Program-made: the position numbers and the translations under genes | From: an uncultured Gemmatimonadales bacterium | GTDB taxonomy: Bacteria > Gemmatimonadota > Gemmatimonadetes > Gemmatimonadales > GWC2-71-9 | Length of the DNA: 64,000 nt | Assembly: GCA_963815325.1 (NCBI GenBank) | Contig: CAWFGG010000002.1 | Location: forward strand, 773,472 to 837,471 | Direction: 5' to 3' | Shown here: piece after piece, positions 1 through 64,000 of the stretch | How the letters are laid out: each line of letters opens with the position of its first letter | Position numbering within the stretch: the first letter of the stretch is position 1 | The notes under the pieces: model-generated | What the model was told of the DNA's origin: nothing | Seen by the model: the letters and a program-made list of their open reading frames with translations, nothing else | The model's database searches: none

Positions 1-263
1 AGCCGGGGATCATAGACGTGATGGATGGTGTCGGGAACTCGCTCGAGGCCCTCGAAACGAACGAGCGCCGGTGCCACCTCGAACTCCACCCCGTCATGGC
101 TGTCCGCGAGGAGCAGGAAGGTTTCCCGTCCACGGCTTTGGACCCGAAGCATGAGCCGATAGAGCCCGCGGTAGCGAACGGCCCCCGGATTGAACACCGA
201 CGTGACATCGTGGAGGGCCGGCTCAACCTCGGGGATGTCCCGCCGTGTGAGGATTGGGTTCAT
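1..263 (-). CDS. glycoside hydrolase family 130 (beta-mannoside phosphorylase-like), N-terminal fragment running off the window edge
   Basis: Own translation of the minus strand from ATG (263-261): MNPILTRRDIPEVEPALHDVTSVFNPGAVRYRGLYRLMLRVQSRGRETFLLLADSHDGVEFEV...HHVYDPR, open to position 1. This resembles the conserved GH130 N-terminus. It is absent from the ORF track because there is no stop in the window. Confidence 0.6.
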   Translation of the reverse strand, partial: MNPILTRRDIPEVEPALHDVTSVFNPGAVRYRGLYRLMLRVQSRGRETFLLLADSHDGVEFEVAPALVRFEGLERVPDTIHHVYDPR

Positions 264-286
264 CGAACTTCGGGTCAATGCCACGG

Positions 287-2209
287 CTATTCTCCCGCCT
301 CGACGTAGCCGTCGTCCTTCACGTCGCGTTGCGCGATGCGCAGCTGCGTCAACATGGCCCGCAAGTCCGCGATTCCCCCAATGGCAAACCACACCAGGAC
401 GATAATCGAGAGGACCACCTGGACGTAGAGATAGAGTCGCCAGAACTCCGCCCATCGCATGTTGTCCACGGTATGGGTCAGGCTGTACACCGTGCCTGCA
501 ACGAATACCGCCACCCAGAAGAAGGTGTGAACGTAGGTCACGATGTACAGGATCTTGTCCCGCCGCGTAAACTCCTTCCCCATGCCCAGAACCTTCCAGC
601 CCCGGCTTGGCGCCTCGGTAACAATCCGGGTTTCCGACGTGGCGTAGGCGCCACGATGCAGTAGCCGGTCCAGATCGAACGCCTCACCTCTTCCAAGGAG
701 CGAGACGGCGATGTACACCAGGACCGAGGCCCCGATGGCGATGGCCGCGAAGACCTGTCCATTGATGAAGAAGTCGTCGATGATGCGATGGATGATGATG
801 CCGCCCACCGATATCCCGGACCCGACGATCATGGCCGTCCACGCGGCGGCCGTCGTCCCGCGTTTCCAGTAGAGCCCGCCAATGATGACGGAGCCCGCCC
901 CGCCGAAGAAGATCGCGCCGGTGATCGCAAAGAAGAGGAAGATGTACTCGCTCTGCTGAAACAGGAGACTGAAGCAGAAGATGAAGCACGCGACGCCCAG
1001 GATGCTCCAGCGGAGCGCGCGGAAATGCTGTTCCGGGGTAAACGGGGTCGTTCGGAACGGCATGATGACGTCCTGGATGAAGATGCTCCCCCACGAATGC
1101 AGGTAGGTATCGTGCGTACTGATGAACGCCGCCAGCATGACCGCGGCGAAGGCCCCGAGCAAGCCGACGGGGAGCATGACCTTCAGCACCAGGGGCACGC
1201 GCATCTGGTTCTGGAGCGCTTCCGTCCCCACCGAACTCAACATCGCATTGACCTGCCCCGCCTGCACGGCAAAATCCGGATGATGCATGACGGTATAGGC
1301 AATGATCGGGACGAAGAGGATCAGCAGGTTCTGCGGGTAGTTCCGCCAATTGGTCAGCACGCTGCCCATCTTGGCCTCGTGCGCGCTTTTGGCGGACGCG
1401 TTATAGGCCTGGGTTCCCTGCCACGACATGGTCCCGTACACGTAGATCAGCACGCCGATCAGGAAATACCAGAAGTTGAAGTCTTCCACGTAGCCCGTTT
1501 CGAACGGATTGATCAGCGACTTATTCTCCGGCGCCATCGCCAGGGCTTCGACGACCCGCCCCCAATTGACAACGAACATGAGGTAGAGGGGCACGGCAAT
1601 GAACACCACGTTCATGAACAGGCCCTGGATGAAGTCGGCGATGATCACCGCGACCTGGCCGCCCCAGAAAACGAAGAAGAGCGCAATGCTCAACAGGACG
1701 AGCATCGTGAGCGGAAAGGTCGAGATGGCGACGCCGAGGATGGTGACGGCCGGCGGCAACCCGGTAAAGGCAATGAAGAATCGGGCCCCGACCGCGGGAA
1801 AGATGCCGAAGTTGACCACACCGGACGTGAACGCGATGAGCCCGGCGAAAATCCGAAATCGGCGGCTGTAGCGTCGTTCGAAGAATTCGGCCAAGGTGAG
1901 CGCGCGCGTCTGGCGGTAGCGATAGATGACCCATCCCGACACGGTCACGATCAAGACCACGACGCTCATGGTGAAGCCCCACCACGTCATGGCAAAGCCG
2001 GCCACGTAGTTCATCTCCAGCAAGCCGACCACGGTGATTGCGCCCAGGGCGGCGGCGCCCTGTGAGAGGCTCAGGAGATAGCGGCCGGCCGTGCGGCCGG
2101 CGGCCAGGAAGTCGGCCACACTCCGCATGTAGCTGCGGCTCAGGACGACGCCCACGATCATGAACCCGAGGACCGATAGCACGATGGTCCAATCGAGGGC
2201 AGTAAACAT
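287..2209 (-). CDS. sodium:solute symporter (SSF) family transporter
   Basis: Taken from ORF 287..2503. The hydrophobic multi-TM sequence starts at MFTALDWTIVLSVLGF. The start is trimmed to ATG 2209, downstream of the upstream gene's stop at 2235. The N-terminal 98 aa of the long ORF is Arg/Ser-rich out-of-frame-like sequence. Confidence 0.85.
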   Translation of the reverse strand: MFTALDWTIVLSVLGFMIVGVVLSRSYMRSVADFLAAGRTAGRYLLSLSQGAAALGAITVVGLLEMNYVAGFAMTWWGFTMSVVVLIVTVSGWVIYRYRQTRALTLAEFFERRYSRRFRIFAGLIAFTSGVVNFGIFPAVGARFFIAFTGLPPAVTILGVAISTFPLTMLVLLSIALFFVFWGGQVAVIIADFIQGLFMNVVFIAVPLYLMFVVNWGRVVEALAMAPENKSLINPFETGYVEDFNFWYFLIGVLIYVYGTMSWQGTQAYNASAKSAHEAKMGSVLTNWRNYPQNLLILFVPIIAYTVMHHPDFAVQAGQVNAMLSSVGTEALQNQMRVPLVLKVMLPVGLLGAFAAVMLAAFISTHDTYLHSWGSIFIQDVIMPFRTTPFTPEQHFRALRWSILGVACFIFCFSLLFQQSEYIFLFFAITGAIFFGGAGSVIIGGLYWKRGTTAAAWTAMIVGSGISVGGIIIHRIIDDFFINGQVFAAIAIGASVLVYIAVSLLGRGEAFDLDRLLHRGAYATSETRIVTEAPSRGWKVLGMGKEFTRRDKILYIVTYVHTFFWVAVFVAGTVYSLTHTVDNMRWAEFWRLYLYVQVVLSIIVLVWFAIGGIADLRAMLTQLRIAQRDVKDDGYVEAGE

Positions 2210-2234
2210 CAGGTGCCCGGCCCGCGCAGTGGAA

Positions 2235-3347
2235 TCACCAGACGCGTCCGTCTTGTGCGATGTGGAGCGCCCCGCCGAGTCGATCGCGCAGGCTCGCCTC
2301 GAAGAGATGGGCGGTTGCCTCGAGCACGACCGTGCCCTCGAACCCCTCGAGCACCGGGGTCTCGAGTCCCAACGCACGGACATCATCGGTAAAGCGTCCA
2401 TGACGAGCGTGCCAGCGACGTTCGGCGTAGTACACCTGCCGGAGGAACCAGCGGGCACGATCTTCGGGGCGCTCGACAAACGCATCACCGCCATCCCCGA
2501 CATCGGCCGCGGAGAACTGCACCAGCCCCCACATCTCGGGATAGTGCATGTTGATCAGGCCCTGCGGCGACCACACCCAATTGTCCTCCGGGCGCGTGCG
2601 GCCCGGCACCGTATCCGTGCGCACCACGTAGCCATCGCTCACGGTGTCGGCGCGCCATTCCACCCGCGAAAAATTCACCCGCCATTGATCGCCCGGCTCG
2701 GGGGGCGATGGTCGATGGGCCGCCTCCGCCAGGGCCGCCCAGGGCAGTGCGATCTCAACCGTCCAGCCGCGATCGATATCGGCAGGCTGGTTGAGTGTCC
2801 CATCCACGTGGACTGCGGCCTGGAGGTTTCGGATATACCAGCCATTGATGGCGGGGCCCCCATCGCGGTAGGGCTTGACCAGAAACAAATCCCACAGGGT
2901 GCCGAGCGCATTGATCTCGAGTTCGTAATAGTGATGGGTATCACCGTCGGGGTCGATGAACACCTCGAAGTCGTTGTCCCGATAGATCACCGCATCCCGC
3001 TCAACCAAGGTGGCCCATACCTGCGGCTCCTCCAGGAACGCCCCGATGTAGAGGGTGGCGTCGTCCCAGAGCAGTTTGGCTCGCGTGCGGAAGCGCGGCA
3101 CCGGCCCAAGCGGTCCTTCGATGTCCACGAAGTCGGCGGTCCACGCGGCGGCTTCCCAGGCCGGCTCATCCAGCCGGCCGTCGACCTGGAGCGGAGCCGG
3201 CGTCCGGTATGCGATGTAGCGCTCCGGGTTCCAGTCGATCGCGGGAACCGGGAGGTCATCTCCCGGAGGATTCCCGGCCTGAGTCTCCGCCCGATCGCTG
3301 CACGCGACCACACAGGCCGCCGCGGCGAGGAGCCAGGCCATGCGCAT
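2235..3347 (-). CDS. carbohydrate-binding family 9-like (DOMON-like) lipoprotein
   Basis: ORF 2235..3458 trimmed to MRMAWLLAAAACVVACSD (lipobox). Motifs DGRLDEPAW, LYIGAFLEE, DNDFEVFIDPDGD..YYELEINALG and WTVEIALPW are typical of CBM9-like domains. Confidence 0.7.
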   Translation of the reverse strand: MRMAWLLAAAACVVACSDRAETQAGNPPGDDLPVPAIDWNPERYIAYRTPAPLQVDGRLDEPAWEAAAWTADFVDIEGPLGPVPRFRTRAKLLWDDATLYIGAFLEEPQVWATLVERDAVIYRDNDFEVFIDPDGDTHHYYELEINALGTLWDLFLVKPYRDGGPAINGWYIRNLQAAVHVDGTLNQPADIDRGWTVEIALPWAALAEAAHRPSPPEPGDQWRVNFSRVEWRADTVSDGYVVRTDTVPGRTRPEDNWVWSPQGLINMHYPEMWGLVQFSAADVGDGGDAFVERPEDRARWFLRQVYYAERRWHARHGRFTDDVRALGLETPVLEGFEGTVVLEATAHLFEASLRDRLGGALHIAQDGRVW

Positions 3348-3358
3348 GACCCGAGCCG

Positions 3359-5752
3359 TCACGGCTTCCCAGCTCCGACACGAACCACGACCGGCGCCGT
3401 ATTCATCATCCGACAGGCTTCGAGCGCCCGCGGGGCGTCGGCCAGTTCGGGCCCCCACGAGACGGCGTACCGGAATTCATAGAATCCTCCGAGGCTCGCC
3501 GCGAAGTTGGTCTCCCAGTAATTGGTCATGACCCAAGCGTACATCTCCGCTTGGATGTCCTCCAGCTCGGGCGCGCCAGCCAAGTGCCTCGGCCCGGGCT
3601 CGAGCGCGCCCAGCTGAATCAGATTGGTGTCGGGCGTTGCGATGGCGATACCGCCCTCCGCCGACGTGACCGCGACCCCCGCCTGGATGCTGTAGAAGTC
3701 GGTCAGGGTGCCGGGCACCTGGTCCACCCAAGGCCGGAGCGTTGCCCCCGCCTTGTCGATCCAAAGCTCGGCTGGGGGGGGACCCTCAACGCCGAATGGC
3801 AGGGCCACATAGAGATTTTCGGGCTCCCATACACTCTGCTTGTGCAGGCGAATTGTCACATCCACCCGCGGCGTATCCATCGATGCCCGAAGCAACACAT
3901 CGTACAGGGTCAGACCGTCGACCGCATAGCGCAACTCCGCCGTGGCAAACACGTCCCCGCGGGCCAGCAGCCGACCCTGGACCAGGCGCCCGACGCTGCG
4001 CCGGACGTTGGGGCCCTTCCGGTTCAGCTGCATGGCGCCGCGAACCGCACACATCTCACTCCGGTCGGCCACCGGGGTCACCTCGTACACGGGGGCAAAC
4101 GGCGTGTGATGTCGGCCGGCACGGAGCAGGCTTCGGTCGGCGCGGCGATCGTGCCATGCGGTGATGCCGTCCGGCCCCCACGCGATCCGGACGAAGGGCG
4201 TCTCGAGCATCAGTGCGTCGTGCGATCCGGAATCGTCGGACATGACCGGGTCGGTTGCCGTGGCGGGGCGAAGCTCGAGCACGCACTCAGACCTGGGGGC
4301 GAGCACGAGGTGCACGCAGAAGTCACAGCCACCCGGGACGAAGTCCCGCTCCACCGCGATCTCCCGGTTCGCGGCGCTATCCCACACGATCGTCGGCCGG
4401 TCGAGTCCCAATTCCCGATACTCGAAGTGGCCCACATGGAGCCGCGCAACGCCGGTCAGGGTCGTTGTCGAGGCATTCAGGACACGGTAGCAGAGCGGCC
4501 GGCCGACGGCGAGGTCGGCTCCACCCAGGGTCGTCAGAGCGCGATCGGTCAGCCGCTCAACCTCCTCGAGGGCCTCGCTGGCATAGGCGCTCTTTCGCCC
4601 CGCGATCGCATGCACCGAGGGATGCCATGGCTCGGACATCGCGACGGCATGGCTGAACGTGTGCTCGGCGTAGCGGGCCAGGTCGTACTCGACGTGGTCG
4701 GTGGCTTCCCGGGTCAGTCGCGGAAAGCAGTCGAGCAGCTGGTGATAGGCGCGGAGATTTCGTTGTGCTTGGCGAAAGAGCTTGGTCGCCGCCGGGGTGC
4801 CGGCACAGCCGTCGGACCACCAATCGGGCCAATCGCCACGATACGTTGGGATGTCGACATCCTCGCTCCGCAGGCGCCGGAAGAATTCACTCAGGGTGGT
4901 CATCTCGACCCGGCAGACATCGCTGTGGTGTCGATTCCACCGCGCGCAGAACTCGGCGATTCCAGGATTCGGCGGTGCGTTGTCGGTTCGCAAACCGGAG
5001 ACCATGACCGGCGCGAACGGATAAGGGTATCCCGCTCGCTCCAGCCGGTCGAGATACCTGGGGATGCGCAGCTCCGCGACGCTCCAGTGATCGCCGAAAA
5101 TCATCTCGGCGTCGCATTCGTCCTTGGTGAGGTAGCTCGACACCGCCCCTGGGACGACACCGAGTTCATTGCCGAAGTGGTAGTGTTCCCCGTTCCACAC
5201 CAGGATGCGCTGCCCGGACGGTGTTTCCCACCAAAATGGGACCTGGGTACGGCCGAGCGGGAACATGCCGTGGTGGGTGTGAATGCAGGTGAAGAGGTGC
5301 TCGATCCCCGCGTCGTAGAGCGCCTGCGAGAATCCCCAGCTGTAGCCGTTGATGTCCGCCGTCATGGCGGAGTCGATCGGATAGCCGATGGACCTCCCGA
5401 AACTAGCCGCGCGCTTGGTCAGTGCGGCCAGGAGGTCATAGTCGGGCAGCTCGTTCAGGTTGAGGTAGCTGCCCGACAACCCGAGGTGCCCCGAGCCGAC
5501 GGCGCCCACGAACGCGGCCCGGTGGCCGGCGGATGCAGCCTCCCAGAACCGTTCCACCGCCCAGAAGGTCTCACACTGCCACTTCCAGCCGCCGGGTGCC
5601 CGACCGCCGGAGCGAGCGATGATGTCCAGCGCTTGGTGAATGAACCCCACATGCCACCGCTCCACCCGGCTCTGTGTTTCAGTGTAGCCGAGATCGGTGT
5701 GGCTGTGATGGATGAGAAAGAGAGTTCTGGGACTGGGGTGGGCGGCCGTCAC
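3359..5752 (-). CDS. glycoside hydrolase family 38 (alpha-mannosidase-like)
   Basis: 797-aa ORF. The N-terminus LFLIHHSHTDLGYTETQ matches the GH38 metal-binding HxHxDxGW/Y-type motif. The size and downstream domains are consistent with GH38. Confidence 0.8.
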   Translation of the reverse strand: MTAAHPSPRTLFLIHHSHTDLGYTETQSRVERWHVGFIHQALDIIARSGGRAPGGWKWQCETFWAVERFWEAASAGHRAAFVGAVGSGHLGLSGSYLNLNELPDYDLLAALTKRAASFGRSIGYPIDSAMTADINGYSWGFSQALYDAGIEHLFTCIHTHHGMFPLGRTQVPFWWETPSGQRILVWNGEHYHFGNELGVVPGAVSSYLTKDECDAEMIFGDHWSVAELRIPRYLDRLERAGYPYPFAPVMVSGLRTDNAPPNPGIAEFCARWNRHHSDVCRVEMTTLSEFFRRLRSEDVDIPTYRGDWPDWWSDGCAGTPAATKLFRQAQRNLRAYHQLLDCFPRLTREATDHVEYDLARYAEHTFSHAVAMSEPWHPSVHAIAGRKSAYASEALEEVERLTDRALTTLGGADLAVGRPLCYRVLNASTTTLTGVARLHVGHFEYRELGLDRPTIVWDSAANREIAVERDFVPGGCDFCVHLVLAPRSECVLELRPATATDPVMSDDSGSHDALMLETPFVRIAWGPDGITAWHDRRADRSLLRAGRHHTPFAPVYEVTPVADRSEMCAVRGAMQLNRKGPNVRRSVGRLVQGRLLARGDVFATAELRYAVDGLTLYDVLLRASMDTPRVDVTIRLHKQSVWEPENLYVALPFGVEGPPPAELWIDKAGATLRPWVDQVPGTLTDFYSIQAGVAVTSAEGGIAIATPDTNLIQLGALEPGPRHLAGAPELEDIQAEMYAWVMTNYWETNFAASLGGFYEFRYAVSWGPELADAPRALEACRMMNTAPVVVRVGAGKP

Positions 5753-5779
5753 CGGTAGCCCGGGGGCACGGCTCGCCGT

Positions 5780-7393
5780 TCAGACATGTTCGCGATAGTT
5801 CGGGTCGTACATCATGGACGCGATATGCGCCTGCAGGTCGCTCGGCGCCGGCCCGACCGCCTGGCCCTGCTCGAACGCCACTTGGGCCACGCTCAACGCC
5901 ACAGCAGCGGACACCTGCCGGATCGATTCGAGTGGCGGATAGATCGACCCCTGCTTCAAGAGGTCCTCGTCGACGCTTTCCGCGAGCGTCTTGGCGGCGG
6001 CATGGAACATGGCGTCCGTGACACGGGTCGCGCCCGAGGCAATGACGCCCAAGCCTACGCCCGGAAAGATGTAGGCATTGTTGCCTTGGCCCGGCACGAA
6101 GGTCTGGTCCTGGTAGGTCACCGGATCAAACGGGCTTCCGCTGGCAAAGACCACCCGGCCGTCGGTCCACCGGTAGGCCTCCTCCGCCGTGCACTCCGAC
6201 TTCGAGGTCGGGTTCGACAGCGCCAGGACAATGGGCCGGTCGTTCAGCCGGGCCATGGCACGCAGGATCGGCTCGGTGAACGTCTTCGGCTGCGCTGACA
6301 CCCCCACTAATGCCGTCGGCCCGAGCGCCTCGACCGCACCGAGGAGATCGGGAATGAAGGCGTGGTCATGCGCGAATGGCAGCTTGTGCTCCGCGAGATC
6401 GCGACGCGATGCCACGACCAACCCCTTGGAGTCCACGAACCAACAGCGCCGCATCGCCTCGGCTTCGTCCATGCCCTTGCCCATCATGGCGGAGGCGATG
6501 AGATGGGCGATGCCGGTGGCCGCGGACCCCGCGCCCAGGAACAAGACGGTCTGATCGGTGAGCTTCAAATCGACGATACGGCCGGCCGAGAAGAGCCCAG
6601 CGAGGGTGACCGCGGCCGTACCCTGGATATCGTCGTTGAACATGCAGGCCCGGTCGCGATAGACCTCGAGCAGGTGCACCGCGTTTTGCGTGGCGAAGTC
6701 TTCGAACTGGATGAGGACCTCGGGGAAGACCTCTTGGACCGCCTCGACAAATTCCTCGATGAACGCATCGTACTCCTCGCCCCGCTGCCGATGCTGCATG
6801 AGACCGATATAGAGCGGGTCTTTGAGCAGCTCTTCGTTGTTGGTCCCAACATCGAGCGTGATTGGAAGGCAGCGCGCGGGATCGATCCCGGCGCAGGCGG
6901 AATAGAGCGAGAGCTTCCCGATCGGGATTCCCATGCCCTGCGCTCCGAGGTCGCCGAGGCCCAGAATACGCTCCCCGTCGGTGACCACGATGATGTCGAC
7001 CTTGTCTTCGGGCCAATTCCGCAGCACGTCGCGGATTCTGCCTCGGTCGTTGATCGTGATGTAGAGGCCTCGGGGGCGCCGGAAGATGTGCCCGAACTTC
7101 CGACATGCCTCACCCACCGTGGGCGTGTAGATGATTGGCATCATCTCGCGGATGTTGTCGATCACGGCACGATAGAACAACGTCTCGTTCCGATCCTGGA
7201 GCGACGTGAGGAAGATGTACTTCTCCAGCTCGGACTCTTTGCGGCGCAGGTTCTCCAAGACGCGCCATTGCTGCTCCGCAAGCGTGAAGATGCGCGGCGG
7301 GAGGAGTCCGCGGATCTTCAGCGTATCGCGCTCGGCGTCGGTGAACGCCGTGCCCTTGTTGAGCCGCGGGTCGTGTAGGAGATCTTCACCCAT
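5780..7393 (-). CDS. NAD(P)-dependent malic enzyme
   Basis: ORF 5780..7564. Motifs: LHDPRLNKGTAFT, IYTPTVGEAC, VVTDGERILGLGDLG, FNDDIQGTA, GAGSAATGIA. The start is set at MGEDLL (ATG 7393); an earlier non-ATG start is not excluded. Confidence 0.85.
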   Translation of the reverse strand: MGEDLLHDPRLNKGTAFTDAERDTLKIRGLLPPRIFTLAEQQWRVLENLRRKESELEKYIFLTSLQDRNETLFYRAVIDNIREMMPIIYTPTVGEACRKFGHIFRRPRGLYITINDRGRIRDVLRNWPEDKVDIIVVTDGERILGLGDLGAQGMGIPIGKLSLYSACAGIDPARCLPITLDVGTNNEELLKDPLYIGLMQHRQRGEEYDAFIEEFVEAVQEVFPEVLIQFEDFATQNAVHLLEVYRDRACMFNDDIQGTAAVTLAGLFSAGRIVDLKLTDQTVLFLGAGSAATGIAHLIASAMMGKGMDEAEAMRRCWFVDSKGLVVASRRDLAEHKLPFAHDHAFIPDLLGAVEALGPTALVGVSAQPKTFTEPILRAMARLNDRPIVLALSNPTSKSECTAEEAYRWTDGRVVFASGSPFDPVTYQDQTFVPGQGNNAYIFPGVGLGVIASGATRVTDAMFHAAAKTLAESVDEDLLKQGSIYPPLESIRQVSAAVALSVAQVAFEQGQAVGPAPSDLQAHIASMMYDPNYREHV

Positions 7394-7621
7394 CGAGATT
7401 GTGCTCTTCGCGGGTCGCGATGCGACCGTCTTATTCGCCGCCACGGCGTTTGTCCTCAGGTAATGGATGAAACCGGTGCGCGCCCAACGGGCGCGCTCGA
7501 TCGAGCCGGTCCAAGTTCGCCTTCCCAGTTTGCCGCTCCGGGGGCCGCCCGGCAAGACCGGCAAAACCCCGCCCAGAGCCTGAGGCGCCGGGCGGGGTCA
7601 TGCCGGTTCGGCGCCCCTCGT

Positions 7622-9772
7622 TCAGCGGGTTGCCGGCTGAGCCACCCCCTGCAGCTCGTCGGCGATCCGATCGGCGTCATACACCTTCCGGAGCGCTTCG
7701 ACAATGCCCGCCGAATGGACACTAACCGACCGGGACACCTCGTCGGTGAAAATGAACCGGTTGGGCAGCATTTCGATGTTGCCGTCGAAGATGAGGCCTA
7801 CCACCTCCGCATTGCGATTGATCACCGGGCTGCCCGAGTTCCCACCGATGATGTCGTTGGTCGACACGAAATTGATGGGTGTGGTCAGGTCGAGCCGGTC
7901 CTTGCGGTCCAGCCACCGTTGGGGCAGGTCCCACGGGGGCTGGTAATCGAATTCGGCGGCCCGGCCGAACAACCCATAGAGGCTCGTCTTGTAGGGCGCG
8001 ACCGTTCCGTTCATCGGGTAGCGCTTGACAACGCCGTCACTGATTCGAAGCGTGAACGTCGCATCCGGCGGCAGCGCCTTTCCGTACGCCGCGAAGATCG
8101 CCTGCCCCACGAGCTCGGCGTTGGCCGAGATCGCATCATTGAGGGTCGTGGCCCGGTCCGCTTGCGCGCGGGCGAGCGGCTCGAGCTTCCGAGCCAGCAC
8201 GATCATGGGATCGTTGGACGCCGCAATGGCCTTGGTACCGCCGTCGAGCAGGGCCTTCCGGGCGCCCGCATCGGTCAGGGTGCTGGCATTGATCAGCGCC
8301 TCGGCCGCAACTTCGGGGCTCCGACCACCCAGAATCGCTTCCAGGAACGGGTCGTTGGCCGGGAGGTCTCGCTGGGCTTCACTGAGGAAGCCCGCGAAGG
8401 CGAGCTTGTCGGCCTCGGTATCGATGGGCTGATCGCGCAGGATGAAGCCCTTGACCCGGTCGAGCCCCTCGCCGCGGTACTGCGGCAGCCTGAGCTCATC
8501 GGCCATCGCCGCTTGCGCCGGCCAACGGACGATGCCACCGGCTAGGTTCAGCAGTTGCGACCCGCCGAAGCCGTAATACCGCGCCTCGGTGGCAAAGCTG
8601 GCCAGGTCCTTCTGGGCCTTCGCGATGTTGTCCCAGGCTGGGCCGTACTTCTGCTTGAGTGCCGGGTCGGCATCGATGCGCCCACGGAAGTCGGCTTCGA
8701 AGCGCTGCTTCTTCGCCATGATGCCGGGATCGAGGAGTCCGGTCAGGTAGCCCGTGATCGCCTTGTGGGCGTTCTCGAGACCAAAGATCTGATTCTCATA
8801 CTGACGGCGCGCTTCCTCGCTTGCCTTTGCCAGCTCCCGAGTGACGTCGAGCTGCCGCTCGATGGCGCGGAGCTGCGCTGGATACTGGACATCCCGCAAA
8901 TACTCCATCTGCGCCATGGTGAGGAGCCGCCCCGTCGAGCCCGGGTTGCCGGTGACGAAGACCAGCTCGCCCTCGGCCGCGCCGTTCTTGCTCCACGGGA
9001 AGTAATGCGCCGGCTTGTACGGCTGGCCACCTTCATACACGCGCAGCAGCGTCAGGTCGAGATCGTATCGTGGGTAGGTGAAGTTGTCGGGATCGCCACC
9101 GAAGAAGCTCGTCCGACCCTCTGGAGCAAACACCAACCGGATGTCGCTGAACCGCTTGTAGCGATACAGCGAGTACATACCGCCCTGGTAAAATCGAACC
9201 ACCTGACAGTTGAAGCCGGTGCCGGCCTGGCATTCGTTCTCGATCACCTCGATGACCGAGTCGCGCTGGGCGACTTGCTTGGCCGGTGTGGTGGCGGTAA
9301 CAGCCCCGCGTATCCTGGTCGTGACGTCCTCGATGGACTGCAGCTGGTCCACCCACAGGCCCGGGCAGGCACGTTCTTCCTCCTGCGTGCCCGCGCTGAA
9401 GCCGGTATCCTGGTAGTTGGTGTCCGCCGGCGAGACCGCGGTAATGCAGCCGCGGGAACAGTGGTGATTGGTCATCACGAGCCCGTTATCGGACACGAAT
9501 GAGGACGAGCAGTTTGGCAGCCGCACCGACGCAAGCCGAACCCTGTCCAGCCACGCCTGATCCGGAGCGAAGTCGTACGTCGCCTTCCAATAGTCGAGCG
9601 GAGGGGCGTCGAACGTCCACATCGTCCCAAATTCTTTGATGAATTTCGATTGTGCTGCCGGCTTGGCCTTTGCCTCTGCCTTTGGCGCCTGCGCGGCTGA
9701 GGTGGTAAAGGCTCCCAGGAGCCCTCCAACGGCAAGCAGCATGATAGAACCCAACGACTGAATGCGACTCAT
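7622..9772 (-). CDS. S46 family dipeptidyl-peptidase (DPP7/DPP11-like), secreted
   Basis: ORF 7622..9835 trimmed to MSRIQSLGSIMLLAVGG (signal peptide). Motifs: MWTFD, catalytic-His region VMTNHHC, and Ser motif GGNSGSPVIN. Confidence 0.85.
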   Translation of the reverse strand: MSRIQSLGSIMLLAVGGLLGAFTTSAAQAPKAEAKAKPAAQSKFIKEFGTMWTFDAPPLDYWKATYDFAPDQAWLDRVRLASVRLPNCSSSFVSDNGLVMTNHHCSRGCITAVSPADTNYQDTGFSAGTQEEERACPGLWVDQLQSIEDVTTRIRGAVTATTPAKQVAQRDSVIEVIENECQAGTGFNCQVVRFYQGGMYSLYRYKRFSDIRLVFAPEGRTSFFGGDPDNFTYPRYDLDLTLLRVYEGGQPYKPAHYFPWSKNGAAEGELVFVTGNPGSTGRLLTMAQMEYLRDVQYPAQLRAIERQLDVTRELAKASEEARRQYENQIFGLENAHKAITGYLTGLLDPGIMAKKQRFEADFRGRIDADPALKQKYGPAWDNIAKAQKDLASFATEARYYGFGGSQLLNLAGGIVRWPAQAAMADELRLPQYRGEGLDRVKGFILRDQPIDTEADKLAFAGFLSEAQRDLPANDPFLEAILGGRSPEVAAEALINASTLTDAGARKALLDGGTKAIAASNDPMIVLARKLEPLARAQADRATTLNDAISANAELVGQAIFAAYGKALPPDATFTLRISDGVVKRYPMNGTVAPYKTSLYGLFGRAAEFDYQPPWDLPQRWLDRKDRLDLTTPINFVSTNDIIGGNSGSPVINRNAEVVGLIFDGNIEMLPNRFIFTDEVSRSVSVHSAGIVEALRKVYDADRIADELQGVAQPATR

Positions 9773-10269
9773 GATGAATCTCCACACGAGGAAGCGGTGG
9801 ACGCGGCGGGGCCCGCTGGGCGGGTCACCCTCCAATCCAAGAAGAAATGCACCGGATACGATGAAAGAACCATGAAGCAGCGGTGAATCGACTCAGAGAA
9901 TTCGCCTCATAGGATAACCTGACGAACGAGAGGCGCGCACTGGTTGGCGCGAGGACGCATGTCACCATGCCGAAACCGGGCGCGAAAGCGGGCTCGGCGG
10001 CCGGCTCCGGCGACAGGATCATAACCTGACCCGGTCGGGGCCGTCATTGGCCGGAACCCAGGTCGGATCCGGGGCCTCCAGCCTGCCGGAAGGCAGTTCA
10101 CTGGCGCCCGATCGCGAGCACTCCGGCCAGTTAAGCTTACGTCTGCCTCCACTCGTCCGTTTCAGTACGATAGGTGGCGTTGGACGTGGCCGACGTGAGC
10201 ACTGAGGCATGAGGGCATTCGCTCTATGCGTTCTAAACGCTGGCCCCATGGCCGACATCCAATGGGTAG

Positions 10270-10851
10270 ATGCCCGTGAGCGCGAGATCCAGGGATTCCG
10301 AGCCCGAGGCCGGTAGGACCGCCTCTTCAACCCCCGACGTCCCTGCCCTGGTGGCGCGGGTGCAAGCGGGGGACATCGAGGCATTCGAGCCGCTGTACCG
10401 ACACCACGTGGATCGGGTCTACGCCCTGTGCCTGCGCATGGCCGGGCACGCAGGTCGGGCGAGGGAACTGACTCAGGATGTGTTCGTTCGGTGTTGGGAG
10501 CGAATCGGAAGTTTCCGCGGCGAGAGTGCGTTCGGGACCTGGCTCCATCGGGTGGCGGTGAACCTGGTCCTGGAGCAACACCGGGCCACGGGGCGCCGCG
10601 AAGGGCGGGTGGAGCCGCGAGCCGACCTGGAGAACTTGCCGCATGTGACGCTCTCCCGAACTGACGACCAGCGTCTGGATCTGGAGGCCGCCATCCAGGC
10701 CCTACCGCCCAAGGCCAGACAGGTCTTCGTGCTCCACGACATCGAGGGCTACACCCATGATGAGATTGCCCGCTTCACAGGCTCGGCGCCGGGAACGATG
10801 CGGGCGCATCTCCACCGCGCACGCCAGCTGTTAATGAAGAGGCTGTCATGA
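10270..10851 (+). CDS. ECF-type RNA polymerase sigma factor
   Basis: 193 aa. Region 2 (FEPLYRHHVDRVYALCLRM, QDVFVRCWE) and region 4 (VFVLHDIEGYTHDEIA) are present. The stop overlaps the next gene's start (ATGA at 10848-10851). Confidence 0.85.
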   Translation: MPVSARSRDSEPEAGRTASSTPDVPALVARVQAGDIEAFEPLYRHHVDRVYALCLRMAGHAGRARELTQDVFVRCWERIGSFRGESAFGTWLHRVAVNLVLEQHRATGRREGRVEPRADLENLPHVTLSRTDDQRLDLEAAIQALPPKARQVFVLHDIEGYTHDEIARFTGSAPGTMRAHLHRARQLLMKRLS

Positions 10852-11522
10852 CGCACCACCTGCGGGATGAAGAACTCCACGACCTGGTCGATGGAGTGCT
10901 GCCAGAGGCCGAACGGCAGATGGTCGACGCGCATGTGGCTTGCTGCGTCGAATGCAGCGAGCGGGTCGAGCAGCTGAGGCGGCTCCTGGCAATGGCGCGG
11001 GCTGCCCCTCGCGGAGTCGCCCCGCCGGACGACTGGTGGCCGGCCATCCGCACCGCGATCGGCCAGCGGAAGATCGTCCCGATCGGGGCCGTTCCGAGCC
11101 AGCCTCCCCGGCCATGGTGGACGAGGCCGTGGGCCATGGCAGCCGCCGCGGTGCTGTTGGTCGCGGCGTCGGCGACGGTCACCGCCATCGTGGTGCGCCC
11201 GCCCGAGCGGGTCCCGATGGCAGGCGTGCCGGATTCCGGGTTCAGCGTACCATCGGTTTCCCCTCGCTTGGCCACCATGACTGCCAACTATGAGGGTCTG
11301 ACCCGGCAACTCCTGACCGACTTCGAGAGTCGGCGCGGCGCACTACCCCCGGAAGCCGTGACCCAGGTCGAGCAGAACTTGCGGGTCATCGATATGGCAA
11401 TCAGTGAGATCGTGACCGTGCTCCAAGCCGAGCCGGACAATGACGTTCTGCTCGAATTGCTGGACACGTCCTATCGACAGAAGGTGGCGGTGTTGGAACA
11501 CGCAACAGAGTCGGTGTCATGA
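10848..11522 (+). CDS. anti-sigma factor (zf-HC2 type, single TM)
   Basis: N-terminal HVACCVECSERV zinc-finger-like motif, a central TM segment (WAMAAAAVLLVAASATVTAIV), and translational coupling to the ECF sigma gene. Confidence 0.7.
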   Translation: MTHHLRDEELHDLVDGVLPEAERQMVDAHVACCVECSERVEQLRRLLAMARAAPRGVAPPDDWWPAIRTAIGQRKIVPIGAVPSQPPRPWWTRPWAMAAAAVLLVAASATVTAIVVRPPERVPMAGVPDSGFSVPSVSPRLATMTANYEGLTRQLLTDFESRRGALPPEAVTQVEQNLRVIDMAISEIVTVLQAEPDNDVLLELLDTSYRQKVAVLEHATESVS

Positions 11523-12403
11523 ATCTGTCCCGGGCGGCCATCGGCGTGACGATGGCAGGCATCGCGTTCGGGGGCGTGCCGACCCCGACGCGCGCGCAGC
11601 AACGCATCGATCGCGGGCATCCCGCCGCGCAGGACCTCCGGCTCAAGATCTGGGCCCCGGCAGGTTCAGTCAGGCTCGAGGCCTGGGATCGGGATTCCCT
11701 CCAGATTCGCGGCACCGTGGAGCAGGGGAAGCTGTTTGCGGGTGGCGGGCGCGACGCGATGAAGGTGGCGGTTGAGGACCCCGCAGGGGCAAATCTCTCG
11801 CCTGTGGCCGATCTCGTGATTCGAGTTCCACGCGGCGCCCAAGTCTCCGTCAAGACCGTGACCGGCACGATCGAAGCCGTCGATGTGACCGGCTGGTATA
11901 ACTCGGTGAGCGGGAATATCCGGCTCCGCGGTACAGCACGACGGCTCGAAGCCGAGAGCCTGGACGGCGACATCACGCTCCAGGCTGAAGCCGAGTGGGT
12001 GCGGGTACGCACCGGGAGCGGTGCCCTCACCATCGAGGGACGGTACCGCGATCTCCTGGCGTCCAGCGTGAGCGGACCGATCCGCGTCGTGAACAAGGAA
12101 GTCGAACGGGGCCGTCTCGAATCGGTCACCGGAGACATCCACTATTTCGGCCGGTTTCGGGCCGGAGGATCGGTGGATTTCGACAGTCACAGCGGCACGA
12201 TTACGCTCGAGCTGCCGGCGGAGATGGCCGGCCGGCTCGATCTCACATCGGTGAGCGGCTCCATCGACAATCAGTTGACCGCGGATCGGCCGTCCAAGAC
12301 TGCCACGGGAGCGGGCCAGAAGCTGGACCTCACCCGCGGGGCGGGCGGGGTCACCATCACGGTCCGATCGTTCAAGGGCACGATCCGCCTGTTGCGAATG
12401 TGA
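11519..12403 (+). CDS. DUF4097-type beta-helical putative adhesin
   Basis: Repeated G(D/S/T)I.. strand pattern (TGTIEAVDV, SGNIRLRG, DGDITLQA, SGALTIEG, SGPIRVVN, TGDIHYFG, SGTITLEL, SGSIDNQL). The start overlaps the anti-sigma stop. Confidence 0.65.
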   Translation: MNLSRAAIGVTMAGIAFGGVPTPTRAQQRIDRGHPAAQDLRLKIWAPAGSVRLEAWDRDSLQIRGTVEQGKLFAGGGRDAMKVAVEDPAGANLSPVADLVIRVPRGAQVSVKTVTGTIEAVDVTGWYNSVSGNIRLRGTARRLEAESLDGDITLQAEAEWVRVRTGSGALTIEGRYRDLLASSVSGPIRVVNKEVERGRLESVTGDIHYFGRFRAGGSVDFDSHSGTITLELPAEMAGRLDLTSVSGSIDNQLTADRPSKTATGAGQKLDLTRGAGGVTITVRSFKGTIRLLRM

Positions 12404-12472
12404 GAAATCGTCGCGGCTAAGCACCGAAGCGTCGAGCGGCATCTCATTGACGACACCCACTCAGGAGTTCTC

Positions 12473-12991
12473 ATGTCACGCACCACAATCGCTGCATTCA
12501 GTATCGCCGGGTTGCTCCTTGCGCTGCCTCTCATCGGGGCGGCGGCCACCAAGCCCTACGGGCCGCCCTGGATCGCCGTCGAGTTGCCCGCCAACCCGCT
12601 GAACCCCGCTACCCGCGGTGCGGCGCTCGTGGTCCGCACCTACCGCCATGCGACACCCGAGCCAATGCCCTTGCGCGGGATGGCCGAGGGCCTCGTCCGG
12701 AACGAGCGGCGCTCGATCCCGCTCGAATTCGAATCCACCACCCAGCCCGGCGTGTACCGGGTCGATCAGAGCTGGCCCGCCGAGGGCAGCTGGATTATCG
12801 CGATTGCCGCGGGCGATGATGCGAATATGGTGATCGAATTGGGGGGTAACGACGGTGGGGTGAGCCGGGCTTCGTACTACGGCCAGTCAGCGACCGGCCT
12901 CGCCATCCGCTCGATTCGGACCAACCAGGGTAGGCTGTCGATGCAAGGGATCGACCGGGGTCTCAAGGCGCTCGCGCTCGCACGCGAGTAG
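12473..12991 (+). CDS. secreted hypothetical protein
   Basis: 172-aa ORF with a signal peptide (MSRTTIAAFSIAGLLLALPLIGAAA). Coding-like composition. No family recognised. Confidence 0.5.
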   Translation: MSRTTIAAFSIAGLLLALPLIGAAATKPYGPPWIAVELPANPLNPATRGAALVVRTYRHATPEPMPLRGMAEGLVRNERRSIPLEFESTTQPGVYRVDQSWPAEGSWIIAIAAGDDANMVIELGGNDGGVSRASYYGQSATGLAIRSIRTNQGRLSMQGIDRGLKALALARE

Positions 12992-13013
12992 CAGGCGCGC
13001 CGGGACGACGACA

Positions 13014-13046
13014 GTGAGGCGAATCCGCTTGATGGGTTCGCCTCAC
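13014..13046. terminator. bidirectional hairpin between convergent genes
   Basis: Perfect 10-bp inverted repeat GTGAGGCGAA (13014-13023) / TTCGCCTCAC (13037-13046) with a 13-nt loop. It overlaps the stop of the minus-strand gene. Confidence 0.5.
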
Positions 13047-13555
13047 TTGTTGATCCTCACGTAGTAATAGACCGCCACATTGCGGGGCCGGGTCTCGGCC
13101 CCACCGTAGGCCCCGGCCACGACGTCGATGCCGGCTGTGCCAACCGGCCCTGATTTTCGGGACGAAATACCGCCCGCTCCGCGGCCGCGTGCCGCATGCA
13201 CCGGGTGAGCATGGGCCTTGAGTCCGTCGGGTTGCCAACTGCCGGCCACTCGTCCGGCGCCGTTCGGATCGCCCTCGCCCTCATGACGCTGCCCCATCGC
13301 CTCATCGAACCGGTTGAGGCCTCGCAGGAAGACACCACGGAGGTCAACCGCCACCGGCTCGTCGCGGCCATTCCGCGGCAGCGTCCAGTTACGCTGCTCG
13401 GCTTTTCGGGCCAGATCCGACTCCTCGATGCTTCGGGAATCAGCGGGCGCCCACCGGCTGCGCGCCGGCTCGAAGGGGAACGGATCGCCCACTTCCCGGG
13501 CGTAGGCCTCGGGGTCGAGCATCGAGGCAATGATGGTTCCGAGGGGAACGGCCAT
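13043..13555 (-). CDS. phage tail-collar (MdpB-like) domain protein, orphan
   Basis: 170 aa. Motifs VPLGTIIA, DLRGVFLRG, GSWQPDGLKAHAHP and the C-terminal GGAETRPRNVAVYYYVRI follow the tail-collar pattern (PxGTI, LPDLRGrFlRG, Q.D....H.H, ETRPkNvA.nYiI). A strong RBS (GGAGGA) precedes the ATG. Confidence 0.55.
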   Translation of the reverse strand: MAVPLGTIIASMLDPEAYAREVGDPFPFEPARSRWAPADSRSIEESDLARKAEQRNWTLPRNGRDEPVAVDLRGVFLRGLNRFDEAMGQRHEGEGDPNGAGRVAGSWQPDGLKAHAHPVHAARGRGAGGISSRKSGPVGTAGIDVVAGAYGGAETRPRNVAVYYYVRINK

Positions 13556-13712
13556 GAATATCCTCCACCTGATTCTTTATGACGCAGCGCGGCCTCGTCA
13601 CAGCCCCGCAGCGCACATAATGGACGGGATTCCTCCGGAACGCTACATTCCCACCGGGCTGCGGGCGGTTCCCGAGGCCTCGCAGTCTCGATTGCACGTT
13701 AAGGAGGAACGC

Positions 13713-13964
13713 ATGGCAGGATCGATCACGGTCGACCGTTTGGTCCAGGAGCTCGAGAAACTCAAGACCCAGATGGATGCCGGGGAGCTCAAGCACAGCG
13801 AGTACGATCAGCGCTTGTCACGCGTCATCGCGGAGCTGCGTGAGCGTGGCATCGATGCGGACCGGGCGGCGATCACGGCGGCGCTGGATGGGCTGCTTCA
13901 GAAGGGCACCATTGTCCCATCGGTCAAGCAACACCTCGAGAAGCGGCTGGGCTTGACCTCGTAG
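13713..13964 (+). CDS. small helical hypothetical protein (83 aa)
   Basis: The ATG at 13713 is preceded by AAGGAGG. Sequence MAGSITVDRLVQELEKLKTQMDAGELKHSEYDQRL. The upstream part of ORF 13530..13964 is unlikely to be coding. Confidence 0.5.
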   Translation: MAGSITVDRLVQELEKLKTQMDAGELKHSEYDQRLSRVIAELRERGIDADRAAITAALDGLLQKGTIVPSVKQHLEKRLGLTS

Positions 13965-14233
13965 CGGACGCGACGATGAAGGACGAGACGTTCAACTTGG
14001 CGCTCGCGTCCGGGCTGCTCACCGGGTCTGAGACGCTCCGGGGCCGGGCTCGCCTCTCGAAATCGAGGGCCTTGCGCTCGAGACGGTGGTGTAGGGAGAC
14101 ATCAGTCTGACCTAGCCCGCTGATCGGCCCCGGGGCATCGCCGGACGCCGTTCACACCACAAAGCGGCGCGAGGCGTCGAGAATCGACCAGTTTCCGGTC
14201 ACAATCGACTAGCCTGTTGACAACACGCGCGAG

Positions 14234-14280
14234 GTGCAACATCCCGCATGGCCCTTCCGGGTGCGCTTGCCATGTTGCAC
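14234..14280. promoter_or_regulatory. inverted repeat, candidate enhancer-binding-protein site (UAS)
   Basis: Perfect 9-bp inverted repeat GTGCAACAT (14234-14242) ... ATGTTGCAC (14272-14280), 86-132 bp upstream of the sigma-54 promoter. Confidence 0.35.
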
Positions 14281-14365
14281 AACAGCAGCACTGTCCCCAT
14301 TGCTCACCTGGCCGAGCGTTACCCCCAAACCCCCAACCCAGTAGGGGTTAGCTGGACTGAGACCC

Positions 14366-14381
14366 TGGCACGCCCGTTGCT
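14366..14381 (+). promoter_or_regulatory. sigma-54 (-24/-12) promoter
   Basis: TGGCACGCCCGTTGCT is an exact match to TGGCAC-N5-TTGCW. It lies 42 nt upstream of the ATG at 14423. Confidence 0.6.
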
Positions 14382-14422
14382 CTACCTACTGCCGAAGATT
14401 CTCTCGCCGGCAGAGGGTGTGA

Positions 14423-16222
14423 ATGACGGATTCCCGAACACTCAGGAAACGAACCGGGGCGTTGGGGCTCGACCAGGGCGGATTCGCTCTGGAGGCCACC
14501 ATTTTCGTGCTGGTGCTCATGTCCGCCCTGACGATGGTGGCGGTGGTGGGGGTCGTCACCGCGACCCGGACGGCCAATTACGACTACCGCTATACGCAAG
14601 TCTCCTTTGCAGCCGAGGCTGGCGCGGACGCCATTATGGCCCAATTGGAGGACGCCATCCACGACGGGGCCATTACCGACGCGGAGCTGGCCGCCATCGT
14701 CCCGCCGAGCATCCCCGGTTTCACCTTCAGCGCGGTGAACGCCAGCCGCCTGGGAGGGGTCCAGGTCCAGTCGATCACGGACGGCCCGTTCGCAGGTCTG
14801 TACGCGCTCACCCAATTCATCGACATCTTCTCCGAGGTCCGGGACCCGATCGACAACTCGGCCGCCGCGATCGTGACGGCCAAGGCCCAGTCGATTCCCA
14901 TCTTCCAATTCGGCGTGTTCTACGAGAAGGACCTGGAGATCACCAACGGGCCGCCGCTCGAGTTTGTGGGATGGGTGCATTCGAACGGCAACATCTACTT
15001 GAGTTCCGACAACGCGTGGTATCGCGAAGTCATCACCACACCGAACAAGGTGTATCACGATCGGAAGGACTTTCACGAGGTCGAGTTCGGAGTCTTCATC
15101 AACGATGCCGTCGGCACCGAGGTTCCGCTCGATTTCGACAGCCGGAGCCATCCGACGCCCGCCGCGTTCATGACCGAGAGCCATGCCAAGTTCGACGACC
15201 GGCTGAAGACCGATGCCTACGGCGTGGACACGCTTCGCGTGCCGTTGCCGAACGGCTTCCCGCCGGCGGAAATCGTGGCGCCCCGGCGGGTCACGGACGG
15301 GGCGATCGAGCGGCGAGCCAAGTTTTCGTGGAAAGCCGATTGGGCAATTACGATCGATCTCGCCGGCCTCAACAACCCGGCAGACAATCTGTGCGCCGTC
15401 TTGGCATCGATCCGCGACGGGGGCGAGCAGGTTCCGACGGCACTCGACTGCGACACCATCTTCCGCTTCACGTGGGATGCCTGGTTCGAGGGCCGTGAGA
15501 AGCGCTACGTCGACGTGCTGAACATCGATCTGCAGCAGCTGTTCAACTGGGTCGGCGGCAACCCGAGCCGAATGACTCAGATCCTGCACGTGACCTTTAC
15601 CGGAATGGGCCACGATCCGAAGGGCGACGGGAACTTTCCGGTGGTCCGCCTCGTGAACGGCGACCAGATCGGCAACCCGTTCACCTTCTCCACCGACTAT
15701 CCGCTCTACGTCCAGGGGCACTACAACCGAACCAATTGGAAGCCGTCGGCGCTCACGGGCGACGCCATCACGATGCTCTCGAACGCCTGGAACGACGCCC
15801 AGCACCAGTGCACCACCTACAATCCTGCGGCGCTCACCCCGGCGACCATCTGCGGCGGCTTCGTCCAGCAGCCGGCGGCCGCCACCCAAGTGTGGGCCGC
15901 GGTACTGGCCGGCCATACCCCGACCCCGTGCGACCACGAGCTTCCGGGGTGCCCGGGCGGGTACGCGGACTTCTACGGCGGCGGCGTCGAGAACTTTCCA
16001 CGCTTTCTGGAGAATTGGAGCGGCGTCACGCTGACCTACCGGGGCTCGCTGGTGTCGCTCCACTTCTCGGCCAAGGCGGTCGGCACCTGGAATGGCACCT
16101 ACTACACCCCACCGACCCGGGACTGGCGGTTCGAGACCAGGTTCCACGACCCTGCCAACCTCCCGCCGGGCACACCGGTCGTCGGCAACGTCATTCACAC
16201 GGCCTTCCGGCCGGTGTACTGA
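14423..16222 (+). CDS. large PilX-N-terminal-domain pilus-associated protein
   Basis: 599 aa. N-terminus LDQGGFALEATIFVLVLMSALTMVAVVG resembles the PilX_N hydrophobic segment. It is the first gene of the pseudopilin operon. Confidence 0.6.
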   Translation: MTDSRTLRKRTGALGLDQGGFALEATIFVLVLMSALTMVAVVGVVTATRTANYDYRYTQVSFAAEAGADAIMAQLEDAIHDGAITDAELAAIVPPSIPGFTFSAVNASRLGGVQVQSITDGPFAGLYALTQFIDIFSEVRDPIDNSAAAIVTAKAQSIPIFQFGVFYEKDLEITNGPPLEFVGWVHSNGNIYLSSDNAWYREVITTPNKVYHDRKDFHEVEFGVFINDAVGTEVPLDFDSRSHPTPAAFMTESHAKFDDRLKTDAYGVDTLRVPLPNGFPPAEIVAPRRVTDGAIERRAKFSWKADWAITIDLAGLNNPADNLCAVLASIRDGGEQVPTALDCDTIFRFTWDAWFEGREKRYVDVLNIDLQQLFNWVGGNPSRMTQILHVTFTGMGHDPKGDGNFPVVRLVNGDQIGNPFTFSTDYPLYVQGHYNRTNWKPSALTGDAITMLSNAWNDAQHQCTTYNPAALTPATICGGFVQQPAAATQVWAAVLAGHTPTPCDHELPGCPGGYADFYGGGVENFPRFLENWSGVTLTYRGSLVSLHFSAKAVGTWNGTYYTPPTRDWRFETRFHDPANLPPGTPVVGNVIHTAFRPVY

Positions 16223-16225
16223 GGC

Positions 16226-16795
16226 GTGGCACTCGTGATCGAATCGCGCAAGGGCTTCACCCTGGTCGAAGCGGTGACCGTGATGGTGGTGATGGGCCTC
16301 ATGCTTGCCATCGGGATCCCCTACCTCCGGGTCAGCCCGTACCAGGAGGTGCGGAGCGCCGGGCTGCAACTGGCGCGTGACCTCGAGGCGGTCCGCACCC
16401 GCGCCCTCGCAACTCGCAGCACCGCCCGGATCGTGTTCGATCCTTCGGGCGGGAGCTACACCGGGTTCCTCGACGACGACCGGGACGGGGTGCTCACCGA
16501 GAGCTCGGTGGAACAGCGCGCGCTGCGCGCGTTTGCCGGCAATCGTGCGCTGGGAAGCGGAGTCACCTTCGGAAGCGGCGTGGCCGGCCCGGTGCCGAAC
16601 GACACCGCGACGGGGCCGATCACCTTCATCAATGACCGGCTGGAGTTCGACGGCCGCGGGGTGACCACACCGTTCGGCACCCGTGGGGTGGTCTACTTGG
16701 TCAACCAGCGCGAGTCGACGGCGGTCGCGGCCGTGGCCGTGTCGGGCGCCGGGTCGCTCAAGCTCTGGGTCTACCGGGAGGGCGCATGGCAATGA
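16226..16795 (+). CDS. GspH/FimT-family minor pseudopilin
   Basis: Prepilin-type N-terminus SRKG/FTLVEAVTVMVVMGLMLAI with Glu+5, and an LARDLEAVRTRAL helix typical of FimT/GspH. Confidence 0.75.
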   Translation: MALVIESRKGFTLVEAVTVMVVMGLMLAIGIPYLRVSPYQEVRSAGLQLARDLEAVRTRALATRSTARIVFDPSGGSYTGFLDDDRDGVLTESSVEQRALRAFAGNRALGSGVTFGSGVAGPVPNDTATGPITFINDRLEFDGRGVTTPFGTRGVVYLVNQRESTAVAAVAVSGAGSLKLWVYREGAWQ

Positions 16796-17169
16796 GGAAG
16801 GATGGCGGCTTCAGCCTGATCGCGGTGTTGGTTGCGATCGTGTTGCTCTCGATCGGACTGCTCGCGATCTCACGCGCAAGCACGCAAGTCCTGGCCATGC
16901 ATACGTCCGCGGCCTCGCGCTCGGCAGGGCTCGCGGTGGCCCGAGCCCACATGGAGACCCTCCGGAGCCAAGATCCGGCCACCATCGTCTCGCAAAGTGA
17001 GGTCGTCGTGAATGCCGAAGGCCAGCTCGACGCCTACGGCGCTTTCCACCGGACGGTGGTCGTCGACAGTGTTTCCCACAACTTGAAGGCCATTCGGATT
17101 CGGGTCACGTGGCCGCGCGCCAGCGCGCCCGTCGAGCTCGTCACGATGGCCTTCTTCAGCGTCGAGTAG
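16786..17169 (+). CDS. PilV-like minor pilin
   Basis: N-terminus MAMRKDG/GFSLIAVLVAIVLLSIGLLA. Ala replaces the usual Glu+5. The start overlaps the upstream stop. Confidence 0.7.
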   Translation: MAMRKDGGFSLIAVLVAIVLLSIGLLAISRASTQVLAMHTSAASRSAGLAVARAHMETLRSQDPATIVSQSEVVVNAEGQLDAYGAFHRTVVVDSVSHNLKAIRIRVTWPRASAPVELVTMAFFSVE

Positions 17170-17177
17170 TGACCATC

Positions 17178-18107
17178 ATGCCGTCACCCGTCGCGGGTCG
17201 CCGCGGATTTACCCTGGTGGAGATTCTGATCTCCCTGGTCATTGGGTTGATCGTGATCGGCGCCGCGATGACCTATGCCGTCAACACGGTGCGCAGTGTC
17301 GAAGCCACCGGACTCCGCGAGGGCGTCACGCGCAACTCGCGCTTCATGGCAATGTCGCTCGAGCGCGATTTCACTGGAACGGGTGTCGGGATCGAAAGCA
17401 CCATCGCCTACGGGTCGGTGCGGGTGCGGGGCGACACGCTGCTCGTGCTCAGCGTGCCGTTCGACAGCGTGATGTCGCCGCCATATGACCTGATCCCGCC
17501 CCCAGCCGCCACCAATCCCTTGCCGGCCGGCGGCACTTGTGGCGCCACGTGTCTCGACCTGATGAAGGCCGCGGACAGCACGTTCGATCTTCAGGTCGGA
17601 GACATCGGCCGACTCCAGGTCGGTGGAGAACGCCGGCTGCTGCGCGTCGAGAGCATGACGTCGAACGACACCGCAGTGCAGCTCGTGTTCACGCCGCTTC
17701 CCGAGATCTTCCTCCACCCGGCGAGCCTCTCGGGTGGCCTCTTGCTCAATCCCTTCAACACCTACGTCCAGAAGCTCGAGCCGGTGGCCTACTGGGTGGA
17801 GTCGGGCTCCCTCATGCGGGCGACCAGGGTCGAGGGCAGTGGTTCCTTCAAGGGCGAGGTCATGGCGGACGGGATTCAGTCGTGGGAGGTCAGTCTCATC
17901 TTCCAGGACGGGGACGAGCTGGACAACGCCGACCCGACGGACGGCGACCCGACCAATGATTACGACGACCTCCTGTCGATCAGAATCCGCGCCGTCGTGG
18001 CCGCCAATCGGGTGGATCGCCACGTGAACGCGGGGACGCTATTTACCCGGTCGTACGACTGGCGCTTCACGCCGCGAAACCTCATGTACGAGCGGAACCG
18101 GCGCTAA
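17178..18107 (+). CDS. PilW-like minor pilin
   Basis: ORF 17109..18107 trimmed to ATG 17178. N-terminus MPSPVAGRRG/FTLVEILISLVIGLIVIGAAM. Confidence 0.7.
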   Translation: MPSPVAGRRGFTLVEILISLVIGLIVIGAAMTYAVNTVRSVEATGLREGVTRNSRFMAMSLERDFTGTGVGIESTIAYGSVRVRGDTLLVLSVPFDSVMSPPYDLIPPPAATNPLPAGGTCGATCLDLMKAADSTFDLQVGDIGRLQVGGERRLLRVESMTSNDTAVQLVFTPLPEIFLHPASLSGGLLLNPFNTYVQKLEPVAYWVESGSLMRATRVEGSGSFKGEVMADGIQSWEVSLIFQDGDELDNADPTDGDPTNDYDDLLSIRIRAVVAANRVDRHVNAGTLFTRSYDWRFTPRNLMYERNRR

Positions 18108-18237
18108 GGGCCGCTGAGCGCCGGGCGCAGGGTTGGCTCCGCGACGTCGCAATCAGTCCTGGGGCTTCCGGGGAGCGGACGCTCCGATCGAGGCGGTGGC
18201 CTCGTGTTGAGTCACGAGCCGAATCGACGCACGGCTA

Positions 18238-18262
18238 TTGCGCAACGCGGCCGGGGTATTAT
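18238..18262 (+). promoter_or_regulatory. candidate csp promoter (copy 1)
   Basis: TTGCGC-N13-TATTAT. The same architecture (TTGCAG-N13-TATTAG) recurs at 18817-18841 upstream of the second csp. The spacer is short if these are true -35/-10 hexamers. Confidence 0.3.
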
Positions 18263-18321
18263 CTTTTAGGGGCTTGATGCACCCAAAGGGGTGCGCGCTG
18301 AACCGGAGATATCTGTCAAAA

Positions 18322-18350
18322 GAGGGATCTGGCTCGGAGCTGGATCCCTC
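18322..18350 (+). promoter_or_regulatory. conserved 5'-UTR stem-loop of csp gene (copy 1)
   Basis: GAGGGATC(18322-18329)...GATCCCTC(18343-18350). A near-identical 29-nt element occurs at 18900-18928. Confidence 0.5.
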
Positions 18351-18487
18351 GTTGCGTTTCAAGTGTTAGGCCGATCGTTTCACAAGTGGATCGGCAGCCG
18401 GCCACGAGGCCTTAACGTGGCAAACATGTCTCGGTGGTGCGGAATCTCCGAACTCCGACGACAGCTTTTATCAAGAGGAGTACGAGT

Positions 18488-18697
18488 ATGCGTACCACCG
18501 GAACCGTCAAGTGGTTCAACGACGCCAAGGGATTTGGCTTCATCACCCCCGAGAATGGCGAGAAGGACTGCTTCGTGCACCACTCGGCGATTCAGGCAGA
18601 GGGCTTCAAGTCTCTGTCCGAGGGCGACAAGGTCGAGTTCGACGTGACCCAGGGCCAAAAGGGCCCGGCCGCGGAAAACGTCGTCAAGATCAGCTAA
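18488..18697 (+). CDS. cspA: cold-shock protein, CspA family
   Basis: [35 protein letters not shown] carries the RNP1/RNP2 motifs. The RBS AAGAGGAG precedes ATG 18488. Confidence 0.95.
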
Positions 18698-18734
18698 CGA
18701 CTGATTGAGCGTCCCCGAACAGGGGAAGCAAGGG

Positions 18735-18766
18735 AAGGCCGTCCCGAAGTCCGGGGCGGCCTTTTC
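18735..18766 (+). terminator. rho-independent terminator after csp copy 1
   Basis: AAGGCCGTCCCG-AAGT-CCGGGGCGGCCTTTTCC: a GC stem (one wobble or bulge) followed by a T run. Confidence 0.55.
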
Positions 18767-18899
18767 CGCATCCGGATGTGCCGGTGGCGCCCACCGGCCC
18801 GACCGGGGCCGAGGTATTGCAGAAACCGGCCAGGTTATTAGCTTAGTGCAGCTTACCGCGCACCCGGTTTCTGTGCGCCTGAGGCCCGAGATACCGCAC

Positions 18900-18928
18900 G
18901 AGGGATCTGGCTCAGCGCTGGATCCCTC
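18900..18928 (+). promoter_or_regulatory. conserved 5'-UTR stem-loop of csp gene (copy 2)
   Basis: GAGGGATCTGGCTCAGCGCTGGATCCCTC. It differs from copy 1 only in the loop. Confidence 0.5.
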
Positions 18929-19066
18929 GTCGCGTATGGATGTTCCGCCGACCGCGCACTAACGCCGGCCGGCAGCCTGCCGCGGGGCGTGTCCGCGGTA
19001 ATGTCGACGGATGGTACGGAAACCCCGGACTCCGAAGACACAGATTCCACCAAGAGGAGTACGGCA

Positions 19067-19276
19067 ATGCGTACCACCGGAACCGTCAAGTGGTTCAACG
19101 ATGCCAAGGGCTTCGGCTTCATCACCCCCGAGAATGGAGGCAAGGACTGCTTCGTGCATCACTCGGCGATTCAGGCCGAAGGCTTCAAGTCGCTGGCCGA
19201 AGGCGATAAGGTCGAATTCGACGTCGTCCAAGGGCAGAAGGGCCCGGCGGCGGAGAACGTGGTCAAGGTCAGCTAA
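19067..19276 (+). CDS. cspA: cold-shock protein, CspA family (tandem paralogue)
   Basis: [35 protein letters not shown]. There are about 5 aa differences from copy 1, with the same RBS context CAAGAGGAGTACG. Confidence 0.95.
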
Positions 19277-19317
19277 CCGCCGACCGCGATCCCCTCTCAC
19301 GAGGGGAAACACACTGG

Positions 19318-19347
19318 GAGCCGTCCTGCGATTCGCAGGGCGGCTTT
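19318..19347 (+). terminator. rho-independent terminator after csp copy 2
   Basis: GAGCCGTCCTGCG-ATT-CGCAGGGCGGCTTT. Confidence 0.55.
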
Positions 19348-19498
19348 CGTGTGCCGAGGCTAGACCTCGGAAAGCTCACGGCTCCGAGCGCGGCTGCTTC
19401 GGTGACGCCAGCCTTGCGGAGGGCCGCGCCATGGGGTATATCGGAATCTGGCCCGCACAGACGGCGCGGGCGCCGCTCCTTCTTACCACGGAGGCTGG

Positions 19499-19699
19499 AT
19501 GGGCAAGGGACACGAAGACCTGCACACGCTGCACGAGGCGCTGGCCGCATTCGAGGAGGCGATTCGGCAGCGCGAGCGCCGTAACCCCCTCACGAGCAAG
19601 GTGTCCACAAAGCAAGTTGCCGACGAGGCTCGCCAGCATGTCGTGGAGGTCGTCGTCGAGATGGTCACGGCCGCGCGGATGGGTCGCGAAACCTCCTAA
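19499..19699 (+). CDS. small hypothetical protein (66 aa)
   Basis: ATG preceded by GGAGG. Strong GC3 bias and acidic/helical sequence (HEDLHTLHEALAAFEEAIRQRE). No family recognised. Confidence 0.4.
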   Translation: MGKGHEDLHTLHEALAAFEEAIRQRERRNPLTSKVSTKQVADEARQHVVEVVVEMVTAARMGRETS

Positions 19700-19776
19700 G
19701 CAACCTCGCCCTTGACCATGTGGCGCATAACAAGGCCCCGGGCGCCGATCGGCGCTCCCATCGTTGCTACCCGCAG

Positions 19777-21354
19777 CTACCCGCCGAACTTGATGCCCTG
19801 TGCCAAGGGGAGTTCGGTGCTCCAATTGACGGTATTGGTCTGGCGGCGCATGTAGGCCTTCCAGGAATCGGAACCCGATTCACGCCCCCCACCGGTTTCT
19901 TTCTCACCGCCGAAGGCACCGCCGATCTCGGCGCCGCTGGTGCCGATGTTCACGTTGGCGATCCCGCAATCGCTGCCACGGTGCGACAAGAAGTACTCCG
20001 CCTCGCGCATGTGCTCCGTGAAGATCGCGGACGACAGCCCCTGCGGCACCCCGTTGTGCAGTGCCACAGCCTCCTCGATCTCCGCCACCGACTCGGCCGG
20101 CGACGCCGACGCGCTGCCGTAGCCGATGATGTAGAGGATGGGCGCGAAGGTCTCCTCCTGCACGATGGCAAACTCGTTCTTGGCCGCGGCGATGCACGGC
20201 CTCACGTAATGTCCGCCCGGATAGTCCGGCCCGTCGAGCGGCTCGCCGCCGAAAAGAATGTCCCCGCCCTCCTCCTGGACCCGGCGGACCGCGTTCTGCA
20301 GATCCTTCACGGCCTGCCGGGTCACCAGCGGTCCCATCAAGGTCTCGCGGTTCCGTGGGTCGCCGATCCGGACACCCTCGTACGCCCGGCATAGGCGGCG
20401 GACGAATTCCTTCCGGATCGACTCGTGCACGATGATCCGGCGCGTGCTAGTGCAGCGCTGGCCCGCCGTGCCCACCGCGCCGAACAAGACCGCCGGGAGT
20501 GCTAAGTCCAAGTTGGCATGCGGCGTCACGATGATCGCGTTGTTGCCGCCCAGCTCGAGGATGGCACGACCGAGCCGCTTCCCGACCACCTCGGCGACGC
20601 GGTAGCCGACCTGGCAGCTTCCGGTGGCCGACACGAGCGGTACCCGCCGGTCGTGCAACATCCGGTCGCCCACGGTCGATCCCTTGCCGATGGTGAGCGA
20701 GAAGATGGCCGGGTCGACATCGTTCGCGCGGCACACCTGTTCCGCCAGCCTGGTGCACGCGATCGCGGTGAGCGGCGTCTTGCTGGCCGGCTTCCACAGG
20801 ACACTGTCGCCGCACACCGACGCGATGGCCGTGTTCCAGCTCCAGACGGCGACCGGGAAGTTGAACGCGCTGATCACACCCACCACCCCCAGCGGGTGCC
20901 ACTGCTCGAACATGCGATGGTCCGGCCGCTCCGACTGCATGGTGAGCCCGTAGAGCTGGCGGGAGAGGCCGGTCGCGAAGTCGCAGATGTCGATCATTTC
21001 CTGCACTTCGCCCTCACCCTCGGCCAGGATCTTCCCCATTTCGAGCGTGACGAGCTGACCCAGCTCGTGCTTCACCTCCCGGAGCCGGTCGCCGAGCTGC
21101 CGGATGATCTCGCCGCGGCGAGGGGCCGGCACGCGGCGCCAGGAAAGAAAAGCCTCGTGGGCGCGCCCCGCGATCCGGTCGTACTCTTCTTCAGTGACCT
21201 GTTGCACGGTCGCGATCCGCGAACCGTCGATGGGGGTGATGACCTCGAGTTCGGGACCAGATCCGATCCACTCACCGTCGAAGCCGCCCGCGTTGGTCTC
21301 CGAAATTCCCAGGGTCGCCAGAAAATCGCTCAGGACTGGGGCCGTCGTTGCCAT
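19777..21354 (-). CDS. aldehyde dehydrogenase, ALDH7 (alpha-aminoadipic semialdehyde / piperideine-6-carboxylate dehydrogenase)-like
   Basis: Motifs: EMGKILAEGEGEVQEMIDICDFA, ISAFNFPVAVWSWN, ELGGNNA, GTAGQRCTSTRR. The start is set at MATTAP (ATG 21354). Confidence 0.85.
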   Translation of the reverse strand: MATTAPVLSDFLATLGISETNAGGFDGEWIGSGPELEVITPIDGSRIATVQQVTEEEYDRIAGRAHEAFLSWRRVPAPRRGEIIRQLGDRLREVKHELGQLVTLEMGKILAEGEGEVQEMIDICDFATGLSRQLYGLTMQSERPDHRMFEQWHPLGVVGVISAFNFPVAVWSWNTAIASVCGDSVLWKPASKTPLTAIACTRLAEQVCRANDVDPAIFSLTIGKGSTVGDRMLHDRRVPLVSATGSCQVGYRVAEVVGKRLGRAILELGGNNAIIVTPHANLDLALPAVLFGAVGTAGQRCTSTRRIIVHESIRKEFVRRLCRAYEGVRIGDPRNRETLMGPLVTRQAVKDLQNAVRRVQEEGGDILFGGEPLDGPDYPGGHYVRPCIAAAKNEFAIVQEETFAPILYIIGYGSASASPAESVAEIEEAVALHNGVPQGLSSAIFTEHMREAEYFLSHRGSDCGIANVNIGTSGAEIGGAFGGEKETGGGRESGSDSWKAYMRRQTNTVNWSTELPLAQGIKFGG

Positions 21355-21591
21355 GGTTCTATCCACCGTATGTCTCGTCTGGAAAGAAAATCGCTGTGTG
21401 GAGTTCAGTATTGACGTCGGATTCTAGCATGGTCCGGCGGGCGGGGCCACTCCGCACTCAATGGGCGCCGAATCGCGAACAACCCATGGAATCTGGAGTT
21501 TCAAGACCCGTGCCGTCGTGGGTAGTACTCGCCATCCTGGCGGCGTCGAGCCGGCTACCGTAGTTTGCCGCAGACTCCGGAGGCAATCACC

Positions 21592-23526
21592 ATGCACATG
21601 CTTGCTCGTACACGATGTTTCCGATACCCGATCCTCACGGCCTTGTGGCTGGGACTCTTGACGTGGCCCATGACCGGTGCCGCGGCACAGGGCGCCACCC
21701 GATGGTCGGGCCCATCCCCGTTCCGGCCCCTCGACCTCCCGGCCGCGACAACCATCCGTACCGGCGCGGGACGCCCCGGCCCGGACTACTGGCAGCAACA
21801 GGTCGACTACGATCTCCGGGCGGCGGTCGACACCGCCACCCGGCTCCTCACGGGCTCGGGTGTCATGACGTACCGGAACAACTCCCCCGAGAGCCTGCCA
21901 TTCCTCTGGCTCAAGCTCGACGCCAACCGCTGCGGCGACGAGAGCGAGGCCGCGGTGCTCAACGTGCCGCCGCTCCTCTTCGGCGATGCGGTGTTCGACT
22001 TTTCGTGCCGCGGCGGCAGCGGCATGACGCTCGAGCGGGTGACCTCCTCGCGGCGTGCCCTGCCCTACCAGGTGTCCGGGACGGTAGCCCGCGTGGAGCT
22101 GCCCCATCCGCTCCAGCCCGGCGGAACGATCGATATCGAGCTCGCCTGGCGGTGGACCCTGCCGGACTACGGCTACGGCCGCATGGGGCGCGACGGCTCA
22201 CTTTATCAGATCGCGCAGTGGTATCCCCGGGCTGCGGTCTACGACGATGTGAGCGGCTGGAACATCGCCCCGTTCCTGGGCGCGGGAGAGTTCTACCAGG
22301 AATACGGCGATTTCAAGGCGGCGCTGAGCGTGCCGGCCGGCTACGTCGTAACAGCCACGGGCACGATCGACAACCCGGAGACGGTTCTCACCGCGGCCCA
22401 GCGCGCGCGGCTCGGCCGAGCGCGGGCGTCGGAAACCGCTGTAGCGATCGTGACCCGGGACGAGGCGCTCCGGGCCCGGCGGACAGCCGTCACGGGGACC
22501 AAGACATGGCACTTCTCAGCCCGGAACGTGCGCGACTTCGCCTTCGCGATGGCACCCGATTTCCGGTGGGACGCGAGCAGTTGGGACGGCACCCTGATCC
22601 AGACGTTTTACCGGCCCGAGGCGACACTCTGGGAAGAAGCCAACCGGATGTCGTGGGTGTCCATCAAGCACTTCTCGGAGCGGCTGGCCCGCTATCCCTA
22701 CCCGCACGCGACGACGGTCGAAGGCCCGAACGAAGGCATGGAATACCCCATGCTGACGTTCGTGCCCCGCGGTGCCTCGCGCGAAGAGCTCTACTGGGTG
22801 CTGACCCACGAGTTCGGCCACGAGTGGTACCCGATGTTGGTCAACTCCAACGAGAGGCTCCATCCGTGGATGGATGAGGGGTTCAATACCTTTATCGACA
22901 TCGGATCGGTCGAGGAGTACTTCGCGGGGCAGGCCTATGCCGACACCATCAGCCTGCAACCCCTGCACCTCTTTCCGCTCCATGCGATCGAAGGACAGGA
23001 GCAGCCCATGGCGCTGCCGCCTGACGAGCAGCACGATCTCTACTGGGCGGCCTATTTCAAGCCCGCGCTCATGCTGCATCTGCTGCGAACGGAGGTCCTC
23101 GGCGCCGAGCGATTCGACCGAGCGTTTTCGGAGTACACCAAGGCGTGGAGCTTCAAGCACCCCACGCCGGCGGATTTCTTCCGCTTCATGGAGAATGCCT
23201 CGGGTAAGCAGCTCGACTGGTTCTGGCGGGAGTGGATCTATTCGACCGCGCGGCTCGACCAGGCCATCGATCGCGTGACCGCGGAGCCGACGGCGGCGAC
23301 GACGGTGTATCTACACAGCCGTGGCGACATGCTGATGCCCGCCGAACTGGCGCTGACCTTCACCGACGGCACGACGGAGACCGTGCGCCTGCCGGTCGAG
23401 ATGTGGAAGCTCGGTCCGGAATTCGCCTATCGGGTCCGCGGCAACCGGCAACTGGCCCGCGCCGAACTGGACCCGCGGGGTGTGTATCCGGACGTGGAGC
23501 GCGGCAACAACGTGTGGCAACGGTAG
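21592..23526 (+). CDS. M1 family zinc metallopeptidase, secreted
   Basis: HEFGHEWYP plus WMDEGFNTF (HExxH-E). Signal peptide MHMLARTRCFRYPILTALWLGLL. GGAGG lies 9 nt upstream of ATG 21592. Confidence 0.85.
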   Translation: MHMLARTRCFRYPILTALWLGLLTWPMTGAAAQGATRWSGPSPFRPLDLPAATTIRTGAGRPGPDYWQQQVDYDLRAAVDTATRLLTGSGVMTYRNNSPESLPFLWLKLDANRCGDESEAAVLNVPPLLFGDAVFDFSCRGGSGMTLERVTSSRRALPYQVSGTVARVELPHPLQPGGTIDIELAWRWTLPDYGYGRMGRDGSLYQIAQWYPRAAVYDDVSGWNIAPFLGAGEFYQEYGDFKAALSVPAGYVVTATGTIDNPETVLTAAQRARLGRARASETAVAIVTRDEALRARRTAVTGTKTWHFSARNVRDFAFAMAPDFRWDASSWDGTLIQTFYRPEATLWEEANRMSWVSIKHFSERLARYPYPHATTVEGPNEGMEYPMLTFVPRGASREELYWVLTHEFGHEWYPMLVNSNERLHPWMDEGFNTFIDIGSVEEYFAGQAYADTISLQPLHLFPLHAIEGQEQPMALPPDEQHDLYWAAYFKPALMLHLLRTEVLGAERFDRAFSEYTKAWSFKHPTPADFFRFMENASGKQLDWFWREWIYSTARLDQAIDRVTAEPTAATTVYLHSRGDMLMPAELALTFTDGTTETVRLPVEMWKLGPEFAYRVRGNRQLARAELDPRGVYPDVERGNNVWQR

Positions 23527-23566
23527 CGGCGGCATCGAGCAAACAACCAGACATAGGAGAGGCGTG

Positions 23567-24726
23567 ATGGCGCAGATCGGCAACGAGACGTTCGACATGG
23601 CCGCCGTGCAACGCGGGGCCCGCCTTCGGCGCTCGCCGTTTTTCGAGGCGACGCTGGCGGCGGGATGCCGGGGCTACACGGTCTACAACCACATGTTCCT
23701 CCCGATCGCCTATGCCGACCTGGAAGAGGAATACTGGCGGCTGCTCAACGACGTGACCGTGTGGGACGTGTCGGTCGAGCGCCAGGTCGAGATTACCGGG
23801 CCGGACGCCTTTCGGCTGACCAACCTGCTGACCCCGCGCGATTTGACCAAGTGCCGGGTCGGTCAAGGCAAATACGTCGTAATCACGGCGGAGAACGGCG
23901 GGATCATCAACGACCCGGTGCTGCTCCGCCTGGGCGAGAACCATTTCTGGCTGGCCCTGGCCGACAGCGACGTGCTGCTCTGGGCCCGCGGCGTGGCCTA
24001 CGACTCGGGAATGGATGTCGAGATCACCGAACCGGATGTTTCACCGCTCCAGATTCAAGGACCCAAGTCGAAGCCGGTGGTGCAGGCGCTGTTCGGCGAC
24101 CGGGTGCTCGAGCTGCCGTACTACTACTTCATCGAGACCGAGGTGGACGGGATCCCGGTGGTGGTGACCCGGACGGGATGGAGCGGAGAGGTCGGCTATG
24201 AGATCTACCTGCGCGACGGAAGCCGCGGAACGGAACTGTGGGACCGGGTCATGGCGGCCGGAGAGCCGTACAACATCGCTCCGACCGGACCGTCGGACAT
24301 CCGGCGGATCGAGGCCGGCATCCTGAACCACGGCGTCGATATCACGCTGGACGATACGCCCTACCACGTGGGACTCGAGTGGCTGGTGGACATGGATCAG
24401 CAAGCCGACTTCGTTGGGAAGGACGCGCTCCGTCGATTGGCAGCCAAAGGCGTGAGCCGGAAACTGGCCGGAGTCGAGATTGCCGGCGACCCGCTGGACC
24501 TCAACATGACCCGCTGGCCGGTCCATGCCCGAGGCACCCAGGTAGGTTCGGTCACGTCGGCGGTCTACTCGCCCCGCCTGGAGCGGAACATCGGCTACGT
24601 CATGGTGCCGACCAAGTACACAGAACTCGGCACCGGCTCACCGTCCACACCCCGGCGGGCGAACGGGAGGCCACGGTGGTCGTCAAGCCGTTCGTCGATC
24701 CGAAGAAGGACGTGCCCAAGTCCTAA
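23567..24726 (+). pseudogene. aminomethyltransferase (GcvT/DmdA) family gene with an apparent 1-nt frameshift near 24632
   Basis: ORF 23480..24898 reads as GcvT-family up to ...VPTKYTELGT and then becomes Arg/Ser junk. Frame 24238..24726 continues RLTVHTPAGEREATVVVKPFVDPKKDVPKS*. The junction is GGCACC|GGCTC, where an extra C would restore the frame. Confidence 0.8.
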
Positions 24727-24767
24727 GCGGTTCGATCATGATGTATCTGCCCGTATCGGTGGCGTGG

Positions 24768-26835
24768 TTACTTCCACGCCACCGCACCCACCTCCACGAG
24801 GTCTTCCGCGTAGCGCCCGACGAGTAACGTGGGCACGGGGCCGTATTCCGCGCTCAGCGCGTTCCGGATGTCGGTCACGGTTCGTGTCCCGTCGATGAAG
24901 TTGACCAGCTCGAAGCGCTGGTCGCCGCTCAGGGTGAACTCGGGCGAGGCGTACCAGGCCGCGCGGTCCGGATCCAATCCGCTTTCGGGAAGGTCGAAGT
25001 CCAACGGCCCACGGGTCAGCCGGACCGGTACCCGTGAGTCGGTGGCGGTCGTCGGTGCGACCGGTGGGCAGACCCGCGGCCCGCGCCTCATCGCCAAGGG
25101 CCTTCCGGAAGGCGGCGGCCACCTGATCGAGCCGATTCCCCGCGGCGCGGACCGCGCGCCGGGCGTCCTCGCCTTCGTTGAAGAGCAAGACCGACGCGAT
25201 CGCCGCCTGGTCCCACGCCGTCGCGTGGGTCAGCGCGTTCTGGCCCTCGAACCAGGCCGATGCGCGCTCGTCGCCCGACGCCGCCAGCATCGCCGACCGG
25301 ACCGCGCGCGCCGCGGCTCCCAGCCGCGCCATGCCGTTCTGCCCGACCAGGTAGGCCACGTCGGCGGCTTCTTGGCCACTCAGGTCGGACAGATAGATGG
25401 CCGTTGCCGCGGCGATGATCTCACTCCGCTCGAGCTCCACCGGATCCACCTTGTCCGGCGTGTCCTCCGAGGTGTGGTGGGTGTAGTCGGGCCCGTGGCC
25501 CAGCATGATACCGGGCACCTTCCGGTCGATGAACATCATGTGGTCGCTGCCGCCGGAATACGGAGTGACCCGATAGTTCATGGCGGACAGGCTGCCACGC
25601 GGGGTCCGCACATCCATCCGCGAGACCATCTCCGCCATGTTCGCCACCACGTCGCTGAGCGCCGACGGAATCGATGCCGGTGTCCGGGTCAATCCCATTT
25701 GGGAGTGAATGAGCTCGAGGTTCTCGCCCACCATGTCGAGGTTCAGGTTGGCCAGCACCCGGCCGCCGAGTGCGGGGCCTCGGAGTTCGGGGTGGCGATC
25801 GATGTAGGCCATAGTGCCGTACCACTCGGGCACCCAGAGGAACCGGAGGGTGCGCTTGGGCCGCGGCAGCCGGCCGGACTCGATCAACTGATGCAGTGTC
25901 GCGGCGATGTCGACCAGCGCGGCCGAGCCCGACGCGTTGTCGTTGGCCGACTCCTTGGGATGATCGAGGTGGGCGCTGAACACGATCTCCTCGTCGGGAC
26001 GTTCGGACCCCCGGATGACGGCCACCGGCACGTCCATGAAGTAGGGCTCGAGCCCGATGCCGCTCACCCGTCCGTGGAGCACCACCTTGGTACCGCGTTC
26101 GAGCAGGGACCGAAGCCCGCTGCCCTGCCGGTTGGTCAGGTTGAACCCGAAGGTGACCCGCTCCAGCTCCTCGGTCAGCGGCCACATGCCAGTGTACGCC
26201 AGCATGTCCGGATATTCTCGGGCCCGGTCGTCGTCGAGGTAGCACACGACGGCTGCTGCGCCGTATTTGAGCACTGCGAGCCGGTGGACCGACCCGCCGT
26301 AGCCGGTCGCCAGGACGAACTTGCCGGCGATGTCCTTTCCTTCGTAGTCCGCGTCGCTGGTCCCACTTCCCACCCAGACCAACTCGGCCGTGACGTCGCC
26401 GGGATTGGAGTAGGTGATGACGCTCATCGCGATCTCGGGATACCCGACGATTCGCTCCTCCCGGGGCTCGACCATGCGAAGCTCGCCGGAGGTGATGTCC
26501 CAGCCCGAGGGCGACTGCCAAGTCTGGTAACTCACCCGGCCGTCGGAGGGAAACGACTCGGTGAAGGCGTCGGACTCGGCGAACCCCGCTGCCCGAAGCG
26601 CGGCCTCGACGTACCTGGCTGCGTGGCGGTAGCCCCGCGATCCCTGGATCCGGTGGTGGCGGCTGATTTCGATCACGTGGTCCTTGGCGCGCTCGCCCGA
26701 GAGGGCCTCGTGCAGCAGATCGCGGCGATTGGAATCGAGCAACGGGGCAAAATCTTGGGCCGGGAGTGGCGGCGGGAAGGCGGTCAGTAGGAAGGCGGTC
26801 AGGACGGTGGCCAGGACGGCGAGCGACGTTCTCAT
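24768..26835 (-). pseudogene. M28 family aminopeptidase (PA-domain type) with an apparent frameshift near 25060-25075
   Basis: ORF 24736..27132 trimmed to MRTSLAVLATVLTAF (signal peptide). Metal-site motif HLDHPKESANDNASGSAAL. The C-terminal ~95 aa continue in ORF 24768..25097 (...RVPVRLTRGPLDFDLPE...VEVGAVAWK*). Confidence 0.8.
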
Positions 26836-27025
26836 GACGGCTAAACTCCCTCGGTGGAACGGCCTCTTGGGCTCACTCTCGATCGTCAACAACGATAGTC
26901 CGACGGGATCTCGCAACACGATATCACCCCCTGAGCATACCGCTCGACCACTGAACCCGCCATCTTCGTATCGTTCGCGGCGAACACCAAGCGCCGCCAT
27001 CCGTGACCAACAACACCGAGCCATC

Positions 27026-27793
27026 ATGAACGATTTCAATGGAAAGCGCGCCCTGGTGACCGGGGCCACCAGCGGCATCGGCCGGGCCACGGCCAGGCTC
27101 CTGCTGGAGCGCGGAGCCACCGTCGTCGGCACCGCGAGGCGGGAGGAGGCGCTCGATCAGGCCGTGAGCGACCTCGGTGCAGGACAGCGATGGATCCCGA
27201 TCGCGGGAGACCTGACCACGGCCGATTTCCGGACCTCGCTCATCGCGGCGGCACGGCAACAGGCCGGCGGCCTCGACCTCCTGGTCAACGCCGCGGGCAT
27301 CCTGACCACGGGGACTTGGGAGACGACCAGCCTGGACGACTGGGACCGGATGCTCGACATCAATCTCCGGAGCGTGTTCGACCTCACCCGGCTCGCGATT
27401 CCTCTATTGAAGGAAGGCCGGGGCGCAATCGTCAATGTCAGCAGTGTGACCGGAACACGAGCGTTCCCGGGTGTGCTGGCCTACTGCGTGAGCAAGGCGG
27501 GGGTCGATCAGCTGACCCGTTGCCTGGCGCTCGAGCTGGCGGCCGACGGGGTGCGGGTGAACGCGGTCAATCCGGGGGTGGTGCGCACCGAACTCCACCG
27601 CGCCGGCGGGATGGACCAAGCGGCCTACGCGGCCTTTCTGGAGCGGAGCAAAACGACCCACCCGTTGGGGCGGGTGGGCCAGCCGGAGGAGGTCGCGGAG
27701 CTGATCGCGTTCCTCGGATCGTCGCGTGCCGGCTGGATCACCGGGGAGACCATCGCCATCGACGGCGGCCGGGCCCAGACCTGTAACCGCTGA
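27026..27793 (+). CDS. short-chain dehydrogenase/reductase (SDR)
   Basis: MNDFNGKRALVTGATSGIGRA (TGxxxGIG), NAAG, and the YCVSK catalytic motif. ORF 26684..27793 trimmed to ATG 27026. Confidence 0.85.
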   Translation: MNDFNGKRALVTGATSGIGRATARLLLERGATVVGTARREEALDQAVSDLGAGQRWIPIAGDLTTADFRTSLIAAARQQAGGLDLLVNAAGILTTGTWETTSLDDWDRMLDINLRSVFDLTRLAIPLLKEGRGAIVNVSSVTGTRAFPGVLAYCVSKAGVDQLTRCLALELAADGVRVNAVNPGVVRTELHRAGGMDQAAYAAFLERSKTTHPLGRVGQPEEVAELIAFLGSSRAGWITGETIAIDGGRAQTCNR

Positions 27794-27796
27794 GGG

Positions 27797-28351
27797 CTAT
27801 TCGCCCGACTGCTCGACCTGCTCCAGCACTCCGATGTAGGGCAGCGTGCGATACTGCTCGGCGTAGTCCAGGCCGTAGCCCACGACCCATACATCCGGAA
27901 TGTCGAAGCCGAGGTAGTCCACCCGGACGTCGCGCTCGGCGCGGCTCAGCTTCCGCACCAGCACACAGGTGCGGATGGAGGAGGGGTTCCGCGCTTGTAA
28001 CAGGTCGATGAGGTAATGCAGGGTGTTGCCGGAATCGACGATGTCTTCGACGATCAGCACGTGCTTCCCCTCCACCCGATGGCGCAGGTCCATCTCGAGC
28101 CGCACCTCCCCCGACACACTGCCCTTCTCGTAGCTCGACAGCCCGATGAACTCGATCCGCCGCGGAATGGTCAGGCGGCGGGACAAGTCGGCCAGCAGAA
28201 TGAACGACCCCTTGAGCACGCCGACCAGCACCACCTCGCCCTTGGCGCGGTAGTCTCGCGAGATCTGGGAGGCCAGGTCGATCACCCGCTCCCGAATGGT
28301 TTCCTCGGTGATCAGGACGGTCGGTTCCGGTGTCTCGGCGTGGCTTGGCAT
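27797..28351 (-). CDS. hpt: hypoxanthine phosphoribosyltransferase
   Basis: 184 aa. VLVGVLKGSFILLADL and the PRPP motif HVLIVEDIVDSGNTL. Trimmed from ORF 27797..28804. Confidence 0.9.
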   Translation of the reverse strand: MPSHAETPEPTVLITEETIRERVIDLASQISRDYRAKGEVVLVGVLKGSFILLADLSRRLTIPRRIEFIGLSSYEKGSVSGEVRLEMDLRHRVEGKHVLIVEDIVDSGNTLHYLIDLLQARNPSSIRTCVLVRKLSRAERDVRVDYLGFDIPDVWVVGYGLDYAEQYRTLPYIGVLEQVEQSGE

Positions 28352-28442
28352 AGACGGTAAGTTGGCGCCCACCCGGGAAAACGCAATCTCGCCCGAGCGG
28401 CCCGCATGACGCGGCGGCGTGACCACCGTAGATTGCGGCCTC

Positions 28443-29391
28443 ATGCCAACCACCGACGCGGCACACATCGCACGTCGCCGCATCCTGACCGGGCACCTGG
28501 CCCTGAGCGCGGCGCAGGTGGGCTTCGGGCTGTTCCCGGTGTTCGGGATCATCGTGTTCGGGCCGGCCGGCGTGTCGCCGCTCGGGGTCGGCACCTGGCG
28601 CATCGGGGCCGGCGGCGTCATCCTGGGCGCCCTTGCCTTCCTGCTCCATGGCAGGGCCGCCCTGCCCCAGCGCCGCGACCTGACTCGATTCTTCTGGTGC
28701 GCGCTCCTGGGTGTGGTCATCAACCAGGGGATGTTCCTGGTCGGTCTGTCCCGCTCGACGCCGATGAACGCCGGCCTGGTGATGTCGATGATCCCGGTGT
28801 TCACCTTTGCGATCGCCGCGGCCGTGGGTCAGGAACGTTTCAGCGCTCTCCGCGCCGCCGGCGTGCTGATCGCGCTCGTGGGCATGGCACCGCTCTCTGT
28901 TTGGGAATGGCGGTGGGGCCCGCATCTTGGCCCACTACGGCCCGGGCAACCTGCTGATGGTGGGCAACGCGTTGTCCTATTCCGTCTATCTCGTCATCGC
29001 GAAGCCACTGACCGAGCGGTATCCGGCGCTGGTGATCCTGGCGTGGAACTACATGCTGTCGTTCGTGGCGCTGCCCTTCTTCGCCTCCGGGGCCAAGCTC
29101 CTGCCCGACCCCGGCGCGACCAGCGCCTGGTGGTCTTTGGCGTTTATCATCGCGTTCCCGACCGTCATCAGCTACCTCCTGGCCATGATCGGGCTGGCGC
29201 GGGTGCGGGCCTCGACCACCGCGATCTACGTGTACAGCCAGCCGCTGATCGCGGGCATTGCCAGTTGGTTCGTGTTCGGCGAGGAGCCGACGGCCGCCAT
29301 GTTGATTGCGGCCGTGGCATTGTTCATCGGTATCTGGCTGGTGGCGCGGCGGCCTCCCCCGCCCAAGCTTCCCGCTCCCGCAGAAGCCTGA
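28443..29391 (+). pseudogene. DMT/EamA family transporter with an apparent frameshift near 28890-28925
   Basis: The first EamA half is in ORF 28419..29963 (up to ...GVLIALVGMAPL). The second half is in ORF 28927..29391 (HYGPGNLLMVGNALSYSVYLVIAKPL...IGIWLVARR). Confidence 0.8.
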
Positions 29392-29393
29392 CC

Positions 29394-30194
29394 CTATTCC
29401 TCGATGGTCCCGTCGACCACGCGGACGCGATGTTGCTTGCCCGCGCTCACCGCCACGAACGAATAGCCACGGTCGGTCCGCTGGTAGCCCTCGATGGCGG
29501 ACAATGTGCGAAGGATCGAGCGACTGCCGACGGGATCCCAGTTCTCCACATCGGAGAGCGAGAGCTGCGACGGGTAGGCGCCCTCTTCCGCGTTCATCGT
29601 CTCCAGATAGATCACGAGATGCCGCGTAGCCGCCCGGGTCTGGGCCCGCTCTGCCTGGGAGTGCGCGGCACCGACGACACCGGCCCCGTCGAGTATCGTC
29701 TCCACCTGCTCCCTCTGTGCCCGGGTCAGGTCCCGCTCGAGCAGGGGGCGCACCACCTCACTGCCCTCCTCCCATCGCTGGCGCACCATGAGCCATTGCG
29801 CCTGGCCGAGGTAGAAGTCGAACGCGAGATGCTCCTTCGCGCTCTCGCCGGCGGATGTGTCCGGCAAGTGGGTCGCGAGATCTTGCAGCATGCCTTCGGC
29901 GCGATCGAAGTCGCCTTCGCGGGCGAGCTCACGGGCCTCGTGGTAGCGGCCGTCGGCAAGTGAACGGAGGCGGTCGATTTCCGTCTCGACCTCGGTGACG
30001 ATCTCATACTTGCTGTTGGCGTCCATGAACGTGGTGAGCCGAGCGACGGATGCGCCCGGGAGCTGCTCATCCACGGTAGCGAGCAGGGACCGGAACTCCG
30101 CATCGACCTCGGCCGGGGTTGGTTGGGATTTCGAGCAGCCGAGCGCGGCGGCGGACAGGACGAGGGCTACCAGGGTAACGCTGCGAAGGCGCAT
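29394..30194 (-). CDS. lipoprotein, hypothetical
   Basis: Trimmed to MRLRSVTLVALVLSAAALGCSK (lipobox). Helical, repeat-like body. Confidence 0.6.
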   Translation of the reverse strand: MRLRSVTLVALVLSAAALGCSKSQPTPAEVDAEFRSLLATVDEQLPGASVARLTTFMDANSKYEIVTEVETEIDRLRSLADGRYHEARELAREGDFDRAEGMLQDLATHLPDTSAGESAKEHLAFDFYLGQAQWLMVRQRWEEGSEVVRPLLERDLTRAQREQVETILDGAGVVGAAHSQAERAQTRAATRHLVIYLETMNAEEGAYPSQLSLSDVENWDPVGSRSILRTLSAIEGYQRTDRGYSFVAVSAGKQHRVRVVDGTIEE

Positions 30195-30358
30195 CGCGAG
30201 TCTCCTTGATAGGGCCGGACGGAATGGCCGAGGCTGCAAATTCTGCGCCTCATCGCTCACCCGTCGACCACGACTCCGACGATCCGCGCCGGTCCACCGC
30301 TGTCGCACTCAAATGAGAACAGGGTCACGCGTCGCATGACGGACCTCCGAACGAGGCG

Positions 30359-30880
30359 TTACTCGTCGGATCCGGCGAGCACCGTGATCTGGTCGCGTCG
30401 TACTTGGAGCTGACCGGAGTGCCGAAGGCCACGCCGGGAATGAATCCGGTGACGACCTCGACGGTCGAGGGATCATGAAAGTGATCGGGCTTCGTGTCGG
30501 GATGAGGGTAATAGACGTACCCGCGATAGGTCTTGTCTTCGAGGGTCACTCGGCAGGGGGCAAAGGAGAAATCCTCCGCCGGCGCCTGGCCTGTCCACTT
30601 GACCTGCCGGAAGGTGTGCTCGGGATAGCGGAGCGCGAACGAGAACGGATGCGATGGAAACGTTGAGGGTCGCGGGGTAGAAACTCGAGAAATCGAGCCC
30701 GAGTTCTTGGAAGAAGGGCAGCTGGGTAGTGATGGTGCCTTCGGGGTATGGGCTGTCCTCGCTCATGCCCGACGCGACGCCGTAGCCCTCGACCACCACG
30801 CCTGGGATGGTGACCCACTCGTCATTCTCGGAAGCCATGTCGTCTCCGGGCTCTCCCTCATCCTCAATGGCCATGACCAA
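30359..30880 (-). pseudogene. DUF120 / CTP-dependent riboflavin-kinase-like beta-barrel protein, two apparent frameshifts (~30655 and ~30410)
   Basis: Three frames join into ...VVVEGYGVASGMSEDSPYPEGTITTQLPFFQELGLDFSSFYPATLNVSI | HPFSFALRYPEHTFRQVKWTGQAPAEDFSFAPCRVTLEDKTYRGYVYYPHPDTKPDHFHDPSTVEVVTGFIPGVAFGTPV | QLQVRRDQITVLAGSDE*. The G.V.G.G...TLNV pattern resembles archaeal RibK. Confidence 0.45.
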
Positions 30881-31123
30881 ACTCCAGGTAGGAGCCGCTG
30901 ACGGGCGTGGGCAGTGAAATGCGAGTGGGGCGCACCCAGGCTGAATCGAGAAGGACCTACCGCCAAAGATGTCCGCGTCAACCGCCGAAAGGGAGGTCTA
31001 CTGCCGATTTGACCGCGGGTTGAACGCTCCCGCTTTGCCCAATCCCCGGGTCGCGTCCTATCTTCAGTGTTACTGGGGGCCGACCCTCAGTCCGCCCCAG
31101 AGTAACCCCAACGCAGGACGGTC

Positions 31124-33790
31124 ATGCCGACGTTGCGTTTCACCCTGAACGGCACCGAAGTCTCCGTCCCGTACGAGGACGGCATGCACTTCCTCGACGT
31201 GCTGCGGGAGGAGTGCGGCGTTACCTCGGTCAAGGACGGCTGCGCCCCACAGGGCTATTGCGGCTGCTGCGCGGTTCTGGTGGACGACACACCGGTCCTG
31301 GCCTGCCTCAAGAAACCGGCACAAATCGAAGGGAAAGCCGTCACGACGCTCGAAGGCGTGCCGAACGAGCAGCGGGAGGTGCTGTCGCGGGCCTTCGTGC
31401 AGGAGGGCGGCATCCAGTGCGGCTACTGCATCCCGGGCATCGTGACACGGGCGAGCGCGTTGCTCACCCGCGGCCAGGCGGCCGATCGCGATCAGGTCGT
31501 CAAGGCACTGCCCGGACACCTGTGCCGCTGCACCGGGTACGCCCGTATCGTCGACGCGATCCAGACCGCCGGTGAAGCCTGGGACAACGGCGGTGCGTTT
31601 TCGTCCGATCGGCCACGCCGCACCGACTTCTTCGGCGAGCAGTTCGGCCTGTCCCGCACCACCCAGCCGAGCCCAAGCTGCCACGGCGTCGGCAGTGTCG
31701 CCGCCCGCTACCGCGGCGGCGAGCACGCGATGGGCGAGAAGCCCTACGTGGCCGACATGAAGCTCCCCGGCATGCTGCACGGCGCCGTGGTGCTGAGCGA
31801 GCATGCAAGGGCGCGAGTGACCGGCATCGATCCGGCGCCGGCCCTGGCCATGCCCGGCGTGGTGCGGGTGCTCACCGCCCACGACGTGCCCGGCGAGCGC
31901 TCGGTCGGGCTCATCGTCAAGGATTGGCCGGTATTCGTCGCCAAGGGCGAAATCACCCGCTGCGTGGGCGACGTGCTGGCGTTGGTGGTTGCGGACACGC
32001 AGTACCACGCGCGCCTAGCGGCGGACGCGGTCAAGATCTCGTACGAGGTGCTCCAGCCGGTGACCGACCCCGAGGCGGCGCTCTGGCGCCGGACGCGCCC
32101 ACGGGTCCATGAATCCGGCAACCTGCTCGAGACCAGCGCCTTCTCCCGCGGCGACGTCGACGCGGCGCTCGCCACGTCGGCGCACGTGATTCAGCAGCGC
32201 TTCACCACCCAACGGATCGAGCACGCCTTCCTGGAGCCGGAGGCGTGTCTCGCGGTGCCCAACGGCGATCGGCTGACCGTCTATTCCCAGGGCCAGGGCG
32301 TCCACGACGACCAGCTCCAGATCGCGGCGATCCTGGGCATCGACAAGGGACTGATCGACGTCGAGCTGGTGACCAACGGCGGCGCCTTCGGCGGCAAGGA
32401 AGATCTCTCGATCCAGGGCCACACGGCGCTGGCCGCACGGCTGCTCGATCGTCCGGTCAGAACGGTGCTCACCCGCGAGCAGTCGATCCGGATGCATCCC
32501 AAGCGCCATCCGATCACGCTGGACTACACGGTCGGGGCCGACGCCGACGGGAAGCTCACCGCGCTGCGGGCCCGGATCATCGGCGACACCGGCGCCTACG
32601 CGTCGGTCGGGATGAAGGTGCTGGAGCGCGCCGCAGGCCATTCGTGCGGTCCCTATCGCGTGCCCAATGTCGAGGTCGAGGCCAAGACGGTGTACACCAA
32701 CAACCCGCCGTCGGGTGCCATGCGCGGGTTCGGCGCCAACCAGGCGGCCTTCGCCATCGAGGGCGTGCTCGATCTCCTGGCGGAACGGGTGGGGATCGAC
32801 GGCTACGACATCCGCGAACGGAACATCCTGGCGCCGGGCGACGCGTTTGCCACCGGCCAGCGCATGACCGCGAGCTGCGGCATCCGGCAGACGCTCGAGG
32901 CCGTGAAGGACGTGTACAAGAGCGCCAAGTACGCCGGCATAGCGTGCGGCATCAAGAACACCGGCATCGGCAACGGCATGGAAGACGGCTGCCGAGTGAT
33001 CCTCCGGGTGGTCGAGGGCGGGCGGGTGGAGATCGTGACCGGGTACACCGAGATGGGCCAGGGGTTCTTCACGGTGCTCCAGCAGGTGGTGAGCGAGGAG
33101 ACCGAGCTCGAGCCCGACATCATGACCGTCCGGACGGTGAGCGATCCGGCCGTGTTCTGCGGCATGACCACGGCATCGCGCGCGACCGCGCTCGGCACCG
33201 CGGCGGCGCAGATCGCGAGCAGGAAGCTCGCCGCCGACCTCGCAGAGCGCCCGCTCGACCAACTTGCCGGCCGCGAGTACCTCGGCGAATACGTCTGCGA
33301 CTTCACCACCAAGCCGGGCGCCAAGACCGACGACCCCAAGACCCACCTGACCTTCGGCTACGCGACCCAGGTGGTGATCCTGGACGACGAGGGCAAGCTC
33401 TCGCGCGTGGTGGCGGCGCACGACGTGGGCCGCGCGATCAATCCGCTCCAGTGCGCCGGGCAGATCGAGGGATCGGTGCACATGGGCCTGGGCTACGCGC
33501 TGTCGGAAGACCTGCCCTGCACGGACGGGCGGCCGGATTCGCTGCTGCTCCGCGACCTCGGCATCCTCAAGGCCAAGGACACGCCGCAGATCGATGTCAT
33601 CCTGGTCGAGGTGCCGGACGAAGTGGGCGGCTACGGCTCGAAGGGTGTGGGCGAGATCGGCCTGGTGCCGACGGCGGGCGCCGTGGCCGCCGCACTCCAT
33701 GCCTTCGACGGCATCCGCCGCTTCAGCCTGCCGATGATCGACGCGCCGGCAGCCCAGGCCTCGGTCCCCAAATCGCGGCGGGCCTCATAA
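31124..33790 (+). CDS. molybdopterin xanthine-dehydrogenase-family hydroxylase with fused N-terminal [2Fe-2S] domains (Se-dependent XDH / XdhD-like architecture)
   Basis: 888 aa. N-terminus: GCAPQGYCGCCAV...C, then QCGYCIPG...CRCTGY. This is followed by an aldehyde oxidase/XDH Mo-binding body (GGAFGGKE, GAMRGFG, GVGEIGLVPTA). Confidence 0.85.
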   Translation: MPTLRFTLNGTEVSVPYEDGMHFLDVLREECGVTSVKDGCAPQGYCGCCAVLVDDTPVLACLKKPAQIEGKAVTTLEGVPNEQREVLSRAFVQEGGIQCGYCIPGIVTRASALLTRGQAADRDQVVKALPGHLCRCTGYARIVDAIQTAGEAWDNGGAFSSDRPRRTDFFGEQFGLSRTTQPSPSCHGVGSVAARYRGGEHAMGEKPYVADMKLPGMLHGAVVLSEHARARVTGIDPAPALAMPGVVRVLTAHDVPGERSVGLIVKDWPVFVAKGEITRCVGDVLALVVADTQYHARLAADAVKISYEVLQPVTDPEAALWRRTRPRVHESGNLLETSAFSRGDVDAALATSAHVIQQRFTTQRIEHAFLEPEACLAVPNGDRLTVYSQGQGVHDDQLQIAAILGIDKGLIDVELVTNGGAFGGKEDLSIQGHTALAARLLDRPVRTVLTREQSIRMHPKRHPITLDYTVGADADGKLTALRARIIGDTGAYASVGMKVLERAAGHSCGPYRVPNVEVEAKTVYTNNPPSGAMRGFGANQAAFAIEGVLDLLAERVGIDGYDIRERNILAPGDAFATGQRMTASCGIRQTLEAVKDVYKSAKYAGIACGIKNTGIGNGMEDGCRVILRVVEGGRVEIVTGYTEMGQGFFTVLQQVVSEETELEPDIMTVRTVSDPAVFCGMTTASRATALGTAAAQIASRKLAADLAERPLDQLAGREYLGEYVCDFTTKPGAKTDDPKTHLTFGYATQVVILDDEGKLSRVVAAHDVGRAINPLQCAGQIEGSVHMGLGYALSEDLPCTDGRPDSLLLRDLGILKAKDTPQIDVILVEVPDEVGGYGSKGVGEIGLVPTAGAVAAALHAFDGIRRFSLPMIDAPAAQASVPKSRRAS

Positions 33791-33831
33791 GCACGCTCGT
33801 CCCCATTCCGCTCGCGGACCTGGTCTGGCGC

Positions 33832-35922
33832 ATGCGGCGCGAGGCCCAGGCGAGCCAGGCCATCTTCGACCTGCCGGCCCGCAAGTGGTTCATTCCCGAC
33901 GGGGACCTCGACTTCAGCGCCATTCACTTCTCGCGCCGCGCCGCGACACCGGTCGGCCCCGCAGCCGGCCCGCACACGCAGCTGGCCCAAAACATCGTGC
34001 TCGCCTGGCTCGCGGGCAGCAGGATCATCGAGCTCAAGACGGTGCAGGTCAACGACCGGCTGGAGATCCCGCGGCCGTGCATCCACGTTCCGAATATCGG
34101 GTACAACGTGGAGTGGTCGCAGGAACTCAGGGTCGAGGAATCCACCAAGGAATACGCCAAGGCGGTGTTCCTGATCGAGATCCTCAAGGCGACGCGGGCT
34201 TTCGGCATGTTCCCGGACGCCCCCGCGACTCATGCAGCGTTGGATACGGTGTACGACATCAGCGTGGGCTACGACCTCGAAGGCATCCGATCGGACAAGG
34301 TGAACGGGTTCCTCCAGGCGTTGAAACGGCCCAGGGCGTTGTTCGACGAGCTGCGTGGCGAGCTGGCACGTGAATTCCCGGAGTATCGGGACCTCCCACT
34401 GCCGGAGTCCATTTCTGATTGCGTGACCCTGTCCACCTTCCATGGCTGCCCGGCCGACCAGATCGAGGCCATCGGCCGGCACCTGCTGGAGGAGTGCGGG
34501 CTCCACACCATCATCAAGCTGAACCCGACGCTGCTGGGCTACGAGCGCGTGCAGGAACTCCTGATCGAGCGGCTGGGCTACCGGCGCCTCGAGCTTCGCC
34601 AGGACGCGTTCGACCACGATCTCCAGTATGACGACGGCCTGACCATCCTGCGCAACCTCCGCCAGGTGGCGGAGCGCCACGGCTCGACCATCGGGGCCAA
34701 GTTCACCAACACGATGGTGGTGGCCAACAAGGCCGACGTGTTTCCGACCCAGGCCGACCCTTACATGTACGTGTCGGGCCCGCCGCTCCACGTGATCGCG
34801 ATGACGCTGATGCAGCGCTTCCGCGAGGACCTGGGCTTCGAGTTCCCGGTCTCGTTCTCCGCCGGCATTGACGCCAAGAACTTTCCGGCCGCGGTGGCGT
34901 GCGGCATGGTGCCCGTCACCACCTGCACCGACCTGCTGCGCCAGGGAGGCTACGGCCGCTTGCCAACATATTTGCGTGCGCTGGGCCGCGAGATGCAGCG
35001 GGTCGGCGTGACGTCACGCGAAGCGTATGTCTTGGCCGCCCGGGAGCACGGCGCGGAGGCCGCCAAGGAAGCGCTCAAGCTGGTGAGCGTCGATGCCGGG
35101 TTGTGGCACCGCGAAGGGCCCGGCATCGCCAAGACCGCCAGGGAACATCCGGACGACCTGCCCCGAGCGCTCCGGGCGCTGGCGCCCGCGCAAGGACTCG
35201 TTCCCGACGACCTGGTGCTCCTCGCAACCCGGATGGCGGGGCGGCTGAACGGCCGTGACATCGTCCCGCTCCTACCCAGCGACACGCGCTATCACGCCCA
35301 CGCCAACGCCAAGCCGCCGCGCACGATCGACAGCACGCTCGATCTGTACGACTGCATCAACTGCGATCTCTGCATCGCCGCCTGCCCCAACGATGCCATC
35401 TTCGCCTACGAGGCCGCACCGGTCGCGACCGCCACGGTGCGTCTCGAGTCGGACGGCGCGGGCGGCTTACGGCGCGCGCCGGGGCGCGGCTTCACCATCA
35501 ATGAGGCGCACCAGCTCGCGGTGATCGAAGGCGCGTGCAATGAGTGCTCCAACTGCGAGGTGTACTGCCCCGAAGACGGCGCTCCATTCGTGGTGAAGGA
35601 GCGACTGTTCCTGAGCCACGACGATTTCGACCGGGCCCACCAGCTCGACGGATTCGTGCGCGAAGGGGATATTCTCCTGGCGCGGCTGGACGGGCGAAAC
35701 CTCCGGCTCCGGCAGGATCATGCGGCAAATCGAGGAACCGTGACCGGCGAAGGCATCGACCTCCAGCTCAGCCTGGATCCGTTCGAGGTGACCGGCGGCA
35801 CGGTGTCGGATGACGGAGCAATCGATACTGCACTCCTCTGGCGGATGAAGACGGTGTGGGACTCGATCTACGGCGCTACCGCACCAAACGCGCTCAACTC
35901 GATGCACTACGCCGATGAGTGA
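33832..35922 (+). CDS. YgfK-like Fe-S oxidoreductase (DPD-like TIM barrel plus 2x[4Fe-4S]), lacking the GltD-like FAD/NAD(P) module
   Basis: This is the C-terminal two-thirds of ORF 32245..35922. Motifs: ATPVGPAAGPHTQLAQNIV, IELKTVQ, VTLSTFHGCPADQIEAIGRHLLEE, KLNPTLLGYERV, CINCDLCIAACP, CNECSNCEVYCP. Homology appears to begin about 15 codons upstream of ATG 33832 (LVPIPLADL), where no ATG/GTG/TTG exists. Confidence 0.65.
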   Translation: MRREAQASQAIFDLPARKWFIPDGDLDFSAIHFSRRAATPVGPAAGPHTQLAQNIVLAWLAGSRIIELKTVQVNDRLEIPRPCIHVPNIGYNVEWSQELRVEESTKEYAKAVFLIEILKATRAFGMFPDAPATHAALDTVYDISVGYDLEGIRSDKVNGFLQALKRPRALFDELRGELAREFPEYRDLPLPESISDCVTLSTFHGCPADQIEAIGRHLLEECGLHTIIKLNPTLLGYERVQELLIERLGYRRLELRQDAFDHDLQYDDGLTILRNLRQVAERHGSTIGAKFTNTMVVANKADVFPTQADPYMYVSGPPLHVIAMTLMQRFREDLGFEFPVSFSAGIDAKNFPAAVACGMVPVTTCTDLLRQGGYGRLPTYLRALGREMQRVGVTSREAYVLAAREHGAEAAKEALKLVSVDAGLWHREGPGIAKTAREHPDDLPRALRALAPAQGLVPDDLVLLATRMAGRLNGRDIVPLLPSDTRYHAHANAKPPRTIDSTLDLYDCINCDLCIAACPNDAIFAYEAAPVATATVRLESDGAGGLRRAPGRGFTINEAHQLAVIEGACNECSNCEVYCPEDGAPFVVKERLFLSHDDFDRAHQLDGFVREGDILLARLDGRNLRLRQDHAANRGTVTGEGIDLQLSLDPFEVTGGTVSDDGAIDTALLWRMKTVWDSIYGATAPNALNSMHYADE

Positions 35923-37288
35923 GACCATCCTGCTCGGCAACGGGGTGGTGGTGACCCCGCGAATTTCCGCGGATACCGCGCCAACGCACGTTATCCGGAA
36001 TGGCGCGGTCGTCTGGCGCGGCGATCGGATCGTCGGTGTCGGGCCTGAGGCACAGCTTCGCCGAGAGTTTCCCAACGCCGGGTTCATGGACGCCCACGGC
36101 GGCCTGATCATTCCGGGCCTGATCAACCTGCACCATCACTTCTACTCGGCGCTGGCGCGCGGGCTCGACCCCAAGACGCCGATGAAAGATTTCGGCGAGG
36201 TGCTGGACCGGCTCTGGTGGCGGCTCGACCGGGCACTCGACCTGGAAACGGTGCGGATCTCCGCCCAACTCTCAGCCGCGGACTGCATCCGCTCGGGTTG
36301 CACCACGGTGTTCGACCACCACGCCTCGCCCAATGCCATTGCCGGCAGCCTGGACGCGATTGCCGACGCGATGGAGGAGGCCGGCGTGTCGGCAGCGCTG
36401 TGTTACGAAGTCACCGACCGGAACGGCCACGACCAGGCGCAGGCCGGCCTCGATGAGAACCTCCGCTTCGTGCTCCAGCGCCAGCGCCCCCGGATCCGCG
36501 GCCTGCTGGGCCTCCACGCGAGCTTCACCCTGCGGGACGAGACCATGAAGCTTGCAGCCGATCGCCGCCAAGAAGGCATGGGCTGCCATATCCACGTGGC
36601 CGAGGACCCGATCGATGTCGTGGCGTCGCAGGAGGCGTTCGGGCGATGGCCCGTCGAACGGCTCGAGCAGTTCGGGTTGCTCGATTCGCGATGTCTCTTG
36701 GCGCATGGCATTCACCTTAGCGCTGGTGAATACCGGACCATAGCCCATCACGACGCGGTGATAATTCACAATCCCGAATCCAACGCCAACAACGGCGTCG
36801 GTCACTTGAACGTGGTGGACACTGCCGCTCACGGCTGCCTGGTGGGGCTCGGCACCGACGGAATGTCGTCCGCCGTGTTGCGCGCGCTCCGCTTCGCGTT
36901 CCTCACCCACCGCGGCCTCCAGCGCGACCCGTCGAGCGGGTTCCAGACGCTGCCCGACCTGCTCTCGAACAACGCGCGCGTCGCCCGCCGCTTCTTCGAC
37001 GAGCCCCTGCTCGGCGAGCTGGCCATCGACGCGCCGGCGGACATCGCGGTGCTCGATGCGCCGCCACCGACGGCCATCGAAGCGGGCAATGCGTTTGCCC
37101 ATCTGGTGTACGGCGCGAGCGAGGCCTCGGTCCGGCATACCATCGCCCGCGGCCATGTGCTGCTCCAGGACTTCCACCATACCGCCGTCGACACCGAACG
37201 CCTGGCCGCCCGGGCTCGCGAGGCGTCCCCCGCCCTCTGGGACCGGTTTCACGCCTTGCCCTGGGGCACTAGCTTTCTCGGCACTTGA
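35915..37288 (+). CDS. ssnA: SsnA-like amidohydrolase (chlorohydrolase/deaminase superfamily)
   Basis: 457 aa. GLINLHHHFYSALARG (HxH metal site), HVAED, and HGIHL. The start overlaps the upstream stop. Confidence 0.75.
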   Translation: MSETILLGNGVVVTPRISADTAPTHVIRNGAVVWRGDRIVGVGPEAQLRREFPNAGFMDAHGGLIIPGLINLHHHFYSALARGLDPKTPMKDFGEVLDRLWWRLDRALDLETVRISAQLSAADCIRSGCTTVFDHHASPNAIAGSLDAIADAMEEAGVSAALCYEVTDRNGHDQAQAGLDENLRFVLQRQRPRIRGLLGLHASFTLRDETMKLAADRRQEGMGCHIHVAEDPIDVVASQEAFGRWPVERLEQFGLLDSRCLLAHGIHLSAGEYRTIAHHDAVIIHNPESNANNGVGHLNVVDTAAHGCLVGLGTDGMSSAVLRALRFAFLTHRGLQRDPSSGFQTLPDLLSNNARVARRFFDEPLLGELAIDAPADIAVLDAPPPTAIEAGNAFAHLVYGASEASVRHTIARGHVLLQDFHHTAVDTERLAARAREASPALWDRFHALPWGTSFLGT

Positions 37289-37320
37289 TTCCCAGCCACC
37301 GGGCCAGACGGGTACCCCGC

Positions 37321-38782
37321 ATGCCGGCACCAGATAAGACGACCAAGAGCGAGAAGCGCCGCCGCGCCGTCGCGACGTGTCGCGAGCGCGGCGTCTTGAT
37401 CCCGACGTTCGCTCAGATGCGCGATCCGGACACCATCGACCCGGTCATCACGGCCAAGCTCCGCGGCATCGACATGCAGGCGGTGCATCCGCTCAATCTG
37501 TTCCGCATCACCTGGCACAACGATCCGCAAGAGCGGCGGCTTCGGACCGGTCAACATGTTGGAGCTCCCGCCCGTCCTGACCGGCGTGCCGGCCCGCATC
37601 GTGGGGCTGGTGGGCGAGTACTTCCCGACCGGCGCCCACAAGGTGGGTGCTGCGTTCGGTTGCCTGGTGCCGCGGCTCGTGTCCGGCGAGTTCGATCCCA
37701 CCACCCAGCGCGCCGTCTGGCCCTCCACCGGCAACTACTGCCGCGGCGGCGCGTTCGACAGCGCGCTCCTGGGTTGCCATGCGGTGGCCATCCTGCCGGA
37801 GGAGATGAGCCGAGAGCGGTTCGAGTGGCTGGAGCAGATCGGCGCCGAGGTCATCAAGACGCCGGGCGGCGAGAGCAACGTAAAGGAGATCTTCGACGCC
37901 TGCGCCGAGATCCGGAGGACCAGCCCCGAGGCGGTCATCTTCAACCAGTTCGACGAGTTCGGGAACTACCTGTGGCATTACGGCGTGACCGGCCCGGCCG
38001 CGGAGGAGGCGTTCCGGCGCCTCAAGCGGCCCGGCGATCGGTTGGCCGCATGGGTCGGCGCCACCGGCTCGGCCGGTACGCTGGCGACCGGGGACTATCT
38101 GAAGCGCGCCTTTCCCGGTTGCGCTATCGCCGCCGCCGAGGCGCTCCAGTGCCCTACCTTATTAGAGGCGGGGTTCGGGGGGCACCGAATCGAGGGCATC
38201 GGCGACAAGCACGTGCCCTGGATCCACAACGTGCGGAACACCGACCTGGTGACGGCCATCGACGACGAGGCCACCATGCGCCTCATGCGGCTGTTCAACG
38301 AGCCGGCGGGCCATGCGGTGCTGGCGCGCTACGGCGTGCCCGACGATACCGTGTCCCAGCTTCCCCTCCTCGGCATTTCGAGCATCTGCAACCTGCTGGC
38401 CGCCATCAAGACGGCCAAGTATTACGAGTTGGGCGAGCACGACATGTTGTTCACGTCGTTCACCGATTCGGTCGATCTCTACCGGACCCGCCTGGTCGAG
38501 CTCCAGGAACAGCATGGACCCTACACCGAGCTGGCCGCGGCCATCGACTTCGAGCGCTACCTGTTGGGAACCGCGACGGATCATTTGCGGGAGCTGCGTT
38601 ACACCGACCGGAAGGCCATTCACAACTTGAAGTACTTCACTTGGGTGGAGCAGCAGGGCAAGACCGCCGAGGAGCTCGACCGGCTGTGGAGCCCGGCGTT
38701 CTGGCAGGAACTGGCCGGGCAGCTGCCGGGGCTGGACGAGCAGATCCGAGCCTTCAACAGCGACACCGGGCTGGGCAGCTAG
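37321..38782 (+). pseudogene. fold-type II PLP-dependent enzyme (cysteine-synthase-like) with an apparent frameshift near 37530
   Basis: The N-terminal ~70 aa (MPAPDKTTKSEKRRRAVATCRERGVLIPTFAQMRDPDTIDPVI...FRITWHNDPQE) are in frame 37285. They continue in frame 37556 (SGGFGPVNMLELPPV...PTGAHKVGAAFG...STGNYCRGGA...GATGSAGT). Confidence 0.7.
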
Positions 38783-38821
38783 CGGGTCCGGTCCGAGACA
38801 ATACGACGGAGACACGACAGC

Positions 38822-40072
38822 ATGACCCAAGTGAGTAAGCAGGCTCTGGCCGACGCGCGGCAGTACGAGGCCGACATCGTCGCCTTTTTGCGGGAGATGA
38901 TCGCCATCCCCGCCGAGAGCCTGCAGGAGGGCGAGCGGTGCGAGCGGGTGCGGAAGGAATATCAGACGCTGGGCTTCGACGAGGTCTTCTTCGATACCCT
39001 GGGGAACGTCATCGCCAAGGTCGGCGACGGCCCGCTCACCATCCTGATGGACGGCCACATCGATTGCGTGGGCGTGGGCGACCGCGGCGCGTGGGAGTTC
39101 GACCCGTTCAAAGGCAAGCTCGAGGACGGCAAGGTGTGGGGCCGTGGCGCGGTGGACGAGCTGCCGGCCGTGGCCTGCATGGCCTACGCCGCCAAGCTGC
39201 TCATGGAACGCGGCCTGCCCAAGGACGTGACGCTCTACTTGTCGGCCACGGTCATGGAAGAGGACTGCGACGGCTATTGCCTGCTCCATATGATTGAAAA
39301 GGAGAACATCCGGCCCGACGTGGTGATCATCGGCGAGCCCACTGATCTCAACGTCTATCGCGGGCACCGGGGCCGGGTCGAGATCATGATCCGCACCAAG
39401 GGCGTGTCGGCCCATGCGGCGCACAGCGAGCGCGGGGTGAACGCGCTCTACAAGGCGGCGCGCATCATGCTCGACATCGAGGCGCTGAACGAGCGGCTCC
39501 CGGTGGACGACTTCCTGGGCAAGGGATCGATCGTGGTGTCGTCGGTCGAGTGCACCACCGCGTCGCTCAACGCCGTGCCGGACAGTGCCACGATCTATGT
39601 CGACCGGCGAATGACCGCGGGCGAGACGGTCGACGGTGTGCTGGCCGAACTCAAGGCGCTGCCGCACTTGGGCGACGCCACGGTCGAGGTATCGAATTAC
39701 GACGTGACCAGCTGGCTCGGCGAGCGGGCCCATCAGGAGAAGTTCTACCCCACCTGGGTCATGCCCGAGGACCATCCGCTGGTGCAGGGTGTTGCGCACG
39801 CGGTCGAAGCGGTGCTCGGTACCAAACCTAAGATTTCCCGCTGGGGGTTTTCCACCAACGGCGTCGCCAGCATGGGCCGGCACGGCATTCCGACTGTGGG
39901 GTTCGCGCCGGGGCTGGAGGAGCTGGCCCACACGACCCAGGAGTGGGTGTCGGTGGAAGACTTGGTGAAGGCCACCGCGGTATACAGCGTCATCCCAGGA
40001 ATATTGGCCGAACGTAAGGATCAACTCTTGGCGGCTCCGCAGGGCGGCGGGGCGGAGAAGGTCGGGCGCTGA
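38822..40072 (+). CDS. ygeY: YgeY-family M20 metallohydrolase
   Basis: 416 aa. Motifs: MDGHIDCVGVGD, GRGAVDE, MEEDCDG, GEPT, RGHRGRVE, VSAHAA. Confidence 0.75.
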   Translation: MTQVSKQALADARQYEADIVAFLREMIAIPAESLQEGERCERVRKEYQTLGFDEVFFDTLGNVIAKVGDGPLTILMDGHIDCVGVGDRGAWEFDPFKGKLEDGKVWGRGAVDELPAVACMAYAAKLLMERGLPKDVTLYLSATVMEEDCDGYCLLHMIEKENIRPDVVIIGEPTDLNVYRGHRGRVEIMIRTKGVSAHAAHSERGVNALYKAARIMLDIEALNERLPVDDFLGKGSIVVSSVECTTASLNAVPDSATIYVDRRMTAGETVDGVLAELKALPHLGDATVEVSNYDVTSWLGERAHQEKFYPTWVMPEDHPLVQGVAHAVEAVLGTKPKISRWGFSTNGVASMGRHGIPTVGFAPGLEELAHTTQEWVSVEDLVKATAVYSVIPGILAERKDQLLAAPQGGGAEKVGR

Positions 40073-40076
40073 GCCT

Positions 40077-41051
40077 ATGGATTCAAAACTCAAGGGCCGC
40101 GATTTCATCACGACTCAGCACTGGACCGTCGACGAGCTCGAGACCCTGTTCGCCCTGGCGGCGGAGCTCAAGGCTGCCAAGCGCAGCGGGAGGTCGACGC
40201 CAGTGCTTACGGCCAAGACGCTCTACATGATCTTCTTCGACGCGTCGACCCGCACCCGCAACTCGTTCGAGACCGGCATGACCCAGCTGGGTGGGCACGC
40301 CATTTACCTCTCGCCCGACAAGATGCAGATCAGCCACGGCGAGAACGCGCGCGACACGGCCAACGTCCTGTCGCGCTACGGCGACGGCATTGCCATCCGC
40401 CACTGCGCCTACGGCGAGGGCAACGCGTACCTGAACGACGTGGCCAAGCACGCCAGCATTCCGCTGCTCAACATGCAGTGCGACGTCTATCACCCGTGCC
40501 AGATCCTGGCCGACTACCTGACCATCCGGGAGAAGTTCGGCGACACCAAGGGGCTCAAGCTCGGCGTGTCGTGGACCAGTGCCCCGAACTACGTCCGGCC
40601 GCTCTCGGTGCCGCAGAGCCTGATCCTGATGATGCCGCGGTTCGGCATCGACGTGACGCTGGCCTACCCGCCCGAGTTCAAGCTCATGCCGCACATCGAG
40701 GCGCAGGCCAAGGCCAACGCCAAGGCGGCGGGGACCAAGTTCGAGATCTCCCATGAGTTCGACGACGCGTTCCGCGACGCCGACGCGGTGGTCCCCAAGT
40801 CGTGGGGCCCGTTGGTCACCACCGAGGACACGAAGCAGGGCTTGGCCCTGATCGAGAAGTACCCCACCTGGCGCACCGGCATGGATCACATGCGGCTCGG
40901 CAAGAAGCACCTGATCTACATGCATCCCCTCCCGGCCGACCGCGGCCGCGAGGTGACCGACGAGGTGATCGACGGGCCGCAGTCGGTGGTGTACGACGAG
41001 GCCGAGAACCGGCTCCATGTGCAGAAGGCGCTCATGGCGCTGACCATGTAG
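40077..41051 (+). CDS. ygeW: YgeW-like knotted carbamoyltransferase (short form)
   Basis: 324 aa. Motifs: FFDASTRTRNSFE, HGENARDTA, NMQCDVYHPCQ, LSVPQSL, VPKSWGP, YMHPLPADRG. These parallel the E. coli YgeW motifs as I recall them. Confidence 0.7.
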   Translation: MDSKLKGRDFITTQHWTVDELETLFALAAELKAAKRSGRSTPVLTAKTLYMIFFDASTRTRNSFETGMTQLGGHAIYLSPDKMQISHGENARDTANVLSRYGDGIAIRHCAYGEGNAYLNDVAKHASIPLLNMQCDVYHPCQILADYLTIREKFGDTKGLKLGVSWTSAPNYVRPLSVPQSLILMMPRFGIDVTLAYPPEFKLMPHIEAQAKANAKAAGTKFEISHEFDDAFRDADAVVPKSWGPLVTTEDTKQGLALIEKYPTWRTGMDHMRLGKKHLIYMHPLPADRGREVTDEVIDGPQSVVYDEAENRLHVQKALMALTM

Positions 41052-41063
41052 CGTGGTGACGTC

Positions 41064-42297
41064 GTGAGCGGCTTCCGGTTTCGCTGCACCGAGTGCGGCA
41101 CGGCGTATGGCGAGGACGACGTCCGGCTCACCTGTCCCGCGTGTGCCGGCAAGCAGGAGCCCGGCGGCGTCACCCGCGGCGTGCTCGAGGTGGAGATCGA
41201 CGAGCTGCCGACCCGTTGGCCCGATGTACCTCCGTCCCATCCCGATTTCCTGACCGCGTTCCTGCCGATTCCGTCGGCCGAGCATGTGCCGCCGCTTCCG
41301 GTCGGCGGGACGCCGCTACTACCGGTGCCCGAATTGCGTCGTGCACTCGGCATGCCGCGGCTCTGGCTCAAGGACGATACCCGAAACCCCAGCGGATCGA
41401 CCAAGGACCGGGCATCGCTTTTGGTGGTGGCCAAGGCCAAGCAGTACGGCTACCACACCGTGGCCGCGGCGTCCACGGGCAATGCCGCGACCGCGCTCGC
41501 CGCCGTGTCGGCCGCCGCCGGTACCCGAGCGATCCTGTTTGTGCCGGCCGCAGCACCCGAGGCCAAGCTGGTGCAGATGTTGAGCTATGGGGCCACCGTC
41601 TTGCCCATCGACGGCAACTACGACGACGCGTTCGAGCTGTGCCTCGCGGCCTGTGAGGCGTTCGGCTGGTACAACCGGAACACGGCGCTCAATCCGTTCA
41701 CCATAGAAGGAAAGAAGACCGCGGGTCTCGAGATCGCGCTGAGTATGGCGCCCGACGTGCCGGACGCGGTGCTGGTGCCAACGGGCGACGGGGTCATCCT
41801 GTCCGGCGTGGCCAAGGGATTCGCCGACCTGGTGCGATGCCGGGCTGATCGATCGCGTGCCGCGGATGATCGCGGTCCAGCCCGAGGGCGCGGCGGCGAT
41901 CGTCACCGCCCTGAAGGAAGGCAGCGAGACCATCACACCCGTGCCGGGTGCACACAGTGTGGCCGATTCACTCACGGTGGAGGCGCCGCGAAACGCGCTT
42001 CAGTGTCTCCGGGTCATTCGCGCCTCGGGCGGGAGCGGCGTCGCCGTACCCGACGCCGCTATCCTCGAGGCCATTCCCCGCCTCGCCGGCCTCAGCGGCG
42101 TCTTCGCTGAGCCGTCGGCGGCGGCGGTGTTGGCGGGGCTGGAGGTGGCGGTCGAGGAAGGATTGGTGGAGCAAGGCGAGCGCGTGGTGTTGCTGGTGAC
42201 GGGCACCGGGCTCAAGGACGTAGCAGCGGCGGCGCGAGCGGTGGAGCGGCCGGTACCGATTCCACCGACGCTCGAGGCTGTGGCGGCGAGGATCTGA
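41064..42297 (+). pseudogene. threonine-synthase-like PLP enzyme with N-terminal zinc ribbon, apparent frameshift near 41838
   Basis: FRCTECGTAY...CPACAG, then SGSTKDRAS (PLP Lys), STGNAA. ORF 41064..42110 derails after GFADLVR. ORF 41857..42297 continues (D)AGLIDRVPRMIAVQPEG...LLVTGTGLKD. Confidence 0.75.
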
Positions 42298-42304
42298 GGT
42301 TCTC

Positions 42305-43444
42305 ATGATGCCAAGAGTCATGCAGGGCTACAGTGGGCCTGTCCTCGTTCTGGCCATGCTGCTGTCAGCGTGTCGGACTCCCGACAACGCCTCACCCGCC
42401 AGCACGATCTGGCAACTCGACCCCGAACCCACCCTGACCCTCACCAGCGACCGCCTCCCCGAGGGTCACGAACTGAACGGCATCTATGCGGCGCTCGAGC
42501 TACCCGACGGCTCGCTCCTCATCGCCAACTCGGGCGCCCACGAGTTGCTCCTGGTCGACTCCGTCGGCCAATACCTGCGCACCATCGGCCGGAGCGGCCA
42601 GGGGCCCGGCGAGTACTCCGACAACCTCCAGCTGTTCCACGGCGCGGGCGACACGGTGGTGGTGTACGACGGTGCCGCCCTCCGGTGGACCTTCTTGACG
42701 CCTTCCCTGGAAGTGGCACGCACCGTAGTCGAGTACAACGCCGACCTGCCGAGCCCGAGCTGGCTGTTCCTGGGATCGCTGGTGATGGATGCCAAGATTC
42801 GGCAGAGCCGGGAGCGGGCCCGCGAGATCCTGACGCGCGTCCGGGCGCGCGACCCGGGCTTCGAGCACCTGCTCATCGCGAGACAGGACGCCCAGGGAGC
42901 GGTCTGGGTGCGGCGGCTCGACGACGCCCGGGAGTGGCAGGTGTACCAGGGCGGAGACACGACCTACGCCCGGGTCACGCTGCCCGCGGGCTTGGACCTG
43001 ATCGCAATCGGACGGCAGACGATCGTGGGCGTCACCCGCGACAGTCTGGGCGAGGAGCAAGTCCAGGCGCACCGCCTCGCCCGGCCGCCGGGCAGCAGCA
43101 GCCCCACAATCGTCGCGGAGGCGGAAGCCCCTGCCCCGGCGGCGGCGGCCGAGCAGCCGCCGCTGGCCCGAGAGCTGGTGAAGATGGTGGTGGCGCAGGA
43201 GGGCTACTACTCGGACCACGCCCGCTATGCCAACGTGGCCGACAGCCTCCGGGTTCGTATCGAGGGAGGGGGCCGGCTCTTCATTCTCTATGCCGACGAG
43301 CGCCACTGGGCCGGCGTGGCCGTGATGCCCGGGACCGGCCTGACCTGCGGCATGGCGGTGGGGTATCCGACGCCGGCCAGTTGGCAGGAGGGAGTCCGGT
43401 CTGCGACAGGTAAGGGGGTAAGTCGGAAGCGAGGAGAAGAGTGA
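42305..43444 (+). CDS. lipoprotein, possible beta-propeller fold
   Basis: Lipobox LAMLLSAC, and SGAHELLLVDSVGQYLRTIGRSGQGPGEY (NHL/6-blade-like). The last ~12 codons (GKGVSRKRGEE*) are encoded by the GA-rich repeat. Confidence 0.6.
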   Translation: MMPRVMQGYSGPVLVLAMLLSACRTPDNASPASTIWQLDPEPTLTLTSDRLPEGHELNGIYAALELPDGSLLIANSGAHELLLVDSVGQYLRTIGRSGQGPGEYSDNLQLFHGAGDTVVVYDGAALRWTFLTPSLEVARTVVEYNADLPSPSWLFLGSLVMDAKIRQSRERAREILTRVRARDPGFEHLLIARQDAQGAVWVRRLDDAREWQVYQGGDTTYARVTLPAGLDLIAIGRQTIVGVTRDSLGEEQVQAHRLARPPGSSSPTIVAEAEAPAPAAAAEQPPLARELVKMVVAQEGYYSDHARYANVADSLRVRIEGGGRLFILYADERHWAGVAVMPGTGLTCGMAVGYPTPASWQEGVRSATGKGVSRKRGEE

Positions 43445-43810
43445 GGAGTGAGGAGTGAGGAGTGAGGAGGCGGAAGGACGGCTCGCAAGCGTCGCGCGAG
43501 CGACGCCGTGCCGAGCAGCGGCTTCAGCCGCGAGGGGAGGCGGAAAGACGGTAAGTCGGGGAAGGCGGGAAGAGTGGGGAGTGAGGAGGGAGGAGTAAAA
43601 GGAGTGAGGAGTAAGGAGTGAGGAGGCGGAAGGACGGCTCGCAAGCGTCGCGCGGCGACGCCGTGTCGAGCAGCGACCGAAGGAAGTCCTTTAGGGCGGC
43701 TTCAGCCGCGATAGAAGAGACGGAAAGACGGGAAGGCGGCAAGGACTGATCGGCGCCTGTGAGGAGTAGAGAGTCAGGGATTGGGGAGTGGGCGGGACTA
43801 GGGAATACCC
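43417..43810 (+). repeat. tandem array (about 2.5 copies, 133-180 bp units) of a GA-rich plus double-hairpin element
   Basis: Unit 1 is 43417-43549, unit 2 is 43550-43729, and a partial unit runs to ~43810. Each unit has GGTAAGTCGG..GAAGAGTG(A/G)GGAGTGAGGAG heptamer-like purine tracts. Hairpin 1 is GCTCG-caa-GCGTCGC-gcg(a)-GCGACGC-cgtg(c/t)-CGAGC (43481-43516; 43637-43671). Hairpin 2 is CGGC-ttca-GCCG (43519-43530; 43697-43708). Confidence 0.8.
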
Positions 43811-44028
43811 TAGTGGGCGTCCTCGTGCTGTTGACAGCGCATGCCTGACACGGCAGTGTACCCAGAGAGCAGCGCAAGAGGGTACGACGATGAGCGTGCG
43901 AAGGACCGAGTGGCGACCTATGGACCAGTGCTTCGACTCTGGCCAGGCCGCCACTCGGCTTTTCAGTCTCCGTGGTGTATGCCGTACCGTCGGCGCTCAG
44001 CCCTCTTGCGCCAATTGACGGACAAGAA

Positions 44029-44440
44029 GTGGTAGCCTGCCGAGGTGTGGCTCTTGCGGTATTGGTGGTGATGTCCGGGTGTGCCGTCCCGAATCAGAGT
44101 CCCCACGCCTTGATAGTCGAACTCGACATCTTCAGTGGCCGCCCCAACCCCACCTGGGAACTCTCCAAGGAGCAGGCAGACGAGTTCGTGTCGCGGCTCA
44201 CGAATTTGCCACGGTGTGACCGGGTACCCAGCATCGGCGGCCTGGGCTACCGAGGATTCGAGATCCGCAATCTCGAAGGACGTGCCGATCTTGCAACACG
44301 GATTCGGGTCCTCAAGGGCTTCATCTACCTGATCGACGACGATCAGGCCGCGATGCTTCGAGGACGAGCAGGGGATCGAACCCTGGCTCATCGAGCAGGC
44401 CGAGGCACGTGGACTCGAAATACCAGGACGCGATAGATAG
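44029..44440 (+). pseudogene. small lipoprotein, DIFSGRPNP-motif family (paralogue A), apparent frameshift at ~44356
   Basis: Lipobox LAVLVVMSGC, then ALIVELDIFSGRPNPTWELSKEQADEFVSRL...GLGYRGFEIRN...LIDDDQAAM | FEDEQGIEPWLIEQAEARGLEIPGRDR*. The second part is in the +1 frame; the uncorrected frame is Arg-rich junk. The start is uncertain (43972/44029/44047). Confidence 0.5.
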
Positions 44441-44471
44441 GGCCGATACATCTCAGCATGCGAGGTGCACC

Positions 44472-44864
44472 GTGAAACTCAAGATCACCGTCGACGTGTT
44501 CAGCGGACGCGAGAATCCAGTCATCGAATTGGACCATCGCGCGAGCCTCCGGGCCCTGGATCGGCTGCAGCCCGACGAGGAGCTGTCGGCACGGGAGCGG
44601 AAGGTCCCGGAGGGGATGCTGAGGTACAGGGGCTTAGTGATCGAACAGATAGGCAGGGGAACAACAAGACTGCCAAGTTTCGCCTCGTCGATGGCAAGCT
44701 GCTCGGCCCGGACCTGGCTCATCGCGCAGCAGACCAAGGCTTCGAAGCCTACATCGGCGAACGTCGTCCGTATGCGACAGAGCCCCCGTCGCTTTAGCGA
44801 CGAGGTCCTGCCGCAGTTCTGCGGCTTCATGATCGTGATGCATGGACACATCAAGATCTCGTAG
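44472..44864 (+). pseudogene. small protein, DVFSGRENP-motif family (paralogue B), apparent frameshifts at G4 run 44656-44659 and C5 run 44783-44787
   Basis: VKLKITVDVFSGRENPVIELDHRASLRALDRL...MLRYRGLVIEQIGRG | NNKTAKFRLVDGKLLGPDLAHRAADQGFEAYIGERRPYATEPP | RRFSDEVLPQFCGFMIVMHGHIKIS*. It parallels paralogue A motif for motif. Confidence 0.45.
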
Positions 44865-44875
44865 GAGATACCACA

Positions 44876-45058
44876 ATGCCAAAGGCGCCACAGGCGGAGT
44901 TTCTGACCATCGCCGCCATCCGGAAGTCGCGCGGCCGGCGAGAAATCGAGTACCTGTTCAACGAGAAGCAACAGATCTTCACCTTCCGGTCGAAATCCAA
45001 GACGGCCGCGGCAGCGGCGGAGCGGCTCGAGGAGGCTTCGAGAAGAAGTGGCCGGTAA
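44876..45058 (+). CDS. small basic protein (60 aa) translationally coupled to the glutaminase gene
   Basis: ATG preceded by AGGAGA. Sequence MPKAPQAEFLTIAAIRKSRGRREIEYLFNEKQQIFTFRSKSK. Its stop (45056-45058) lies 11 nt inside the next ORF. Confidence 0.5.
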   Translation: MPKAPQAEFLTIAAIRKSRGRREIEYLFNEKQQIFTFRSKSKTAAAAAERLEEASRRSGR

Positions 45059-45830
45059 GGCCCGGCTCGAAATGACGAAGGGCTTCATCCGGCGCATCTC
45101 GAGGTCGACCGCCAAGGAAGTCGCTCAATTCGAGCGCAAGCGCACCGTCCTGGCCGATGCCGCACGGCCGCGCCGGATCGAGGTCGCCAAGATCGATCCG
45201 ACCACCTTCAACATCGTCGACCACTACCTCAAGCACCCGGTCTTCCGGCTCTGCCGCCGCGTGGTGCCGAGCTATCAGAGCGCCAAGACCATCTTCGACT
45301 TCTGCGCCAAACAATCGTGTCACCTGCCGGGGCCGTACGACATCTCACCCTGTATCCCGTTCCAGTACGTGCCGGACGGCTGCTACGCCCGGGCGCACAA
45401 GATGCGGTGGATCATCACCACCCGGTACCGCTACTGCTGCGACAAAGTGTTCAGCTTTGCCAATCAAGACAACGACCGGCTCGCGGTCCAGGCCAACAAG
45501 TGGGGCGGCTGCTGTATCACGTGGTGGTATCACGTGGCGCCGCTCATCCGCGTGCGCATCCGGTTGTCCAAGCTTCGCAACCTGAGCATCGTCCTGGCCA
45601 TGGTGATCGATCCCAGCATGTTCGACAAGCCGGTCCTGCTCAGCACCTGGCTGTCGGCCCAGGAGAACGCCGCCTGCCATCCCAACGCCCACGTGTCGAT
45701 GTACTCGATCCAGCCAGGCTCGGCCTATTGGCCGGCCAGCTACGACGGCACCACGTTCGGCACCGATCCGACCTACACGTTGACCGATGGGACACTCACC
45801 TCGTACCGGAACCTGGTGTCCTGCCCGTGA
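45048..45830 (+). CDS. protein-glutamine glutaminase (protein deamidase) family, no signal peptide
   Basis: SPCIPFQYVPDGCYARAHKMRWII (catalytic Cys), GGCCITWWYHVAPLI (His) and MVIDPSMF (Asp) align with my recollection of the Chryseobacterium proteolyticum enzyme (SPCITFRYPVDGCYARAHKMRQIL, CCVAWSYHVAILV, IIDPSLF). The N-terminal ~95 aa are polar and basic, with no hydrophobic leader. Confidence 0.75.
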   Translation: MAGKARLEMTKGFIRRISRSTAKEVAQFERKRTVLADAARPRRIEVAKIDPTTFNIVDHYLKHPVFRLCRRVVPSYQSAKTIFDFCAKQSCHLPGPYDISPCIPFQYVPDGCYARAHKMRWIITTRYRYCCDKVFSFANQDNDRLAVQANKWGGCCITWWYHVAPLIRVRIRLSKLRNLSIVLAMVIDPSMFDKPVLLSTWLSAQENAACHPNAHVSMYSIQPGSAYWPASYDGTTFGTDPTYTLTDGTLTSYRNLVSCP

Positions 45831-45947
45831 GGAGGAGACGCAAGGACATGGGGCTGCCGTGAACGGGACGAGCCGAGCCGGCCGAGAGCAGCCCCATTAC
45901 CGGATCATGCAGGTAGCGCAGGTCCGAGAACGGGAGGGGCAGACCAC

Positions 45948-46135
45948 GTGGGAGTGGTGTTCCTCGAGTCGGCCCGGTTCTATCGCCTCATGAGGTCGAA
46001 TGCGACGTTTGCAGAATCGTACGAGCTGCTGCAAGCGGCTCAGGAGCAGCTGAACTGCTCACGATCCGATTGCCGTCGATCGAGAGTGACATCATCGAGG
46101 GGGTATCCGCCGGGGTGCGTGAGGATGAGGAGTGA
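45948..46135 (+). pseudogene. stand-alone homologue of the protein-glutaminase pro-peptide (62 aa), apparent frameshift at ~46050
   Basis: GTG 45948 follows GGGAGGGG. Sequence GVVFLESARFYRLMRSNATFAESYELLQAAQEQ | ELLTIRLPSIESDIIEGVSAGVREDEE*. It resembles the pro-region segment I recall as KVSFMLTAQFYEIKPTKENEQYIGMLRQAVKNESPVHIFLKPNSNEIGKVESASPEDV. The uncorrected frame ends in Arg/Ser junk. Confidence 0.4.
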
Positions 46136-46150
46136 GAGGGGTCGCGGCGG
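46121..46150 (+). repeat. short GA-rich GAGGAGTGAG tract at a gene 3' end
   Basis: GAGGATGAGGAGTGAGAGGGGTCGCGGCGG. It supplies the (frame-corrected) TGA stop at 46133-46135. Confidence 0.5.
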
Positions 46151-46211
46151 TTGGTTTTCGAGTTGATGCCTGCTATCTAGCGCGCGCATCGGTTGCGTGG
46201 GGAGGACGAGC

Positions 46212-46557
46212 GTGTCGATCCTGACTAAGCGCGTGTACGAGGAGGCCTCCTCGGCCGACGGCCGTCGTATCCTCATCGATCGGTTGTGGCCGCGCGGAAT
46301 CTCCAAAGCCACTGCCCGGGTCGACTACTGGGCCAAGGAGGTGGCACCGTCCACTGAGCTCAGGCAGTGGTATCGCCACGACCACGACAAATGGCCTGAA
46401 TTCAAACGCCGCTACTTCGCGGAATTGGAGGCCGAGCCCGAGGCCGTGCAGGCGCTCCGGCGATCGCATGGGGCGCGGCAGGACGACCCTGGTCTACGGC
46501 TCGACGGAGCGGATCTACAACAACGCAACCGCGCTCAAGGAATTCCTCGAGCGGTGA
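46212..46557 (+). pseudogene. DUF488 family protein with an apparent frameshift near 46475
   Basis: [70 protein letters not shown] is classic DUF488. The C-terminus continues in another frame as [26 protein letters not shown]. Confidence 0.8.
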
Positions 46558-46620
46558 CACAAGAGTGAGGAGTATGGAGCAAGGAGGGAATCGGGAAATT
46601 TGGAGCAGGGACCCGACTTC
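46558..46620 (+). repeat. short GA-rich tract (GAGTGAGGAGTATGGAGCAAGGAGGGAATCGGGAAATTTGGAGCAGGGA)
   Basis: It lies directly 3' of the DUF488 stop and shares the GAGTGAGGAGT core with 43441-43470 and 50177-50200. Confidence 0.5.
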
Positions 46621-46642
46621 CTGGCGACACCCTACCGAGCAA

Positions 46643-46908
46643 CTACCCACCGGCGATACCGCCGATGACGAGGAACGGCTCGCTGCCCGATGCAGTCGGG
46701 CAGCGGGGCGTCCGGCGGTTGGTGGGACAGATCCTCCTCACAGGCAAAGAACCTGAGGAACGGCCGACGCTCCCGGGTGCCGTGGTCGCGGATCGTCCCG
46801 CGCAGCATCGGATAGCGGGCCTCGAGCGCGTCGAGCACGGCGCGCGCCGTCGGCGGTCAGAATGAACGCGCCCTTCCTCGTGCCGACCAATACACGGACC
46901 TTGCTCAT
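46643..46908 (-). pseudogene. MoaD/ThiS-like ubiquitin-fold protein ending in GG, two apparent frameshifts (~46845, ~46690)
   Basis: Three minus-strand frames join: [23 protein letters not shown] | [52 protein letters not shown] | [15 protein letters not shown]. Confidence 0.6.
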
Positions 46909-46977
46909 ACACTTCTCCCGTCTGGTCTGTTCACCAATGAGCCGCGGTAGTTCTCATACCCAGGAGGTCGGTTCTGT

Positions 46978-48180
46978 TCAGGGCTTCACTTCGTACGCCG
47001 TTGGAAACGGGCTCGCCGGATACGGACCGATCTTGTCGACGGTGTACTCGCCGGCCCACCGGTCCGGTGGGGAGTCGGATGCCTCGACTTCGTTGCTGGC
47101 CGGCCGGAGGCCGTGCTTGAGATAGGCGATGAGCGCCCACAAGTCCTCGTCCGCCATGTGGCGGACGGCGACCCATGGCATGATGGGGCCCAGGTAATCC
47201 GGCTCAGCCGGAAAGTTGTTCTGGTCTGCGGCAATCTCCATGTTTGTAGCGTCGCTCGGCCGGAGTCCGTAGCGCAGTGCGTTGAAGATCTGGCGGTCGG
47301 TGTAACGGCCCATACCCGTGGCATCGTCCGGTGTCAGATTACGCGGGCGCAGAATGAAGCAGGGTCCAGCCTCCGCCTCCCCACACGCCCCGATCGGGAA
47401 GGCATCACTCGGATCCCTAACGCCGACGAGCCAGCCGTCCGCCGCCGGGCTCGACCCCCCCCCGTGACAGCCGCCGCAGTCGTGCTGGATGGCCACTTGC
47501 CTGCCCCGGAGGACCTGCGCCCGATCAACGCCCGCCGGCGGTTCGGTCTCGTGTGCCGTCGGAAACGGGACGGCAGGCAGCGTGCCGATCTCCTCAGGCG
47601 TATACGCACCCGCCCAGAAATCGGGTGGCCCCTCGCTGTCTTCCACCTTGTGGCTGACCGGCGCCACACCGCGCTTCAGGTACGCGGCGATGGCCCACAG
47701 GTCTTGGTCGGGCATATGTCGCCAGGCCGGCCACGGCATCGGCGGCGCCAGGTACTTGGGGTTCACCGGGAAGTTCCCTTCGCCGGGAGTGGTGGAGGTG
47801 ATCTCCACGTCCGCCGTCTCGCCGGGACGCAGTCCATAGCGGAGCGAGTTGAAGATCTGGCGCTCGCTGAAGCGGCCCATGCCCGTGACGTTGTCCGGCG
47901 TCAGGTTGCGGGGCCGGGTCCGGAAGGGACCGATCAGGAACTCCTGATCCGGCCGCATCATGCCGGCCACCCAACCCTCCTGCCCGGGATCGAAGCTCCC
48001 ATGGCACAGGCTGCACGCGTGCTCCAGCACGAGCTGGCGACCGCGGAGCAGCTGCGAGGGGTCTGCCGGGCCGTCCGCCACTTCCCCTGGCCTGCCGGTA
48101 AATGCTGCGACTACCGCCACCGCCGCCACGATCGCGGGTACCGCCACCAACGGACGGATCCACCAAACGCTGCGCTTCAT
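46978..48180 (-). CDS. dihaem c-type cytochrome (internally duplicated), membrane-anchored or secreted
   Basis: Two CxxCH sites (CSLCHG, CGGCHG), each followed by RPRNLTPD..TGMGR...RQIFN(S/A)LRYGLRP...MPW...RHM.D.DLWA(I/L)(A/I)AYLK. The N-terminus is hydrophobic. Confidence 0.8.
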   Translation of the reverse strand: MKRSVWWIRPLVAVPAIVAAVAVVAAFTGRPGEVADGPADPSQLLRGRQLVLEHACSLCHGSFDPGQEGWVAGMMRPDQEFLIGPFRTRPRNLTPDNVTGMGRFSERQIFNSLRYGLRPGETADVEITSTTPGEGNFPVNPKYLAPPMPWPAWRHMPDQDLWAIAAYLKRGVAPVSHKVEDSEGPPDFWAGAYTPEEIGTLPAVPFPTAHETEPPAGVDRAQVLRGRQVAIQHDCGGCHGGGSSPAADGWLVGVRDPSDAFPIGACGEAEAGPCFILRPRNLTPDDATGMGRYTDRQIFNALRYGLRPSDATNMEIAADQNNFPAEPDYLGPIMPWVAVRHMADEDLWALIAYLKHGLRPASNEVEASDSPPDRWAGEYTVDKIGPYPASPFPTAYEVKP

Positions 48181-48193
48181 CTTCGCTTCCCCT

Positions 48194-49537
48194 TCATTTG
48201 ACTTCGAGAACTCCCATCATCCCGTTCACCTCATGATCCAGGATGTGGCAGTGGAACATCCATTTCCCGGGGTAATCATCGAACCGCACGATGATGCGCA
48301 CCGTCTCGTGCTTCGGCACGTTCACCGTGTCCTCCCAGCGCCGATACGCGACCGGCACTCCATTCACGTCAATGACCTGGAACCGATATCCGTGCAGGTG
48401 GAACGGGTGGTCCATACCAACCAGGTTCTCGATCGTCCAGATCTCGGTCGCGCCGAGGGCCGCGGTCTGGTCTACCCGGGCGAGGTCCATCGTCTTGCCA
48501 TTGATGAAGCCCTGCGTGAACGATAGCACCCGTGTGACCGTTGCCGCCGCCGTATCCAGTGGCACGACCGGCCGCATGATAGTGGGCAGCGTTGCGGGCT
48601 CGACGGGAGGATCGTCGGTATACGCGAGTGTCAGCAGGTTTCTGGTCTTGTCCCAGTCGGCCGGCCGGGTCTGGGGGATGTAGCGGTCGTACGGCAGGGC
48701 CTGCAGCAGGGCGGTGCTGCCCGGCGCGCCAGTGCCGCGCACCAACAGCTCCACCCGCTCGGAGTTGGACAGGATCACCTCAGTCGTGTCCACGGCGTGC
48801 TCGAACAAGCCGCCGTCGCTCCCGACCAGCAACAGTCGCTGGCCCGGAATCGCCAGCCGGTAGACCCGCGAGGCGGACGCGTTGACCACCCGCCAACGCT
48901 GTACCTCGCCGCTCCGGATAGCGATCGTCGGCCCGAGCTGCCCGTTCACGAACAAGAGGTCTCCCTCCCATCCGTTCTCGAAGTCCACCCGGCCTTGCGG
49001 CGAGGTAAGCGCCGGCAAATCGACGGATCCGTCCGCCAGGAACCGGGCGTCTGTGAGAATGAGCAGCTTCTCGGTAAGCGGGGGGAGCGGATCGTCCGCG
49101 GCCCGCACGATGATCGCCCCGAAGAGCCCCTTCGTTACCTGATCGCGTGTCAGATGGTGCGGATGCGGGTGATACCAGTAGGTACCCGCGGTGCCGGGCG
49201 GAATGGTGAAGTCGAAATCGGCCTGCCCGCCCGGTGGGATAGGATGGAACGGACTCCCGTCGGCGTACCACGGGATGTGGAGCCCATGCCAGTGCACGGT
49301 GGTCGGCTCAGGAAGCTCGTTCTTGAGGTGAACGATCAACCGGTCGCCCTCGCGTACCTCGAGCGTGGGCCCCGGTACCGTTCCGTTGTACGCGTAGGCG
49401 TCGGTCTCGACACCCGGCGCCAGCGAAACGCGGGTCGGGCCTGCGGTGAGCGTCACCTCGACGGTGTTGGGACCGCTGGCGCGGTCCGCCATGAGAGGCG
49501 GAGCCGTGAGGACTTGGGTGACCGGAGCGGCGGGCAC
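48194..49537 (-). CDS. multicopper oxidase
   Basis: Copper motifs HWHGLH, HPHPHH, HPFHLHGY and HCHILDHEVNGMM. The reading frame stays open upstream and encodes a signal-like IRLPLLLTALLGSVPLLAYTPLHSQEP, so the true start is probably near 49618. Confidence 0.85.
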   Translation of the reverse strand: MPAAPVTQVLTAPPLMADRASGPNTVEVTLTAGPTRVSLAPGVETDAYAYNGTVPGPTLEVREGDRLIVHLKNELPEPTTVHWHGLHIPWYADGSPFHPIPPGGQADFDFTIPPGTAGTYWYHPHPHHLTRDQVTKGLFGAIIVRAADDPLPPLTEKLLILTDARFLADGSVDLPALTSPQGRVDFENGWEGDLLFVNGQLGPTIAIRSGEVQRWRVVNASASRVYRLAIPGQRLLLVGSDGGLFEHAVDTTEVILSNSERVELLVRGTGAPGSTALLQALPYDRYIPQTRPADWDKTRNLLTLAYTDDPPVEPATLPTIMRPVVPLDTAAATVTRVLSFTQGFINGKTMDLARVDQTAALGATEIWTIENLVGMDHPFHLHGYRFQVIDVNGVPVAYRRWEDTVNVPKHETVRIIVRFDDYPGKWMFHCHILDHEVNGMMGVLEVK

Positions 49538-49892
49538 CGGTTCTTGTGAGTGGAGCGGTGTGTACGCCAGGAGCGGGACCGACCCGAGAAGGGCGGTCAG
49601 CAGCAGGGGGAGACGAATGGGGGTGCTCCTCAGTTCAGGGAAAGGTGTTCGGCCAAACCCTGTCGGGACGGAATATTCCTCTTGGCACAGGGGATCGCAA
49701 GCAAACCCAAGGCCTCGCCCACTCCAGAGGGCTCAGCGCCATGACCGACGGATTGGCGCCCTACCCTCTTGGGTTCAGCGGGAAGCAGGTCTCCTGACGT
49801 CCTTGCGCCCGGAGCCGATGGATAGTTACTTTGCAAGACAAAGTACTTGGTAAATGGTAACCCTGCAATCGAATCGTCGGGAGGCCCCGGGT

Positions 49893-50180
49893 ATGAGTCG
49901 ATCCCTGATCAAGCAGCCGAGCGCCGTGGTTCCGCTGGTCCTGTCGAGCGCGGCCCTGGCCCTGGTGCTCGGTCACGCGGCCCTGTTCGGCGTGGTCCAT
50001 GAGGCGGACGAGGGAACCGCCGCCCATATCTTCCAGCTCCTCATGGCTGCCCAGGTCCCGGTCGTGGCCTTCTTCGCCATCAGGTGGCTGCCGCGGGCTC
50101 CGCGGCAGGCATTCCAGGTGCTGGTGCTGCAGGCCGGCGCCGCGCTCGCGGCATTTGTCGCCGTCTTCTTCCTCACGTGA
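49893..50180 (+). CDS. small membrane protein (95 aa)
   Basis: GGGAGG precedes ATG 49893. Three hydrophobic segments. The stop TGA 50178-50180 is the first TGA of the GA-rich tract. Confidence 0.5.
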   Translation: MSRSLIKQPSAVVPLVLSSAALALVLGHAALFGVVHEADEGTAAHIFQLLMAAQVPVVAFFAIRWLPRAPRQAFQVLVLQAGAALAAFVAVFFLT

Positions 50181-50340
50181 GGAGTGAGGACTGAGGAGTA
50201 AGGAGCGGGGAGTAGGAGGACGAGAGAAGGAGCGGGGAGAGGAGTAGGGAGTGGGGTGTGCGGAGTGAGGAGTGGAGAGGAGACGCGCGGGAAGCAGGAC
50301 GTGGGCAGTTGTGGAGATTAGGGATGGAGGTGGGTAGGTT
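50177..50340 (+). repeat. ~160-nt purine-rich (C-poor) tract built from GTGAGGA/GAGTAAGGAG-type motifs
   Basis: GTGAGGAGTGAGGACTGAGGAGTAAGGAGCGGGGAGTAGGAGGACGAGAGAAGGAGCGGGGAGAGGAGTAGGGAGTGGGGTGTGCGGAGTGAGGAGTGGAGAGGAG... It is related to the purine part of the 43.4-kb repeat but lacks its hairpins. Confidence 0.75.
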
Positions 50341-50404
50341 AGTTGGTCGGTAACTGGTTCAACCAGACGGGATCGCACAGCATATCTCACAACGATGCTC
50401 GCAC

Positions 50405-50812
50405 ATGAACCAATCGATCATTCATGTGGCGCTGGTTGTTCGCGACTACGACGAAGCCATCGAGTTCTTCTGCCACAGACTGCATTTTACGCTGGTCGAA
50501 GACTCCTACCAGCCCGAGCAGGACAAACGCTGGGTCGTCGTCGCTCCACCCGGCTCCCGCGGCACCAACCTGCTGTTGGCTCGAGCCTCGACCCCGGAGC
50601 AGGCTGCGTTCATTGGCCGCCAGACCGGTGGCCGGGTGTTCTTGTTCCTCCAGACCGACGACTTTAGGCGTGACTACGATGCGATGCGCTCTGCCGGCAT
50701 TCGCTTCGTCAGGAAGCCGATCAAAGAACCGTACGGCACGGTGGCGGTGTTCGAGGATCTGTACGGGAATCTATGGGACCTGCTCGAGCCGACGAAGCAG
50801 GAGGCCACCTAG
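50405..50812 (+). CDS. VOC (glyoxalase/bleomycin-resistance/dioxygenase) family protein
   Basis: 135 aa. IIHVALVVRDYDEAIEFF...PYGTVAVFEDLYGNLWDLLE. Confidence 0.8.
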   Translation: MNQSIIHVALVVRDYDEAIEFFCHRLHFTLVEDSYQPEQDKRWVVVAPPGSRGTNLLLARASTPEQAAFIGRQTGGRVFLFLQTDDFRRDYDAMRSAGIRFVRKPIKEPYGTVAVFEDLYGNLWDLLEPTKQEAT

Positions 50813-50949
50813 ACGTGTTGGTGCCGCACAATTCTCTTCCGGATCGGACGCAGCCCCCCCCGTGGTGAAGCCAAACAGAGGACAATTGCGATGACAGGTG
50901 ATGCGAACTTGATAAGCGGTGCCTTCAAACGTCCTCGGAGGAAGAGATA

Positions 50950-52275
50950 ATGCGGAGAGGGCTCATTGTTCTATCGGTCATGATGCTCCCTGGGTTCCTG
51001 CTCCCTCCCCAGGCGTTTCCGGCTTCCCAATCACCAACCCAACCGCCTTCCGCGTCGGCCGCGACCCAGCTGCCACGCGCAGCAGCAGGGGACCTTTCGG
51101 CAGAGCGTCTCGCTCGGATCGACCGCGTGCTGCAGCAATACGTGGACGAGGAGCGCGTCGCCGGCGCCGTGGCCCTCGTGCTTCGAGACGGGCAACCGGT
51201 CTATGAACGAGCGTTTGGATGGAGCGACAAAGAAGCCGGGCGACGCATGGCCGCCAATACGATTTTCCGTATCGCCTCCCAGACCAAGGCGATTACCAGC
51301 GCGGCGGCCCTGTCGCTCGTGGAAGAGGGGACAATTGGCCTCAACGATTCGGTGAGCCGCTATATCCCTTCCTTCGCCACAACGACGGTGGCAGTGCGCC
51401 ACGATACCGGCGTCGCGTTCGTCGCGGCCACGCGTCCAATCACCATTCGGGACCTGCTCACGCACACGGCTGGCATCTCCTACGGAACGGAGAGTGACGT
51501 CGCCCAGTTGTACCAAGCGAAGGGGCTGGGGCCCGCAGCGGGCTTCGGGTGGTACACAGCGGACAAAGATGAACCGATCTGCGAGACCATGGAACGACTG
51601 GCGTCGCTCCCGTTCGTCGCCCAACCCGGCGAGGAGTGGGTGTACGGCTACAATACCGACGTCCTCGGTTGTGTCGTCGAACGCGCTTCTGGAGTACGGT
51701 TGGATGAGTTCGTTCGGACTCGCATCACCGAGCCGCTCGACATGAGGGATACCTATTTCTTTCTGCCGGCCGACCACAGGAATCGGCTTGCCGCAGTGTA
51801 CGCCAGCACGAGCGATGGCCGCTTCGCGCGGGCTCCTGAAGGTCCGACAGGCCAGGGCCGGTATGTTGACGGCCCGCGCCGCAGCTTTGCAGGCGGAGCC
51901 GGGCTCCTCTCGACCGCGCACGACTATGCTCGATTCCTCGAAATGATTCGCAACGCTGGAGCCCTGGACGGCGTCCGCATCCTGGCGCCACGGACCGTGA
52001 GGCTCATGACAACGAACCAAGTCGGGACCCTGTATTCTTCGACGGGCCTCGGGTTCGGACTGGGTTTCGAGACCACGGATCGGTTTGGTGCCAATGGAAT
52101 GGACTCCGAGGGCGCTTTTGGGTGGGGAGGGGCGTACGGCACGAGGTATCGAGTCGACCCCGAGGCTCGGCTCGTCATGGTCTTGATGATCCAGCTTCTG
52201 CCCAACGCGACGGACATCAGACAGAAGTTCCAGACCCTGGTGTATCAGGCGCTGGTTGAGCCACCGAACAAATGA
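50950..52275 (+). CDS. serine hydrolase, beta-lactamase/class C (PBP-like) fold, secreted
   Basis: Signal peptide, an SxxK motif (FRIASQTKAITS), a YGYNTD region, and a WGGAYGT box. Confidence 0.8.
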   Translation: MRRGLIVLSVMMLPGFLLPPQAFPASQSPTQPPSASAATQLPRAAAGDLSAERLARIDRVLQQYVDEERVAGAVALVLRDGQPVYERAFGWSDKEAGRRMAANTIFRIASQTKAITSAAALSLVEEGTIGLNDSVSRYIPSFATTTVAVRHDTGVAFVAATRPITIRDLLTHTAGISYGTESDVAQLYQAKGLGPAAGFGWYTADKDEPICETMERLASLPFVAQPGEEWVYGYNTDVLGCVVERASGVRLDEFVRTRITEPLDMRDTYFFLPADHRNRLAAVYASTSDGRFARAPEGPTGQGRYVDGPRRSFAGGAGLLSTAHDYARFLEMIRNAGALDGVRILAPRTVRLMTTNQVGTLYSSTGLGFGLGFETTDRFGANGMDSEGAFGWGGAYGTRYRVDPEARLVMVLMIQLLPNATDIRQKFQTLVYQALVEPPNK

Positions 52276-52432
52276 GGGGAGCCGACGCGCGGCCTGCCGC
52301 TGGATGCAAATGTAATGTCGAGCGCTTGTGTTCTGGAGGAAGTCGTGGAATCGTTACGGACCCAAGCGAATGAACCGCAGCCGCGCTAGGTAGCCTACAT
52401 AGATCGACGGGCATCCCGAGCGAGTTCCAATC

Positions 52433-52843
52433 ATGAAGACACTCAATCCCTACCTCATGTTCTCCGGCAATTGCCGCGAAGCCCTGACGTTCTATCAGGA
52501 ATGCCTGGGCGGCGACATCGTGTCGTTGCAGACCTATTCAGACTCGCCGCTCGGTGTGCCCGACGAACATGGCCATCGGATATTCAACGCGGTATTTCGC
52601 GCCGACGACCTGCTCCTCAGGGCGTCCGACGATATGCCGAGCCATCCGGTGACCCGAGGAAGCAACTTCGCCCTCTTCGTTGCGTTCTCGGACAAGGAAG
52701 AACAGGAACGGAGCTTTGCCGCGCTCTCGACGGGCGGGAAGATCTCCTTCCCGCTTGCAAACGGGTTCGGCATGCTCACCGACAAGTTCGGGATTCAGTG
52801 GATGTTGGCGCTGAAGGCAGCTAGCCTAGCCTTCACCCGCTAG
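52433..52843 (+). CDS. PhnB-like VOC-superfamily protein
   Basis: LNPYLMFSGNCREALTFYQECLGG...FGMLTDKFGIQWML is typical of PhnB / 3-demethylubiquinone methyltransferase-domain proteins. Confidence 0.75.
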   Translation: MKTLNPYLMFSGNCREALTFYQECLGGDIVSLQTYSDSPLGVPDEHGHRIFNAVFRADDLLLRASDDMPSHPVTRGSNFALFVAFSDKEEQERSFAALSTGGKISFPLANGFGMLTDKFGIQWMLALKAASLAFTR

Positions 52844-52871
52844 AGGTCGTGGCCAGCCTCCACGGAGATAT

Positions 52872-53081
52872 ATGGGCGAACCGGTTGTCGTTGGATTCGC
52901 GGTTCTGGCAGTCGTCGGCATCGCCCTCGTCCTGGTGGGTGCCGTTCGGCGTGCCGTCAATCTCATGGTGGTCGGGTCGGCCATCCTGCTCGCCATTGCC
53001 GGAGCCTGGATGCTGGGCCCCGTCGGCGCTTTGGTGGGACTGCTGGCCTTCGGATTCCTGAGACGCGGCCCCCGCTCGTGA
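52872..53081 (+). CDS. small two-TM membrane protein (69 aa)
   Basis: Hydrophobic ORF MGEPVVVGFAVLAVVGIALVLVGAVRR...LAIAGAWMLGPVGALVGLLAFGFL. No family recognised. Confidence 0.4.
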   Translation: MGEPVVVGFAVLAVVGIALVLVGAVRRAVNLMVVGSAILLAIAGAWMLGPVGALVGLLAFGFLRRGPRS

Positions 53082-53139
53082 GCTTCACTGCTTACTGAAG
53101 TGAGAGGGGGCCGGGCGGTCGTCTCAGGATGGTACCGCG

Positions 53140-53529
53140 CTACTGCAAGTTGGCCATCACGTGCTCCCACGCCTCGCTCAGCACCGGATACTCCGCCAGC
53201 TTCATCATCTGGGCCGCCGCTTTGCTCTGGAATTCTCGTCCGTCCGCACCGTACTTCTCGGCGATTTCCTGCATTTGCTCCCTCGTCGGCGGCGGTAGTT
53301 TCTTGACCTGCGCAACGACGTCGGCCATGCGTGTTCCCAACGCCTCGATCTCCGAGGCCGCCTTCTCGGCCGATGCCTGGTCCTTGACTCCCTCGAGAAC
53401 GTCGACCATCTCCTCCATGATTTCGGCCTGCGCCTCCATCGCGTCTTCATAGGAACTGATACCGCCGCCGCCACACGAAACAGATAACACACTTACAACC
53501 GCTGCCATCAGAATTCGCCGCATGTTCAT
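53140..53529 (-). CDS. lipoprotein, helical hypothetical
   Basis: MNMRRILMAAVVSVLSVSCGGG lipobox, with an acidic helical body. Confidence 0.6.
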   Translation of the reverse strand: MNMRRILMAAVVSVLSVSCGGGGISSYEDAMEAQAEIMEEMVDVLEGVKDQASAEKAASEIEALGTRMADVVAQVKKLPPPTREQMQEIAEKYGADGREFQSKAAAQMMKLAEYPVLSEAWEHVMANLQ

Positions 53530-54055
53530 TTCTCCTCAGAAGATACTTCGCAGTGTACTGTCGCCGACCGGTACCGGCAACACGGACCACCGGCGAGGAT
53601 TCCGACCCTGGGACGGGACCCCGATCAAGGCTTGCTCGACTGGGAGAGAGCGCGTTGATTCGAGTGGAGCGTGCCCCGAAGTGGCCACCCTAAGCCTGCG
53701 GCTCCTACCTACGACGATGATACCTCGTTTGTTGCCCGACCGCGGCATCGCGTTGGCCTGGGCGATCAACACCGGAGAAAGCCCGCGCGGTCTGGCCGAG
53801 CAGTTGATGGAGCGAACCTGGTCGGAGTTGTCCCGGGTCCTCTTAGAGCCGAGCAGGTAGCTCCGCAGAGCGGCTGGAGGCCGCGCCCCATGCACGCCAA
53901 ATGCCGACAATGATGGTCGATATTGGCACATGACTTCTGGTTGTCGCGGTTTTCAGCCTTTCTTTAAGCATGCAGTGCTATGATGAATGTGCGCCGGTGA
54001 CGCATTTGTGCGCGTCCGGTGCTGATGGCGGACATCCGCAGGGGGGAGGCCGATC

Positions 54056-54475
54056 ATGCCTGCCACGGAAGCCCGTTCGACGACGAAGACGATCCTGGTC
54101 ATCGACGACGACGACGACTTCACGACGGCCGTGCGCTCCGTGCTCGAGGGTGAGAACTACACGGTGGTCGTGGCCGATTCGGGCGCCGAGGGGCTGCAAC
54201 AGCTCCGCGCGTCCAAACCCGACCTGATCATCCTAGACATCATGATGGAAACCACGACCGAAGGGTACGGTGTCAACGAGGCGATCAAGTACTCGGACCA
54301 GTACGCCGCCTTTCAGCAGACGCCGATCATCATGGTGTCGTCGATCCAGGAGTCGCCCGACGACCTGTACCCGCGGGCTCCCGAGGTGGACATGATCCGC
54401 CCGGATCGTTACATGACGAAGCCGCTCGACGTTCCCAAGTTCCTGGAGATCGTCCGGCAGACGCTGCGTCGCTAG
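54056..54475 (+). CDS. stand-alone response-regulator receiver protein (atypical long beta4-alpha4 region)
   Basis: ILVIDDDDDF, the phospho-acceptor context LIILDIMME, and YMTKP. GGGGGGAGG precedes the ATG. Confidence 0.8.
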   Translation: MPATEARSTTKTILVIDDDDDFTTAVRSVLEGENYTVVVADSGAEGLQQLRASKPDLIILDIMMETTTEGYGVNEAIKYSDQYAAFQQTPIIMVSSIQESPDDLYPRAPEVDMIRPDRYMTKPLDVPKFLEIVRQTLRR

Positions 54476-54544
54476 CGCGCCACCCTGAGCGGGACACCCG
54501 CGCCGCCCGCCGTCGGTACGTGTGCCGCGGGGAGGGGGACGGGT

Positions 54545-55693
54545 ATGGTGGAGGTCGCGGGGGAGCTGGGGACCGTGGTCGTCATCGACGACGATTACGC
54601 GATGCGCCTGTCTTGCGAGCAGGCGCTCACCCGCGTCGGGTATAGGGTCGAGACCTTCGCGGACGGCGCCCAAGGGCTCGAGGCCGTAAGCACGTGCCAG
54701 CCCGGACTGGTGCTGGTCGACCTCAAGATGCCCGGGCTCAGCGGCCTCGACGTCATCAGTCGGCTGCATCAGATCGATCCCACCATCACCATCGTCGTCA
54801 TCACCGGCTATGCCACGATCGGCACCGCGGTGGACGCCATGCAGGCGGGCGCGTACGACTTCCTGCCCAAGCCGTTCTCCCCCGACGAGCTCAGGCTGAT
54901 CGTGCGGCGCGGCTTCGAGCGGCGGCGGCTCCAGTTGGACACGCGGGCCTGCGAGTTGGAGCGCGAACTGCAGCGTCGCAGGTTCGTGACCTTCGTGTCG
55001 CACCAGCTGAAAACACCCCTCGTAGCCGTACACCAATACCTCGATGTCCTGCGCACGATGGGCGACATGCCCGGGGACGCGGCGAAGCGCCAGGAATGGC
55101 TCGCCCGGTGTTTAGCCCGGACCGAGGAACTGCACCGGCTGATCGACGATTGGCTCACCCTTGCCCAGCTCGAGGGGGGCACCCTGGGCCGCCAGCACAC
55201 CCAAGTGGATCTCCGGCAGGTCCTGGAACAGATCACCACGACCTATGAACCACTGGCAGTCCGCCAGGACCTCGCGCTCACCTGCGAGCTGCCGGCGGAG
55301 CCGTGCGCGGTCCGCGGCGATCCGACCTGCATCGGTGTCCTGTTCGACAACCTCATAACGAATGCCCTCAAGTACAACAGGCCCGGCGGGCGGGTGTGCG
55401 TCCGGGCGGTCACGCAACCAGGCGAGATCGTGGTGGAGGTCGTGGATACGGGTATCGGCATACCCTCCTCCGCACTCCCGTTCGTGTTCGACGAGTTCTA
55501 CCGCGTCCGGCAGCCCGGCAAGCGCAAGGTCGAAGGCACCGGCCTCGGGCTCCCGATCTGCCGCCGGATCGCGGCGGAGCTCGGCGGCGTCATCGAGGTG
55601 GAAAGTACCGAGGGCAAGGGGTCGACGTTCTCCGTTCGTCTCCCGGCGTCCACCGTCGGTGACGAGGCCTCAGAAACGGAGCTGTCCGCATGA
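54545..55693 (+). CDS. hybrid receiver-histidine kinase (REC-HisKA-HATPase_c)
   Basis: VVVIDDD...LVLVDLKMPGLSG...LPKPF, then the H-box FVSHQLKTPL, the N-box ITNALKYN, and DTGIGIP, GTGLGLPI. Confidence 0.85.
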   Translation: MVEVAGELGTVVVIDDDYAMRLSCEQALTRVGYRVETFADGAQGLEAVSTCQPGLVLVDLKMPGLSGLDVISRLHQIDPTITIVVITGYATIGTAVDAMQAGAYDFLPKPFSPDELRLIVRRGFERRRLQLDTRACELERELQRRRFVTFVSHQLKTPLVAVHQYLDVLRTMGDMPGDAAKRQEWLARCLARTEELHRLIDDWLTLAQLEGGTLGRQHTQVDLRQVLEQITTTYEPLAVRQDLALTCELPAEPCAVRGDPTCIGVLFDNLITNALKYNRPGGRVCVRAVTQPGEIVVEVVDTGIGIPSSALPFVFDEFYRVRQPGKRKVEGTGLGLPICRRIAAELGGVIEVESTEGKGSTFSVRLPASTVGDEASETELSA

Positions 55694-56109
55694 CGCCCAG
55701 CGGTCGCATTCTCGTGGTGGACGACGATCGGGATTTCGTGCAGGCGCTCACCGCGCTGCTGGAGCGGCACGGCTACGAGGTCCTGTGCGCATACGACGGA
55801 CGGACGGGGGTGCTCCGGGCGCGGCGCGAGGCCCCGGACCTGATCCTGGTGGACGTGATGATGGACGAGCGGACCGAGGGCTTCTTCGTGGTCCAGGAGC
55901 TGCGCCGGGTGCCGGAGCTCGAAGGGGTGCCGATCTTCGTTGTGAGCGCGGTCTACGAGCAAGTCCCGGAATTCCAGGTGCCTCCCGACCGTGCGTGGCT
56001 GCCGTACGACGCCTTCTTCCGCAAACCCATCGACCCGGAGGCCCTGCTCGCCCAAATCCGCGAGGCATTGGCCGCGCGCAGCGCGACCCCGCCGGAGGCG
56101 CGCCCGTGA
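55690..56109 (+). CDS. stand-alone response-regulator receiver protein (paralogue of 54056..54475)
   Basis: ILVVDDDRDF, LILVDVMMDERTEG, FFRKP. ATGA overlap with the upstream stop; its own stop overlaps the next start. Confidence 0.8.
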   Translation: MTPSGRILVVDDDRDFVQALTALLERHGYEVLCAYDGRTGVLRARREAPDLILVDVMMDERTEGFFVVQELRRVPELEGVPIFVVSAVYEQVPEFQVPPDRAWLPYDAFFRKPIDPEALLAQIREALAARSATPPEARP

Positions 56110-57140
56110 AGACGCTTACATTGCCCAAAGAGCACCTGGACTTCTTCGCATCAGTCCTGCAGCAGTTTGGTGAGATCCATGGGCCCGTCGCCCAAGGCAA
56201 GCGATTCGTGTTTCGGCGGCTCCGCCGCTGGTCCGAGATCCGGCTCGATTACACCCGCACGATCCTACCGCCCAAAAAGTACTTCCTCCCCCCGCGTGAG
56301 TGCCTGTTCCGCTACCGGCGGCGCGAGGGCTACGTGCCGGAGACTGCGGGTCTCGAACGCCGCATCGTGCTGTTCGGCGTGCATGCCTGCGATATCTACG
56401 GCCTCAACATCCTGGATCAGGTCTTCGGCGGCCGCTATCCGGATCCATACTACCAGACGCGCCGGCGACACATTGCGGTGATCGGCGTCGACTGCACGCC
56501 CGATGAGCACTGCTTCTGCCGCTCAATGCGGGCGGACTTCGTCAGCGAAGGATTCGACCTGTTCTTTCAAGACCTGGGCGACCGCTACCTCGTGTTCGTC
56601 GGTACGGCGCTCGGAGACGACATGGCGCTGGCGACGGGGCCGCTGTTCCAGCCCACCAGCCGGGCGGACATAGAGGAATACAAGCGGCGCTCCGCCGCGA
56701 GAGAGGACGCGTTCCGGCTCGAGGCGGAGATCCGGGACCTGCCGGAAATCTTCGAGCTCGAGTACGAAAGCGACCTCTGGCAGCAGCTCGGTGAGCGGTG
56801 CCTCGGCTGCGGTGCCTGCAGCATGGTCTGCCCGACCTGCTACTGCTACGACGTCGCCGACGAGGTCGAACTAGGCAGCGCCGACGGGACGCGCACCCGG
56901 GTGTGGGACAGCTGCCTATTTGCATCGCATGCCGCCGTGGCCGGCGGCGAGAATTTCCGCGCCAGCCGGGCGAGCCGTATCAAGTTCCGGTTTTATCACA
57001 AACAGCGTGGCTTCGTCGCGGAATATGGCCGCCCGAGCTGTGTCGGCTGCGGCCGCTGCCTCGAGGCCTGTCCCGCCGGCATCGACATCATCGAGGTCAT
57101 CGAACAGCTCCGGGAGGTCAAGCATGCCACGGCTGGCTGA
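56106..57140 (+). CDS. [NiFe]-hydrogenase group 3b-type beta subunit (HydB/HyhB, Fe-S)
   Basis: GTG 56106 within ORF 55362..57140. Motifs: CDIYGLNILD, CFCRSM, CLGCGACSMVCPTCYCYD, CVGCGRCLEACP. This is sulfhydrogenase-beta-like. Confidence 0.75.
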   Translation: MKTLTLPKEHLDFFASVLQQFGEIHGPVAQGKRFVFRRLRRWSEIRLDYTRTILPPKKYFLPPRECLFRYRRREGYVPETAGLERRIVLFGVHACDIYGLNILDQVFGGRYPDPYYQTRRRHIAVIGVDCTPDEHCFCRSMRADFVSEGFDLFFQDLGDRYLVFVGTALGDDMALATGPLFQPTSRADIEEYKRRSAAREDAFRLEAEIRDLPEIFELEYESDLWQQLGERCLGCGACSMVCPTCYCYDVADEVELGSADGTRTRVWDSCLFASHAAVAGGENFRASRASRIKFRFYHKQRGFVAEYGRPSCVGCGRCLEACPAGIDIIEVIEQLREVKHATAG

Positions 57141-57996
57141 GGCCCCCCTTTTCCGCCCGGTCTTGACGACGAACCCATATCAGCCGGCGACGGCGCACAT
57201 CGTCAGCATCCACCGCATGGTCGCTGACAACTACCTGTTCACACTGCGCTTCGCGGACGACCACCAGGCGGCGGCGTTCCGCCACCGACCCGGCCAATTC
57301 GTGATGCTGAGCGTGCCCGGCGCCGGCGAGGCACCAATCTCCATCTCATCGTCGCCCACGAGACCTGGAATGCTCGAGCTGTGCGTGCGCCGCGTCGGCC
57401 GGGTCACCAACGCACTCTACCGTCTGCAAGCTACCGACCACGTCGGGGTGCGAGGCCCGTACGGCAACGGGTTCCCAATCGAGCGGCTGGAGGGCGGTGA
57501 CCTGCTGCTGGTGGCAGGCGGGCTCGGCATGGCGCCCCTGCGGTCCCTGCTCTGGTACGCGCTCGACCGCCGGGACCAATTCGGCAGCGTGACGCTGATG
57601 TACGGCGTGAGGACCCCGGCGGACATGCTGTTTCGCGACGAGTTGGTTTCGCTCGCCGACCGCCCGGATCTGACCTGTCTCTTGACCGTCGATCGAGACC
57701 CGGCGGGCGGGTGGACCCAACAGATCGGACTCTTGCCCACCCTGTTCGATCGCGCGGCCCCGGACCCCCGAACCACTCACGCCGCCGTCTGCGGTCCGCC
57801 GGTCGTGTACCGGCTCGTGCTCGAGCGCCTGCTGGCCCTCGGGTTCTCGAAGGACCGTATCCTCATGTCGCTCGAACGCCGCATGAAATGCGGCGTCGGG
57901 AAGTGCGGCCACTGCAGCGTGGGCTACAAGTACACCTGCCTGCACGGACCGATCTTCACCTACTGGGACGCCATCAATCTGCCGGAGCTCGTATGA
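57124..57996 (+). CDS. [NiFe]-hydrogenase group 3b-type gamma subunit (HydG/HyhG, FAD/NAD(P)-binding, [2Fe-2S])
   Basis: RPGQFVMLSVPGAGEAPISISS, LLLVAGGLGMAPLRS, and the C-terminal CGVGKCGHC cluster. ATG 57124 overlaps the upstream gene. Confidence 0.75.
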   Translation: MPRLAEAPLFRPVLTTNPYQPATAHIVSIHRMVADNYLFTLRFADDHQAAAFRHRPGQFVMLSVPGAGEAPISISSSPTRPGMLELCVRRVGRVTNALYRLQATDHVGVRGPYGNGFPIERLEGGDLLLVAGGLGMAPLRSLLWYALDRRDQFGSVTLMYGVRTPADMLFRDELVSLADRPDLTCLLTVDRDPAGGWTQQIGLLPTLFDRAAPDPRTTHAAVCGPPVVYRLVLERLLALGFSKDRILMSLERRMKCGVGKCGHCSVGYKYTCLHGPIFTYWDAINLPELV

Positions 57997-58793
57997 GGCC
58001 CGACGAAGAGGCAACCGTCACGGCCGCTGCCCGACCCACCGTGGGGTTCGTGGGGCTCACCGGTTGCGCCGGCGACCAGCTCGTTGTGCTCGACTGCGAG
58101 GACGAGTTGCTCGACTTGGTTGCGCTCCTCGACGTCCGCGAGTTTCTCATGGCCGCGTCGGACGGCAATGGAACGAAGGCACCACTCGACATTGCCTTCG
58201 TCGAGGGCGCAGTGATGAGCCGCCGCGACGAGGAGACGCTCCGGCAGCTGCGCGAGCGGACCCGCTGCCTTGTCGCCATCGGGACGTGCGCCGTCTGGGG
58301 CGGCGTGGCCGCGCTCGACAGACTGTTCGATCGCGGGGCGTTGGTACGTGAGGTGTACGGAGACGTCGGGGCAGGATTCGACACCCTCCCGACGCGGGCG
58401 GTGCGGGACGTCGTTCCGGTCGACTACGCGATCACTGGGTGCCCGATCGAGCGGGACGAGTTCCTCTCCGCCGTCGCGCACCTGCTTCAGGGCAACCCGC
58501 CCCCGGTGCGAGACATCCCGGTGTGCGCCGAATGCCGGATGCGAGAGGTGGGCTGTCTCCTGGTGGACTGCGGCCTGCCGTGCTGCGGTGCCGTGACCGC
58601 CGGTGGCTGTAACGCCCGGTGTCCAGCCCTTGGCGTCCCGTGCGTCGGCTGCCGGGGACCGGCGTCCGACCCAAATATCGAGGCGGCACTCGCCGCCTTC
58701 GAGGCCCACGGCATCCCGCGCGATGACGCCGAGCGCCGGCTGCAGGTCTTCGCCCCGCTGCCCGTCGAGGCAGCCGTGGGGGAGCTTCGATGA
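57993..58793 (+). CDS. [NiFe]-hydrogenase small (delta) subunit
   Basis: GLTGCAGDQ, IGTCAVWGG, GCPIERDEF and CxxC-rich distal cluster motifs. ATGA overlap with the gamma subunit. Confidence 0.8.
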   Translation: MRPDEEATVTAAARPTVGFVGLTGCAGDQLVVLDCEDELLDLVALLDVREFLMAASDGNGTKAPLDIAFVEGAVMSRRDEETLRQLRERTRCLVAIGTCAVWGGVAALDRLFDRGALVREVYGDVGAGFDTLPTRAVRDVVPVDYAITGCPIERDEFLSAVAHLLQGNPPPVRDIPVCAECRMREVGCLLVDCGLPCCGAVTAGGCNARCPALGVPCVGCRGPASDPNIEAALAAFEAHGIPRDDAERRLQVFAPLPVEAAVGELR

Positions 58794-60091
58794 CGACACG
58801 CATCACGATCGACCATCTAGCGCGCGTCGAAGGGCACGGCGGTGTCACCGTCGAGCTCGACGGTGACAGGGTCCAGGCCGTACGGTTTGACATCTTCGAG
58901 GGAGCCCGATTGCTCGAGGGCCTCATCCGAGGACGGCGTTACGACGAGGTGGCCCCGATCGTGTCTCGGATCTGCGCGATCTGCTCTGCCGCACACACGC
59001 TCACATCCCTCGCGGCTACGGAACGGGCGTTCGGAATCGTCCCGAGCCCAGCCACCGAGCGCCTACGAGAGCTCCTGCTCCGCGGCGAGAACATCGAAAG
59101 CCACGCGCTGCACATCTTCCTGCTCGCGATTCCCGACTACTTCGGTGCGCCGAGCGCACTCGCGCTCGCGGCGGATCGACGCGAGGTCGTGGAGCTCGGC
59201 CTCCGTCTCAAGCAACTCGGCAACCGCATCCAAAGGACCGTCGCAGGCCGGGAGATCCACCCCGTGACGACGGTAGTCGGCGGATTCAGTGCCCACCCGG
59301 ACACTGAGAGCCTGTTGCACCTCCGCGCGGCCCTCCTCGACGGCCGGCGTGACGTGGCAACCGCCCTCGACGTCGTCGCGGCGCTGCCTGCCGCCGATGT
59401 GGGCCGGAGCCAGAGCGCCTACGCTGCGCTCCGAACCGTCGGCACGTACGGGTACAGCGGCGATGAGATCGCAATCGAAGGGGCCGGACCATCGGTTACC
59501 GTGCCGGTGCCGGCGTACCGAACGTTTGCGCAGGAGCGGACCGTGGCCCACTCACACGCCAAGCACAGTCTCTGGAACGGTACGCCGGTGATGGTGGGTG
59601 CGCTTGCGAGGCTCGTGGTGAACGGCTCGGCCCTGCCACCAACGGCACAACAGGCAGCCGAGCGGCTGGGCCTCGTGCCTCCGTTCGACGACCCGCTCGA
59701 TAACACCCGTGCCCAGATGGTCGAGATGGTCGCGGATGTCGACCATGCGCTCCAACTCGTCGAGCAGCTGCTTGCCGGCGGGGAGCCCTCGGAGCCGGCG
59801 CCACCGGTGACGACGCGCGCAGGCACGGGGACGGCAGCAGTGGAGGCGCCGCGCGGCCTGCTCGTACACAGCTACCGCTACGATCAGCACGGCCGGATCG
59901 TGGAGGCGGACGTCGTGACGCCCACCGCATTCAACGCCGCGAGTGTCGAGTATCGGCTGTGTCGCGCCGTTGAGCAGGCCACGGACCGGTCGCCCGATCC
60001 CCTCCGGCGGCGGCTCGAGATGCTCATCCGGGCCTACGATCCGTGTATTTCGTGCGCGGTACACGTGATCACCTGTCCCCGTGCGCCTTGA
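58790..60091 (+). CDS. [NiFe]-hydrogenase large (alpha) subunit
   Basis: 433 aa. N-terminal RICAICSAAH (RxCxxCxxxH) and C-terminal DPCISCAVH Ni-binding motifs, followed by a short 8-aa tail. Confidence 0.85.
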   Translation: MTTRITIDHLARVEGHGGVTVELDGDRVQAVRFDIFEGARLLEGLIRGRRYDEVAPIVSRICAICSAAHTLTSLAATERAFGIVPSPATERLRELLLRGENIESHALHIFLLAIPDYFGAPSALALAADRREVVELGLRLKQLGNRIQRTVAGREIHPVTTVVGGFSAHPDTESLLHLRAALLDGRRDVATALDVVAALPAADVGRSQSAYAALRTVGTYGYSGDEIAIEGAGPSVTVPVPAYRTFAQERTVAHSHAKHSLWNGTPVMVGALARLVVNGSALPPTAQQAAERLGLVPPFDDPLDNTRAQMVEMVADVDHALQLVEQLLAGGEPSEPAPPVTTRAGTGTAAVEAPRGLLVHSYRYDQHGRIVEADVVTPTAFNAASVEYRLCRAVEQATDRSPDPLRRRLEMLIRAYDPCISCAVHVITCPRAP

Positions 60092-62057
60092 CCTGCCGTT
60101 CCGCCGCCGGTCGCTCAGGGCCCGGCTGATTCTCAGCTATCTCGTGATCCTGGGCACCGGCGGCCTCATCACGTCGCTGGTCGGCTCGTGGATCGTCAGC
60201 ACGACGATCATGGCGCAGGCCCAAAACGCTGCGGAACACGACCTCTCGACGGCCCGCACGATCTTCGATGGAGAACTCGAGACCCTTCGGCAGGGGGTCA
60301 TGTTCACCGCACCCACGATCGGGGCAAGTGTCGACGGCGGCGGGATGGCCGCGGTGCGTGCCCGGCTCGCGGCCGTACAGGCGGACGCGGACTACGATTT
60401 TCTGTCGCTCACCGATGCGACCGGCCGTGTCATCGCGCGCGCAGCGCAACTGGACTCCACGGGCGACCAGGTCGCGGAGCTGCAGGTGGTGGGCGCCGCG
60501 TTGGCGGGCCGGGTCGTGGCGGGGGTGGAGATCGTGCCGACAGCGCTCCTCGCGCGCGAGGGCCCGGGCCTCGCGTCCCAAGCCATAATCCCGTTCGTCC
60601 CGACAGCGCACGCCCGCCCGGACGACCGCGACGCGGTGACCGACGGCCTCGTCCTGCTCGCCGCGGCCCCGGTCACGGACCACTCCGGCGCCGTCGTCGG
60701 CGCGCTCTATGGCGGCCGCCTGCTGAACCGCCGATTCGAACTGGTGGACCGGGTCTGGGAGCTGCTGTACCGCGGCGAGCAGTACCGCCGAGAGGACGTC
60801 GGGACCGTTACCGTCTTCCAGGGAGATGTGCGCATCGCGACGACGGTCCGGCAGCCCGACGGGACTCGCGCCGTGGGCACTCGTGTTTCCGCGCCGGTCC
60901 ACGCAGCCGTTTTGGAGCGAGGGGAGTCGTGGCGCGACCGCGCCTTCGTGGTAGACAACTGGTACATTGCCGCCTACGACCCGCTGCGCGATCTCAAGGG
61001 TGCAGTCGTGGGGATCCTGTACGTTGGCGTACTCGAGCGCGCGTATGCCTCGATCCGCGATCGCGTCATCCTCTCGTTCTTCGCCCTGGCCACAGTGGGG
61101 TTCCTGCTGATCATCGGCTTCACCTACGTCATGATCAGCAACCTGACCCGACCGATCGGCGAGATGGTGGCCGCGACGCGGAACATCGCCGCCGGTCGGC
61201 TCGATCAGGAGGTGCGGGGGGACGCGCAGGGTGAGCTGGCGCTACTAGCCGACTCGTTCAATACCATGCTCGCGAGTCTGCGGCAAATGAAGGGCGATCT
61301 CCAAGAATGGGGACACACGCTCGAAGAAAAGGTCGAGGAGCGCACCGACCAAGTGATGGCCATGCAGGTCCGCATGGCGCAGTCGGAGCGGCTCGCGTCA
61401 CTCGGTATGCTTGCGGCTGGCGTGGCACACGAGGTCAACAACCCTCTGGGCGGAATCCTGACCCTGACCGCTCTCGCCCTCGAGAATATGCCCGCCGACC
61501 ACCCGGACCGTCACAACCTCGAGGTCGTGCTCCAGCAGACCGAGCGGTGCCGGGACATCGTGAAGGGGCTGCTCGAGTTCTCGCGGCAGTCCGACGCGGC
61601 GATGGAGCAGCTCGACATCAACGCGGTGCTCGAGCAGACCCTCGCCCTAATCGCCGGCCAGTCGGCATTCTTCAATGTTACGTTGGTACGCGACTGGGCC
61701 GATGCCCTTCCGGCGGTGATGGGCGATCGGTCACAGCTGCAGCAGGTGTTTCTCAACATCGCCGTGAACGCCGCACAGGCGATGGACGAGCTGGGCACGA
61801 TTACGATCCGCACCCGCCCTGGCGCCGGCAACCGTTCCGTCGAAGTCGCGATCAGCGACACCGGATGCGGCATCCCGACGGAAGTCATCGATCACGTCTT
61901 CGATCCGTTCTTTACCACCCGGGAAGGTGGGCGCGGCACCGGCCTTGGCCTCGCCATCGCCTACGGCATTGTGACCCGGCACCACGGTCATATCAGTGTC
62001 TCCAGCGAAATGGGCCGGGGGACGACCTTCACCATCGAGCTGCCGGCGGCGAGTTGA
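60081..62057 (+). CDS. sensor histidine kinase (2 TM, Cache-like periplasmic domain, HAMP, HisKA, HATPase_c)
   Basis: GTG 60081 overlaps the hydrogenase large-subunit stop by 11 nt. HAMP region LTRPIGEMVAATRNIAAGRLD, H-box AGVAHEVNNPL, then DTGCGIP, GTGLGLAI. Confidence 0.85.
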   Translation: MRLDLPFRRRSLRARLILSYLVILGTGGLITSLVGSWIVSTTIMAQAQNAAEHDLSTARTIFDGELETLRQGVMFTAPTIGASVDGGGMAAVRARLAAVQADADYDFLSLTDATGRVIARAAQLDSTGDQVAELQVVGAALAGRVVAGVEIVPTALLAREGPGLASQAIIPFVPTAHARPDDRDAVTDGLVLLAAAPVTDHSGAVVGALYGGRLLNRRFELVDRVWELLYRGEQYRREDVGTVTVFQGDVRIATTVRQPDGTRAVGTRVSAPVHAAVLERGESWRDRAFVVDNWYIAAYDPLRDLKGAVVGILYVGVLERAYASIRDRVILSFFALATVGFLLIIGFTYVMISNLTRPIGEMVAATRNIAAGRLDQEVRGDAQGELALLADSFNTMLASLRQMKGDLQEWGHTLEEKVEERTDQVMAMQVRMAQSERLASLGMLAAGVAHEVNNPLGGILTLTALALENMPADHPDRHNLEVVLQQTERCRDIVKGLLEFSRQSDAAMEQLDINAVLEQTLALIAGQSAFFNVTLVRDWADALPAVMGDRSQLQQVFLNIAVNAAQAMDELGTITIRTRPGAGNRSVEVAISDTGCGIPTEVIDHVFDPFFTTREGGRGTGLGLAIAYGIVTRHHGHISVSSEMGRGTTFTIELPAAS

Positions 62058-62484
62058 GCTTTGCGGGCCGAGGGACAGTCCGAGAATGCCCTAGCCTGCT
62101 CAGTTTGGCGGGGTTCCGAATCGCCGGGGAGCAGATGGGCGGGCCCTTGTGACTTAGAAGAAGTGATTGAATTTTGCCGGAGCGGTGCAAACTGCTGACA
62201 CGAAACTCGCTCGTTGGACGGGCGCACTGGAGGCATAGCCAATACTTGAGCTACCTCACGCTTGGCTTCGCCCTGGCTGTGGCCCTCCCCGGTGATACCC
62301 TCGACGGCCAGTCGCCCATCGCACCCACAGACACCATTACCATCGACAAACCCACGCTCCTCGGCCTTATCCTCCTGGCCCCGGCTGCAGGTGGGTCAGA
62401 CGGTTCCCACTAACCCAGAGATTGCTAGTCGAACGTCCGCGGTTTCGAGCGCGAGTCTTGTACGGCACATCTCACGAGGACTCA

Positions 62485-62880
62485 ATGGACGACCACTCTC
62501 CATCCAATGTCGGCCTCTCACAGATCGGGCAGATCGCCGTTCCGGTCGGCGATATCGACCGGGCAGTCGCCTTCTACCGCGACACCCTTGGAATGCGATT
62601 CCTGTTCCAAGCACCGCCAGGTCTCGTTTTCTTCGACTGCGCCGGTATCCAGCTGATGCTGGATGGTCCGGGCAAGGCGCAGGCCAACAACTACAGCTCG
62701 GTCATCTACTACAAGGTCCCGGACCTTCACTTTGCCTGTGACAGGTTGAAGGCTCGCGGTGTCGTGTTCGACGCGGAGCCACATGTGATCGCGAAGCTGC
62801 CAGATCATGAACTCTGGATGGCGTTCTTCCGCGACCCGGACGAGAACGTCCTGGCGCTCATGAGTGAGGTTCGGGCGTAG
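62485..62880 (+). CDS. VOC family protein
   Basis: IGQIAVPVGDIDRAVAFYRDTLGM...MAFFRDPDENVLALM. Trimmed to ATG 62485. Confidence 0.75.
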   Translation: MDDHSPSNVGLSQIGQIAVPVGDIDRAVAFYRDTLGMRFLFQAPPGLVFFDCAGIQLMLDGPGKAQANNYSSVIYYKVPDLHFACDRLKARGVVFDAEPHVIAKLPDHELWMAFFRDPDENVLALMSEVRA

Positions 62881-63257
62881 CCGCTCGAGCGGATTCCGCC
62901 GCGACCACGCCGCAGCCACGTTGCAAGGCTCGCAACTCCCCGATAACCCATCCCCCAATAGGGACCACCTCATTCACGATTGGTCTGACCCTTGCCATGT
63001 CCAGGGGGAACGGACCGTCGGCTCTCGCCAAGAACTAGGGTTTACCCTAAGGCGCGAGAGAGCTTCCGGACCCCGGATGGGGGCCAATCGCTCAGCGGGC
63101 CACCCCGCTGGCAGTGAACCCGTCGGCGCAGGACACCGGGAGGGAGTTGCAGATCGCATGAACGAGAGACCGGATGGTCGGACCAGTCGACGATCAACAC
63201 GGCCCCCCACCAACGGGTGCGCAACCGCTCGTGGCCAGGCCCTCGCCCCCGACGCCG

Positions 63258-63719
63258 ATGGGTAACTGGGCCGAGACCCAACGAGTACGCGCTCGGGTCA
63301 CCTTTGCCGGGGGGCGCTCCATCGAGGGCGACCTCCACATGCAACCCTGTACCGCGCTTCACCGGGACGTCGAGACGCCCCTGGAGATGCTGAACCGGCC
63401 GGAAGAATTCTTCGCGATCACGCTCCCGTCGAGCGGTGTCGCGCTGGTGGCCAAGTCTCAAACCACACTCGTGACGTGCACGGCAATGGGCTCCGACATC
63501 GACTCGGACGAAGCACTGGGCGGCAAGTCGGTGCGGCTGGACGTCATGCTGTCGGACGGAGCCGAAGTGAGCGGGTGCGCCCATTGGGCGTTGCCGCCCA
63601 CCAGTGCCAGGCCCATCGACTTCCTGAATACCACCGAACGCTTCTTCGCGCTCACGGATGACGCAACGACCCACTACGTCAACCGGGGTTTCGTGCAAGA
63701 GGTTCACCCGCTCGACTGA
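63258..63719 (+). CDS. hypothetical protein with two similar halves
   Basis: Halves: RARVTFAGGRSIEGDLHM...LEMLNRPEEFFAITLPSSGVALVAKSQTTLV and VRLDVMLSDGAEVSGCAHW...IDFLNTTERFFALTDDATTHYVNRGFVQEV. Trimmed to ATG 63258. Confidence 0.5.
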   Translation: MGNWAETQRVRARVTFAGGRSIEGDLHMQPCTALHRDVETPLEMLNRPEEFFAITLPSSGVALVAKSQTTLVTCTAMGSDIDSDEALGGKSVRLDVMLSDGAEVSGCAHWALPPTSARPIDFLNTTERFFALTDDATTHYVNRGFVQEVHPLD

Positions 63720-63727
63720 GGGCTCTC

Positions 63728-64000
63728 GTGGCACAAATCGATCGATTCATCGAGCTGCTCCACCAACGTCGCGGCGAGGCGCTCAACCTCGCGGCCGGCC
63801 AGCGCATCGGTCTGGCCCTCGACGGTGCGGTGCGCCACCTGACCCGCGATGCCCTGACTGAGGCGCAGGTCACGTCCCTGCTCCAGGAGATCGCACCCGC
63901 CGAGGCGCGCGCCGGGCTCGCGAACGGCGCGGAGTCGAGCTTTTCGTACGCGGCACCGACCGGCCAAGTCGACATCCACGTGCAGCGATCCAACGGCGGG
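63728..64000 (+). CDS. PilT-like (T2SS/T4P ATPase N-terminal domain-like) protein, 5' fragment running off the window
   Basis: Own translation from GTG 63728 (GAGGG RBS): VAQIDRFIELLHQRRGEALNLAAGQRIGLALDGAVRHLTRDALTEAQVTSLLQEI...SSFSYAAPTGQVDIHVQRSNGG, with no stop to the window end. The pattern resembles the PilT N-domain (..GASDLHL..G.P...R..G.l..l....Lt..q...l......dFSy.....RfRvN). Confidence 0.4.
   Translation, partial: MAQIDRFIELLHQRRGEALNLAAGQRIGLALDGAVRHLTRDALTEAQVTSLLQEIAPAEARAGLANGAESSFSYAAPTGQVDIHVQRSNGG

Follow-up and report, generated by a model that had tools for sequence, protein, structure and literature searches.

A syntenic seven-gene cluster with two uncharacterised PLP enzyme families and a probable role in reductive urate catabolism in a Gemmatimonadales bacterium

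Results

Organisation of the seven-gene cluster

Inspection of the open reading frames in the window, a 64-kb stretch of DNA from a GC-rich environmental Gemmatimonadales bacterium, reveals seven co-directional genes spanning 31124-42297, all on the + strand, with neighbouring genes overlapping or standing no more than 39 nt apart at every junction from G1 to G7. In line with this source, P0271 matches at 100%, and TFG53629.1, which falls in the same 90%-identity cluster, is annotated as Gemmatimonadales. The tight packing claimed in a preliminary description, made from the sequence alone, is therefore present, and the order and families given there largely hold; frameshifts in G4 and G7 and an ATA at the start of G2 went unreported.

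31124-33790, + strand: G1, 888-aa molybdopterin hydroxylase fused to 2x[2Fe-2S], XdhAC / 'Se-dependent XDH' type
33787-35922 (start approximate), + strand: G2, short-form YgfK, ~710 aa
35915-37288, + strand: G3, SsnA amidohydrolase, 457 aa
37321-38782, + strand: G4 (PLP1), 486-aa member of the CBS/CysK clade of PLP fold-type II enzymes, frame broken by one extra base
38822-40072, + strand: G5, M20 hydrolase of the YgeY family, 416 aa
40077-41051, + strand: G6, short-form YgeW-like carbamoyltransferase, 324 aa
41064-42297, + strand: G7, 410-aa ThrC-like enzyme of PLP fold type II bearing a zinc ribbon at the N-terminus, broken by one extra base

Families were assigned by comparing NCBIfam/TIGRFAM profile scores with curated cutoffs, and domains by Pfam; this scoring, which the preliminary description had proposed, sent none of the proteins to unrelated subfamilies. 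Searches of the whole 64 kb with E. coli queries (tblastn) returned no homologues of HyuA, YqeA, YgfM/XdhB, YqeB, YqeC or MocA, and no transporter, regulator, electron-carrier or selenium-cofactor maturation gene adjoins the cluster. Because neither a hydantoinase nor a carbamate kinase occurs in the 64 kb, the encoded pathway lacks the step that follows SsnA as well as an ATP-yielding one.

Molybdenum hydroxylase and YgfK-like reductase

G1 scores 904.3 bits against TIGR03311 (cutoff 830.45), covering positions 2-845 of the 848 in the profile, and comprises the Pfam domains Fer2_2, Ald_Xan_dh_C (hammerhead), MoCoBD_1 and MoCoBD_2, in agreement with its first assignment as a 2Fe-2S-fused hydroxylase resembling Se-dependent XDH. 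Neither an FAD domain in G1 nor a separate FAD subunit was detected within the window (Pfam, tblastn). The enzyme thus differs from that of the E. coli cluster, which is of the XdhD/TIGR03313 type and is accompanied by the YgfM FAD subunit: G1 reaches only 215.7 bits against TIGR03313 (cutoff 1101.9), and the Glu606 feature of XdhD sits in an XdhD-only insertion that is absent from G1. Its architecture is instead that described for C. sporogenes XdhAC (Liu et al. 2025, 10.1101/2025.04.24.650524). We propose a putative role as urate 6-dehydroxylase (2,8-dioxopurine dehydrogenase), a regiospecificity that is not itself readable from sequence.

G2 consists of a DPD/DHOD-like FMN barrel, a linker, two [4Fe-4S] sites, each with the motif CxxCxxCxxxCP, and a beta domain at the C-terminus. 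Its score against TIGR03315 (383.8 bits, cutoff 835.3) reflects matches to profile positions 4-397 and to the C-terminal Fe-S part, and only residues 7-405 (37.5% identity) and 905-1012 of E. coli YgfK align to it by tblastn. The unmatched residues 406-904 correspond to the GltD-like FAD/NAD(P)H module, and profile and Pfam searches found no pyridine-nucleotide domain in G2, bearing out the earlier observation that this module is missing. The AF2 model (pLDDT 71.5) most closely resembles pig DPD (7lju) and DHOD B (1ep3) in the PDB. The matches listed include over 120 homologues with lengths of 685-745 aa.

Ring-opening and ureido-cleaving enzymes

The SsnA-like and YgeY-like assignments both hold. 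G3 exceeds the cutoff of the SsnA profile NF005540 (456.2 bits, cutoff 444), falls under that of TIGR03314 (432 bits, cutoff 455.5) and is 35% identical to E. coli SsnA across 445 aa (tblastn), while G5 exceeds the cutoffs of both the YgeY profile NF009555 (476 bits, cutoff 321) and TIGR03526 (452.6 bits, cutoff 321.5), with 45% identity to E. coli YgeY (tblastn).

G6 misses every curated NCBIfam carbamoyltransferase cutoff, including those of the OTC subfamily (277.8 bits, cutoff 306), TIGR00658 (262.3 bits, cutoff 280.85) and YgeW (219.5 bits, cutoff 453). It nevertheless shares with YgeW the motif SW..(S/A)P.Y.(K/R)PLSVPQ, is 37% identical to the E. coli protein, and has P. furiosus OTC (1pvv) and E. 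coli YgeW (3q98) as PDB neighbours. The HCLPAD of YgeW is H(P)LPAD in G6, and four YgeW insertions and both terminal extensions are missing, leaving G6 72 aa shorter than E. coli YgeW, close to the ~70 aa first estimated. "YgeW-like" is therefore apt by motif and neighbourhood, but not by equivalog score.

Two PLP enzymes at the position of YgeX

G4 contains a weakly scoring PALP domain (66 bits) and shares with CBS and CysK the fold (best matches in both sequence and structure yeast CBS, 6c2h, and CysK), the PLP lysine, the Asn loop and the Gly-rich phosphate loop, which are invariant in the family alignment. However, it is only 21-26% identical to CysK/CBS and falls far under the cutoff of all their HMMs (88 bits against the CysK profile, cutoff 351). 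It also differs in possessing conserved extensions of ~90 aa at the N-terminus and ~130 aa at the C-terminus, and in a context of ureide/purine catabolism rather than sulfur assimilation. The AF2 model is of moderate confidence (pLDDT 66). Intact 486-aa homologues (P0001-P0003) are 95% identical, and at least 594 species genomes encode a member of the family.

G7 carries an N-terminal zinc ribbon (CxxC...CxxC) and scores just above the cutoff of TIGR00260 (168.9 bits, cutoff 167.1) and under that of NF006050 (267.4 bits, cutoff 303). Four solved ThrC structures align with it end to end (E = 1e-48 to 1e-56), and the PLP lysine and STGN loop of ThrC are kept. In contrast, the Arg of NPxR.EGQKT, invariant in the four solved ThrCs, is T, M or L in 29/29 cluster-linked G7 members; in ThrC this residue binds the substrate phosphate (R160 in the Thermus enzyme). 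An RNT motif, present in all 29, the zinc ribbon and the location inside a probable urate operon further distinguish G7 from ThrC.

YgeX/DpaL is likewise a PLP fold-type II enzyme and, by the logic of the pathway, has the same place in the operon, acting on the C3 amino acid at the terminal step. Orthology of G4 or G7 to YgeX is ruled out by their scores against the diaminopropionate ammonia-lyase profile NF006058 (48 bits for G7, cutoff 276; no score for G4) and by the trivial tblastn similarity of the two proteins to E. coli YgeX (E = 5e-4 and 3e-5 over 46-109 aa). Across the 64 kb, YgeX as a tblastn query gave only a weak partial match to G7 (22% identity over 152 aa). The preliminary description was thus right to place two fold-type II enzymes other than YgeX here, one CBS/CysK-like and one ThrC-like. 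No informative gene fusions were found.

Conservation of the cluster and its optional modules

The neighbourhood comparison suggested at the outset shows that the seven-gene order is kept in five related loci (L002, L003, L005, L006 and L008; 59-82% amino-acid identity) and, with G7 as the entry point, in 15 or more metagenome contigs, its carriers comprising many Gemmatimonadota and Acidobacteriota genomes as well as metagenome contigs. The cluster is a true variant of the xdhD-ygfK-ssnA / ygeY-ygeW neighbourhood, non-enteric and syntenic across its carriers. Several relatives carry further genes. An allantoinase/hydantoinase-like gene (TIGR03178, 359.9 bits, cutoff 357.85) lies between YgfK and SsnA in L003, L005, L008, L112, L113 and L162, a carbamate kinase gene (NF009007, 345.7 bits, cutoff 266) lies 3' of the ThrC-like gene in L002, L089, L093 and L130, and L005 has a gene for an XdhB-like FAD subunit. 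Hydantoinase and carbamate kinase are therefore optional modules found in sister operons; the absence of these genes and of the FAD subunit, correctly described for the window, is not a defining trait of the variant.

Co-occurrence was counted at 39 loci of the G4 family, each flanked by 6 kb or more on either side. The most frequent neighbours were a carbamoyltransferase (21/39), a ThrC-like enzyme (20/39) and a HyuA-like enzyme (19/39), followed by XDH (13/39), SsnA and carbamate kinase (12/39 each), YgeY (11/39) and YgfK (10/39); YgeX was found at a single locus (1/39).

Interrupted reading frames

G4 and G7 are not intact in this assembly; each has one extra base, and the frame change is visible in translation. 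In addition, G2 has ATA at the site where relatives (L002-L006, L008) start with ATG, and its first in-frame ATG, at 33832, lies 14 codons downstream of this conserved start site. At least three unrelated neighbouring genes in the window are also frameshifted.

37527/37528: G4 insertion, one extra C beside GATC, +1 shift (gap relative to L001 and L084)
~41837-41839: G7 insertion, single base, +1 shift (gap relative to L001 and L084)
24636: frameshift in a GcvT/DmdA-like gene
25057: frameshift in an M28 peptidase gene
28896: frameshift in an EamA transporter gene

If the indels were real, three of the seven genes would be damaged in this genome, and the locus could be a decaying pseudo-operon whose pathway is dead here. 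The number of lesions would fit such decay, as would the absence of the hydantoinase and carbamate kinase of sister operons and the location of both insertions outside long homopolymers. However, the same kind of indel affects the unrelated genes listed above, and in L084, a long-contig assembly from a close relative, none of the breaks coincide with those seen here; the contig size of 838 kb is typical for long-read assemblies. Furthermore, both PLP genes are intact in L001, a short contig from a JGI metagenome with 90% nucleotide identity (G7 orthologue of 410 aa), and dN/dS is 0.077 for G4 and 0.118 for G7, similar to and not above adjoining genes. Decay is therefore decidedly unlikely, and the two frameshifts and the ATA start most probably stem from a noisy long-read assembly.

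Discussion

The oxygen-independent urate pathway, which the preliminary description regarded as only partly assigned, was solved in 2025 in the gut bacteria E. coli, C. sporogenes and C. difficile (Li et al. 2025, 10.1101/2025.05.19.654654; Liu et al. 2025, 10.1101/2025.04.24.650524). The reconstituted reductive route runs from urate via 2,8-dioxopurine, ureidomethylhydantoin, diureidopropionate and diaminopropionate to pyruvate (ibid.; commentary PMC12990295). The present operon shares homologues of YgfK, SsnA, YgeY, YgeW and the molybdenum hydroxylase with the E. coli cluster, ygeW-ygeX-ygeY-hyuA-yqeA / ygfK-ssnA-ygfM-xdhD (Li et al. 2025), and follows the same logic of molybdenum enzyme, reductase, ring-opening amidohydrolase and ureido cleavage; the window lacks HyuA, YqeA, YgeX, YqeB, YqeC and MocA and has two other PLP enzymes. 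The clostridial sets are XdhAC (DOPDH)-YgfK-SsnA-HyuA-YgeW-YgeY-YgeX in C. sporogenes and XdhD-UacX-UacY in C. difficile (Liu et al. 2025; Li et al. 2025). Their fused Fe-S/molybdenum enzyme has no FAD subunit and works without NAD(P)H, and UacX, the reductase of C. difficile, contains FMN and lacks an FAD domain (both studies), which implies a ferredoxin-type donor. These reduced architectures are equivalent to those of G1 and G2. Unlike the C. difficile system, however, G2 is a truncated YgfK and not a PydA/UacX homologue, and a carbamoyltransferase is kept in place of the UacY hydrolase; the clostridial YgeX is replaced, and the host is an environmental bacterium rather than a gut Firmicute.

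From these relationships we infer substrates, electron donor and how the two PLP enzymes might share their work. G1, with its Mo cofactor, two 2Fe-2S clusters and no FAD subunit, would remove the 6-oxo group of urate to give 2,8-dioxopurine. G2 would then reduce the pyrimidine ring, its electrons supplied not by NAD(P)H but by a carrier of low potential, for instance ferredoxin, so that the different electron route first suggested is plausible, whereas a different substrate is not indicated. G3 would open the ring of the reduced 2,8-dioxopurine to ureidomethylhydantoin, which a hydantoinase, absent here and present in sister operons, would convert to 2,3-diureidopropionate. One ureido group may be phosphorolysed to carbamoyl phosphate by G6 and the other hydrolysed by G5, and the C3 amino acid that is left, either 2,3-diaminopropionate or albizziin, would yield pyruvate and ammonia through G4 and/or G7, in YgeX's place. 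As a guess, G4 could be the beta-eliminating lyase and G7 an accessory, for example a stereoinverting or second-isomer enzyme.

Another N-heterocycle could be degraded instead, be it xanthine or hypoxanthine along a separate route, some other oxopurine, or a pyrimidine in a Pyd-like manner, with G1 an ordinary hydroxylase and the PLP pair acting on a different amino-acid end product. TIGR03311, the family of G1, carries the NCBI name xanthine dehydrogenase, the fold of G2 is nearest to pyrimidine enzymes, and G6 is no YgeW equivalog. In addition, many Chloroflexota G4 loci lie near a true dihydropyrimidinase (TIGR02033, 522 bits, cutoff 393) with no XDH or SsnA within 10 kb, and the lack of YgeX could point to a product other than diaminopropionate. 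Against this, the SsnA, YgeY and XdhAC-type enzymes exceed curated cutoffs of families defined by this neighbourhood, YgfK and SsnA are a coupled pair acting on 2,8-dioxopurine (Li et al. 2025), related clusters include UacT-like permeases that share 57% identity with the urate permease of E. coli, and G6 keeps the distinctive second-substrate motif of YgeW. We consider a different heterocycle unlikely. Rather, the operon is probably of the functional type for reductive, oxygen-independent uric-acid/purine catabolism, a Gemmatimonadota/Acidobacteriota version of the 2,8-dioxopurine pathway, and its novelty is the presence of two uncharacterised PLP fold-II families where YgeX would be expected.

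A compact operon related to reductive urate catabolism

The reductive urate route of E. coli and clostridia, attributed in 2025 to anaerobes of the gut and a selection of others (PMC12990295), provides a reference against which the operon at 31124-42297 can be read. Urate is converted to 2,8-dioxopurine by XdhD-YgfM, or by XdhAC in clostridia; YgfK reduces 2,8-dioxopurine, ring opening by SsnA gives ureidomethylhydantoin, and HyuA yields 2,3-diureidopropionate (10.1101/2025.05.19.654654, 10.1101/2025.04.24.650524). Ureido groups are removed by YgeW (phosphorolysis, with ATP formed via YqeA) and YgeY, in an order that is disputed, and YgeX converts 2,3-diaminopropionate to pyruvate (10.1101/2025.05.19.654654, 10.1101/2025.04.24.650524). 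The view taken in a preliminary description of this DNA, that the pathway is only partly assigned, has been overtaken by the solutions of Li et al. and Liu et al. in 2025; three points are listed as open (PMC12990295): the sequence in which the ureido groups are cleaved, the stereochemistry, and what donates electrons to XdhAC.

The window has a G+C content of ~65%, and seven plus-strand genes are packed at 31124-42297, neighboring genes either overlapping by 1-8 nt or standing 4-39 nt apart.

Genes of the operon, with bit scores against model cutoffs
31124-33790, + strand: G1, XdhAC-type Mo hydroxylase; TIGR03311 904.3 vs 830.45, profile 2-845 of 848
~33787-35922, + strand: G2, short YgfK; TIGR03315 (YgfK) 383.8 vs 835.3, profile 4-397 plus a ferredoxin-type dicluster
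35915-37288, + strand: G3, SsnA; NF005540 456.2 vs 444, older TIGR03314 432 vs 455.5 (just under)
37321-38782, + strand: G4 (PLP1), PALP-domain enzyme; weak CysK/CBS likeness, 88 vs 351
38822-40072, + strand: G5, YgeY; NF009555 476 vs 321, TIGR03526 452.6 vs 321.5
40077-41051, + strand: G6, carbamoyltransferase under all cutoffs; OTC subfamily 277.8 vs 306, YgeW 219.5 vs 453
41064-42297, + strand: G7, ThrC-like PLP enzyme; TIGR00260 168.9 vs 167.1, NF006050 267.4 vs 303, N-terminal CxxC...CxxC zinc ribbon

The upper module (Mo dehydroxylase, flavin/Fe-S reductase and SsnA) is present as the contiguous, overlapping genes G1-G2-G3, and the ureido-cleaving pair as G6 adjoining G5; G3 belongs to the SsnA family by NF005540, and G5 to the YgeY family by both NF009555 and TIGR03526. 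Searches of the whole 64 kb with E. coli queries (tblastn) returned no homologue of HyuA, YqeA, YgfM/XdhB, YqeB, YqeC, MocA, YgfS/T, UacT or XanQ, and for YgeX nothing better than a weak partial match to G7. Within the 64-kb window there is no hydantoinase (HyuA) to act on ureidomethylhydantoin; the terminal YgeX lyase was likewise not found, and G4 and G7 stand in its place. The gene content and absences reported in the preliminary description are thus borne out by curated HMMs and by tblastn over the 64 kb, and the window carries a minimal form of the operon. Rfam models detected no riboswitch or other RNA, either across the whole window at the gathering score or upstream of G1 at E <= 1, and a promoter and terminator scan found nothing beyond shuffled expectation.

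Several further genes were recognized in the window. A hypoxanthine phosphoribosyltransferase of purine salvage (27797-28351, - strand; TIGR01203, 201.5 vs 150 bits) is found on the opposite strand 2.8 kb before the operon, a position kept in L084, a related 859-kb contig with 91% nucleotide identity. An L-piperidine-6-carboxylate dehydrogenase, a lysine-catabolism aldehyde dehydrogenase, occurs at 19777-21354 (- strand; NF050084, 781.8 vs 730 bits), and a protein-glutamine glutaminase-like gene (Gln_deamidase_2) at 45048-45830 (+ strand). The cytochrome c and three-domain multicopper oxidase pair at 46978-49732 (- strand) would fit an organism that respires as well.

The Mo hydroxylase and shortened YgfK

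G1 exceeds, over its full length, the cutoff of the XdhAC-type model TIGR03311, titled 'selenium-dependent xanthine dehydrogenase', and has two 2Fe-2S domains fused to Mo-binding domains, its Pfam matches being limited to Fer2_2, hammerhead and MoCoBD_1/2. No FAD domain or subunit for G1 was found, there being no XdhB/YgfM homologue in the window; in combining Fe-S and Mo centers without an FAD subunit, G1 resembles XdhAC, which does not use NAD(P)H (Liu et al., 10.1101/2025.04.24.650524). The reaction predicted for G1, solely from operon context, forms 2,8-dioxopurine from urate, and not urate from xanthine. Glu606 of XdhD was considered as a marker of regiospecificity and rejected, as it falls within an XdhD-only insertion that is absent from G1 and XdhA. 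With respect to selenium, no SelD, YqeB or YqeC lies inside the 64-kb window, and among 16 loci centered on G4-family genes that carry an XDH gene, a yqeC homologue occurs within 10 kb in only one (L046).

G2 falls well below the full-length YgfK cutoff and possesses the N-terminal substrate/FMN domain, with 37.5% identity to YgfK residues 7-405. By tblastn, it retains the equivalents of E. coli YgfK residues 7-405 and 905-1012, the ~500 residues between them being gone. Its 2×[4Fe-4S] region is intact, with Fer4_7, Fer4 and Fer4_8 matches at residues 518-596 and two CxxCxxCxxxCP motifs in the translation, and no trace was found of the GltD-like FAD/NAD(P)H module, either as an alignment of G2 to YgfK 406-904 or as a Pyr_redox match in Pfam. 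The best PDB folds for an AlphaFold2 model of G2 (pLDDT 71.5) were pig dihydropyrimidine dehydrogenase and dihydroorotate dehydrogenases. Taken together, the alignment and model folds indicate that the FMN/substrate barrel has been kept and the NAD(P)H-FAD entry module lost. The place of the GltD module is taken by an Ala/Leu/Arg-rich linker (34900-35300 in the window, residues ~370-502), which is all-helical in the model. A PDB sequence search with G2 gave nothing but matches of this linker to TAL-effector repeats, which were rejected as spurious, being compositional and weak, with no significant stretches.

This reduced architecture parallels that of C. difficile UacX, for which ferredoxin has been proposed as donor (Li et al., 10.1101/2025.05.19.654654). 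By analogy, we infer that a ferredoxin-type donor would serve both G1 and G2; no electron-carrier gene is adjacent to the operon. Two gene sets offer hints as to the origin of such electrons. Beside the homologous operon of L002 (GCA_964533185.1), a two-gene 2-oxoacid:ferredoxin oxidoreductase with POR/PFOR domains (17443-19790, - strand) could return electrons from pyruvate to ferredoxin for the two reductive steps. At 54056-62057 of the window (+ strand), three response-regulator/histidine-kinase genes are followed by four hydrogenase-like genes and a Cache/HAMP histidine kinase; the four resemble the beta, gamma, delta and alpha subunits of a group-3b NAD(P)-coupled NiFe hydrogenase/sulfhydrogenase, all below equivalog cutoffs. 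This hydrogenase, 14 kb downstream of the operon and unlinked to it, is a possible source of reductant.

A short YgeW-like carbamoyltransferase

G6 scores well under the YgeW cutoffs (TIGR03316, 208.7 vs 500 bits; NF005538, 219.5 vs 453), and lacks four YgeW insertions as well as both YgeW termini. It does possess the YgeW second-substrate region SW..(S/A)P.Y.(K/R)PLSVPQ, reading VSWTSAPNYVRPLSVPQ in G6 and MTWAYSPSYGKPLSVPQ in YgeW, and has H(P)LPAD at the position of YgeW HCLPAD. The enzyme also falls short of ornithine carbamoyltransferase (OTC) cutoffs (TIGR00658, 262.3 vs 280.85 bits; NF001986, 277.8 vs 306). Ornithine carbamoyltransferases are marked by the ornithine-binding SMG motif and by HCLP; SMG is absent from the G6 sequence, and HPLP occurs where OTC has HCLP. 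We read G6, from its sequence, as a short-form YgeW-like enzyme; lacking both motifs, it is not an OTCase, and by score it is not the NCBIfam YgeW equivalog either. In some related loci, G4 is accompanied by a long YgeW-type enzyme, and in others by the short form.

Two PLP enzymes in place of YgeX

The YgeX/DpaL model NF006058 gave 48.1 bits against a cutoff of 276 for G7 and no match for G4, and tblastn with E. coli ygeX gave E values of 5e-4 and 3e-5 over short stretches; neither enzyme is a YgeX orthologue. G4 likewise scores below the CysK/CBS models (TIGR01139, 88.1 vs 350.95 bits; TIGR01136, 84.5 vs 344.15; TIGR01137, 66.4 vs 510.25). Despite these scores, it has the CBS/CysK fold and PLP-binding residues: its relatives of solved structure are CBS, CysK and beta-cyanoalanine synthase (sequence match E = 3e-23; fold match E ~1e-12 at 21-26% identity, model pLDDT 66), and the PLP lysine (HK107VG), the Asn loop (STGNY) and a Gly-rich loop are invariant in its family. 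Enzymes of the CBS/CysK clade catalyze beta-elimination and beta-replacement on beta-substituted alanines, which is the chemistry that diaminopropionate or albizziin would require. No G4 gene fusion was informative, as the long hits either were chimeric, containing segments of ABC ATPase, HerA or metallo-beta-lactamase, or ran on into a second PALP gene.

G7 can be aligned along its entire length to four threonine synthases of known structure, and is borderline with TIGR00260 and under the NF006050 cutoff. The Arg of the threonine synthase motif NPxR(I/L)EGQKT (R160 in Thermus ThrC) binds the substrate phosphate; in G7 and all 28 cluster-linked homologues this Arg is replaced by T, M or L, and a conserved RNT motif is found instead. 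Given the phosphate-binding role of the lost Arg, G7 is, on sequence grounds, unlikely to be a threonine synthase.

Genes of the G4 and G7 families are adjacent in most lineages, and in the Gemmatimonadota type only YgeY and the carbamoyltransferase lie between them. In a low-confidence working model, G4 would be a beta-eliminating lyase and G7 an accessory enzyme, which would perform a stereoinversion or else act on a second isomer; stereoinversion is suggested by the L preference typical of the clade, set against the D configuration that has been proposed for the intermediates. The module could combine a stereoinverting enzyme with an L-specific beta-lyase, or a lyase could eliminate urea directly from albizziin. 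We regard it as a serious, still tentative, possibility that the G4 and G7 families form a previously unrecognized two-enzyme terminal module of reductive purine catabolism, replacing YgeX in at least a dozen environmental phyla.

Interrupted reading frames

In the window, G4 and G7 are each split over two reading frames. Relative to L001, a metagenome contig of 90% nucleotide identity in which both PLP genes are intact (486 and 410 aa), G4 and G7 show just two uncompensated gaps, each a single extra base, at 37527/8 and at ~41838 respectively. Programmed +1 frameshifting was considered and rejected: neither site lies in a slippery or stop context, the extra base is missing from relatives, and unrelated genes have indels of the same kind. 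The start of G2 is also affected. Its relatives begin M-x-x-L-x-P-(I/V)-P-F-x-D-L, and the window has ATA for that ATG, within the context TCATAAGC, where an ATGA stop/start overlap would be usual; the public gene call begins at ATG 33832 (P0271, 696 aa, 100% identical).

Further genes upstream of the operon that are interrupted or, for the small ORF, probably interrupted
23561-24726, + strand: GcvT-family aminomethyltransferase, nearest DmdA (DMSP demethylase; NF009133, 383.7 bits vs cutoff 410)
24736-27132, - strand: M28/DUF4910 peptidase; frame shift at ~25057, real C-terminus (...LVEVGAVAWK, then stop) in the other frame
28406-29391, + strand: EamA/DMT transporter; split into 183-aa and 154-aa ORFs, shift at ~28896
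30362-30880, - strand: small ORF upstream of G1; segments in two different frames match one 159-aa L084 protein (91% and 53% identity)

The GcvT/DmdA-like gene lacks one base, with a frame shift at ~24636 that cuts its GCV_T_C domain at 58 of 80 positions; the true C-terminus (...VVVKPFVDPKKDVPKS) lies in another frame, and the L084 orthologue is intact (386 aa). The peptidase shift at 25057 is an unpaired insertion relative to L084, where the M28 gene encodes 684 aa, and the EamA shift is an extra base in a GGGG/CCC context, its L084 orthologue being a single protein of 315 aa. These last two assignments are based on translations and the L084 comparison, with no Pfam match to the N-terminal half of the split EamA or to the C-terminal piece of the peptidase. 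The small ORF, for which no family was found, probably contains a further indel at ~30650.

Such interruptions are not peculiar to the operon: unrelated genes are also hit, and positions 24636, 25057, 28896, 37527 and 41839 are all unpaired indels relative to L084, which is itself broken elsewhere (in its SDR, SsnA, PLP1 and ThrC-like genes). Moreover, when the window is compared with L001, G4 has a dN/dS of 0.077 and G7 one of 0.118, similar to the 0.08-0.16 of intact neighbors. Pseudogenization is therefore improbable, and the lesions are most likely indel errors of long-read assemblies.

Conservation and distribution

The order XDH, short YgfK, SsnA, PLP1, YgeY, carbamoyltransferase, ThrC-like is exact in five related loci (L002, L003, L005, L006 and L008) and in at least 15 metagenome contigs retrieved via G7, confirming that the arrangement is real and non-random. 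Together with the short YgfK and YgeW forms and two PLP enzymes other than YgeX, this synteny upholds in outline the earlier suggestion of a distinct variant. The missing hydantoinase and carbamate kinase, which had been taken to define that variant, do not, as both are present in sister operons: L003, L005, L008, L112, L113 and L162 carry an allantoinase/hydantoinase-like amidohydrolase gene between those for YgfK and SsnA, and L002, L089, L093, L130 and others have a carbamate kinase gene after the ThrC-like one. An XdhB-like FAD subunit occurs in L005, and UacT-like permeases (57% identity) in L046 and L050. L084 has, immediately upstream of its XDH gene, a PF04199 'cyclase' (kynurenine-formamidase-like amidohydrolase; 5681-6508, - strand); this was considered as a stand-in hydantoinase and set aside, being absent from the window and nearly all other loci.

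The G4 family (58-95% identity) is present in at least 594 species-representative genomes. Every one of the 80 best matches comes from a MAG, and these belong to Gemmatimonadota, Acidobacteriota (Holophagae, Thermoanaerobaculia), Chloroflexota, Elusimicrobiota, Planctomycetota, Verrucomicrobiota, Myxococcota, Acidimicrobiia, Bacteroidales, Ignavibacteriota, Halanaerobiales and other groups. Of the 39 G4 loci flanked by 6 kb or more on each side, 31 contain at least one partner.

Partners of G4-family genes (number of the 39 loci)
Carbamoyltransferase: 21
ThrC-like: 20
HyuA-like: 19
XDH: 13
SsnA: 12
Carbamate kinase: 12
YgeY: 11
YgfK: 10
YgeX: 1

In Chloroflexota, a conserved 195-aa protein without a Pfam or NCBIfam match is encoded directly downstream of the G4-family gene in L025 (11552-12139) and 20 other loci, often with a true dihydropyrimidinase a few kb further on.

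Implications for reductive uricolysis

Gemmatimonadota and Acidobacteriota do not appear in either of the two pathway studies (10.1101/2025.05.19.654654, 10.1101/2025.04.24.650524), nor do enzymes resembling threonine or cysteine synthases. In screening metagenomes, Liu et al. called for at least 4 of 7 proteins over identity thresholds (e.g. YgeW 63%, YgeX 50%; 10.1101/2025.04.24.650524), a rule that would probably score these genomes as negative. In the neighborhood analysis of Li et al., every PF00291 protein was taken for "YgeX" (10.1101/2025.05.19.654654), and the two PLP families are therefore not separable from YgeX in it. What is new here is an apparently undescribed terminal PLP module, together with short YgfK and YgeW forms in environmental phyla.

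The findings place a recognizable version of the pathway in Gemmatimonadota, Acidobacteriota, Chloroflexota, Planctomycetota and other environmental lineages. This variant offers two highly conserved, uncharacterized PLP enzymes and, in G2, a natural minimal YgfK for study of the reductase, and it bears on the order in which ureido groups are cleaved, on the stereochemistry of the pathway intermediates and on the physiological source of electrons for XdhAC-type enzymes. If the proposed terminal module and ferredoxin-fed short YgfK are correct, reductive uricolysis would be a widespread trait of soils and sediments that homology screens with gut proteins have missed.

Follow-up and report, generated by a model that had tools for sequence, protein, structure and literature searches.

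A putative REP-like hairpin module within G/A-rich heptamer tracts, probably duplicated locally downstream of a lipoprotein gene in an uncultured Gemmatimonadales bacterium

Introduction

Tandem repeats of a G-rich 7-nt unit are known from Xanthomonas and Nostoc, where the units GGGAATC and GGGGA(C/T)T are intergenic, occupy the coding strand no farther than about 50 bp from a stop codon and have no known function (Rehm et al. 2015, PMC4692102). Other heptamer families include TAACTGA in Beggiatoaceae, cyanobacteria and Bacteroidetes (MacGregor 2015, PMC4679880) and heptanucleotide elements in Geobacter metallireducens (PMC2700814), and among the surveyed prokaryotic genomes that are rich in repeats, most have heptamers as their most frequent type of long simple repeat (Mrazek 2007, as cited in PMC4679880). 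Like the tracts described below, these other families consist of intergenic tandem heptamers with a gene-relative strand bias and a patchy phylogenetic distribution, for which slippage has been proposed as the origin. However, TAACTGA repeats lie just 5' of start codons, whereas the tracts here start at stop codons, and both sequence and host differ.

REP, REPIN and BIME sequences are GC-rich imperfect palindromes of 20-40 nt that are extragenic, occur at gene 3' ends and cluster with linking motifs. REPs have a conserved 5' GTAG or GTGG tetranucleotide and a cognate RAYT gene. REPINs have been described as extragenic, with a long imperfect hairpin (Bertels & Rainey 2011, PMC3116915).

Here we analyze a repeat array behind a lipoprotein gene in a 64,000-nt stretch of DNA (the window) from an uncultured Gemmatimonadales bacterium, and compare it with related loci, designated by L numbers. 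An earlier note on this DNA had described the array from its letters; we partly confirm its observation and partly support its interpretation.

Results

Layout and reality of the array

The array at 43417-43810 is present as described, in about 2.5 units: two full units and a partial third (Table 1). The 77-nt cores of units 1 and 2 share 96% identity (E=4e-29). The GTGAGGA-like purine runs of the earlier description were recovered by TRF with a period of 7, in 4.4 copies with 100% match at 43439-43469 and in 7.4 copies with 77% match at 43572-43625. Tract 1 is 85% purine with only three C residues, and tract 2 is 87% purine. The array contains a single canonical G-quadruplex motif, at 43777-43803. 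There is no transposase among the genes near the array.

Table 1 Features of the array and its surroundings in the window
Feature	Position	Strand	Description
Upstream lipoprotein gene	42305..43413	+	6-bladed beta-propeller; Pfam DUF5128
Unit 1	43417-43549	+	133 nt
Tract 1, G/A-rich simple repeat	43417..43477	+	opens GGTAAGTCGG.., then (GAGTGAG)x4.4 at 43439-43469
Direct repeat, left copy	43469..43481	+	13 nt, GGCGGAAGGACGG; left bracket of hairpin module 1
Hairpin 1a	43481..43516	+	GCTCGCA-A-GCGTCGC / GCGA loop / GCGACGC-CG-TG-C-CGAGC; 14 Watson-Crick pairs
Hairpin 1b	43518..43531	+	GCGGC-TTCA-GCCGC; 5 pairs; REP-like core common to Thiodictyon element
Direct repeat, right copy	43539..43551	+	GGCGGAAAGACGG; unit 1/unit 2 junction
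Unit 2	43550-43729	+	180 nt
Tract 2	43550..43633	+	8-mer-like repeats, then heptamers GGGGAGT, GAGGAGG, GAGGAGT, AAGGAGT
Hairpin 2a	43637..43671	+	stems as in 1a, 14 pairs; GCG loop; internal-loop C>T
Insertion, copy 2 only	43676..43698	+	ACCGAAGGAAGTCCTTTAGGGCG; hairpin GAAGG-AAGU-CCUUU, one G-U pair
Hairpin 2b	43696..43709	+	GCGGC-TTCA-GCCGC; 5 pairs
Partial third unit/tail	43730..43797	+	GGGAAGGCGG.., GTGAGGAGTAGAGAGT, GGGATTGGGGAGTGGGCGGG
Downstream gene block	43796..46107	+	glutaminase block, common to window and L205
Palindrome	43798-43813	+	CTAGGGAATACCCTAG; in downstream block
Predicted promoter element	43831-36	+	TTGACA; in downstream block
Protein-glutamine glutaminase gene	45048-45830	+	in downstream block
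Tract, right edge of downstream block	46115..46142	+	5' of DUF488 gene
Tract at DUF488 stop codon	46558..46592	+	position kept in L001, L202, L205
Tract at stop of small membrane-protein gene	50175..50290	+	gene at 49854-50180

The array also lacks coding potential, as the earlier note had stated: it differs from L205 by indels of 1, 2, 2 and 31 nt. Reverse-strand ORFs at 43288-43644 and 43524-43877 were rejected as by-products, because that strand is almost free of stops and the L205 indels are not multiples of three.

A long-read assembly could have collapsed or expanded repeats of this kind, and apparent indel-type errors do occur in the window: the PALP gene (41064-42297) is split, and a base is missing at 43395/43396. 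In addition, L203, a short-read contig from a 96%-identical relative, ends within the tract. However, both units and the copy-2-specific insertion are also found in L205, which comes from a separate sample and differs by 6.5-9.5% in the flanking genes. Since this independent contig from a diverged strain has both units, the array is real, and an assembly artefact is hardly conceivable.

The missing base also determines where the lipoprotein gene ends. The deletion is evident from both the C-terminal alignment of orthologs and the alignment of the window with L205. Left unrestored, the ORF extends to a TGA at 43442-43444. In the restored frame it stops at a TAA at 43411-43413, 4 nt upstream of the array; all complete orthologs have a C-terminus of ..SWQEG(V/A)PVC plus at least two residues (usually D/E-R/K) before the stop. 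The claim that the array begins inside the last codons and supplies the stop codon thus depends on the 1-nt deletion and does not hold for the native gene, although the tract does supply the lipoprotein stop in the relatives L203, L204 and L205.

The hairpin module and the structured-RNA reading

The hairpins form a GC-rich double-hairpin module of 57 nt within the G/A-rich tract. The long hairpin (GCTCG..GCGTCGC-loop-GCGACGC..CGAGC) and the small one are both found in each copy, all of them intergenic, with the loop differences that had been reported (a GCGA versus a GCG loop, and C or T in the internal loop). The insertion in copy 2 is likewise present; it spans 21-23 nt, contains its own small hairpin and recurs in copy 2 of L205.

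The earlier note took stem conservation amid loop variation as a sign of selection on structure. All 19 of the 19 stem pairs are invariant among four copies (three of them distinct) and none covaries; evidence from covariation is therefore absent. Between copies 1 and 2, substitutions affect 0/38 paired and 6/28 unpaired positions, a nominally non-random contrast (about 0.004), but four of the six fall in the GA-rich 3' tail and the contrast without these is not significant (about 0.1). The individual hairpin folds are weak (z = -1.1 to -1.4, + strand), and the whole-array RNA fold is no better than those of shuffled sequences (z = +0.35).

These results bear on the reading preferred in the earlier note, in which the array encodes a regulatory RNA with a defined structure: an sRNA derived from the 3' UTR, or a sponge for CsrA/RsmA or ribosomes. 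The 394-nt array does contain 31 GGA and 12 AGGAG motifs, with AGGAG at 23 times its density elsewhere in the window. The sense strand carries these motifs, and GGAG is the invariant heptamer core throughout the clade. In its dense GGA/AGGA motifs on one strand, the array is like the CsrB/RsmZ sponge sRNAs. Unlike in those sRNAs, however, the GGA motifs are located in unstructured tracts rather than in hairpin loops. Rfam gave no match, Csr/Rsm sRNAs included, for the whole window at the gathering threshold; for 43300-44000 at E<=10 it returned only S4-leader (E=8.1), a chance hit. A promoter and terminator scan of 42000-45500 found nothing in the array, neither a sigma-70-like promoter nor anything terminator-like inside 43417-43830, and tblastn of the window found no CsrA homologue. 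Furthermore, the hairpins are missing at the orthologous site in five relatives. The tracts, in contrast to CsrB/RsmZ sRNAs, are scattered behind numerous unrelated genes and differ freely in length, and therefore look like a simple repeat rather than a tuned sponge. Together with the lack of stem covariation, these results make a regulatory or sponge RNA very improbable; the array is probably not a conserved riboregulator.

Searches for further copies and the REP/MITE question

The covariance model R1, run with filters off on the 64-kb window, identified no module copy beyond the two in the array. R1 and BLAST over 217 loci (about 2.2 Mb) found copies at no loci except those of Thiodictyon, and exact-pattern scans for the hairpin returned 0 matches in JGI metagenome contigs and 0 in IMG/VR viral contigs. 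Two candidate copies, at L015:13222 (E<0.01, default filters) and at position 22991 of the window (E=0.0017, filters off), were dismissed as chance matches because both lie within coding sequence. After the orthologous lipoprotein gene, the module is absent from five relatives other than L205 (L001, L201, L202, L203 and L204). Judging by the window and the relatives' loci searched, the module appears to be restricted to this lineage and locus.

A BLAST search of the module against 7.3 Gb of plasmid sequence retrieved the Thiodictyon match (E=1e-3). The Thiodictyon plasmid element is extragenic and present in 14 copies, some as inverted pairs, and R1 matches it over the full model with both hairpins, at 37.6 and 30.9 bits. 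Its core is identical to that of hairpin 1b, AGCGGCTTCAGCCGCGA; the Thiodictyon copies read GTGGGAGCGGC and the window reads GCCGAGCAGCGGC, with GCCG replacing GTGG. Since the similarity is short and GC-rich, it could reflect convergence.

On either side of the 57-nt module stands one copy of a 13-nt direct repeat, the two copies matching at 12/13 positions. The corresponding L001 site has a single GGCGGAAAGACGG and no hairpin, and looks like an empty site for the module. It is tempting to read this as a member of an active REP/REPIN- or MITE-type family that inserted into the tract with duplication of a 13-bp target, and that depends for its mobility on a RAYT or another transposase acting in trans from elsewhere in the genome. 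Such a reading would accommodate the filled/empty contrast between GGCGGAAGGACGG-[57 nt]-GGCGGAAAGACGG in the window and the single repeat in L001, the full-length match to a multi-copy element that partly forms inverted pairs like REPINs, and the published REPIN features of extragenic position and long imperfect hairpin (PMC3116915). However, neither the 64-kb window nor the related loci hold a further copy, the 5' GTAG/GTGG tetranucleotide is absent, and the two module copies run in the same direction instead of being inverted. For a target duplication, 13 bp would also be unusually long. The bracketing sequence is a simple-repeat motif in its own right, and slippage of the 8-mer repeat, instead of a target-site duplication, could have produced it. 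We consider an active mobile family unlikely.

The module thus shares with REP, REPIN and BIME sequences a GC-rich, imperfect, extragenic palindrome of 20-40 nt at a gene 3' end, and the array shares with them clustering with linking motifs, as in BIME-like mosaics. It differs in having one known locus, with no dispersed copies in the 64-kb window, and in having a simple repeat, not unique intergenic DNA, as its surroundings. The earlier suggestion of a REP/MITE-like element is somewhat supported, but for the hairpin module and not for the GA tracts, by the direct-repeat bracket, the apparent empty site in L001 and the Thiodictyon match.

G/A-rich tracts as a separate repeat family

The tracts have the 7-nt consensus GGAGT-RR, together with 8-mers such as GGCGGAAA. 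Successive AGT triplets are 7 nt apart in 39 of 61 intervals, and the window has 15 copies of a tract 17-mer where 0.23 would be expected. The 16 occurrences of tracts in the window, L001, L201, L202 and L205 are without exception on the sense strand, and most lie directly 3' of a gene, starting -34 to +20 nt from a co-oriented stop. In the window and its close relatives, the tracts are on the coding strand, at stop codons or within about 40 nt of them. Three further tracts are found in L208.

At the 3' end of the lipoprotein gene, each of seven genomes (the window, L205, L203, L001, L202, L201 and L204) has a different tract, and the orthologous tracts of the six relatives vary in both length and motif. 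No tracts occur in L210-L217, which contain remoter homologues of the glutaminase block, and the tracts are therefore lineage-specific rather than block-specific. The heptamers carry no stop-codon signal, since stops account for 70% of the T-N-N triplets after AG compared with 75% expected for random T-R-R. The capacity to form G-quadruplexes is not a general conserved property either: tracts of L001, L203 and L208 contain (GGGAGTR)n with runs of at least three G, whereas (GAGTGAG)n in the window has GG runs only, so that capable and incapable heptamers substitute for each other at one locus.

As judged from this distribution, the G/A-rich part of the array appears to be a separate, lineage-wide simple-repeat family that is older than the module and of a kind already described. 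As in Xanthomonas and Nostoc, the unit is a tandem G-rich 7-mer, intergenic, between co-oriented ORFs (with inverted pairs also occurring), and highly variable in length and sequence at one locus between close relatives; the tracts lie on the coding strand and stop-proximal, within the same limit of about 50 bp. They are distinguished by the GGAGT-RR unit with its Shine-Dalgarno (SD)-like GGAG core, by their Gemmatimonadales host, by the many copies with GG runs only, which are not canonical G-quadruplex formers, and by the hairpin module embedded in the array, which the published repeats do not have. Moreover, the tracts here are located at gene-order breaks, whereas increased genomic stability was reported around the Xanthomonas and Nostoc repeats (PMC4692102).

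A possible role at the 3' end

A functional 3'-end element is another way to read the array. Its two or three GC-rich stem-loops would halt RNA polymerase or make it pause and would shield the lipoprotein mRNA at its 3' end, possibly with the help of an R-loop or G-quadruplex on the G-rich tract, so that the downstream block with its own promoter is insulated. The DUF488 3' region has the same layout, with a tract followed about 90 nt on by a GC-rich hairpin (46678-46706), between convergently transcribed stretches. The canonical G-quadruplex motif in the array is in line with such a role, and the stop-proximal coding-strand bias of published G-rich heptamers has been interpreted as a regulation-prone position (PMC4692102). 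However, the hairpins are followed by GAGGGGAGG and GATAGAAGA and not by a T-run, so that the immediate T/U run that, with a GC-rich hairpin, makes an intrinsic (Rho-independent) terminator is lacking, and the terminator scan of the array was blank. Five relatives that share the upstream gene also do without the hairpins, and the fold z-scores are weak. G-quadruplex capacity, for its part, is not conserved at the locus because most heptamers in the window (GAGTGAG) have GG runs only. A dedicated 3'-end function is thus possible but doubtful; at most, the hairpins and the G-rich tract may incidentally separate the lipoprotein gene from the block, as a terminator, as an insulator or as a barrier at the 3' end.

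Probable recent exchange of the array and the downstream block

The L205 array is nearly base-for-base the same as that of the window. There are 0 substitutions over 43458-43862, and the downstream block is 98-99% identical, whereas identity in the flanks is 90.5% for the lipoprotein CDS and 93.5% for DUF488. The array and the glutaminase block make up a low-divergence segment of ~2.5 kb, with the array at its left edge. Besides the glutaminase gene, the block contains a small lipoprotein gene, a truncated ORF and a 72-aa ORF. In L001 and L208/L209 the glutaminase block is found in other genomic contexts.

This pattern of divergence suggests that the ~2.5-kb segment has recently been exchanged between strains, which would account for the near-identity of the array in the window and L205. 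The array would then belong to the exchanged downstream block and not to the lipoprotein gene, a point that the earlier note had missed.

Tracts and gene-order changes

The tracts coincide with changes in gene order between relatives. Homology with L001:9360-9399 begins at the array tail, synteny with L001 and L202 picks up again at 46119-46128, and homology with L204 stops at 50212, inside the tract behind the small membrane-protein gene.

One might speculate that the GGAGT-RR tracts are boundary and recombination substrates of a cassette-like system, and that the array is a REPIN-like hitch-hiker amplified at one junction. Each small accessory gene or operon would have a coding-strand tract from its stop codon, and recombination between co-oriented tracts would carry whole modules between genomic contexts; the modules seen are the glutaminase block, DUF488, a Lumazine_bd_2 gene, the lipoprotein gene and the small membrane-protein gene. 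We rate this proposal as quite unlikely. If true, the system would be integron-like in function while working on simple repeats, with no need for attC or an integrase.

The likeness to integron arrays concerns only how the two would work: both have co-oriented small accessory genes with a repeat from or near each stop, and modules that are reordered in relatives with junctions at repeats. Identity of the tracts with integron attC sites was rejected, because the tracts, at 85-87% purine, have no complementary arm and cannot form the hairpin, and because there is no integrase among the window neighbours. Inspection of the T-poor array also revealed no R''/R' core (RYYYAAC/GTTRRRY).

Discussion

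Our results suggest that the array is probably a strain-specific, locally duplicated composite, in which a REP-like palindrome sits within a G/A-rich simple repeat and the whole was duplicated by slippage or unequal crossing-over. We then propose a model with two layers. The first would be the hypervariable 7-nt G/A repeat and its 8-nt relatives, which start at or just after stop codons on the coding strand and would grow and shrink through slippage. As the second layer, the 57-nt REP-like two-hairpin module would have become embedded in a tract, with the 13-nt direct repeat on either side. Tract and module would next have been duplicated head to tail, with the short direct repeats at either end of the unit serving as sites of slippage or unequal crossing-over, and copy 2 would have acquired its 21-23 nt insertion later. 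Since two diverged strains share ~2.5 kb almost identically, the array may have arrived, or been homogenised, through recent recombination with a left edge inside tract 1.

As a strain-level duplication with no sign of structural selection, the array itself is of minor importance. The tracts have wider meaning. They bring uncultured soil Gemmatimonadales into the range of stop-proximal, coding-strand G-rich heptamers and add a new unit, GGAGT-RR, which is SD-like. In contrast to the published cases, the repeats here edge gene modules that are placed differently in close relatives. In one such module, which has the array attached, strains that are 6.5-9.5% apart elsewhere scarcely differ. Should the repeats be what drives this exchange, they would provide a simple, recombinase-independent means of shuffling accessory genes, and heptamer repeats would have a first testable function.

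The locus also calls for some caution in annotation, as probable long-read indel errors here yield a spurious fusion of gene and repeat.

The array beside the lipoprotein stop

Sequence inspection resolved the array (43417-43810), which is a local duplication, into two complete units and one partial third. Units 1 and 2 share a 77-nt core (96% identity, E=4e-29), and each runs from purine tract through GGCGGAAGGACGG, a 14-pair hairpin and a 5-pair hairpin to GGCGGAAAGACGG. The array purine tract is (GAGTGAG)n with a period of 7 (TRF), and AGGAG density in the array is 23x that in the rest of the window. The tandem array of purine tracts, long hairpin, small hairpin and copy-2 insertion described in the earlier note is real in its essentials. 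An assembly artefact is ruled out because L205, a diverged strain from another sample on an independent contig, carries the same two units and the copy-2-specific insertion, despite flanking genes that diverge from the window by 6.5-9.5%. Found again in this second strain, the array is lineage-specific.

The earlier note had the array begin within the last lipoprotein codons and provide the stop; this does not hold for the window. In our alignment, complete orthologs all end in ..SWQEG(V/A)PVC, at least two further residues (usually D/E-R/K) and a stop codon. One base is missing from the window at 43395/43396, and restoring it gives ..EGVPVCDR with TAA at 43411-43413, 4 nt 5' of the array. This frameshift and that in the PALP gene (threonine-synthase-like; two overlapping ORFs, 41064-42297) are probably long-read indel errors rather than biology, since PALP is split at another position in a related long-read contig (L002/L201). 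L205 has its own separate frameshift. In the related loci L205, L203 and L204, the tract abuts the Cys codon and provides the stop (VPVCEE*, VPVCEQGVGSRE* and VCSEE*, respectively), so stop proximity is a true feature of the tract family.

Table. Coordinates of the array, tracts, alignment breaks and compared segments. Positions are those of the window unless prefixed; L numbers denote related loci, L206 and L207 being Thiodictyon syntrophicum plasmid loci.
Feature	Position	Detail
Unit 1	43417-43549	133 nt
Unit 2	43550-43729	180 nt
14-pair hairpin	43481-43516; 43637-43671	GCTCGCA.GCGTCGC-loop-GCGACGC..TG.CGAGC
5-pair hairpin	in each unit, 3' of 14-pair hairpin	GCGGC-TTCA-GCCGC, then GGCGGAAAGACGG
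Copy-2 insertion	43676-43698	21-23 nt; own small hairpin when folded
Further tracts	46115-46142; 46558-46592; 50175-50290	
Homology end/resumption	43463-43469	L001, L202, L201
Homology end/resumption	43761-43796	L001, L208
Homology end/resumption	46107-46128	L001, L202, L208
Homology end/resumption	50212	L204
Homology end/resumption	L202:3747 / L208:3883	
Glutaminase block	43796-46107	CTAGGGAATACCCTAG palindrome, TTGACA, small lipoprotein gene, ORF, glutaminase, 72-aa ORF
Window vs L205	lipoprotein CDS	90.5% identity
Window vs L205	array, 43458-43862	zero substitutions
Window vs L205	genes downstream, without poorly aligned indel region 44437-45047	98-99%
Window vs L205	~46000 onward and DUF488	~93-94%
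Thiodictyon element	L206:298-352; L207:15520-15619, 20008-20246	plasmids pTs417, pTs485

Tract and hairpin module differ in distribution

The neighbouring carbamoyltransferase gene, used as a query, placed the window in Gemmatimonadales. A G/A-rich tract directly follows the lipoprotein stop in all orthologs read (L001, L201, L202, L203 and L204), varying in length and motif (GAGTGAG, GGGAGTA, GGGAGTG and 8-mers such as GGCGGAAA and GTCGGGAA), while none of these five 3' flanks carries the hairpins. The picture is thus one of an old, hypervariable tract and a 57-nt double-hairpin module confined to the window/L205 lineage.

A covariance model built from four module copies and run with filters off found no copy in the window beyond the array's own, and on ~2.2 Mb of fetched loci it found nothing convincing apart from an element of Thiodictyon syntrophicum; weak matches, where read, lay within coding sequence. 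Exact-pattern scans for the hairpin in metagenome and viral contigs returned none. The module's only outside similarity is to this extragenic element on two plasmids, pTs417 and pTs485 (BLAST E=1e-3): the core AGCGGCTTCAGCCGCGA is identical, GTCGCGCAGCGACGC is common to both, and the model scores 37.6 and 30.9 bits, spanning both hairpins. The Thiodictyon element, with core GTGGGAGCGGCTTCAGCCGCGAC, is found between genes at 14 unannotated places, in part as inverted pairs, and looks like a REP/REPIN (described in PMC3116915). Judged by its sequence, the module is REP-like, and the Thiodictyon likeness supports such an origin, with REP membership not established as to copy number, 5' GTGG and RAYT; an active REP/MITE family is improbable.

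In L001, a single GGCGGAAAGACGG stands between two heptamer runs where the window has GGCGGAAGGACGG-[57-nt module]-GGCGGAAAGACGG. The pair looks like an empty and a filled site, but the bracketing repeat consists of a simple-repeat motif and could also have arisen by slippage. The reading we favour, with some reserve, is a composite one that treats the array as for the most part a by-product: the module would have inserted into a tract, and direct repeats of 10-13 nt would then have allowed slippage or unequal crossing-over to duplicate tract and module together. If it has a function, the array would at most act as a barrier, formed by stem-loops or G-rich sequence, that separates the lipoprotein gene from the downstream block's own promoter. 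A genuinely functional terminator or insulator is possible but unlikely, as no T-run follows the array's hairpins.

A low-divergence segment around the array

Array and glutaminase block together make up a ~2.5-kb segment (43458-45990) that matches L205 at 98-100% identity, against 90-94% for the flanking genes (substitutions only); the segment's left edge lies inside tract 1. A pattern of this kind marks a recent event of recombination or horizontal transfer. Such exchange suffices for the array's identity across the two strains, and structural constraint, which the earlier note had suggested from stem conservation, is not needed. Covariation is zero, which is uninformative either way because all 19 of 19 pairs are invariant in the four copies. 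Between copies 1 and 2, substitutions fall at 0 of 38 paired and 6 of 28 unpaired positions; four of these substitutions are in the GA-rich tail, and once they are excluded the stem contrast is not significant. Fold z-scores are -1.1 to -1.4 on the plus and -2.0 to -2.6 on the minus strand; the hairpin strand is not inferable since all pairs are Watson-Crick. With no covariation, no Rfam match or promoter for the array, and no CsrA gene in the window, searched as the earlier note had proposed, an sRNA or sponge is very improbable.

The array belongs to the downstream glutaminase block, whose glutaminase is a protein-glutamine glutaminase (Pfam Gln_deamidase_2). The block occurs in three contexts (window/L205; L001:9395-9864; L208:395-3198 / L209:414-1713), bounded by tracts in each; beside it in L001, L208 and L209 there are no hairpins. 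Homologues of ~70% identity are spread across many phyla. At its head, a perfect palindrome, CTAGGG-N4-CCCTAG (43798-43813), lies ~18 nt upstream of a conserved TTGACA and recurs at L001:9400, L205:2000 and L208:397, with variants at two other intergenic sites (L201:6965 and 11396); it may serve as an operator or represent a further small dispersed element. At 44765-44811 the window strain carries an internal deletion: the ORF preceding the glutaminase gene is ~480 nt shorter than in L205/L208, where it encodes 291 aa.

Tracts and shuffled gene modules

The chief interest of the locus is the link of the tracts with shuffled gene modules. All window tracts lie within 43.4-52.9 kb, a stretch of small accessory genes varying in content between relatives (DUF488, glyoxalase-family genes, a beta-lactamase-family gene, a small membrane protein); the other ~50 kb has none. 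In the window, L001, L201, L202 and L205, the purine strand is the sense strand in 16/16 occurrences, and tracts directly 3' of a gene start -34 to +20 nt relative to the stop. L208 has three additional tracts. The clade consensus is GGAGT-RR, with 7-nt AGT spacing in 39 of 61 intervals.

By our own count, ~12 of 20 internal alignment ends fall at tracts, which make up ~1% of the sequence. Inter-tract recombination (co-oriented) and gene-bound 3' tracts too hypervariable to align both fit these breaks. A 3-kb insertion in L201 involves no tract, so rearrangements are not all tract-linked. That the simple repeats serve as recombination boundaries for a cassette system resembling integrons but using no integrase is a doubtful proposition.

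A metagenome scan with GGAGTRRGGAGTRRGGAG matched at least 120 contigs; among the matches listed, ~45 contigs are GC-rich, about half of 48 scored tracts in GC-rich contigs follow a co-oriented stop within ~76 nt, and many tracts pair with their own reverse complement into long heptamer-built hairpins. The tracts match in kind the G-rich heptamer repeats of Xanthomonas and Nostoc, which are intergenic, differ between close relatives, partly form inverted repeats and are mostly transcribed, with unknown function (Rehm et al. 2015, PMC4692102). Further heptamer families have been described (MacGregor 2015, PMC4679880; Geobacter metallireducens genome, PMC2700814). In the survey of Mrazek 2007, as cited in PMC4679880, heptamers were the commonest long simple-repeat class in most of the repeat-rich genomes, and polymerase slippage was proposed as the origin. 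Motif and phylum are thus new, and the kind of repeat is already known.

In metagenome contigs L087, L090, L095, L106, L107, L152, L160, L176, L180, L192 and L198, a (GGGAGTR)n or (GAGGAGT)n tract is followed a few tens of nt on by its reverse complement. Such pairs are often intergenic in GC-rich soil contigs; the window has none. At 46600-46977 lies what is left of a minus-strand gene; L001 has this gene intact, and L001 positions 6131-7308 are without a counterpart in the window. The remnant ends at a tract in L202 (L202:3746) and holds a strong hairpin, GCTGCCCGA-TGCAG-TCGGGCAGC, at 46678-46706.

Follow-up and report, generated by a model that had tools for sequence, protein, structure and literature searches.

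In many bacterial genomes the long simple repeats found most often are heptamer microsatellites, a class with no known role. The stretch of DNA analysed here, 64,000 nucleotides from an uncultured Gemmatimonadales bacterium and hereafter called the window, carries purine-rich tracts of GTGAGGA-type heptamers at the ends of several genes, which raises the question of whether such tracts are elements dedicated to gene ends or simple repeats found at a particular position. The locus is a compact natural experiment: its arrays begin in register with stop codons, they catch three ORFs which have been frameshifted or extended, and one of them has a block of genes lying inside it. Our analysis indicates that the tracts are probably heptanucleotide long simple-sequence repeats (LSSRs) with the unit GAGTGAG, that is, TGA joined to GGAG. 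As such, (GAGTGAG)n is a rapidly changing microsatellite with a 7-base period; repeats of this kind are already known in bacteria, and it is no new system.

Heptamer arrays in the window

Period-7 arrays were identified in the 64-kb window with Tandem Repeats Finder (TRF) at 43439-43469, 43572-43625 and 50177-50274, and consist of head-to-tail tandem units, as in LSSRs, in 4.4, 7.4 and 14.4 copies. Weaker heptamer patches are present on the plus strand at 46121-46143 and 46563-46590. An earlier note on this DNA had placed the motif at four sites, all of which were confirmed, but it had missed the array at 43572-43625. When the window was searched with GAGTGAGGAG, allowing at most one mismatch, 18 matches were obtained compared with 5.04 ± 2.19 in shuffled sequence, and none of 100 shuffles attained this number. 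Sixteen of the 18 matches fell within 43.4-50.3 kb, all on the plus strand. Arrays adjoining genes begin between -6 and +5 nt relative to the stop codon, and all five window arrays follow stop codons and are thus non-coding in location, with the next gene 60-500 nt away in every case other than that of the 50.2-kb array. The features of this last region are as follows.

49893-50180, plus strand: gene for a conserved 95-aa membrane protein
50170-50183, plus strand: perfect 14-nt palindrome, TCCTCAC followed by GTGAGGA, read from the sequence
50177-50274, plus strand: main heptamer array, unit GTGAGGA/GAGTGAG, 14.4 degenerate copies with 68% matches (TRF)
50218-50242, plus strand: 25-nt segment GGACGAGAGAAGGAGCGGGGAGAGG, missing from two 98-99% identical assemblies
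50275-50340, plus strand: degenerate G/T-rich tail, C-poor and without a clear 7-nt period (sequence, TRF, composition)

The TGA stop of the 95-aa gene (50178-50180) sits inside the first array unit and, since members of this protein family are nearly all 95 aa long, occupies the ancestral stop position. As the gene's final codons and the first repeat unit are reverse complements of each other, the palindrome may have seeded the array; orthologues which do not carry the array have ttccttacgTAA or tttctcaccTAG at the palindrome site. With respect to composition, the 164 nt of 50177-50340 contain 41 A, 11 C, 90 G and 22 T (80% purine) and include the most C-poor 160-nt stretch of the window, for which the median is 52 C. 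The purine-rich tract described in the earlier note is real, although the 7-nt period ascribed to all of it is clear only up to about 50274, the remainder being merely G/T-rich. Stops are present in all three plus-strand frames of the tract and just one stop is found on the minus strand. The segment GGACGAGAGAAGGAGCGGGGAGAGG is an imperfect duplicate of the approximately 27 nt which precede it (TRF period-27 row). Two independent assemblies (L001 and L002) both carry the tract, and it is therefore no assembly artefact. The downstream VOC gene starts approximately 130 nt past the end of the periodic array and approximately 65 nt past the degenerate tail, and because of the latter distance the array is not the ribosome-binding site of that gene.

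RNA folding compared with shuffled sequence gave z scores of +1.27 (43420-43800) and -0.30 (50150-50410), and comparison of the array regions with Rfam, at the gathering threshold and at E ≤ 1, returned nothing relevant. As the folds were no better than those of shuffles, readings of the arrays as a structured ncRNA, an attC-like hairpin or a terminator were dropped. No promoter or terminator sites were found in the array-bearing spacers of the window by a scan for sigma-70 and intrinsic-terminator consensus, a result which is weak evidence because the scan knows only these consensus sequences.

A gene block inside an array, and variation among relatives

The other window arrays lie around the 3' ends of a beta-propeller gene and a DUF488 gene, together with a block of small genes, in the following arrangement.

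43411-43438, plus strand: purine-rich octamer-like lead-in (GGTAAGGG/GGTAAGTC/GGAAGCGA and further units), beginning at the native stop of the beta-propeller gene
43439-43469, plus strand: heptamer array, 4.4 perfect GAGTGAG copies, taken as the left half of a split ancestral array
43470-46127, plus strand: 2.65-kb segment inside the array, not in relatives L375 and L376 (blastn synteny)
43469-43533, plus strand: module A, a conserved double hairpin of approximately 65 nt (GGCGGAAGGACGGCTCGCAAGCGTCGCGCGAGCGACGCC to GCGGCTTCAGCCGCGA)
43534-43572, plus strand: octamer array of GGCGGAAA / GTCGGGGA type (TRF)
43572-43625, plus strand: second heptamer array, 7.4 copies of GAGTGAG/GAGTAAG (TRF)
43625-43711, plus strand: second copy of module A, with an internal insertion of approximately 23 nt
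43718-43778, plus strand: octamer array (43718-43743) and degenerate heptamer patch (43759-43778)
46121-46143, plus strand: right half of the split ancestral array (GTGAGGATGAGGAGTGAGAGGG)
46563-46590, plus strand: short degenerate heptamer array, 5 nt past the native DUF488 stop (TGA 46555-46557)

The stop coordinates in the earlier note (43442-43444, 46133-46135, 46555-46557 with 46566-46568, and 50178-50180) were all right. The first of these, however, terminates a frameshifted reading, whereas the beta-propeller gene in its native frame ends with the TAA at 43411-43413. As predicted there, ORFs which run into an array are terminated, and three cases are present in the window: the frameshifted beta-propeller ORF, which acquires a repeat-encoded C-terminal tail of 11 residues and ends at the array TGA 43442-43444; a frameshifted DUF488 reading, ended by the array TGA 46566-46568; and the last small ORF of the inserted cassette, for which the TGA 46133-46135 in the right half-array is the stop. 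Downstream of the right half-array the sequence continues as GTCGCGGCGGTTGG, the start of the conserved DUF488 upstream region. The array behind DUF488 is kept at the same position in L375 and L376.

In relatives the gene order is beta-propeller gene, one array, and DUF488. Alignment by blastn matched window positions 40804-43469 to L376 positions 1-2656 and window positions 46119-46744 to L376 positions 2635-3263. The two window flanks thus overlap by 22 nt in L376, inside the L376 heptamer array, from which it follows that the 2.65-kb segment lies within the array in the window. This segment contains module-A composites and approximately four small genes, including one for a Gln_deamidase_2 protein (45048-45830). 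The L374/L060 genome carries this cassette too, in a form 87% identical and approximately 14 kb downstream of its beta-propeller gene, where it likewise adjoins co-oriented arrays. The suggestion that the repeat is a stop cassette inserting itself at gene ends was not borne out, as the one case which could be reconstructed is that of a gene block inside a pre-existing array. Fold-back is absent from the heptamer arrays themselves. Module A, which is found beside only some arrays, contains two hairpins read from the sequence (GCGTCGC/GCGACGC and GCGGC/GCCGC) and occurs in five copies in three genomes, each directly 3' of a heptamer array. Octamers like those at 43534-43572 also follow the orthologous stop in L374, L375 and L376, and the array at 43572-43625 belongs to a tandemly duplicated super-unit of approximately 155 nt (spacing 156).

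Comparison of orthologous loci, which the earlier note had proposed, revealed both presence/absence and length polymorphism. Between the window and L001 or L002, the 25-nt indel is the sole difference across a 230-nt spacer. Where the 95-aa gene ends, a degenerate array of approximately 50 nt is present in relatives at 91% protein identity, and relatives at 89-92% protein identity have no array and end the gene with TAA or TAG, not TGA. At the 3' end of the beta-propeller gene heptamers were found in six of six relatives (66-96% protein identity), in 2 to 7 or more copies and in differing architectures. Such persistence, to approximately 66-70% protein identity, exceeds the survival usually expected of a neutral microsatellite, and selection for the presence of an array could be involved. 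Homology to L123 and L129 ends at the stop codon 50178-50180, and that to L125 and L126 ends 32 nt inside the 50.2-kb array. In these alignments the arrays coincide with synteny breakpoints and appear to mark swaps of neighbouring genes.

Orientation and distribution across phyla

The placement of the arrays on the coding strand, starting at a stop codon or a few nt away from one, holds beyond the window among Gemmatimonadota loci, in which 27 of 32 array patches are in sense orientation behind a co-oriented gene, several of the 32 being orthologous so that only approximately 14 sites are independent. Genes in foreign loci were called with a crude script based on ORFs and GC3. When 10 of the upstream genes were tested all 10 were real, with Pfam domains extending to their C-termini. 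Of 43 co-oriented upstream genes sampled across phyla, 41 end between -13 and +32 nt from the array start. Stop and array share a register in 18 of 41 cases (binomial p = 4e-6).

Over the same cross-phylum sample 41 arrays lie in sense orientation no more than 60 nt after a stop, compared with 19 in antisense orientation no more than 60 nt before a start and a further 21, ambiguous cases, inside antisense ORFs. The strand bias is strong in Gemmatimonadota and specific to them in this sample, with no exclusive sense bias found across phyla. None of 126 arrays lies within a sense ORF, which is partly so by construction because the unit contains a stop. A minority of foreign arrays end at Shine-Dalgarno (SD) distance from the next start.

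Three tandem units of GAGTRAG were found at more than 120 genome loci in many phyla, compared with a chance expectation, by simple arithmetic, of approximately 2 for a three-unit 21-mer in 596 Gb, and the motif is thus more than a product of slippage local to this window. Period-7 arrays numbered four in 715 kb of unrelated metagenome loci versus three in the 64-kb window, and the overall distribution is sporadic and lineage-enriched.

A stop codon joined to an SD-like core was also considered as the seed that makes the unit common. In viral contigs, three tandem copies of TGAGGAG were present at 25 loci, of TCAGGAG at 28, of TTAGGAG at 25 and of TAAGGAG at 9, with permutations of the same composition at 8-11 loci. 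The abundance of the stop-less TCAGGAG (28 versus 25) leans against this explanation, and against stops in all three frames as the reason why the repeat is common, although TCAGGAG is a poor control, 19 of its 34 arrays being inside sense ORFs.

Origin of the arrays and possible roles

With respect to origin, we infer that the arrays arise and change length through replication slippage and unequal or ectopic recombination under a selective filter, with no dedicated function. These processes would act in untranslated DNA starting at the stop codon of a gene. Their persistence in the sense orientation may be explained by the G-rich strand then being that of the mRNA: translation entering an array would halt within 7 codons in any frame, and the array RNA, unstructured and nearly C-free, would contain no fortuitous ORF and no C-rich stretch on which Rho could load. 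Many co-oriented copies of a short unit across the genome would further provide substrates for recombination between loci, by which blocks of genes could be inserted, deleted or exchanged with junctions inside arrays; recombination through arrays is suggested by the comparison of gene arrangements. The arrays might instead have been produced at repair junctions. If they are neutral slippage products, they would serve as markers of hypervariable regions and would be a source of assembly breaks and of mis-annotated C-terminal tails (SEE, EE or GEE before the stop) in metagenome-assembled genomes.

An origin by slippage would agree with what has been described for other bacterial repeats. Heptamers are given as the commonest long SSR class, with polymerase slippage proposed as their source, in the account of Mrazek 2007 contained in PMC4679880. 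In so far as they are described there and in PMC4692102, the LSSRs with 5-11-nt units of Mrazek, Guo and Shah 2007 are also tandem heptamers, mostly intergenic and variable in copy number, with a sporadic phylogenetic distribution, large free-living host genomes and a proposed slippage origin. The GAGTGAG unit, a Gemmatimonadales host, registration with stops and cassette rearrangement were not found in the literature searchable to us, in which a search for the exact repeat 14-mer also gave no match. Among the closest described repeats are the GGGAATC and GGGGA(C/T)T heptamers which Rehm et al. 2015 (PMC4692102) studied in Xanthomonas and Nostoc, and which are likewise G-rich and non-coding, with the 5' end of the G-rich strand abutting an ORF no more than 50 bp past the stop on the coding strand, or before the start on the non-coding strand. 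They too occur in inverted pairs, vary in length between close relatives and have no known function. In contrast to the present unit, which has GG only together with a stop codon and an SD-like core, the units of Rehm et al. contain G3-4 tracts, are preferred in four copies and form quadruplexes in vitro; they were also reported in regions of increased genomic stability, whereas the present arrays stand at synteny breakpoints. The TAACTGA repeats (MacGregor 2015, PMC4679880) of marine Beggiatoaceae, Cyanobacteria and Bacteroidetes are similarly tandem intergenic heptamers containing TGA, found in distant phyla and with a proposed role in translation. These lie a few nt upstream of starts and have no SD-like core, whereas the present arrays begin at stops, are separated from the next start by 65-200 nt and, in the window, do not overlap a ribosome-binding position.

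The strict start at the stop codon and the strong sense bias of the lineage would also be expected if the arrays were functional cis-acting RNA elements which, placed after stops, shield the mRNA and keep the downstream gene expressed. We regard such a function as unlikely. An SD-like AGGAG every 7 nt and a mini-ORF, GTG AGG AGT GAG GAG TGA, which is readable straight from the sequence, could hold or re-load ribosomes between cistrons and give fail-safe termination, and a C-free stretch (11 C in the 164 nt of the 50.2-kb tract) could block Rho loading. Consistent with this are the sense orientation of the lineage arrays, the 18 of 41 stops in array register across phyla, the retention of arrays at beta-propeller and DUF488 ends in several relatives despite sequence turnover, and the spacers of the window arrays, which carry no terminator or promoter consensus. 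In some loci, such as L121, L123/L129 and L152, the array moreover spans the entire intercistronic gap and ends at SD distance. Against it, the 50.2-kb array is missing from some orthologues at 89-92% protein identity, the copy number and sequence of arrays are unconserved, and the 50.2-kb array is itself too far from the VOC start (approximately 65 nt) to be a ribosome-binding site. In other phyla, furthermore, the unit is often antisense before starts (19 cases and the 21 ambiguous ones), and a single RNA mechanism cannot cover both orientations.

A broader proposal, which we consider quite unlikely, is that stop-registered (T[GA]AGGAG)n arrays are convergent cross-phylum post-termination RNA elements and at the same time patches of DNA homology for integrase-independent exchange of cassettes. 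The RNA part could combine an all-frame fail-safe stop, ribosome-retaining SD/GTG/TGA mini-ORFs and a C-free, Rho-resistant spacer. If true, this would amount to a RecA-type analogue of the integron in Gemmatimonadales. As in integrons, small genes point the same way with a repeat behind each of them, and close relatives differ in the cassettes they carry. However, attC sites are imperfect inverted repeats recombined by IntI, whereas the present arrays are direct tandem repeats which lack the potential to fold back, and the proteins scanned around them included no integrase. Should the arrays be recombination patches or post-termination RNA elements, they would explain gene-order shuffling and operon insulation in a poorly studied phylum.

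It is distinctly improbable that the heptamers belong, as one of several modules, to a mobile or dispersed mosaic of REP/BIME or MITE-like type, composed of heptamers, the module A double hairpin and octamers (with or without a further module B), which would insert at the 3' ends of genes and spread the arrays along with itself. The composite at 43.4-43.8 kb does resemble the REP/BIME of enterobacteria and pseudomonads, which are also short dispersed intergenic mosaics of modules after gene ends and can act as recombination substrates. The five copies of module A, at three loci, lie between a heptamer array on the 5' side and octamers on the 3' side, the L152 composite is located between two genes of an operon, and module B occurs three times in two genomes. 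A subterminal hairpin beside a short specific flank also recalls IS200/IS605-type and REP elements. Heptamer arrays, however, have no palindromic unit, and neither a transposase nor a RAYT gene was seen in their vicinity. Most arrays do not have module A, which is absent at 46.1, 46.56 and 50.2 kb in the window and from L374, L375, L376, L377 and L126, and the heptamer unit occurs in many phyla without it. When the module-A 18-mer GGCTCGCAAGCGTCGCGC, a pattern which is too short and too GC-rich, was searched, only one of the 120 metagenome matches listed was genuine (L152), the other 119 being chance matches in coding DNA.

A role for the tracts based on non-B structures of DNA or RNA (G-quadruplex or triplex/H-DNA), which would modulate transcription or replication at gene ends as has been proposed for GGGNATC repeats in Xanthomonas and Nostoc, is very improbable. 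Their positional rule does match that of the G4-forming heptamers of PMC4692102, and in the 50.2-kb tract the G-rich strand contains several runs of G3-4, with G4Hunter peaking locally at 1.96 over 50229-50260. The quadruplex or triplex potential noted for this tract earlier is not exceptional: approximately 30 other places in the GC-rich window exceed 1.5, and no canonical G4 motif (four runs of G3 or more, loops of up to 12 nt) was found in 50177-50340. The GAGTGAG unit contains GG but no GGG, the perfect arrays at 43439-43469 have no G3 run, and a T which breaks the purine run every 7 nt would disfavour H-DNA.

The least credible reading, for which we see next to no prospect, is that an array is a sponge for a GGA-binding protein of CsrA/RsmA type, or for S1 or cold-shock proteins, in the manner of CsrB-type sRNAs, which carry many 7-nt CAGGAUG-like repeats. 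The arrays do present a GGA motif every 7 nt, and a binding-protein hypothesis has been put forward for another heptamer, TAACTGA (PMC4679880), but here the GGA motifs are not presented in hairpin loops and, compared with CsrB/RsmZ, the arrays lack a stable structure, folding no better than shuffled sequence does, have neither a promoter nor a terminator consensus of their own nor an Rfam match, and are dispersed over many gene ends, not confined to a single sRNA gene.

As a minor observation, the array of L152 sits within an AtuA-type operon.

Heptamer tracts and gene ends in the window

The tandem heptamer tracts (GAGTGAG/GTGAGGA units) reported in an earlier note were confirmed as real within a window of 61-70% G+C, and are listed below together with a further array at 43572-43625.

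Heptamer tracts of the window (arrays and super-period from Tandem Repeats Finder)
43439-43469, plus strand: period-7 array, 4.4 perfect GAGTGAG copies
43572-43625, plus strand: period-7 array, 7.4 copies
50177-50274, plus strand: period-7 array, 14.4 copies, 68% matches
50186-50244, plus strand: 27-nt super-period within the 50.2-kb array
46121-46143 and 46563-46590, plus strand: shorter, degenerate heptamer patches

The decamer GAGTGAGGAG, searched with at most one mismatch, gave 18 matches in the window against 5.0 expected, a number reached in 0 of 100 shuffles; 16 of these fell within 43.4-50.3 kb, on the plus strand every time. The tract at 50177-50340 was C-poor and purine-rich (80%), as previously described, with 11 C in 164 nt compared with a window median of 52 per 160 nt, and was the only 160-nt stretch of the window with 20 C or fewer. 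Its 7-nt periodicity weakened past approximately 50274. Stops occurred in all three plus-strand frames, while the minus strand carried one stop. As the tract is present in two independent public assemblies it is not an assembly artefact.

With respect to gene ends, the stop coordinates reported previously (43442-43444, 46133-46135, 46555-46557/46566-46568 and 50178-50180) were correct, and the proposed frame-independent termination was borne out in that array TGAs end three ORFs of the window. The first repeat unit includes TGA 50178-50180, the stop of a 95-aa membrane-protein gene, and the final codons of this gene form a perfect palindrome with that unit (TCCTCAC-GTGAGGA, 50170-50183). Since nearly all homologues (best 120 of 2617 relatives) are also 95 aa long, the stop position is ancestral. 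The six-bladed beta-propeller protein is 379 aa long in the window versus 364-370 aa in homologues, which end in ...WQEG(V/A)PVC(D/E)(R/K)*. One C is missing from a CCC run near 43396, the native TAA (43411-43413) is bypassed, and the frameshifted ORF stops at the first array TGA (43442-43444), having gained the repeat-encoded C-terminal tail suspected earlier, of 11 residues. In another assembly, a homologue of 96% identity enters the repeat region too, through a different change. For the DUF488 gene the Pfam profiles matched only up to residue 90; the typical C-terminus is readable in another frame, with its stop at TGA 46555-46557. The array begins 5 nt past this stop, and its TGA 46566-46568 closes the frameshifted reading. 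A small ORF, orthologous to 6003-6350 of the public locus L060 (L-numbers denote loci compared with the window), has its frame-corrected stop (TGA 46133-46135) within a heptamer patch.

Four genes in 5 kb required frame correction: the PALP enzyme (~41850-42110), the beta-propeller protein (~43396), the small cassette ORF (~46040-46060) and DUF488 (~46470-46480). The PALP/threonine-synthase-like gene is divided into two ORFs (41064-42110 and 41857-42297), and only the C loss in the CCC run could be located exactly. Several of these frameshifts may be long-read homopolymer errors rather than marks of pseudogenes.

Array turnover and gene rearrangement in relatives

The window genome belongs to the Gemmatimonadales, and approximately 160 kb was covered in the lineage comparison. 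The suggested insertion polymorphism was observed at the 50.2-kb array. Two assemblies with 98-99% identity lack exactly 25 nt of the tract (window 50218-50242), the sole difference in 230 nt. At the end of the 95-aa gene, relatives with 91% protein identity have TGA followed by a degenerate heptamer tract of ~50 nt and a different downstream gene. Relatives at 89-92% identity end the gene with TAA or TAG and have no array; their upstream genes are the same, and the downstream gene is different again. L123 and L129 lose nucleotide homology with the window exactly at the stop codon of the 95-aa gene, L125 and L126 at a point 32 nt into the array. In L123 and L129, which lack the 50.2-kb array, a separate GAGTGAG array of ~70 nt (L123 4441-4510; L129 3442-3469) belongs to the following gene, which encodes an alpha/beta hydrolase; this array spans the entire intergenic gap, with the hydrolase stop inside and the next start 1 nt beyond.

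Octamers and/or heptamers directly follow the beta-propeller stop in six of six relatives (66-96% protein identity), with copy number and architecture varying widely; in several, octamers instead of heptamers abut the stop. In L375 and L376 DUF488 comes directly after the array. Window 40804-43469 aligned with L376 1-2656 and window 46119-46744 with L376 2635-3263, and the 22-nt overlap of both alignments falls within the L376 heptamer array; 2.65 kb of the window (43470-46127) therefore lies within the ancestral array. This inserted block comprises approximately four small genes and composites of module A, a double-hairpin motif. The earlier picture of a self-inserting stop cassette is not supported: in the single case open to reconstruction, a gene block lies inside an ancestral array, whose right half is the weak patch 46121-46143. 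On the contig that carries the beta-propeller gene in the L374/L060 genome, a cassette with 87% identity lies ~14 kb farther downstream and is likewise flanked by co-oriented arrays. The left junction of the window matches the expected product of a deletion between these two direct arrays. Gene content between the beta-propeller and 95-aa genes came in three versions in three relatives, and every junction located there was in an array.

Arrays in other phyla and interpretation of the tracts

The tracts are not confined to the window. Three GAGTRAG units in tandem were found at no fewer than 120 genome loci, compared with ~2 expected by chance in 596 Gb by our own arithmetic. Among the matches listed, hosts included Planctomycetota, Cyanobacteria, Bacteroidota, Clostridia, Campylobacterota, several proteobacterial classes, Acidobacteriota, Chloroflexota and Gemmatimonadota. 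These loci were chosen by the repeat pattern itself, and gene context was assigned with a crude ORF/GC3 caller. Where a co-oriented gene lay no more than 300 nt upstream (43 arrays among the matches listed), 41 arrays started -13 to +32 nt from its stop. Stop and array shared the same register in 18 of 41 cases versus 1/7 expected (p = 4e-6). Pfam domains extended to the native C-terminus in all ten upstream genes tested, which included QueA, EF-Ts, RF2, NadC and GDP-mannose dehydratase. The strand bias previously noted held in the Gemmatimonadota loci compared, where 27 of 32 patches (~14 independent sites) were sense behind a co-oriented gene, but orientation was mixed across phyla: among the matches listed, 41 arrays were sense after a stop, 19 were antisense and no more than 60 nt before a start, and a further 21 lay inside antisense ORFs. 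Period-7 arrays numbered four, from two loci, in 715 kb of unrelated metagenome loci versus three in the 64-kb window; their distribution is sporadic and lineage-enriched.

A frequent layout elsewhere was a G-rich array, a 15-150-nt spacer and an inverse C-rich array, sometimes enclosing two convergent terminators. Both AT-rich viral contigs and bacterial genomes repeatedly show such inverted pairs, (GTGAGGA)3-5 with a complementary C-rich array (L272 7783-7928 and 10598-10743; L265 3998-4170; L271 7709-7881; L269 1050-1246; L257 268-330 and 630-690; L042 6378-6560; L025 6463-6600). The L042 spacer holds two convergent terminator-like hairpins, and the element of L265 is found again in L271 in reverse orientation. 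Many GAGTGAG arrays of short-read assemblies sit at extreme contig ends (L003, L015, L018, L020, L027, L038, L039, L114, L120), which suggests that they are assembly-breaking and multi-copy in those genomes.

Among viral-contig loci with three perfect units, TGAGGAG, the unit of the present arrays, was found at 25, TCAGGAG at 28, TTAGGAG at 25, TAAGGAG at 9 and TGGGGAG at 10, and same-composition permutations at 8-11 (TGGAGAG 9, TAGGAGG 8, TGAGAGG 11). TGAGGAG is therefore modestly favoured, not unique, and the counts lean against its stop codon as the reason why such arrays recur. In viral loci L323-L349, (TCAGGAG)n lay within long sense ORFs in 19 of 34 cases and, unlike stop-containing units, probably encodes 7-residue peptide repeats (SGVRSQE-like).

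The interpretation in the earlier note is thus partly supported. We consider it fairly likely that the tracts represent hypermutable microsatellites of heptamer units, with stop codons as anchor points. Slippage and unequal recombination would make them grow, shrink and duplicate. Arrays in the sense orientation would be tolerated; there they stop any reading frame within 21 nt and would give an RNA that is unstructured and free of C. Through their many co-oriented copies, arrays could act as recombination patches for insertion, deletion or exchange of gene blocks. The structural features are established here, and the mechanism and the selective filter inferred. The main rival, a cis-acting RNA role after termination (SD/GTG/TGA mini-ORF ribosome retention, fail-safe stops or Rho protection), would fit the strict register with stops and the retention of arrays at two gene ends, but is unlikely given orthologues without an array, fast sequence turnover and antisense copies before starts in other phyla. 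A REP/BIME-like mobile mosaic, for which the module A composites alone qualify, is more doubtful still.

Heptamers rank first in abundance among the long simple-sequence repeats of many prokaryotes, and polymerase slippage has been proposed for them (Mrazek and colleagues 2007, as summarised in PMC4679880). The window arrays belong to this already described class of bacterial heptamer repeats. G-rich heptamers of Xanthomonas and Nostoc have the 5' end of their G-rich strand next to an ORF, within 50 bp of its stop when on the coding strand or upstream of its start when on the non-coding strand; their length differs among closely related strains, inverted pairs are found, and no function has been established for them (Rehm et al., PMC4692102). 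The window arrays share this positional rule, but lack the G3 tracts that define this G4-forming family; the special G4 or triplex potential claimed for the 50.2-kb tract was not upheld, and such DNA structure is a very improbable explanation. Least probable is a CsrA-type protein sponge. TAACTGA repeats, with proposed translational roles, immediately precede start codons in three phyla (MacGregor, PMC4679880), unlike the window arrays. The 14-mer GAGTGAGGAGTGAG gave no match in a literature search. Two features merit follow-up: the register that arrays of different phyla keep with stop codons, and arrays as cassette-rearrangement junctions.

The composite at 43.4-43.8 kb and other repeats of the locus

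Downstream of the native TAA the order is an octamer-like lead-in, heptamers, module A, octamers of the GGCGGAAA type, heptamers, a second module A and octamers, a tandem duplication of a ~155-nt super-unit. Module A is a conserved motif of ~65 nt with hairpins GCGTCGC-GCGA-GCGACGC and GCGGC-TTCA-GCCGC. Its five copies, at three different loci in three Gemmatimonadales genomes, all lie directly 3' of heptamers and 5' of GGCGGAAA-type octamers; a mobile element, either miniature or resembling REP/BIME, is a possible reading of module A. The L152 composite is placed between an AtuA-like gene, with TGA in the first unit, and the next operon gene. Purine-rich octamer arrays (GGCGGAAA, GTCGGGAA, GGCGGGTG) lie on the same strand as the accompanying heptamers. 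A second conserved intergenic motif of ~100 nt, module B (...GGGTCTTCTGCTGNGACCATCGAACC...CCGCTTGTGAGGAGTG), lies between octamers and a heptamer patch; two copies closely precede an orthologous gene of 309-313 aa, and one is found elsewhere.

Modules and octamer arrays
Window 43469-43533 and 43625-43711: module A
L060 2058-2115 and 2187-2244: module A
L152 ~650-715, minus strand: module A
Window 43534-43572 and 43718-43743: octamer arrays
L374 9114-9146; L060 2253-2293 and 6350-6419: octamer arrays
L060 2327-2352 and 6424-6449; L125 1856-1881: module B

Folding against shuffled sequence gave no gain for the composite (z = +1.27) or the 50.2-kb region (z = -0.30), an Rfam search of the array regions gave no match, and a consensus scan of the array spacers found no promoter or terminator.

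The PALP and beta-propeller genes are adjacent in the window (42299-42342), with no repeat array visible at the junction, and are separated in L374 by ~3.1 kb containing three hypothetical genes (4916-8034). Coding tandem repeats at L374 16335-17113 (81-nt unit x7.5, 97% identity; 96-nt unit x2.6) belong to a large minus-strand gene. An internal cytochrome c domain duplication in a 400-aa dihaem-type cytochrome gene (46978-48180, minus strand) accounts for a 116-nt direct repeat in the window (47234-47349 and 47801-47916; 76% identity, 567 nt apart).
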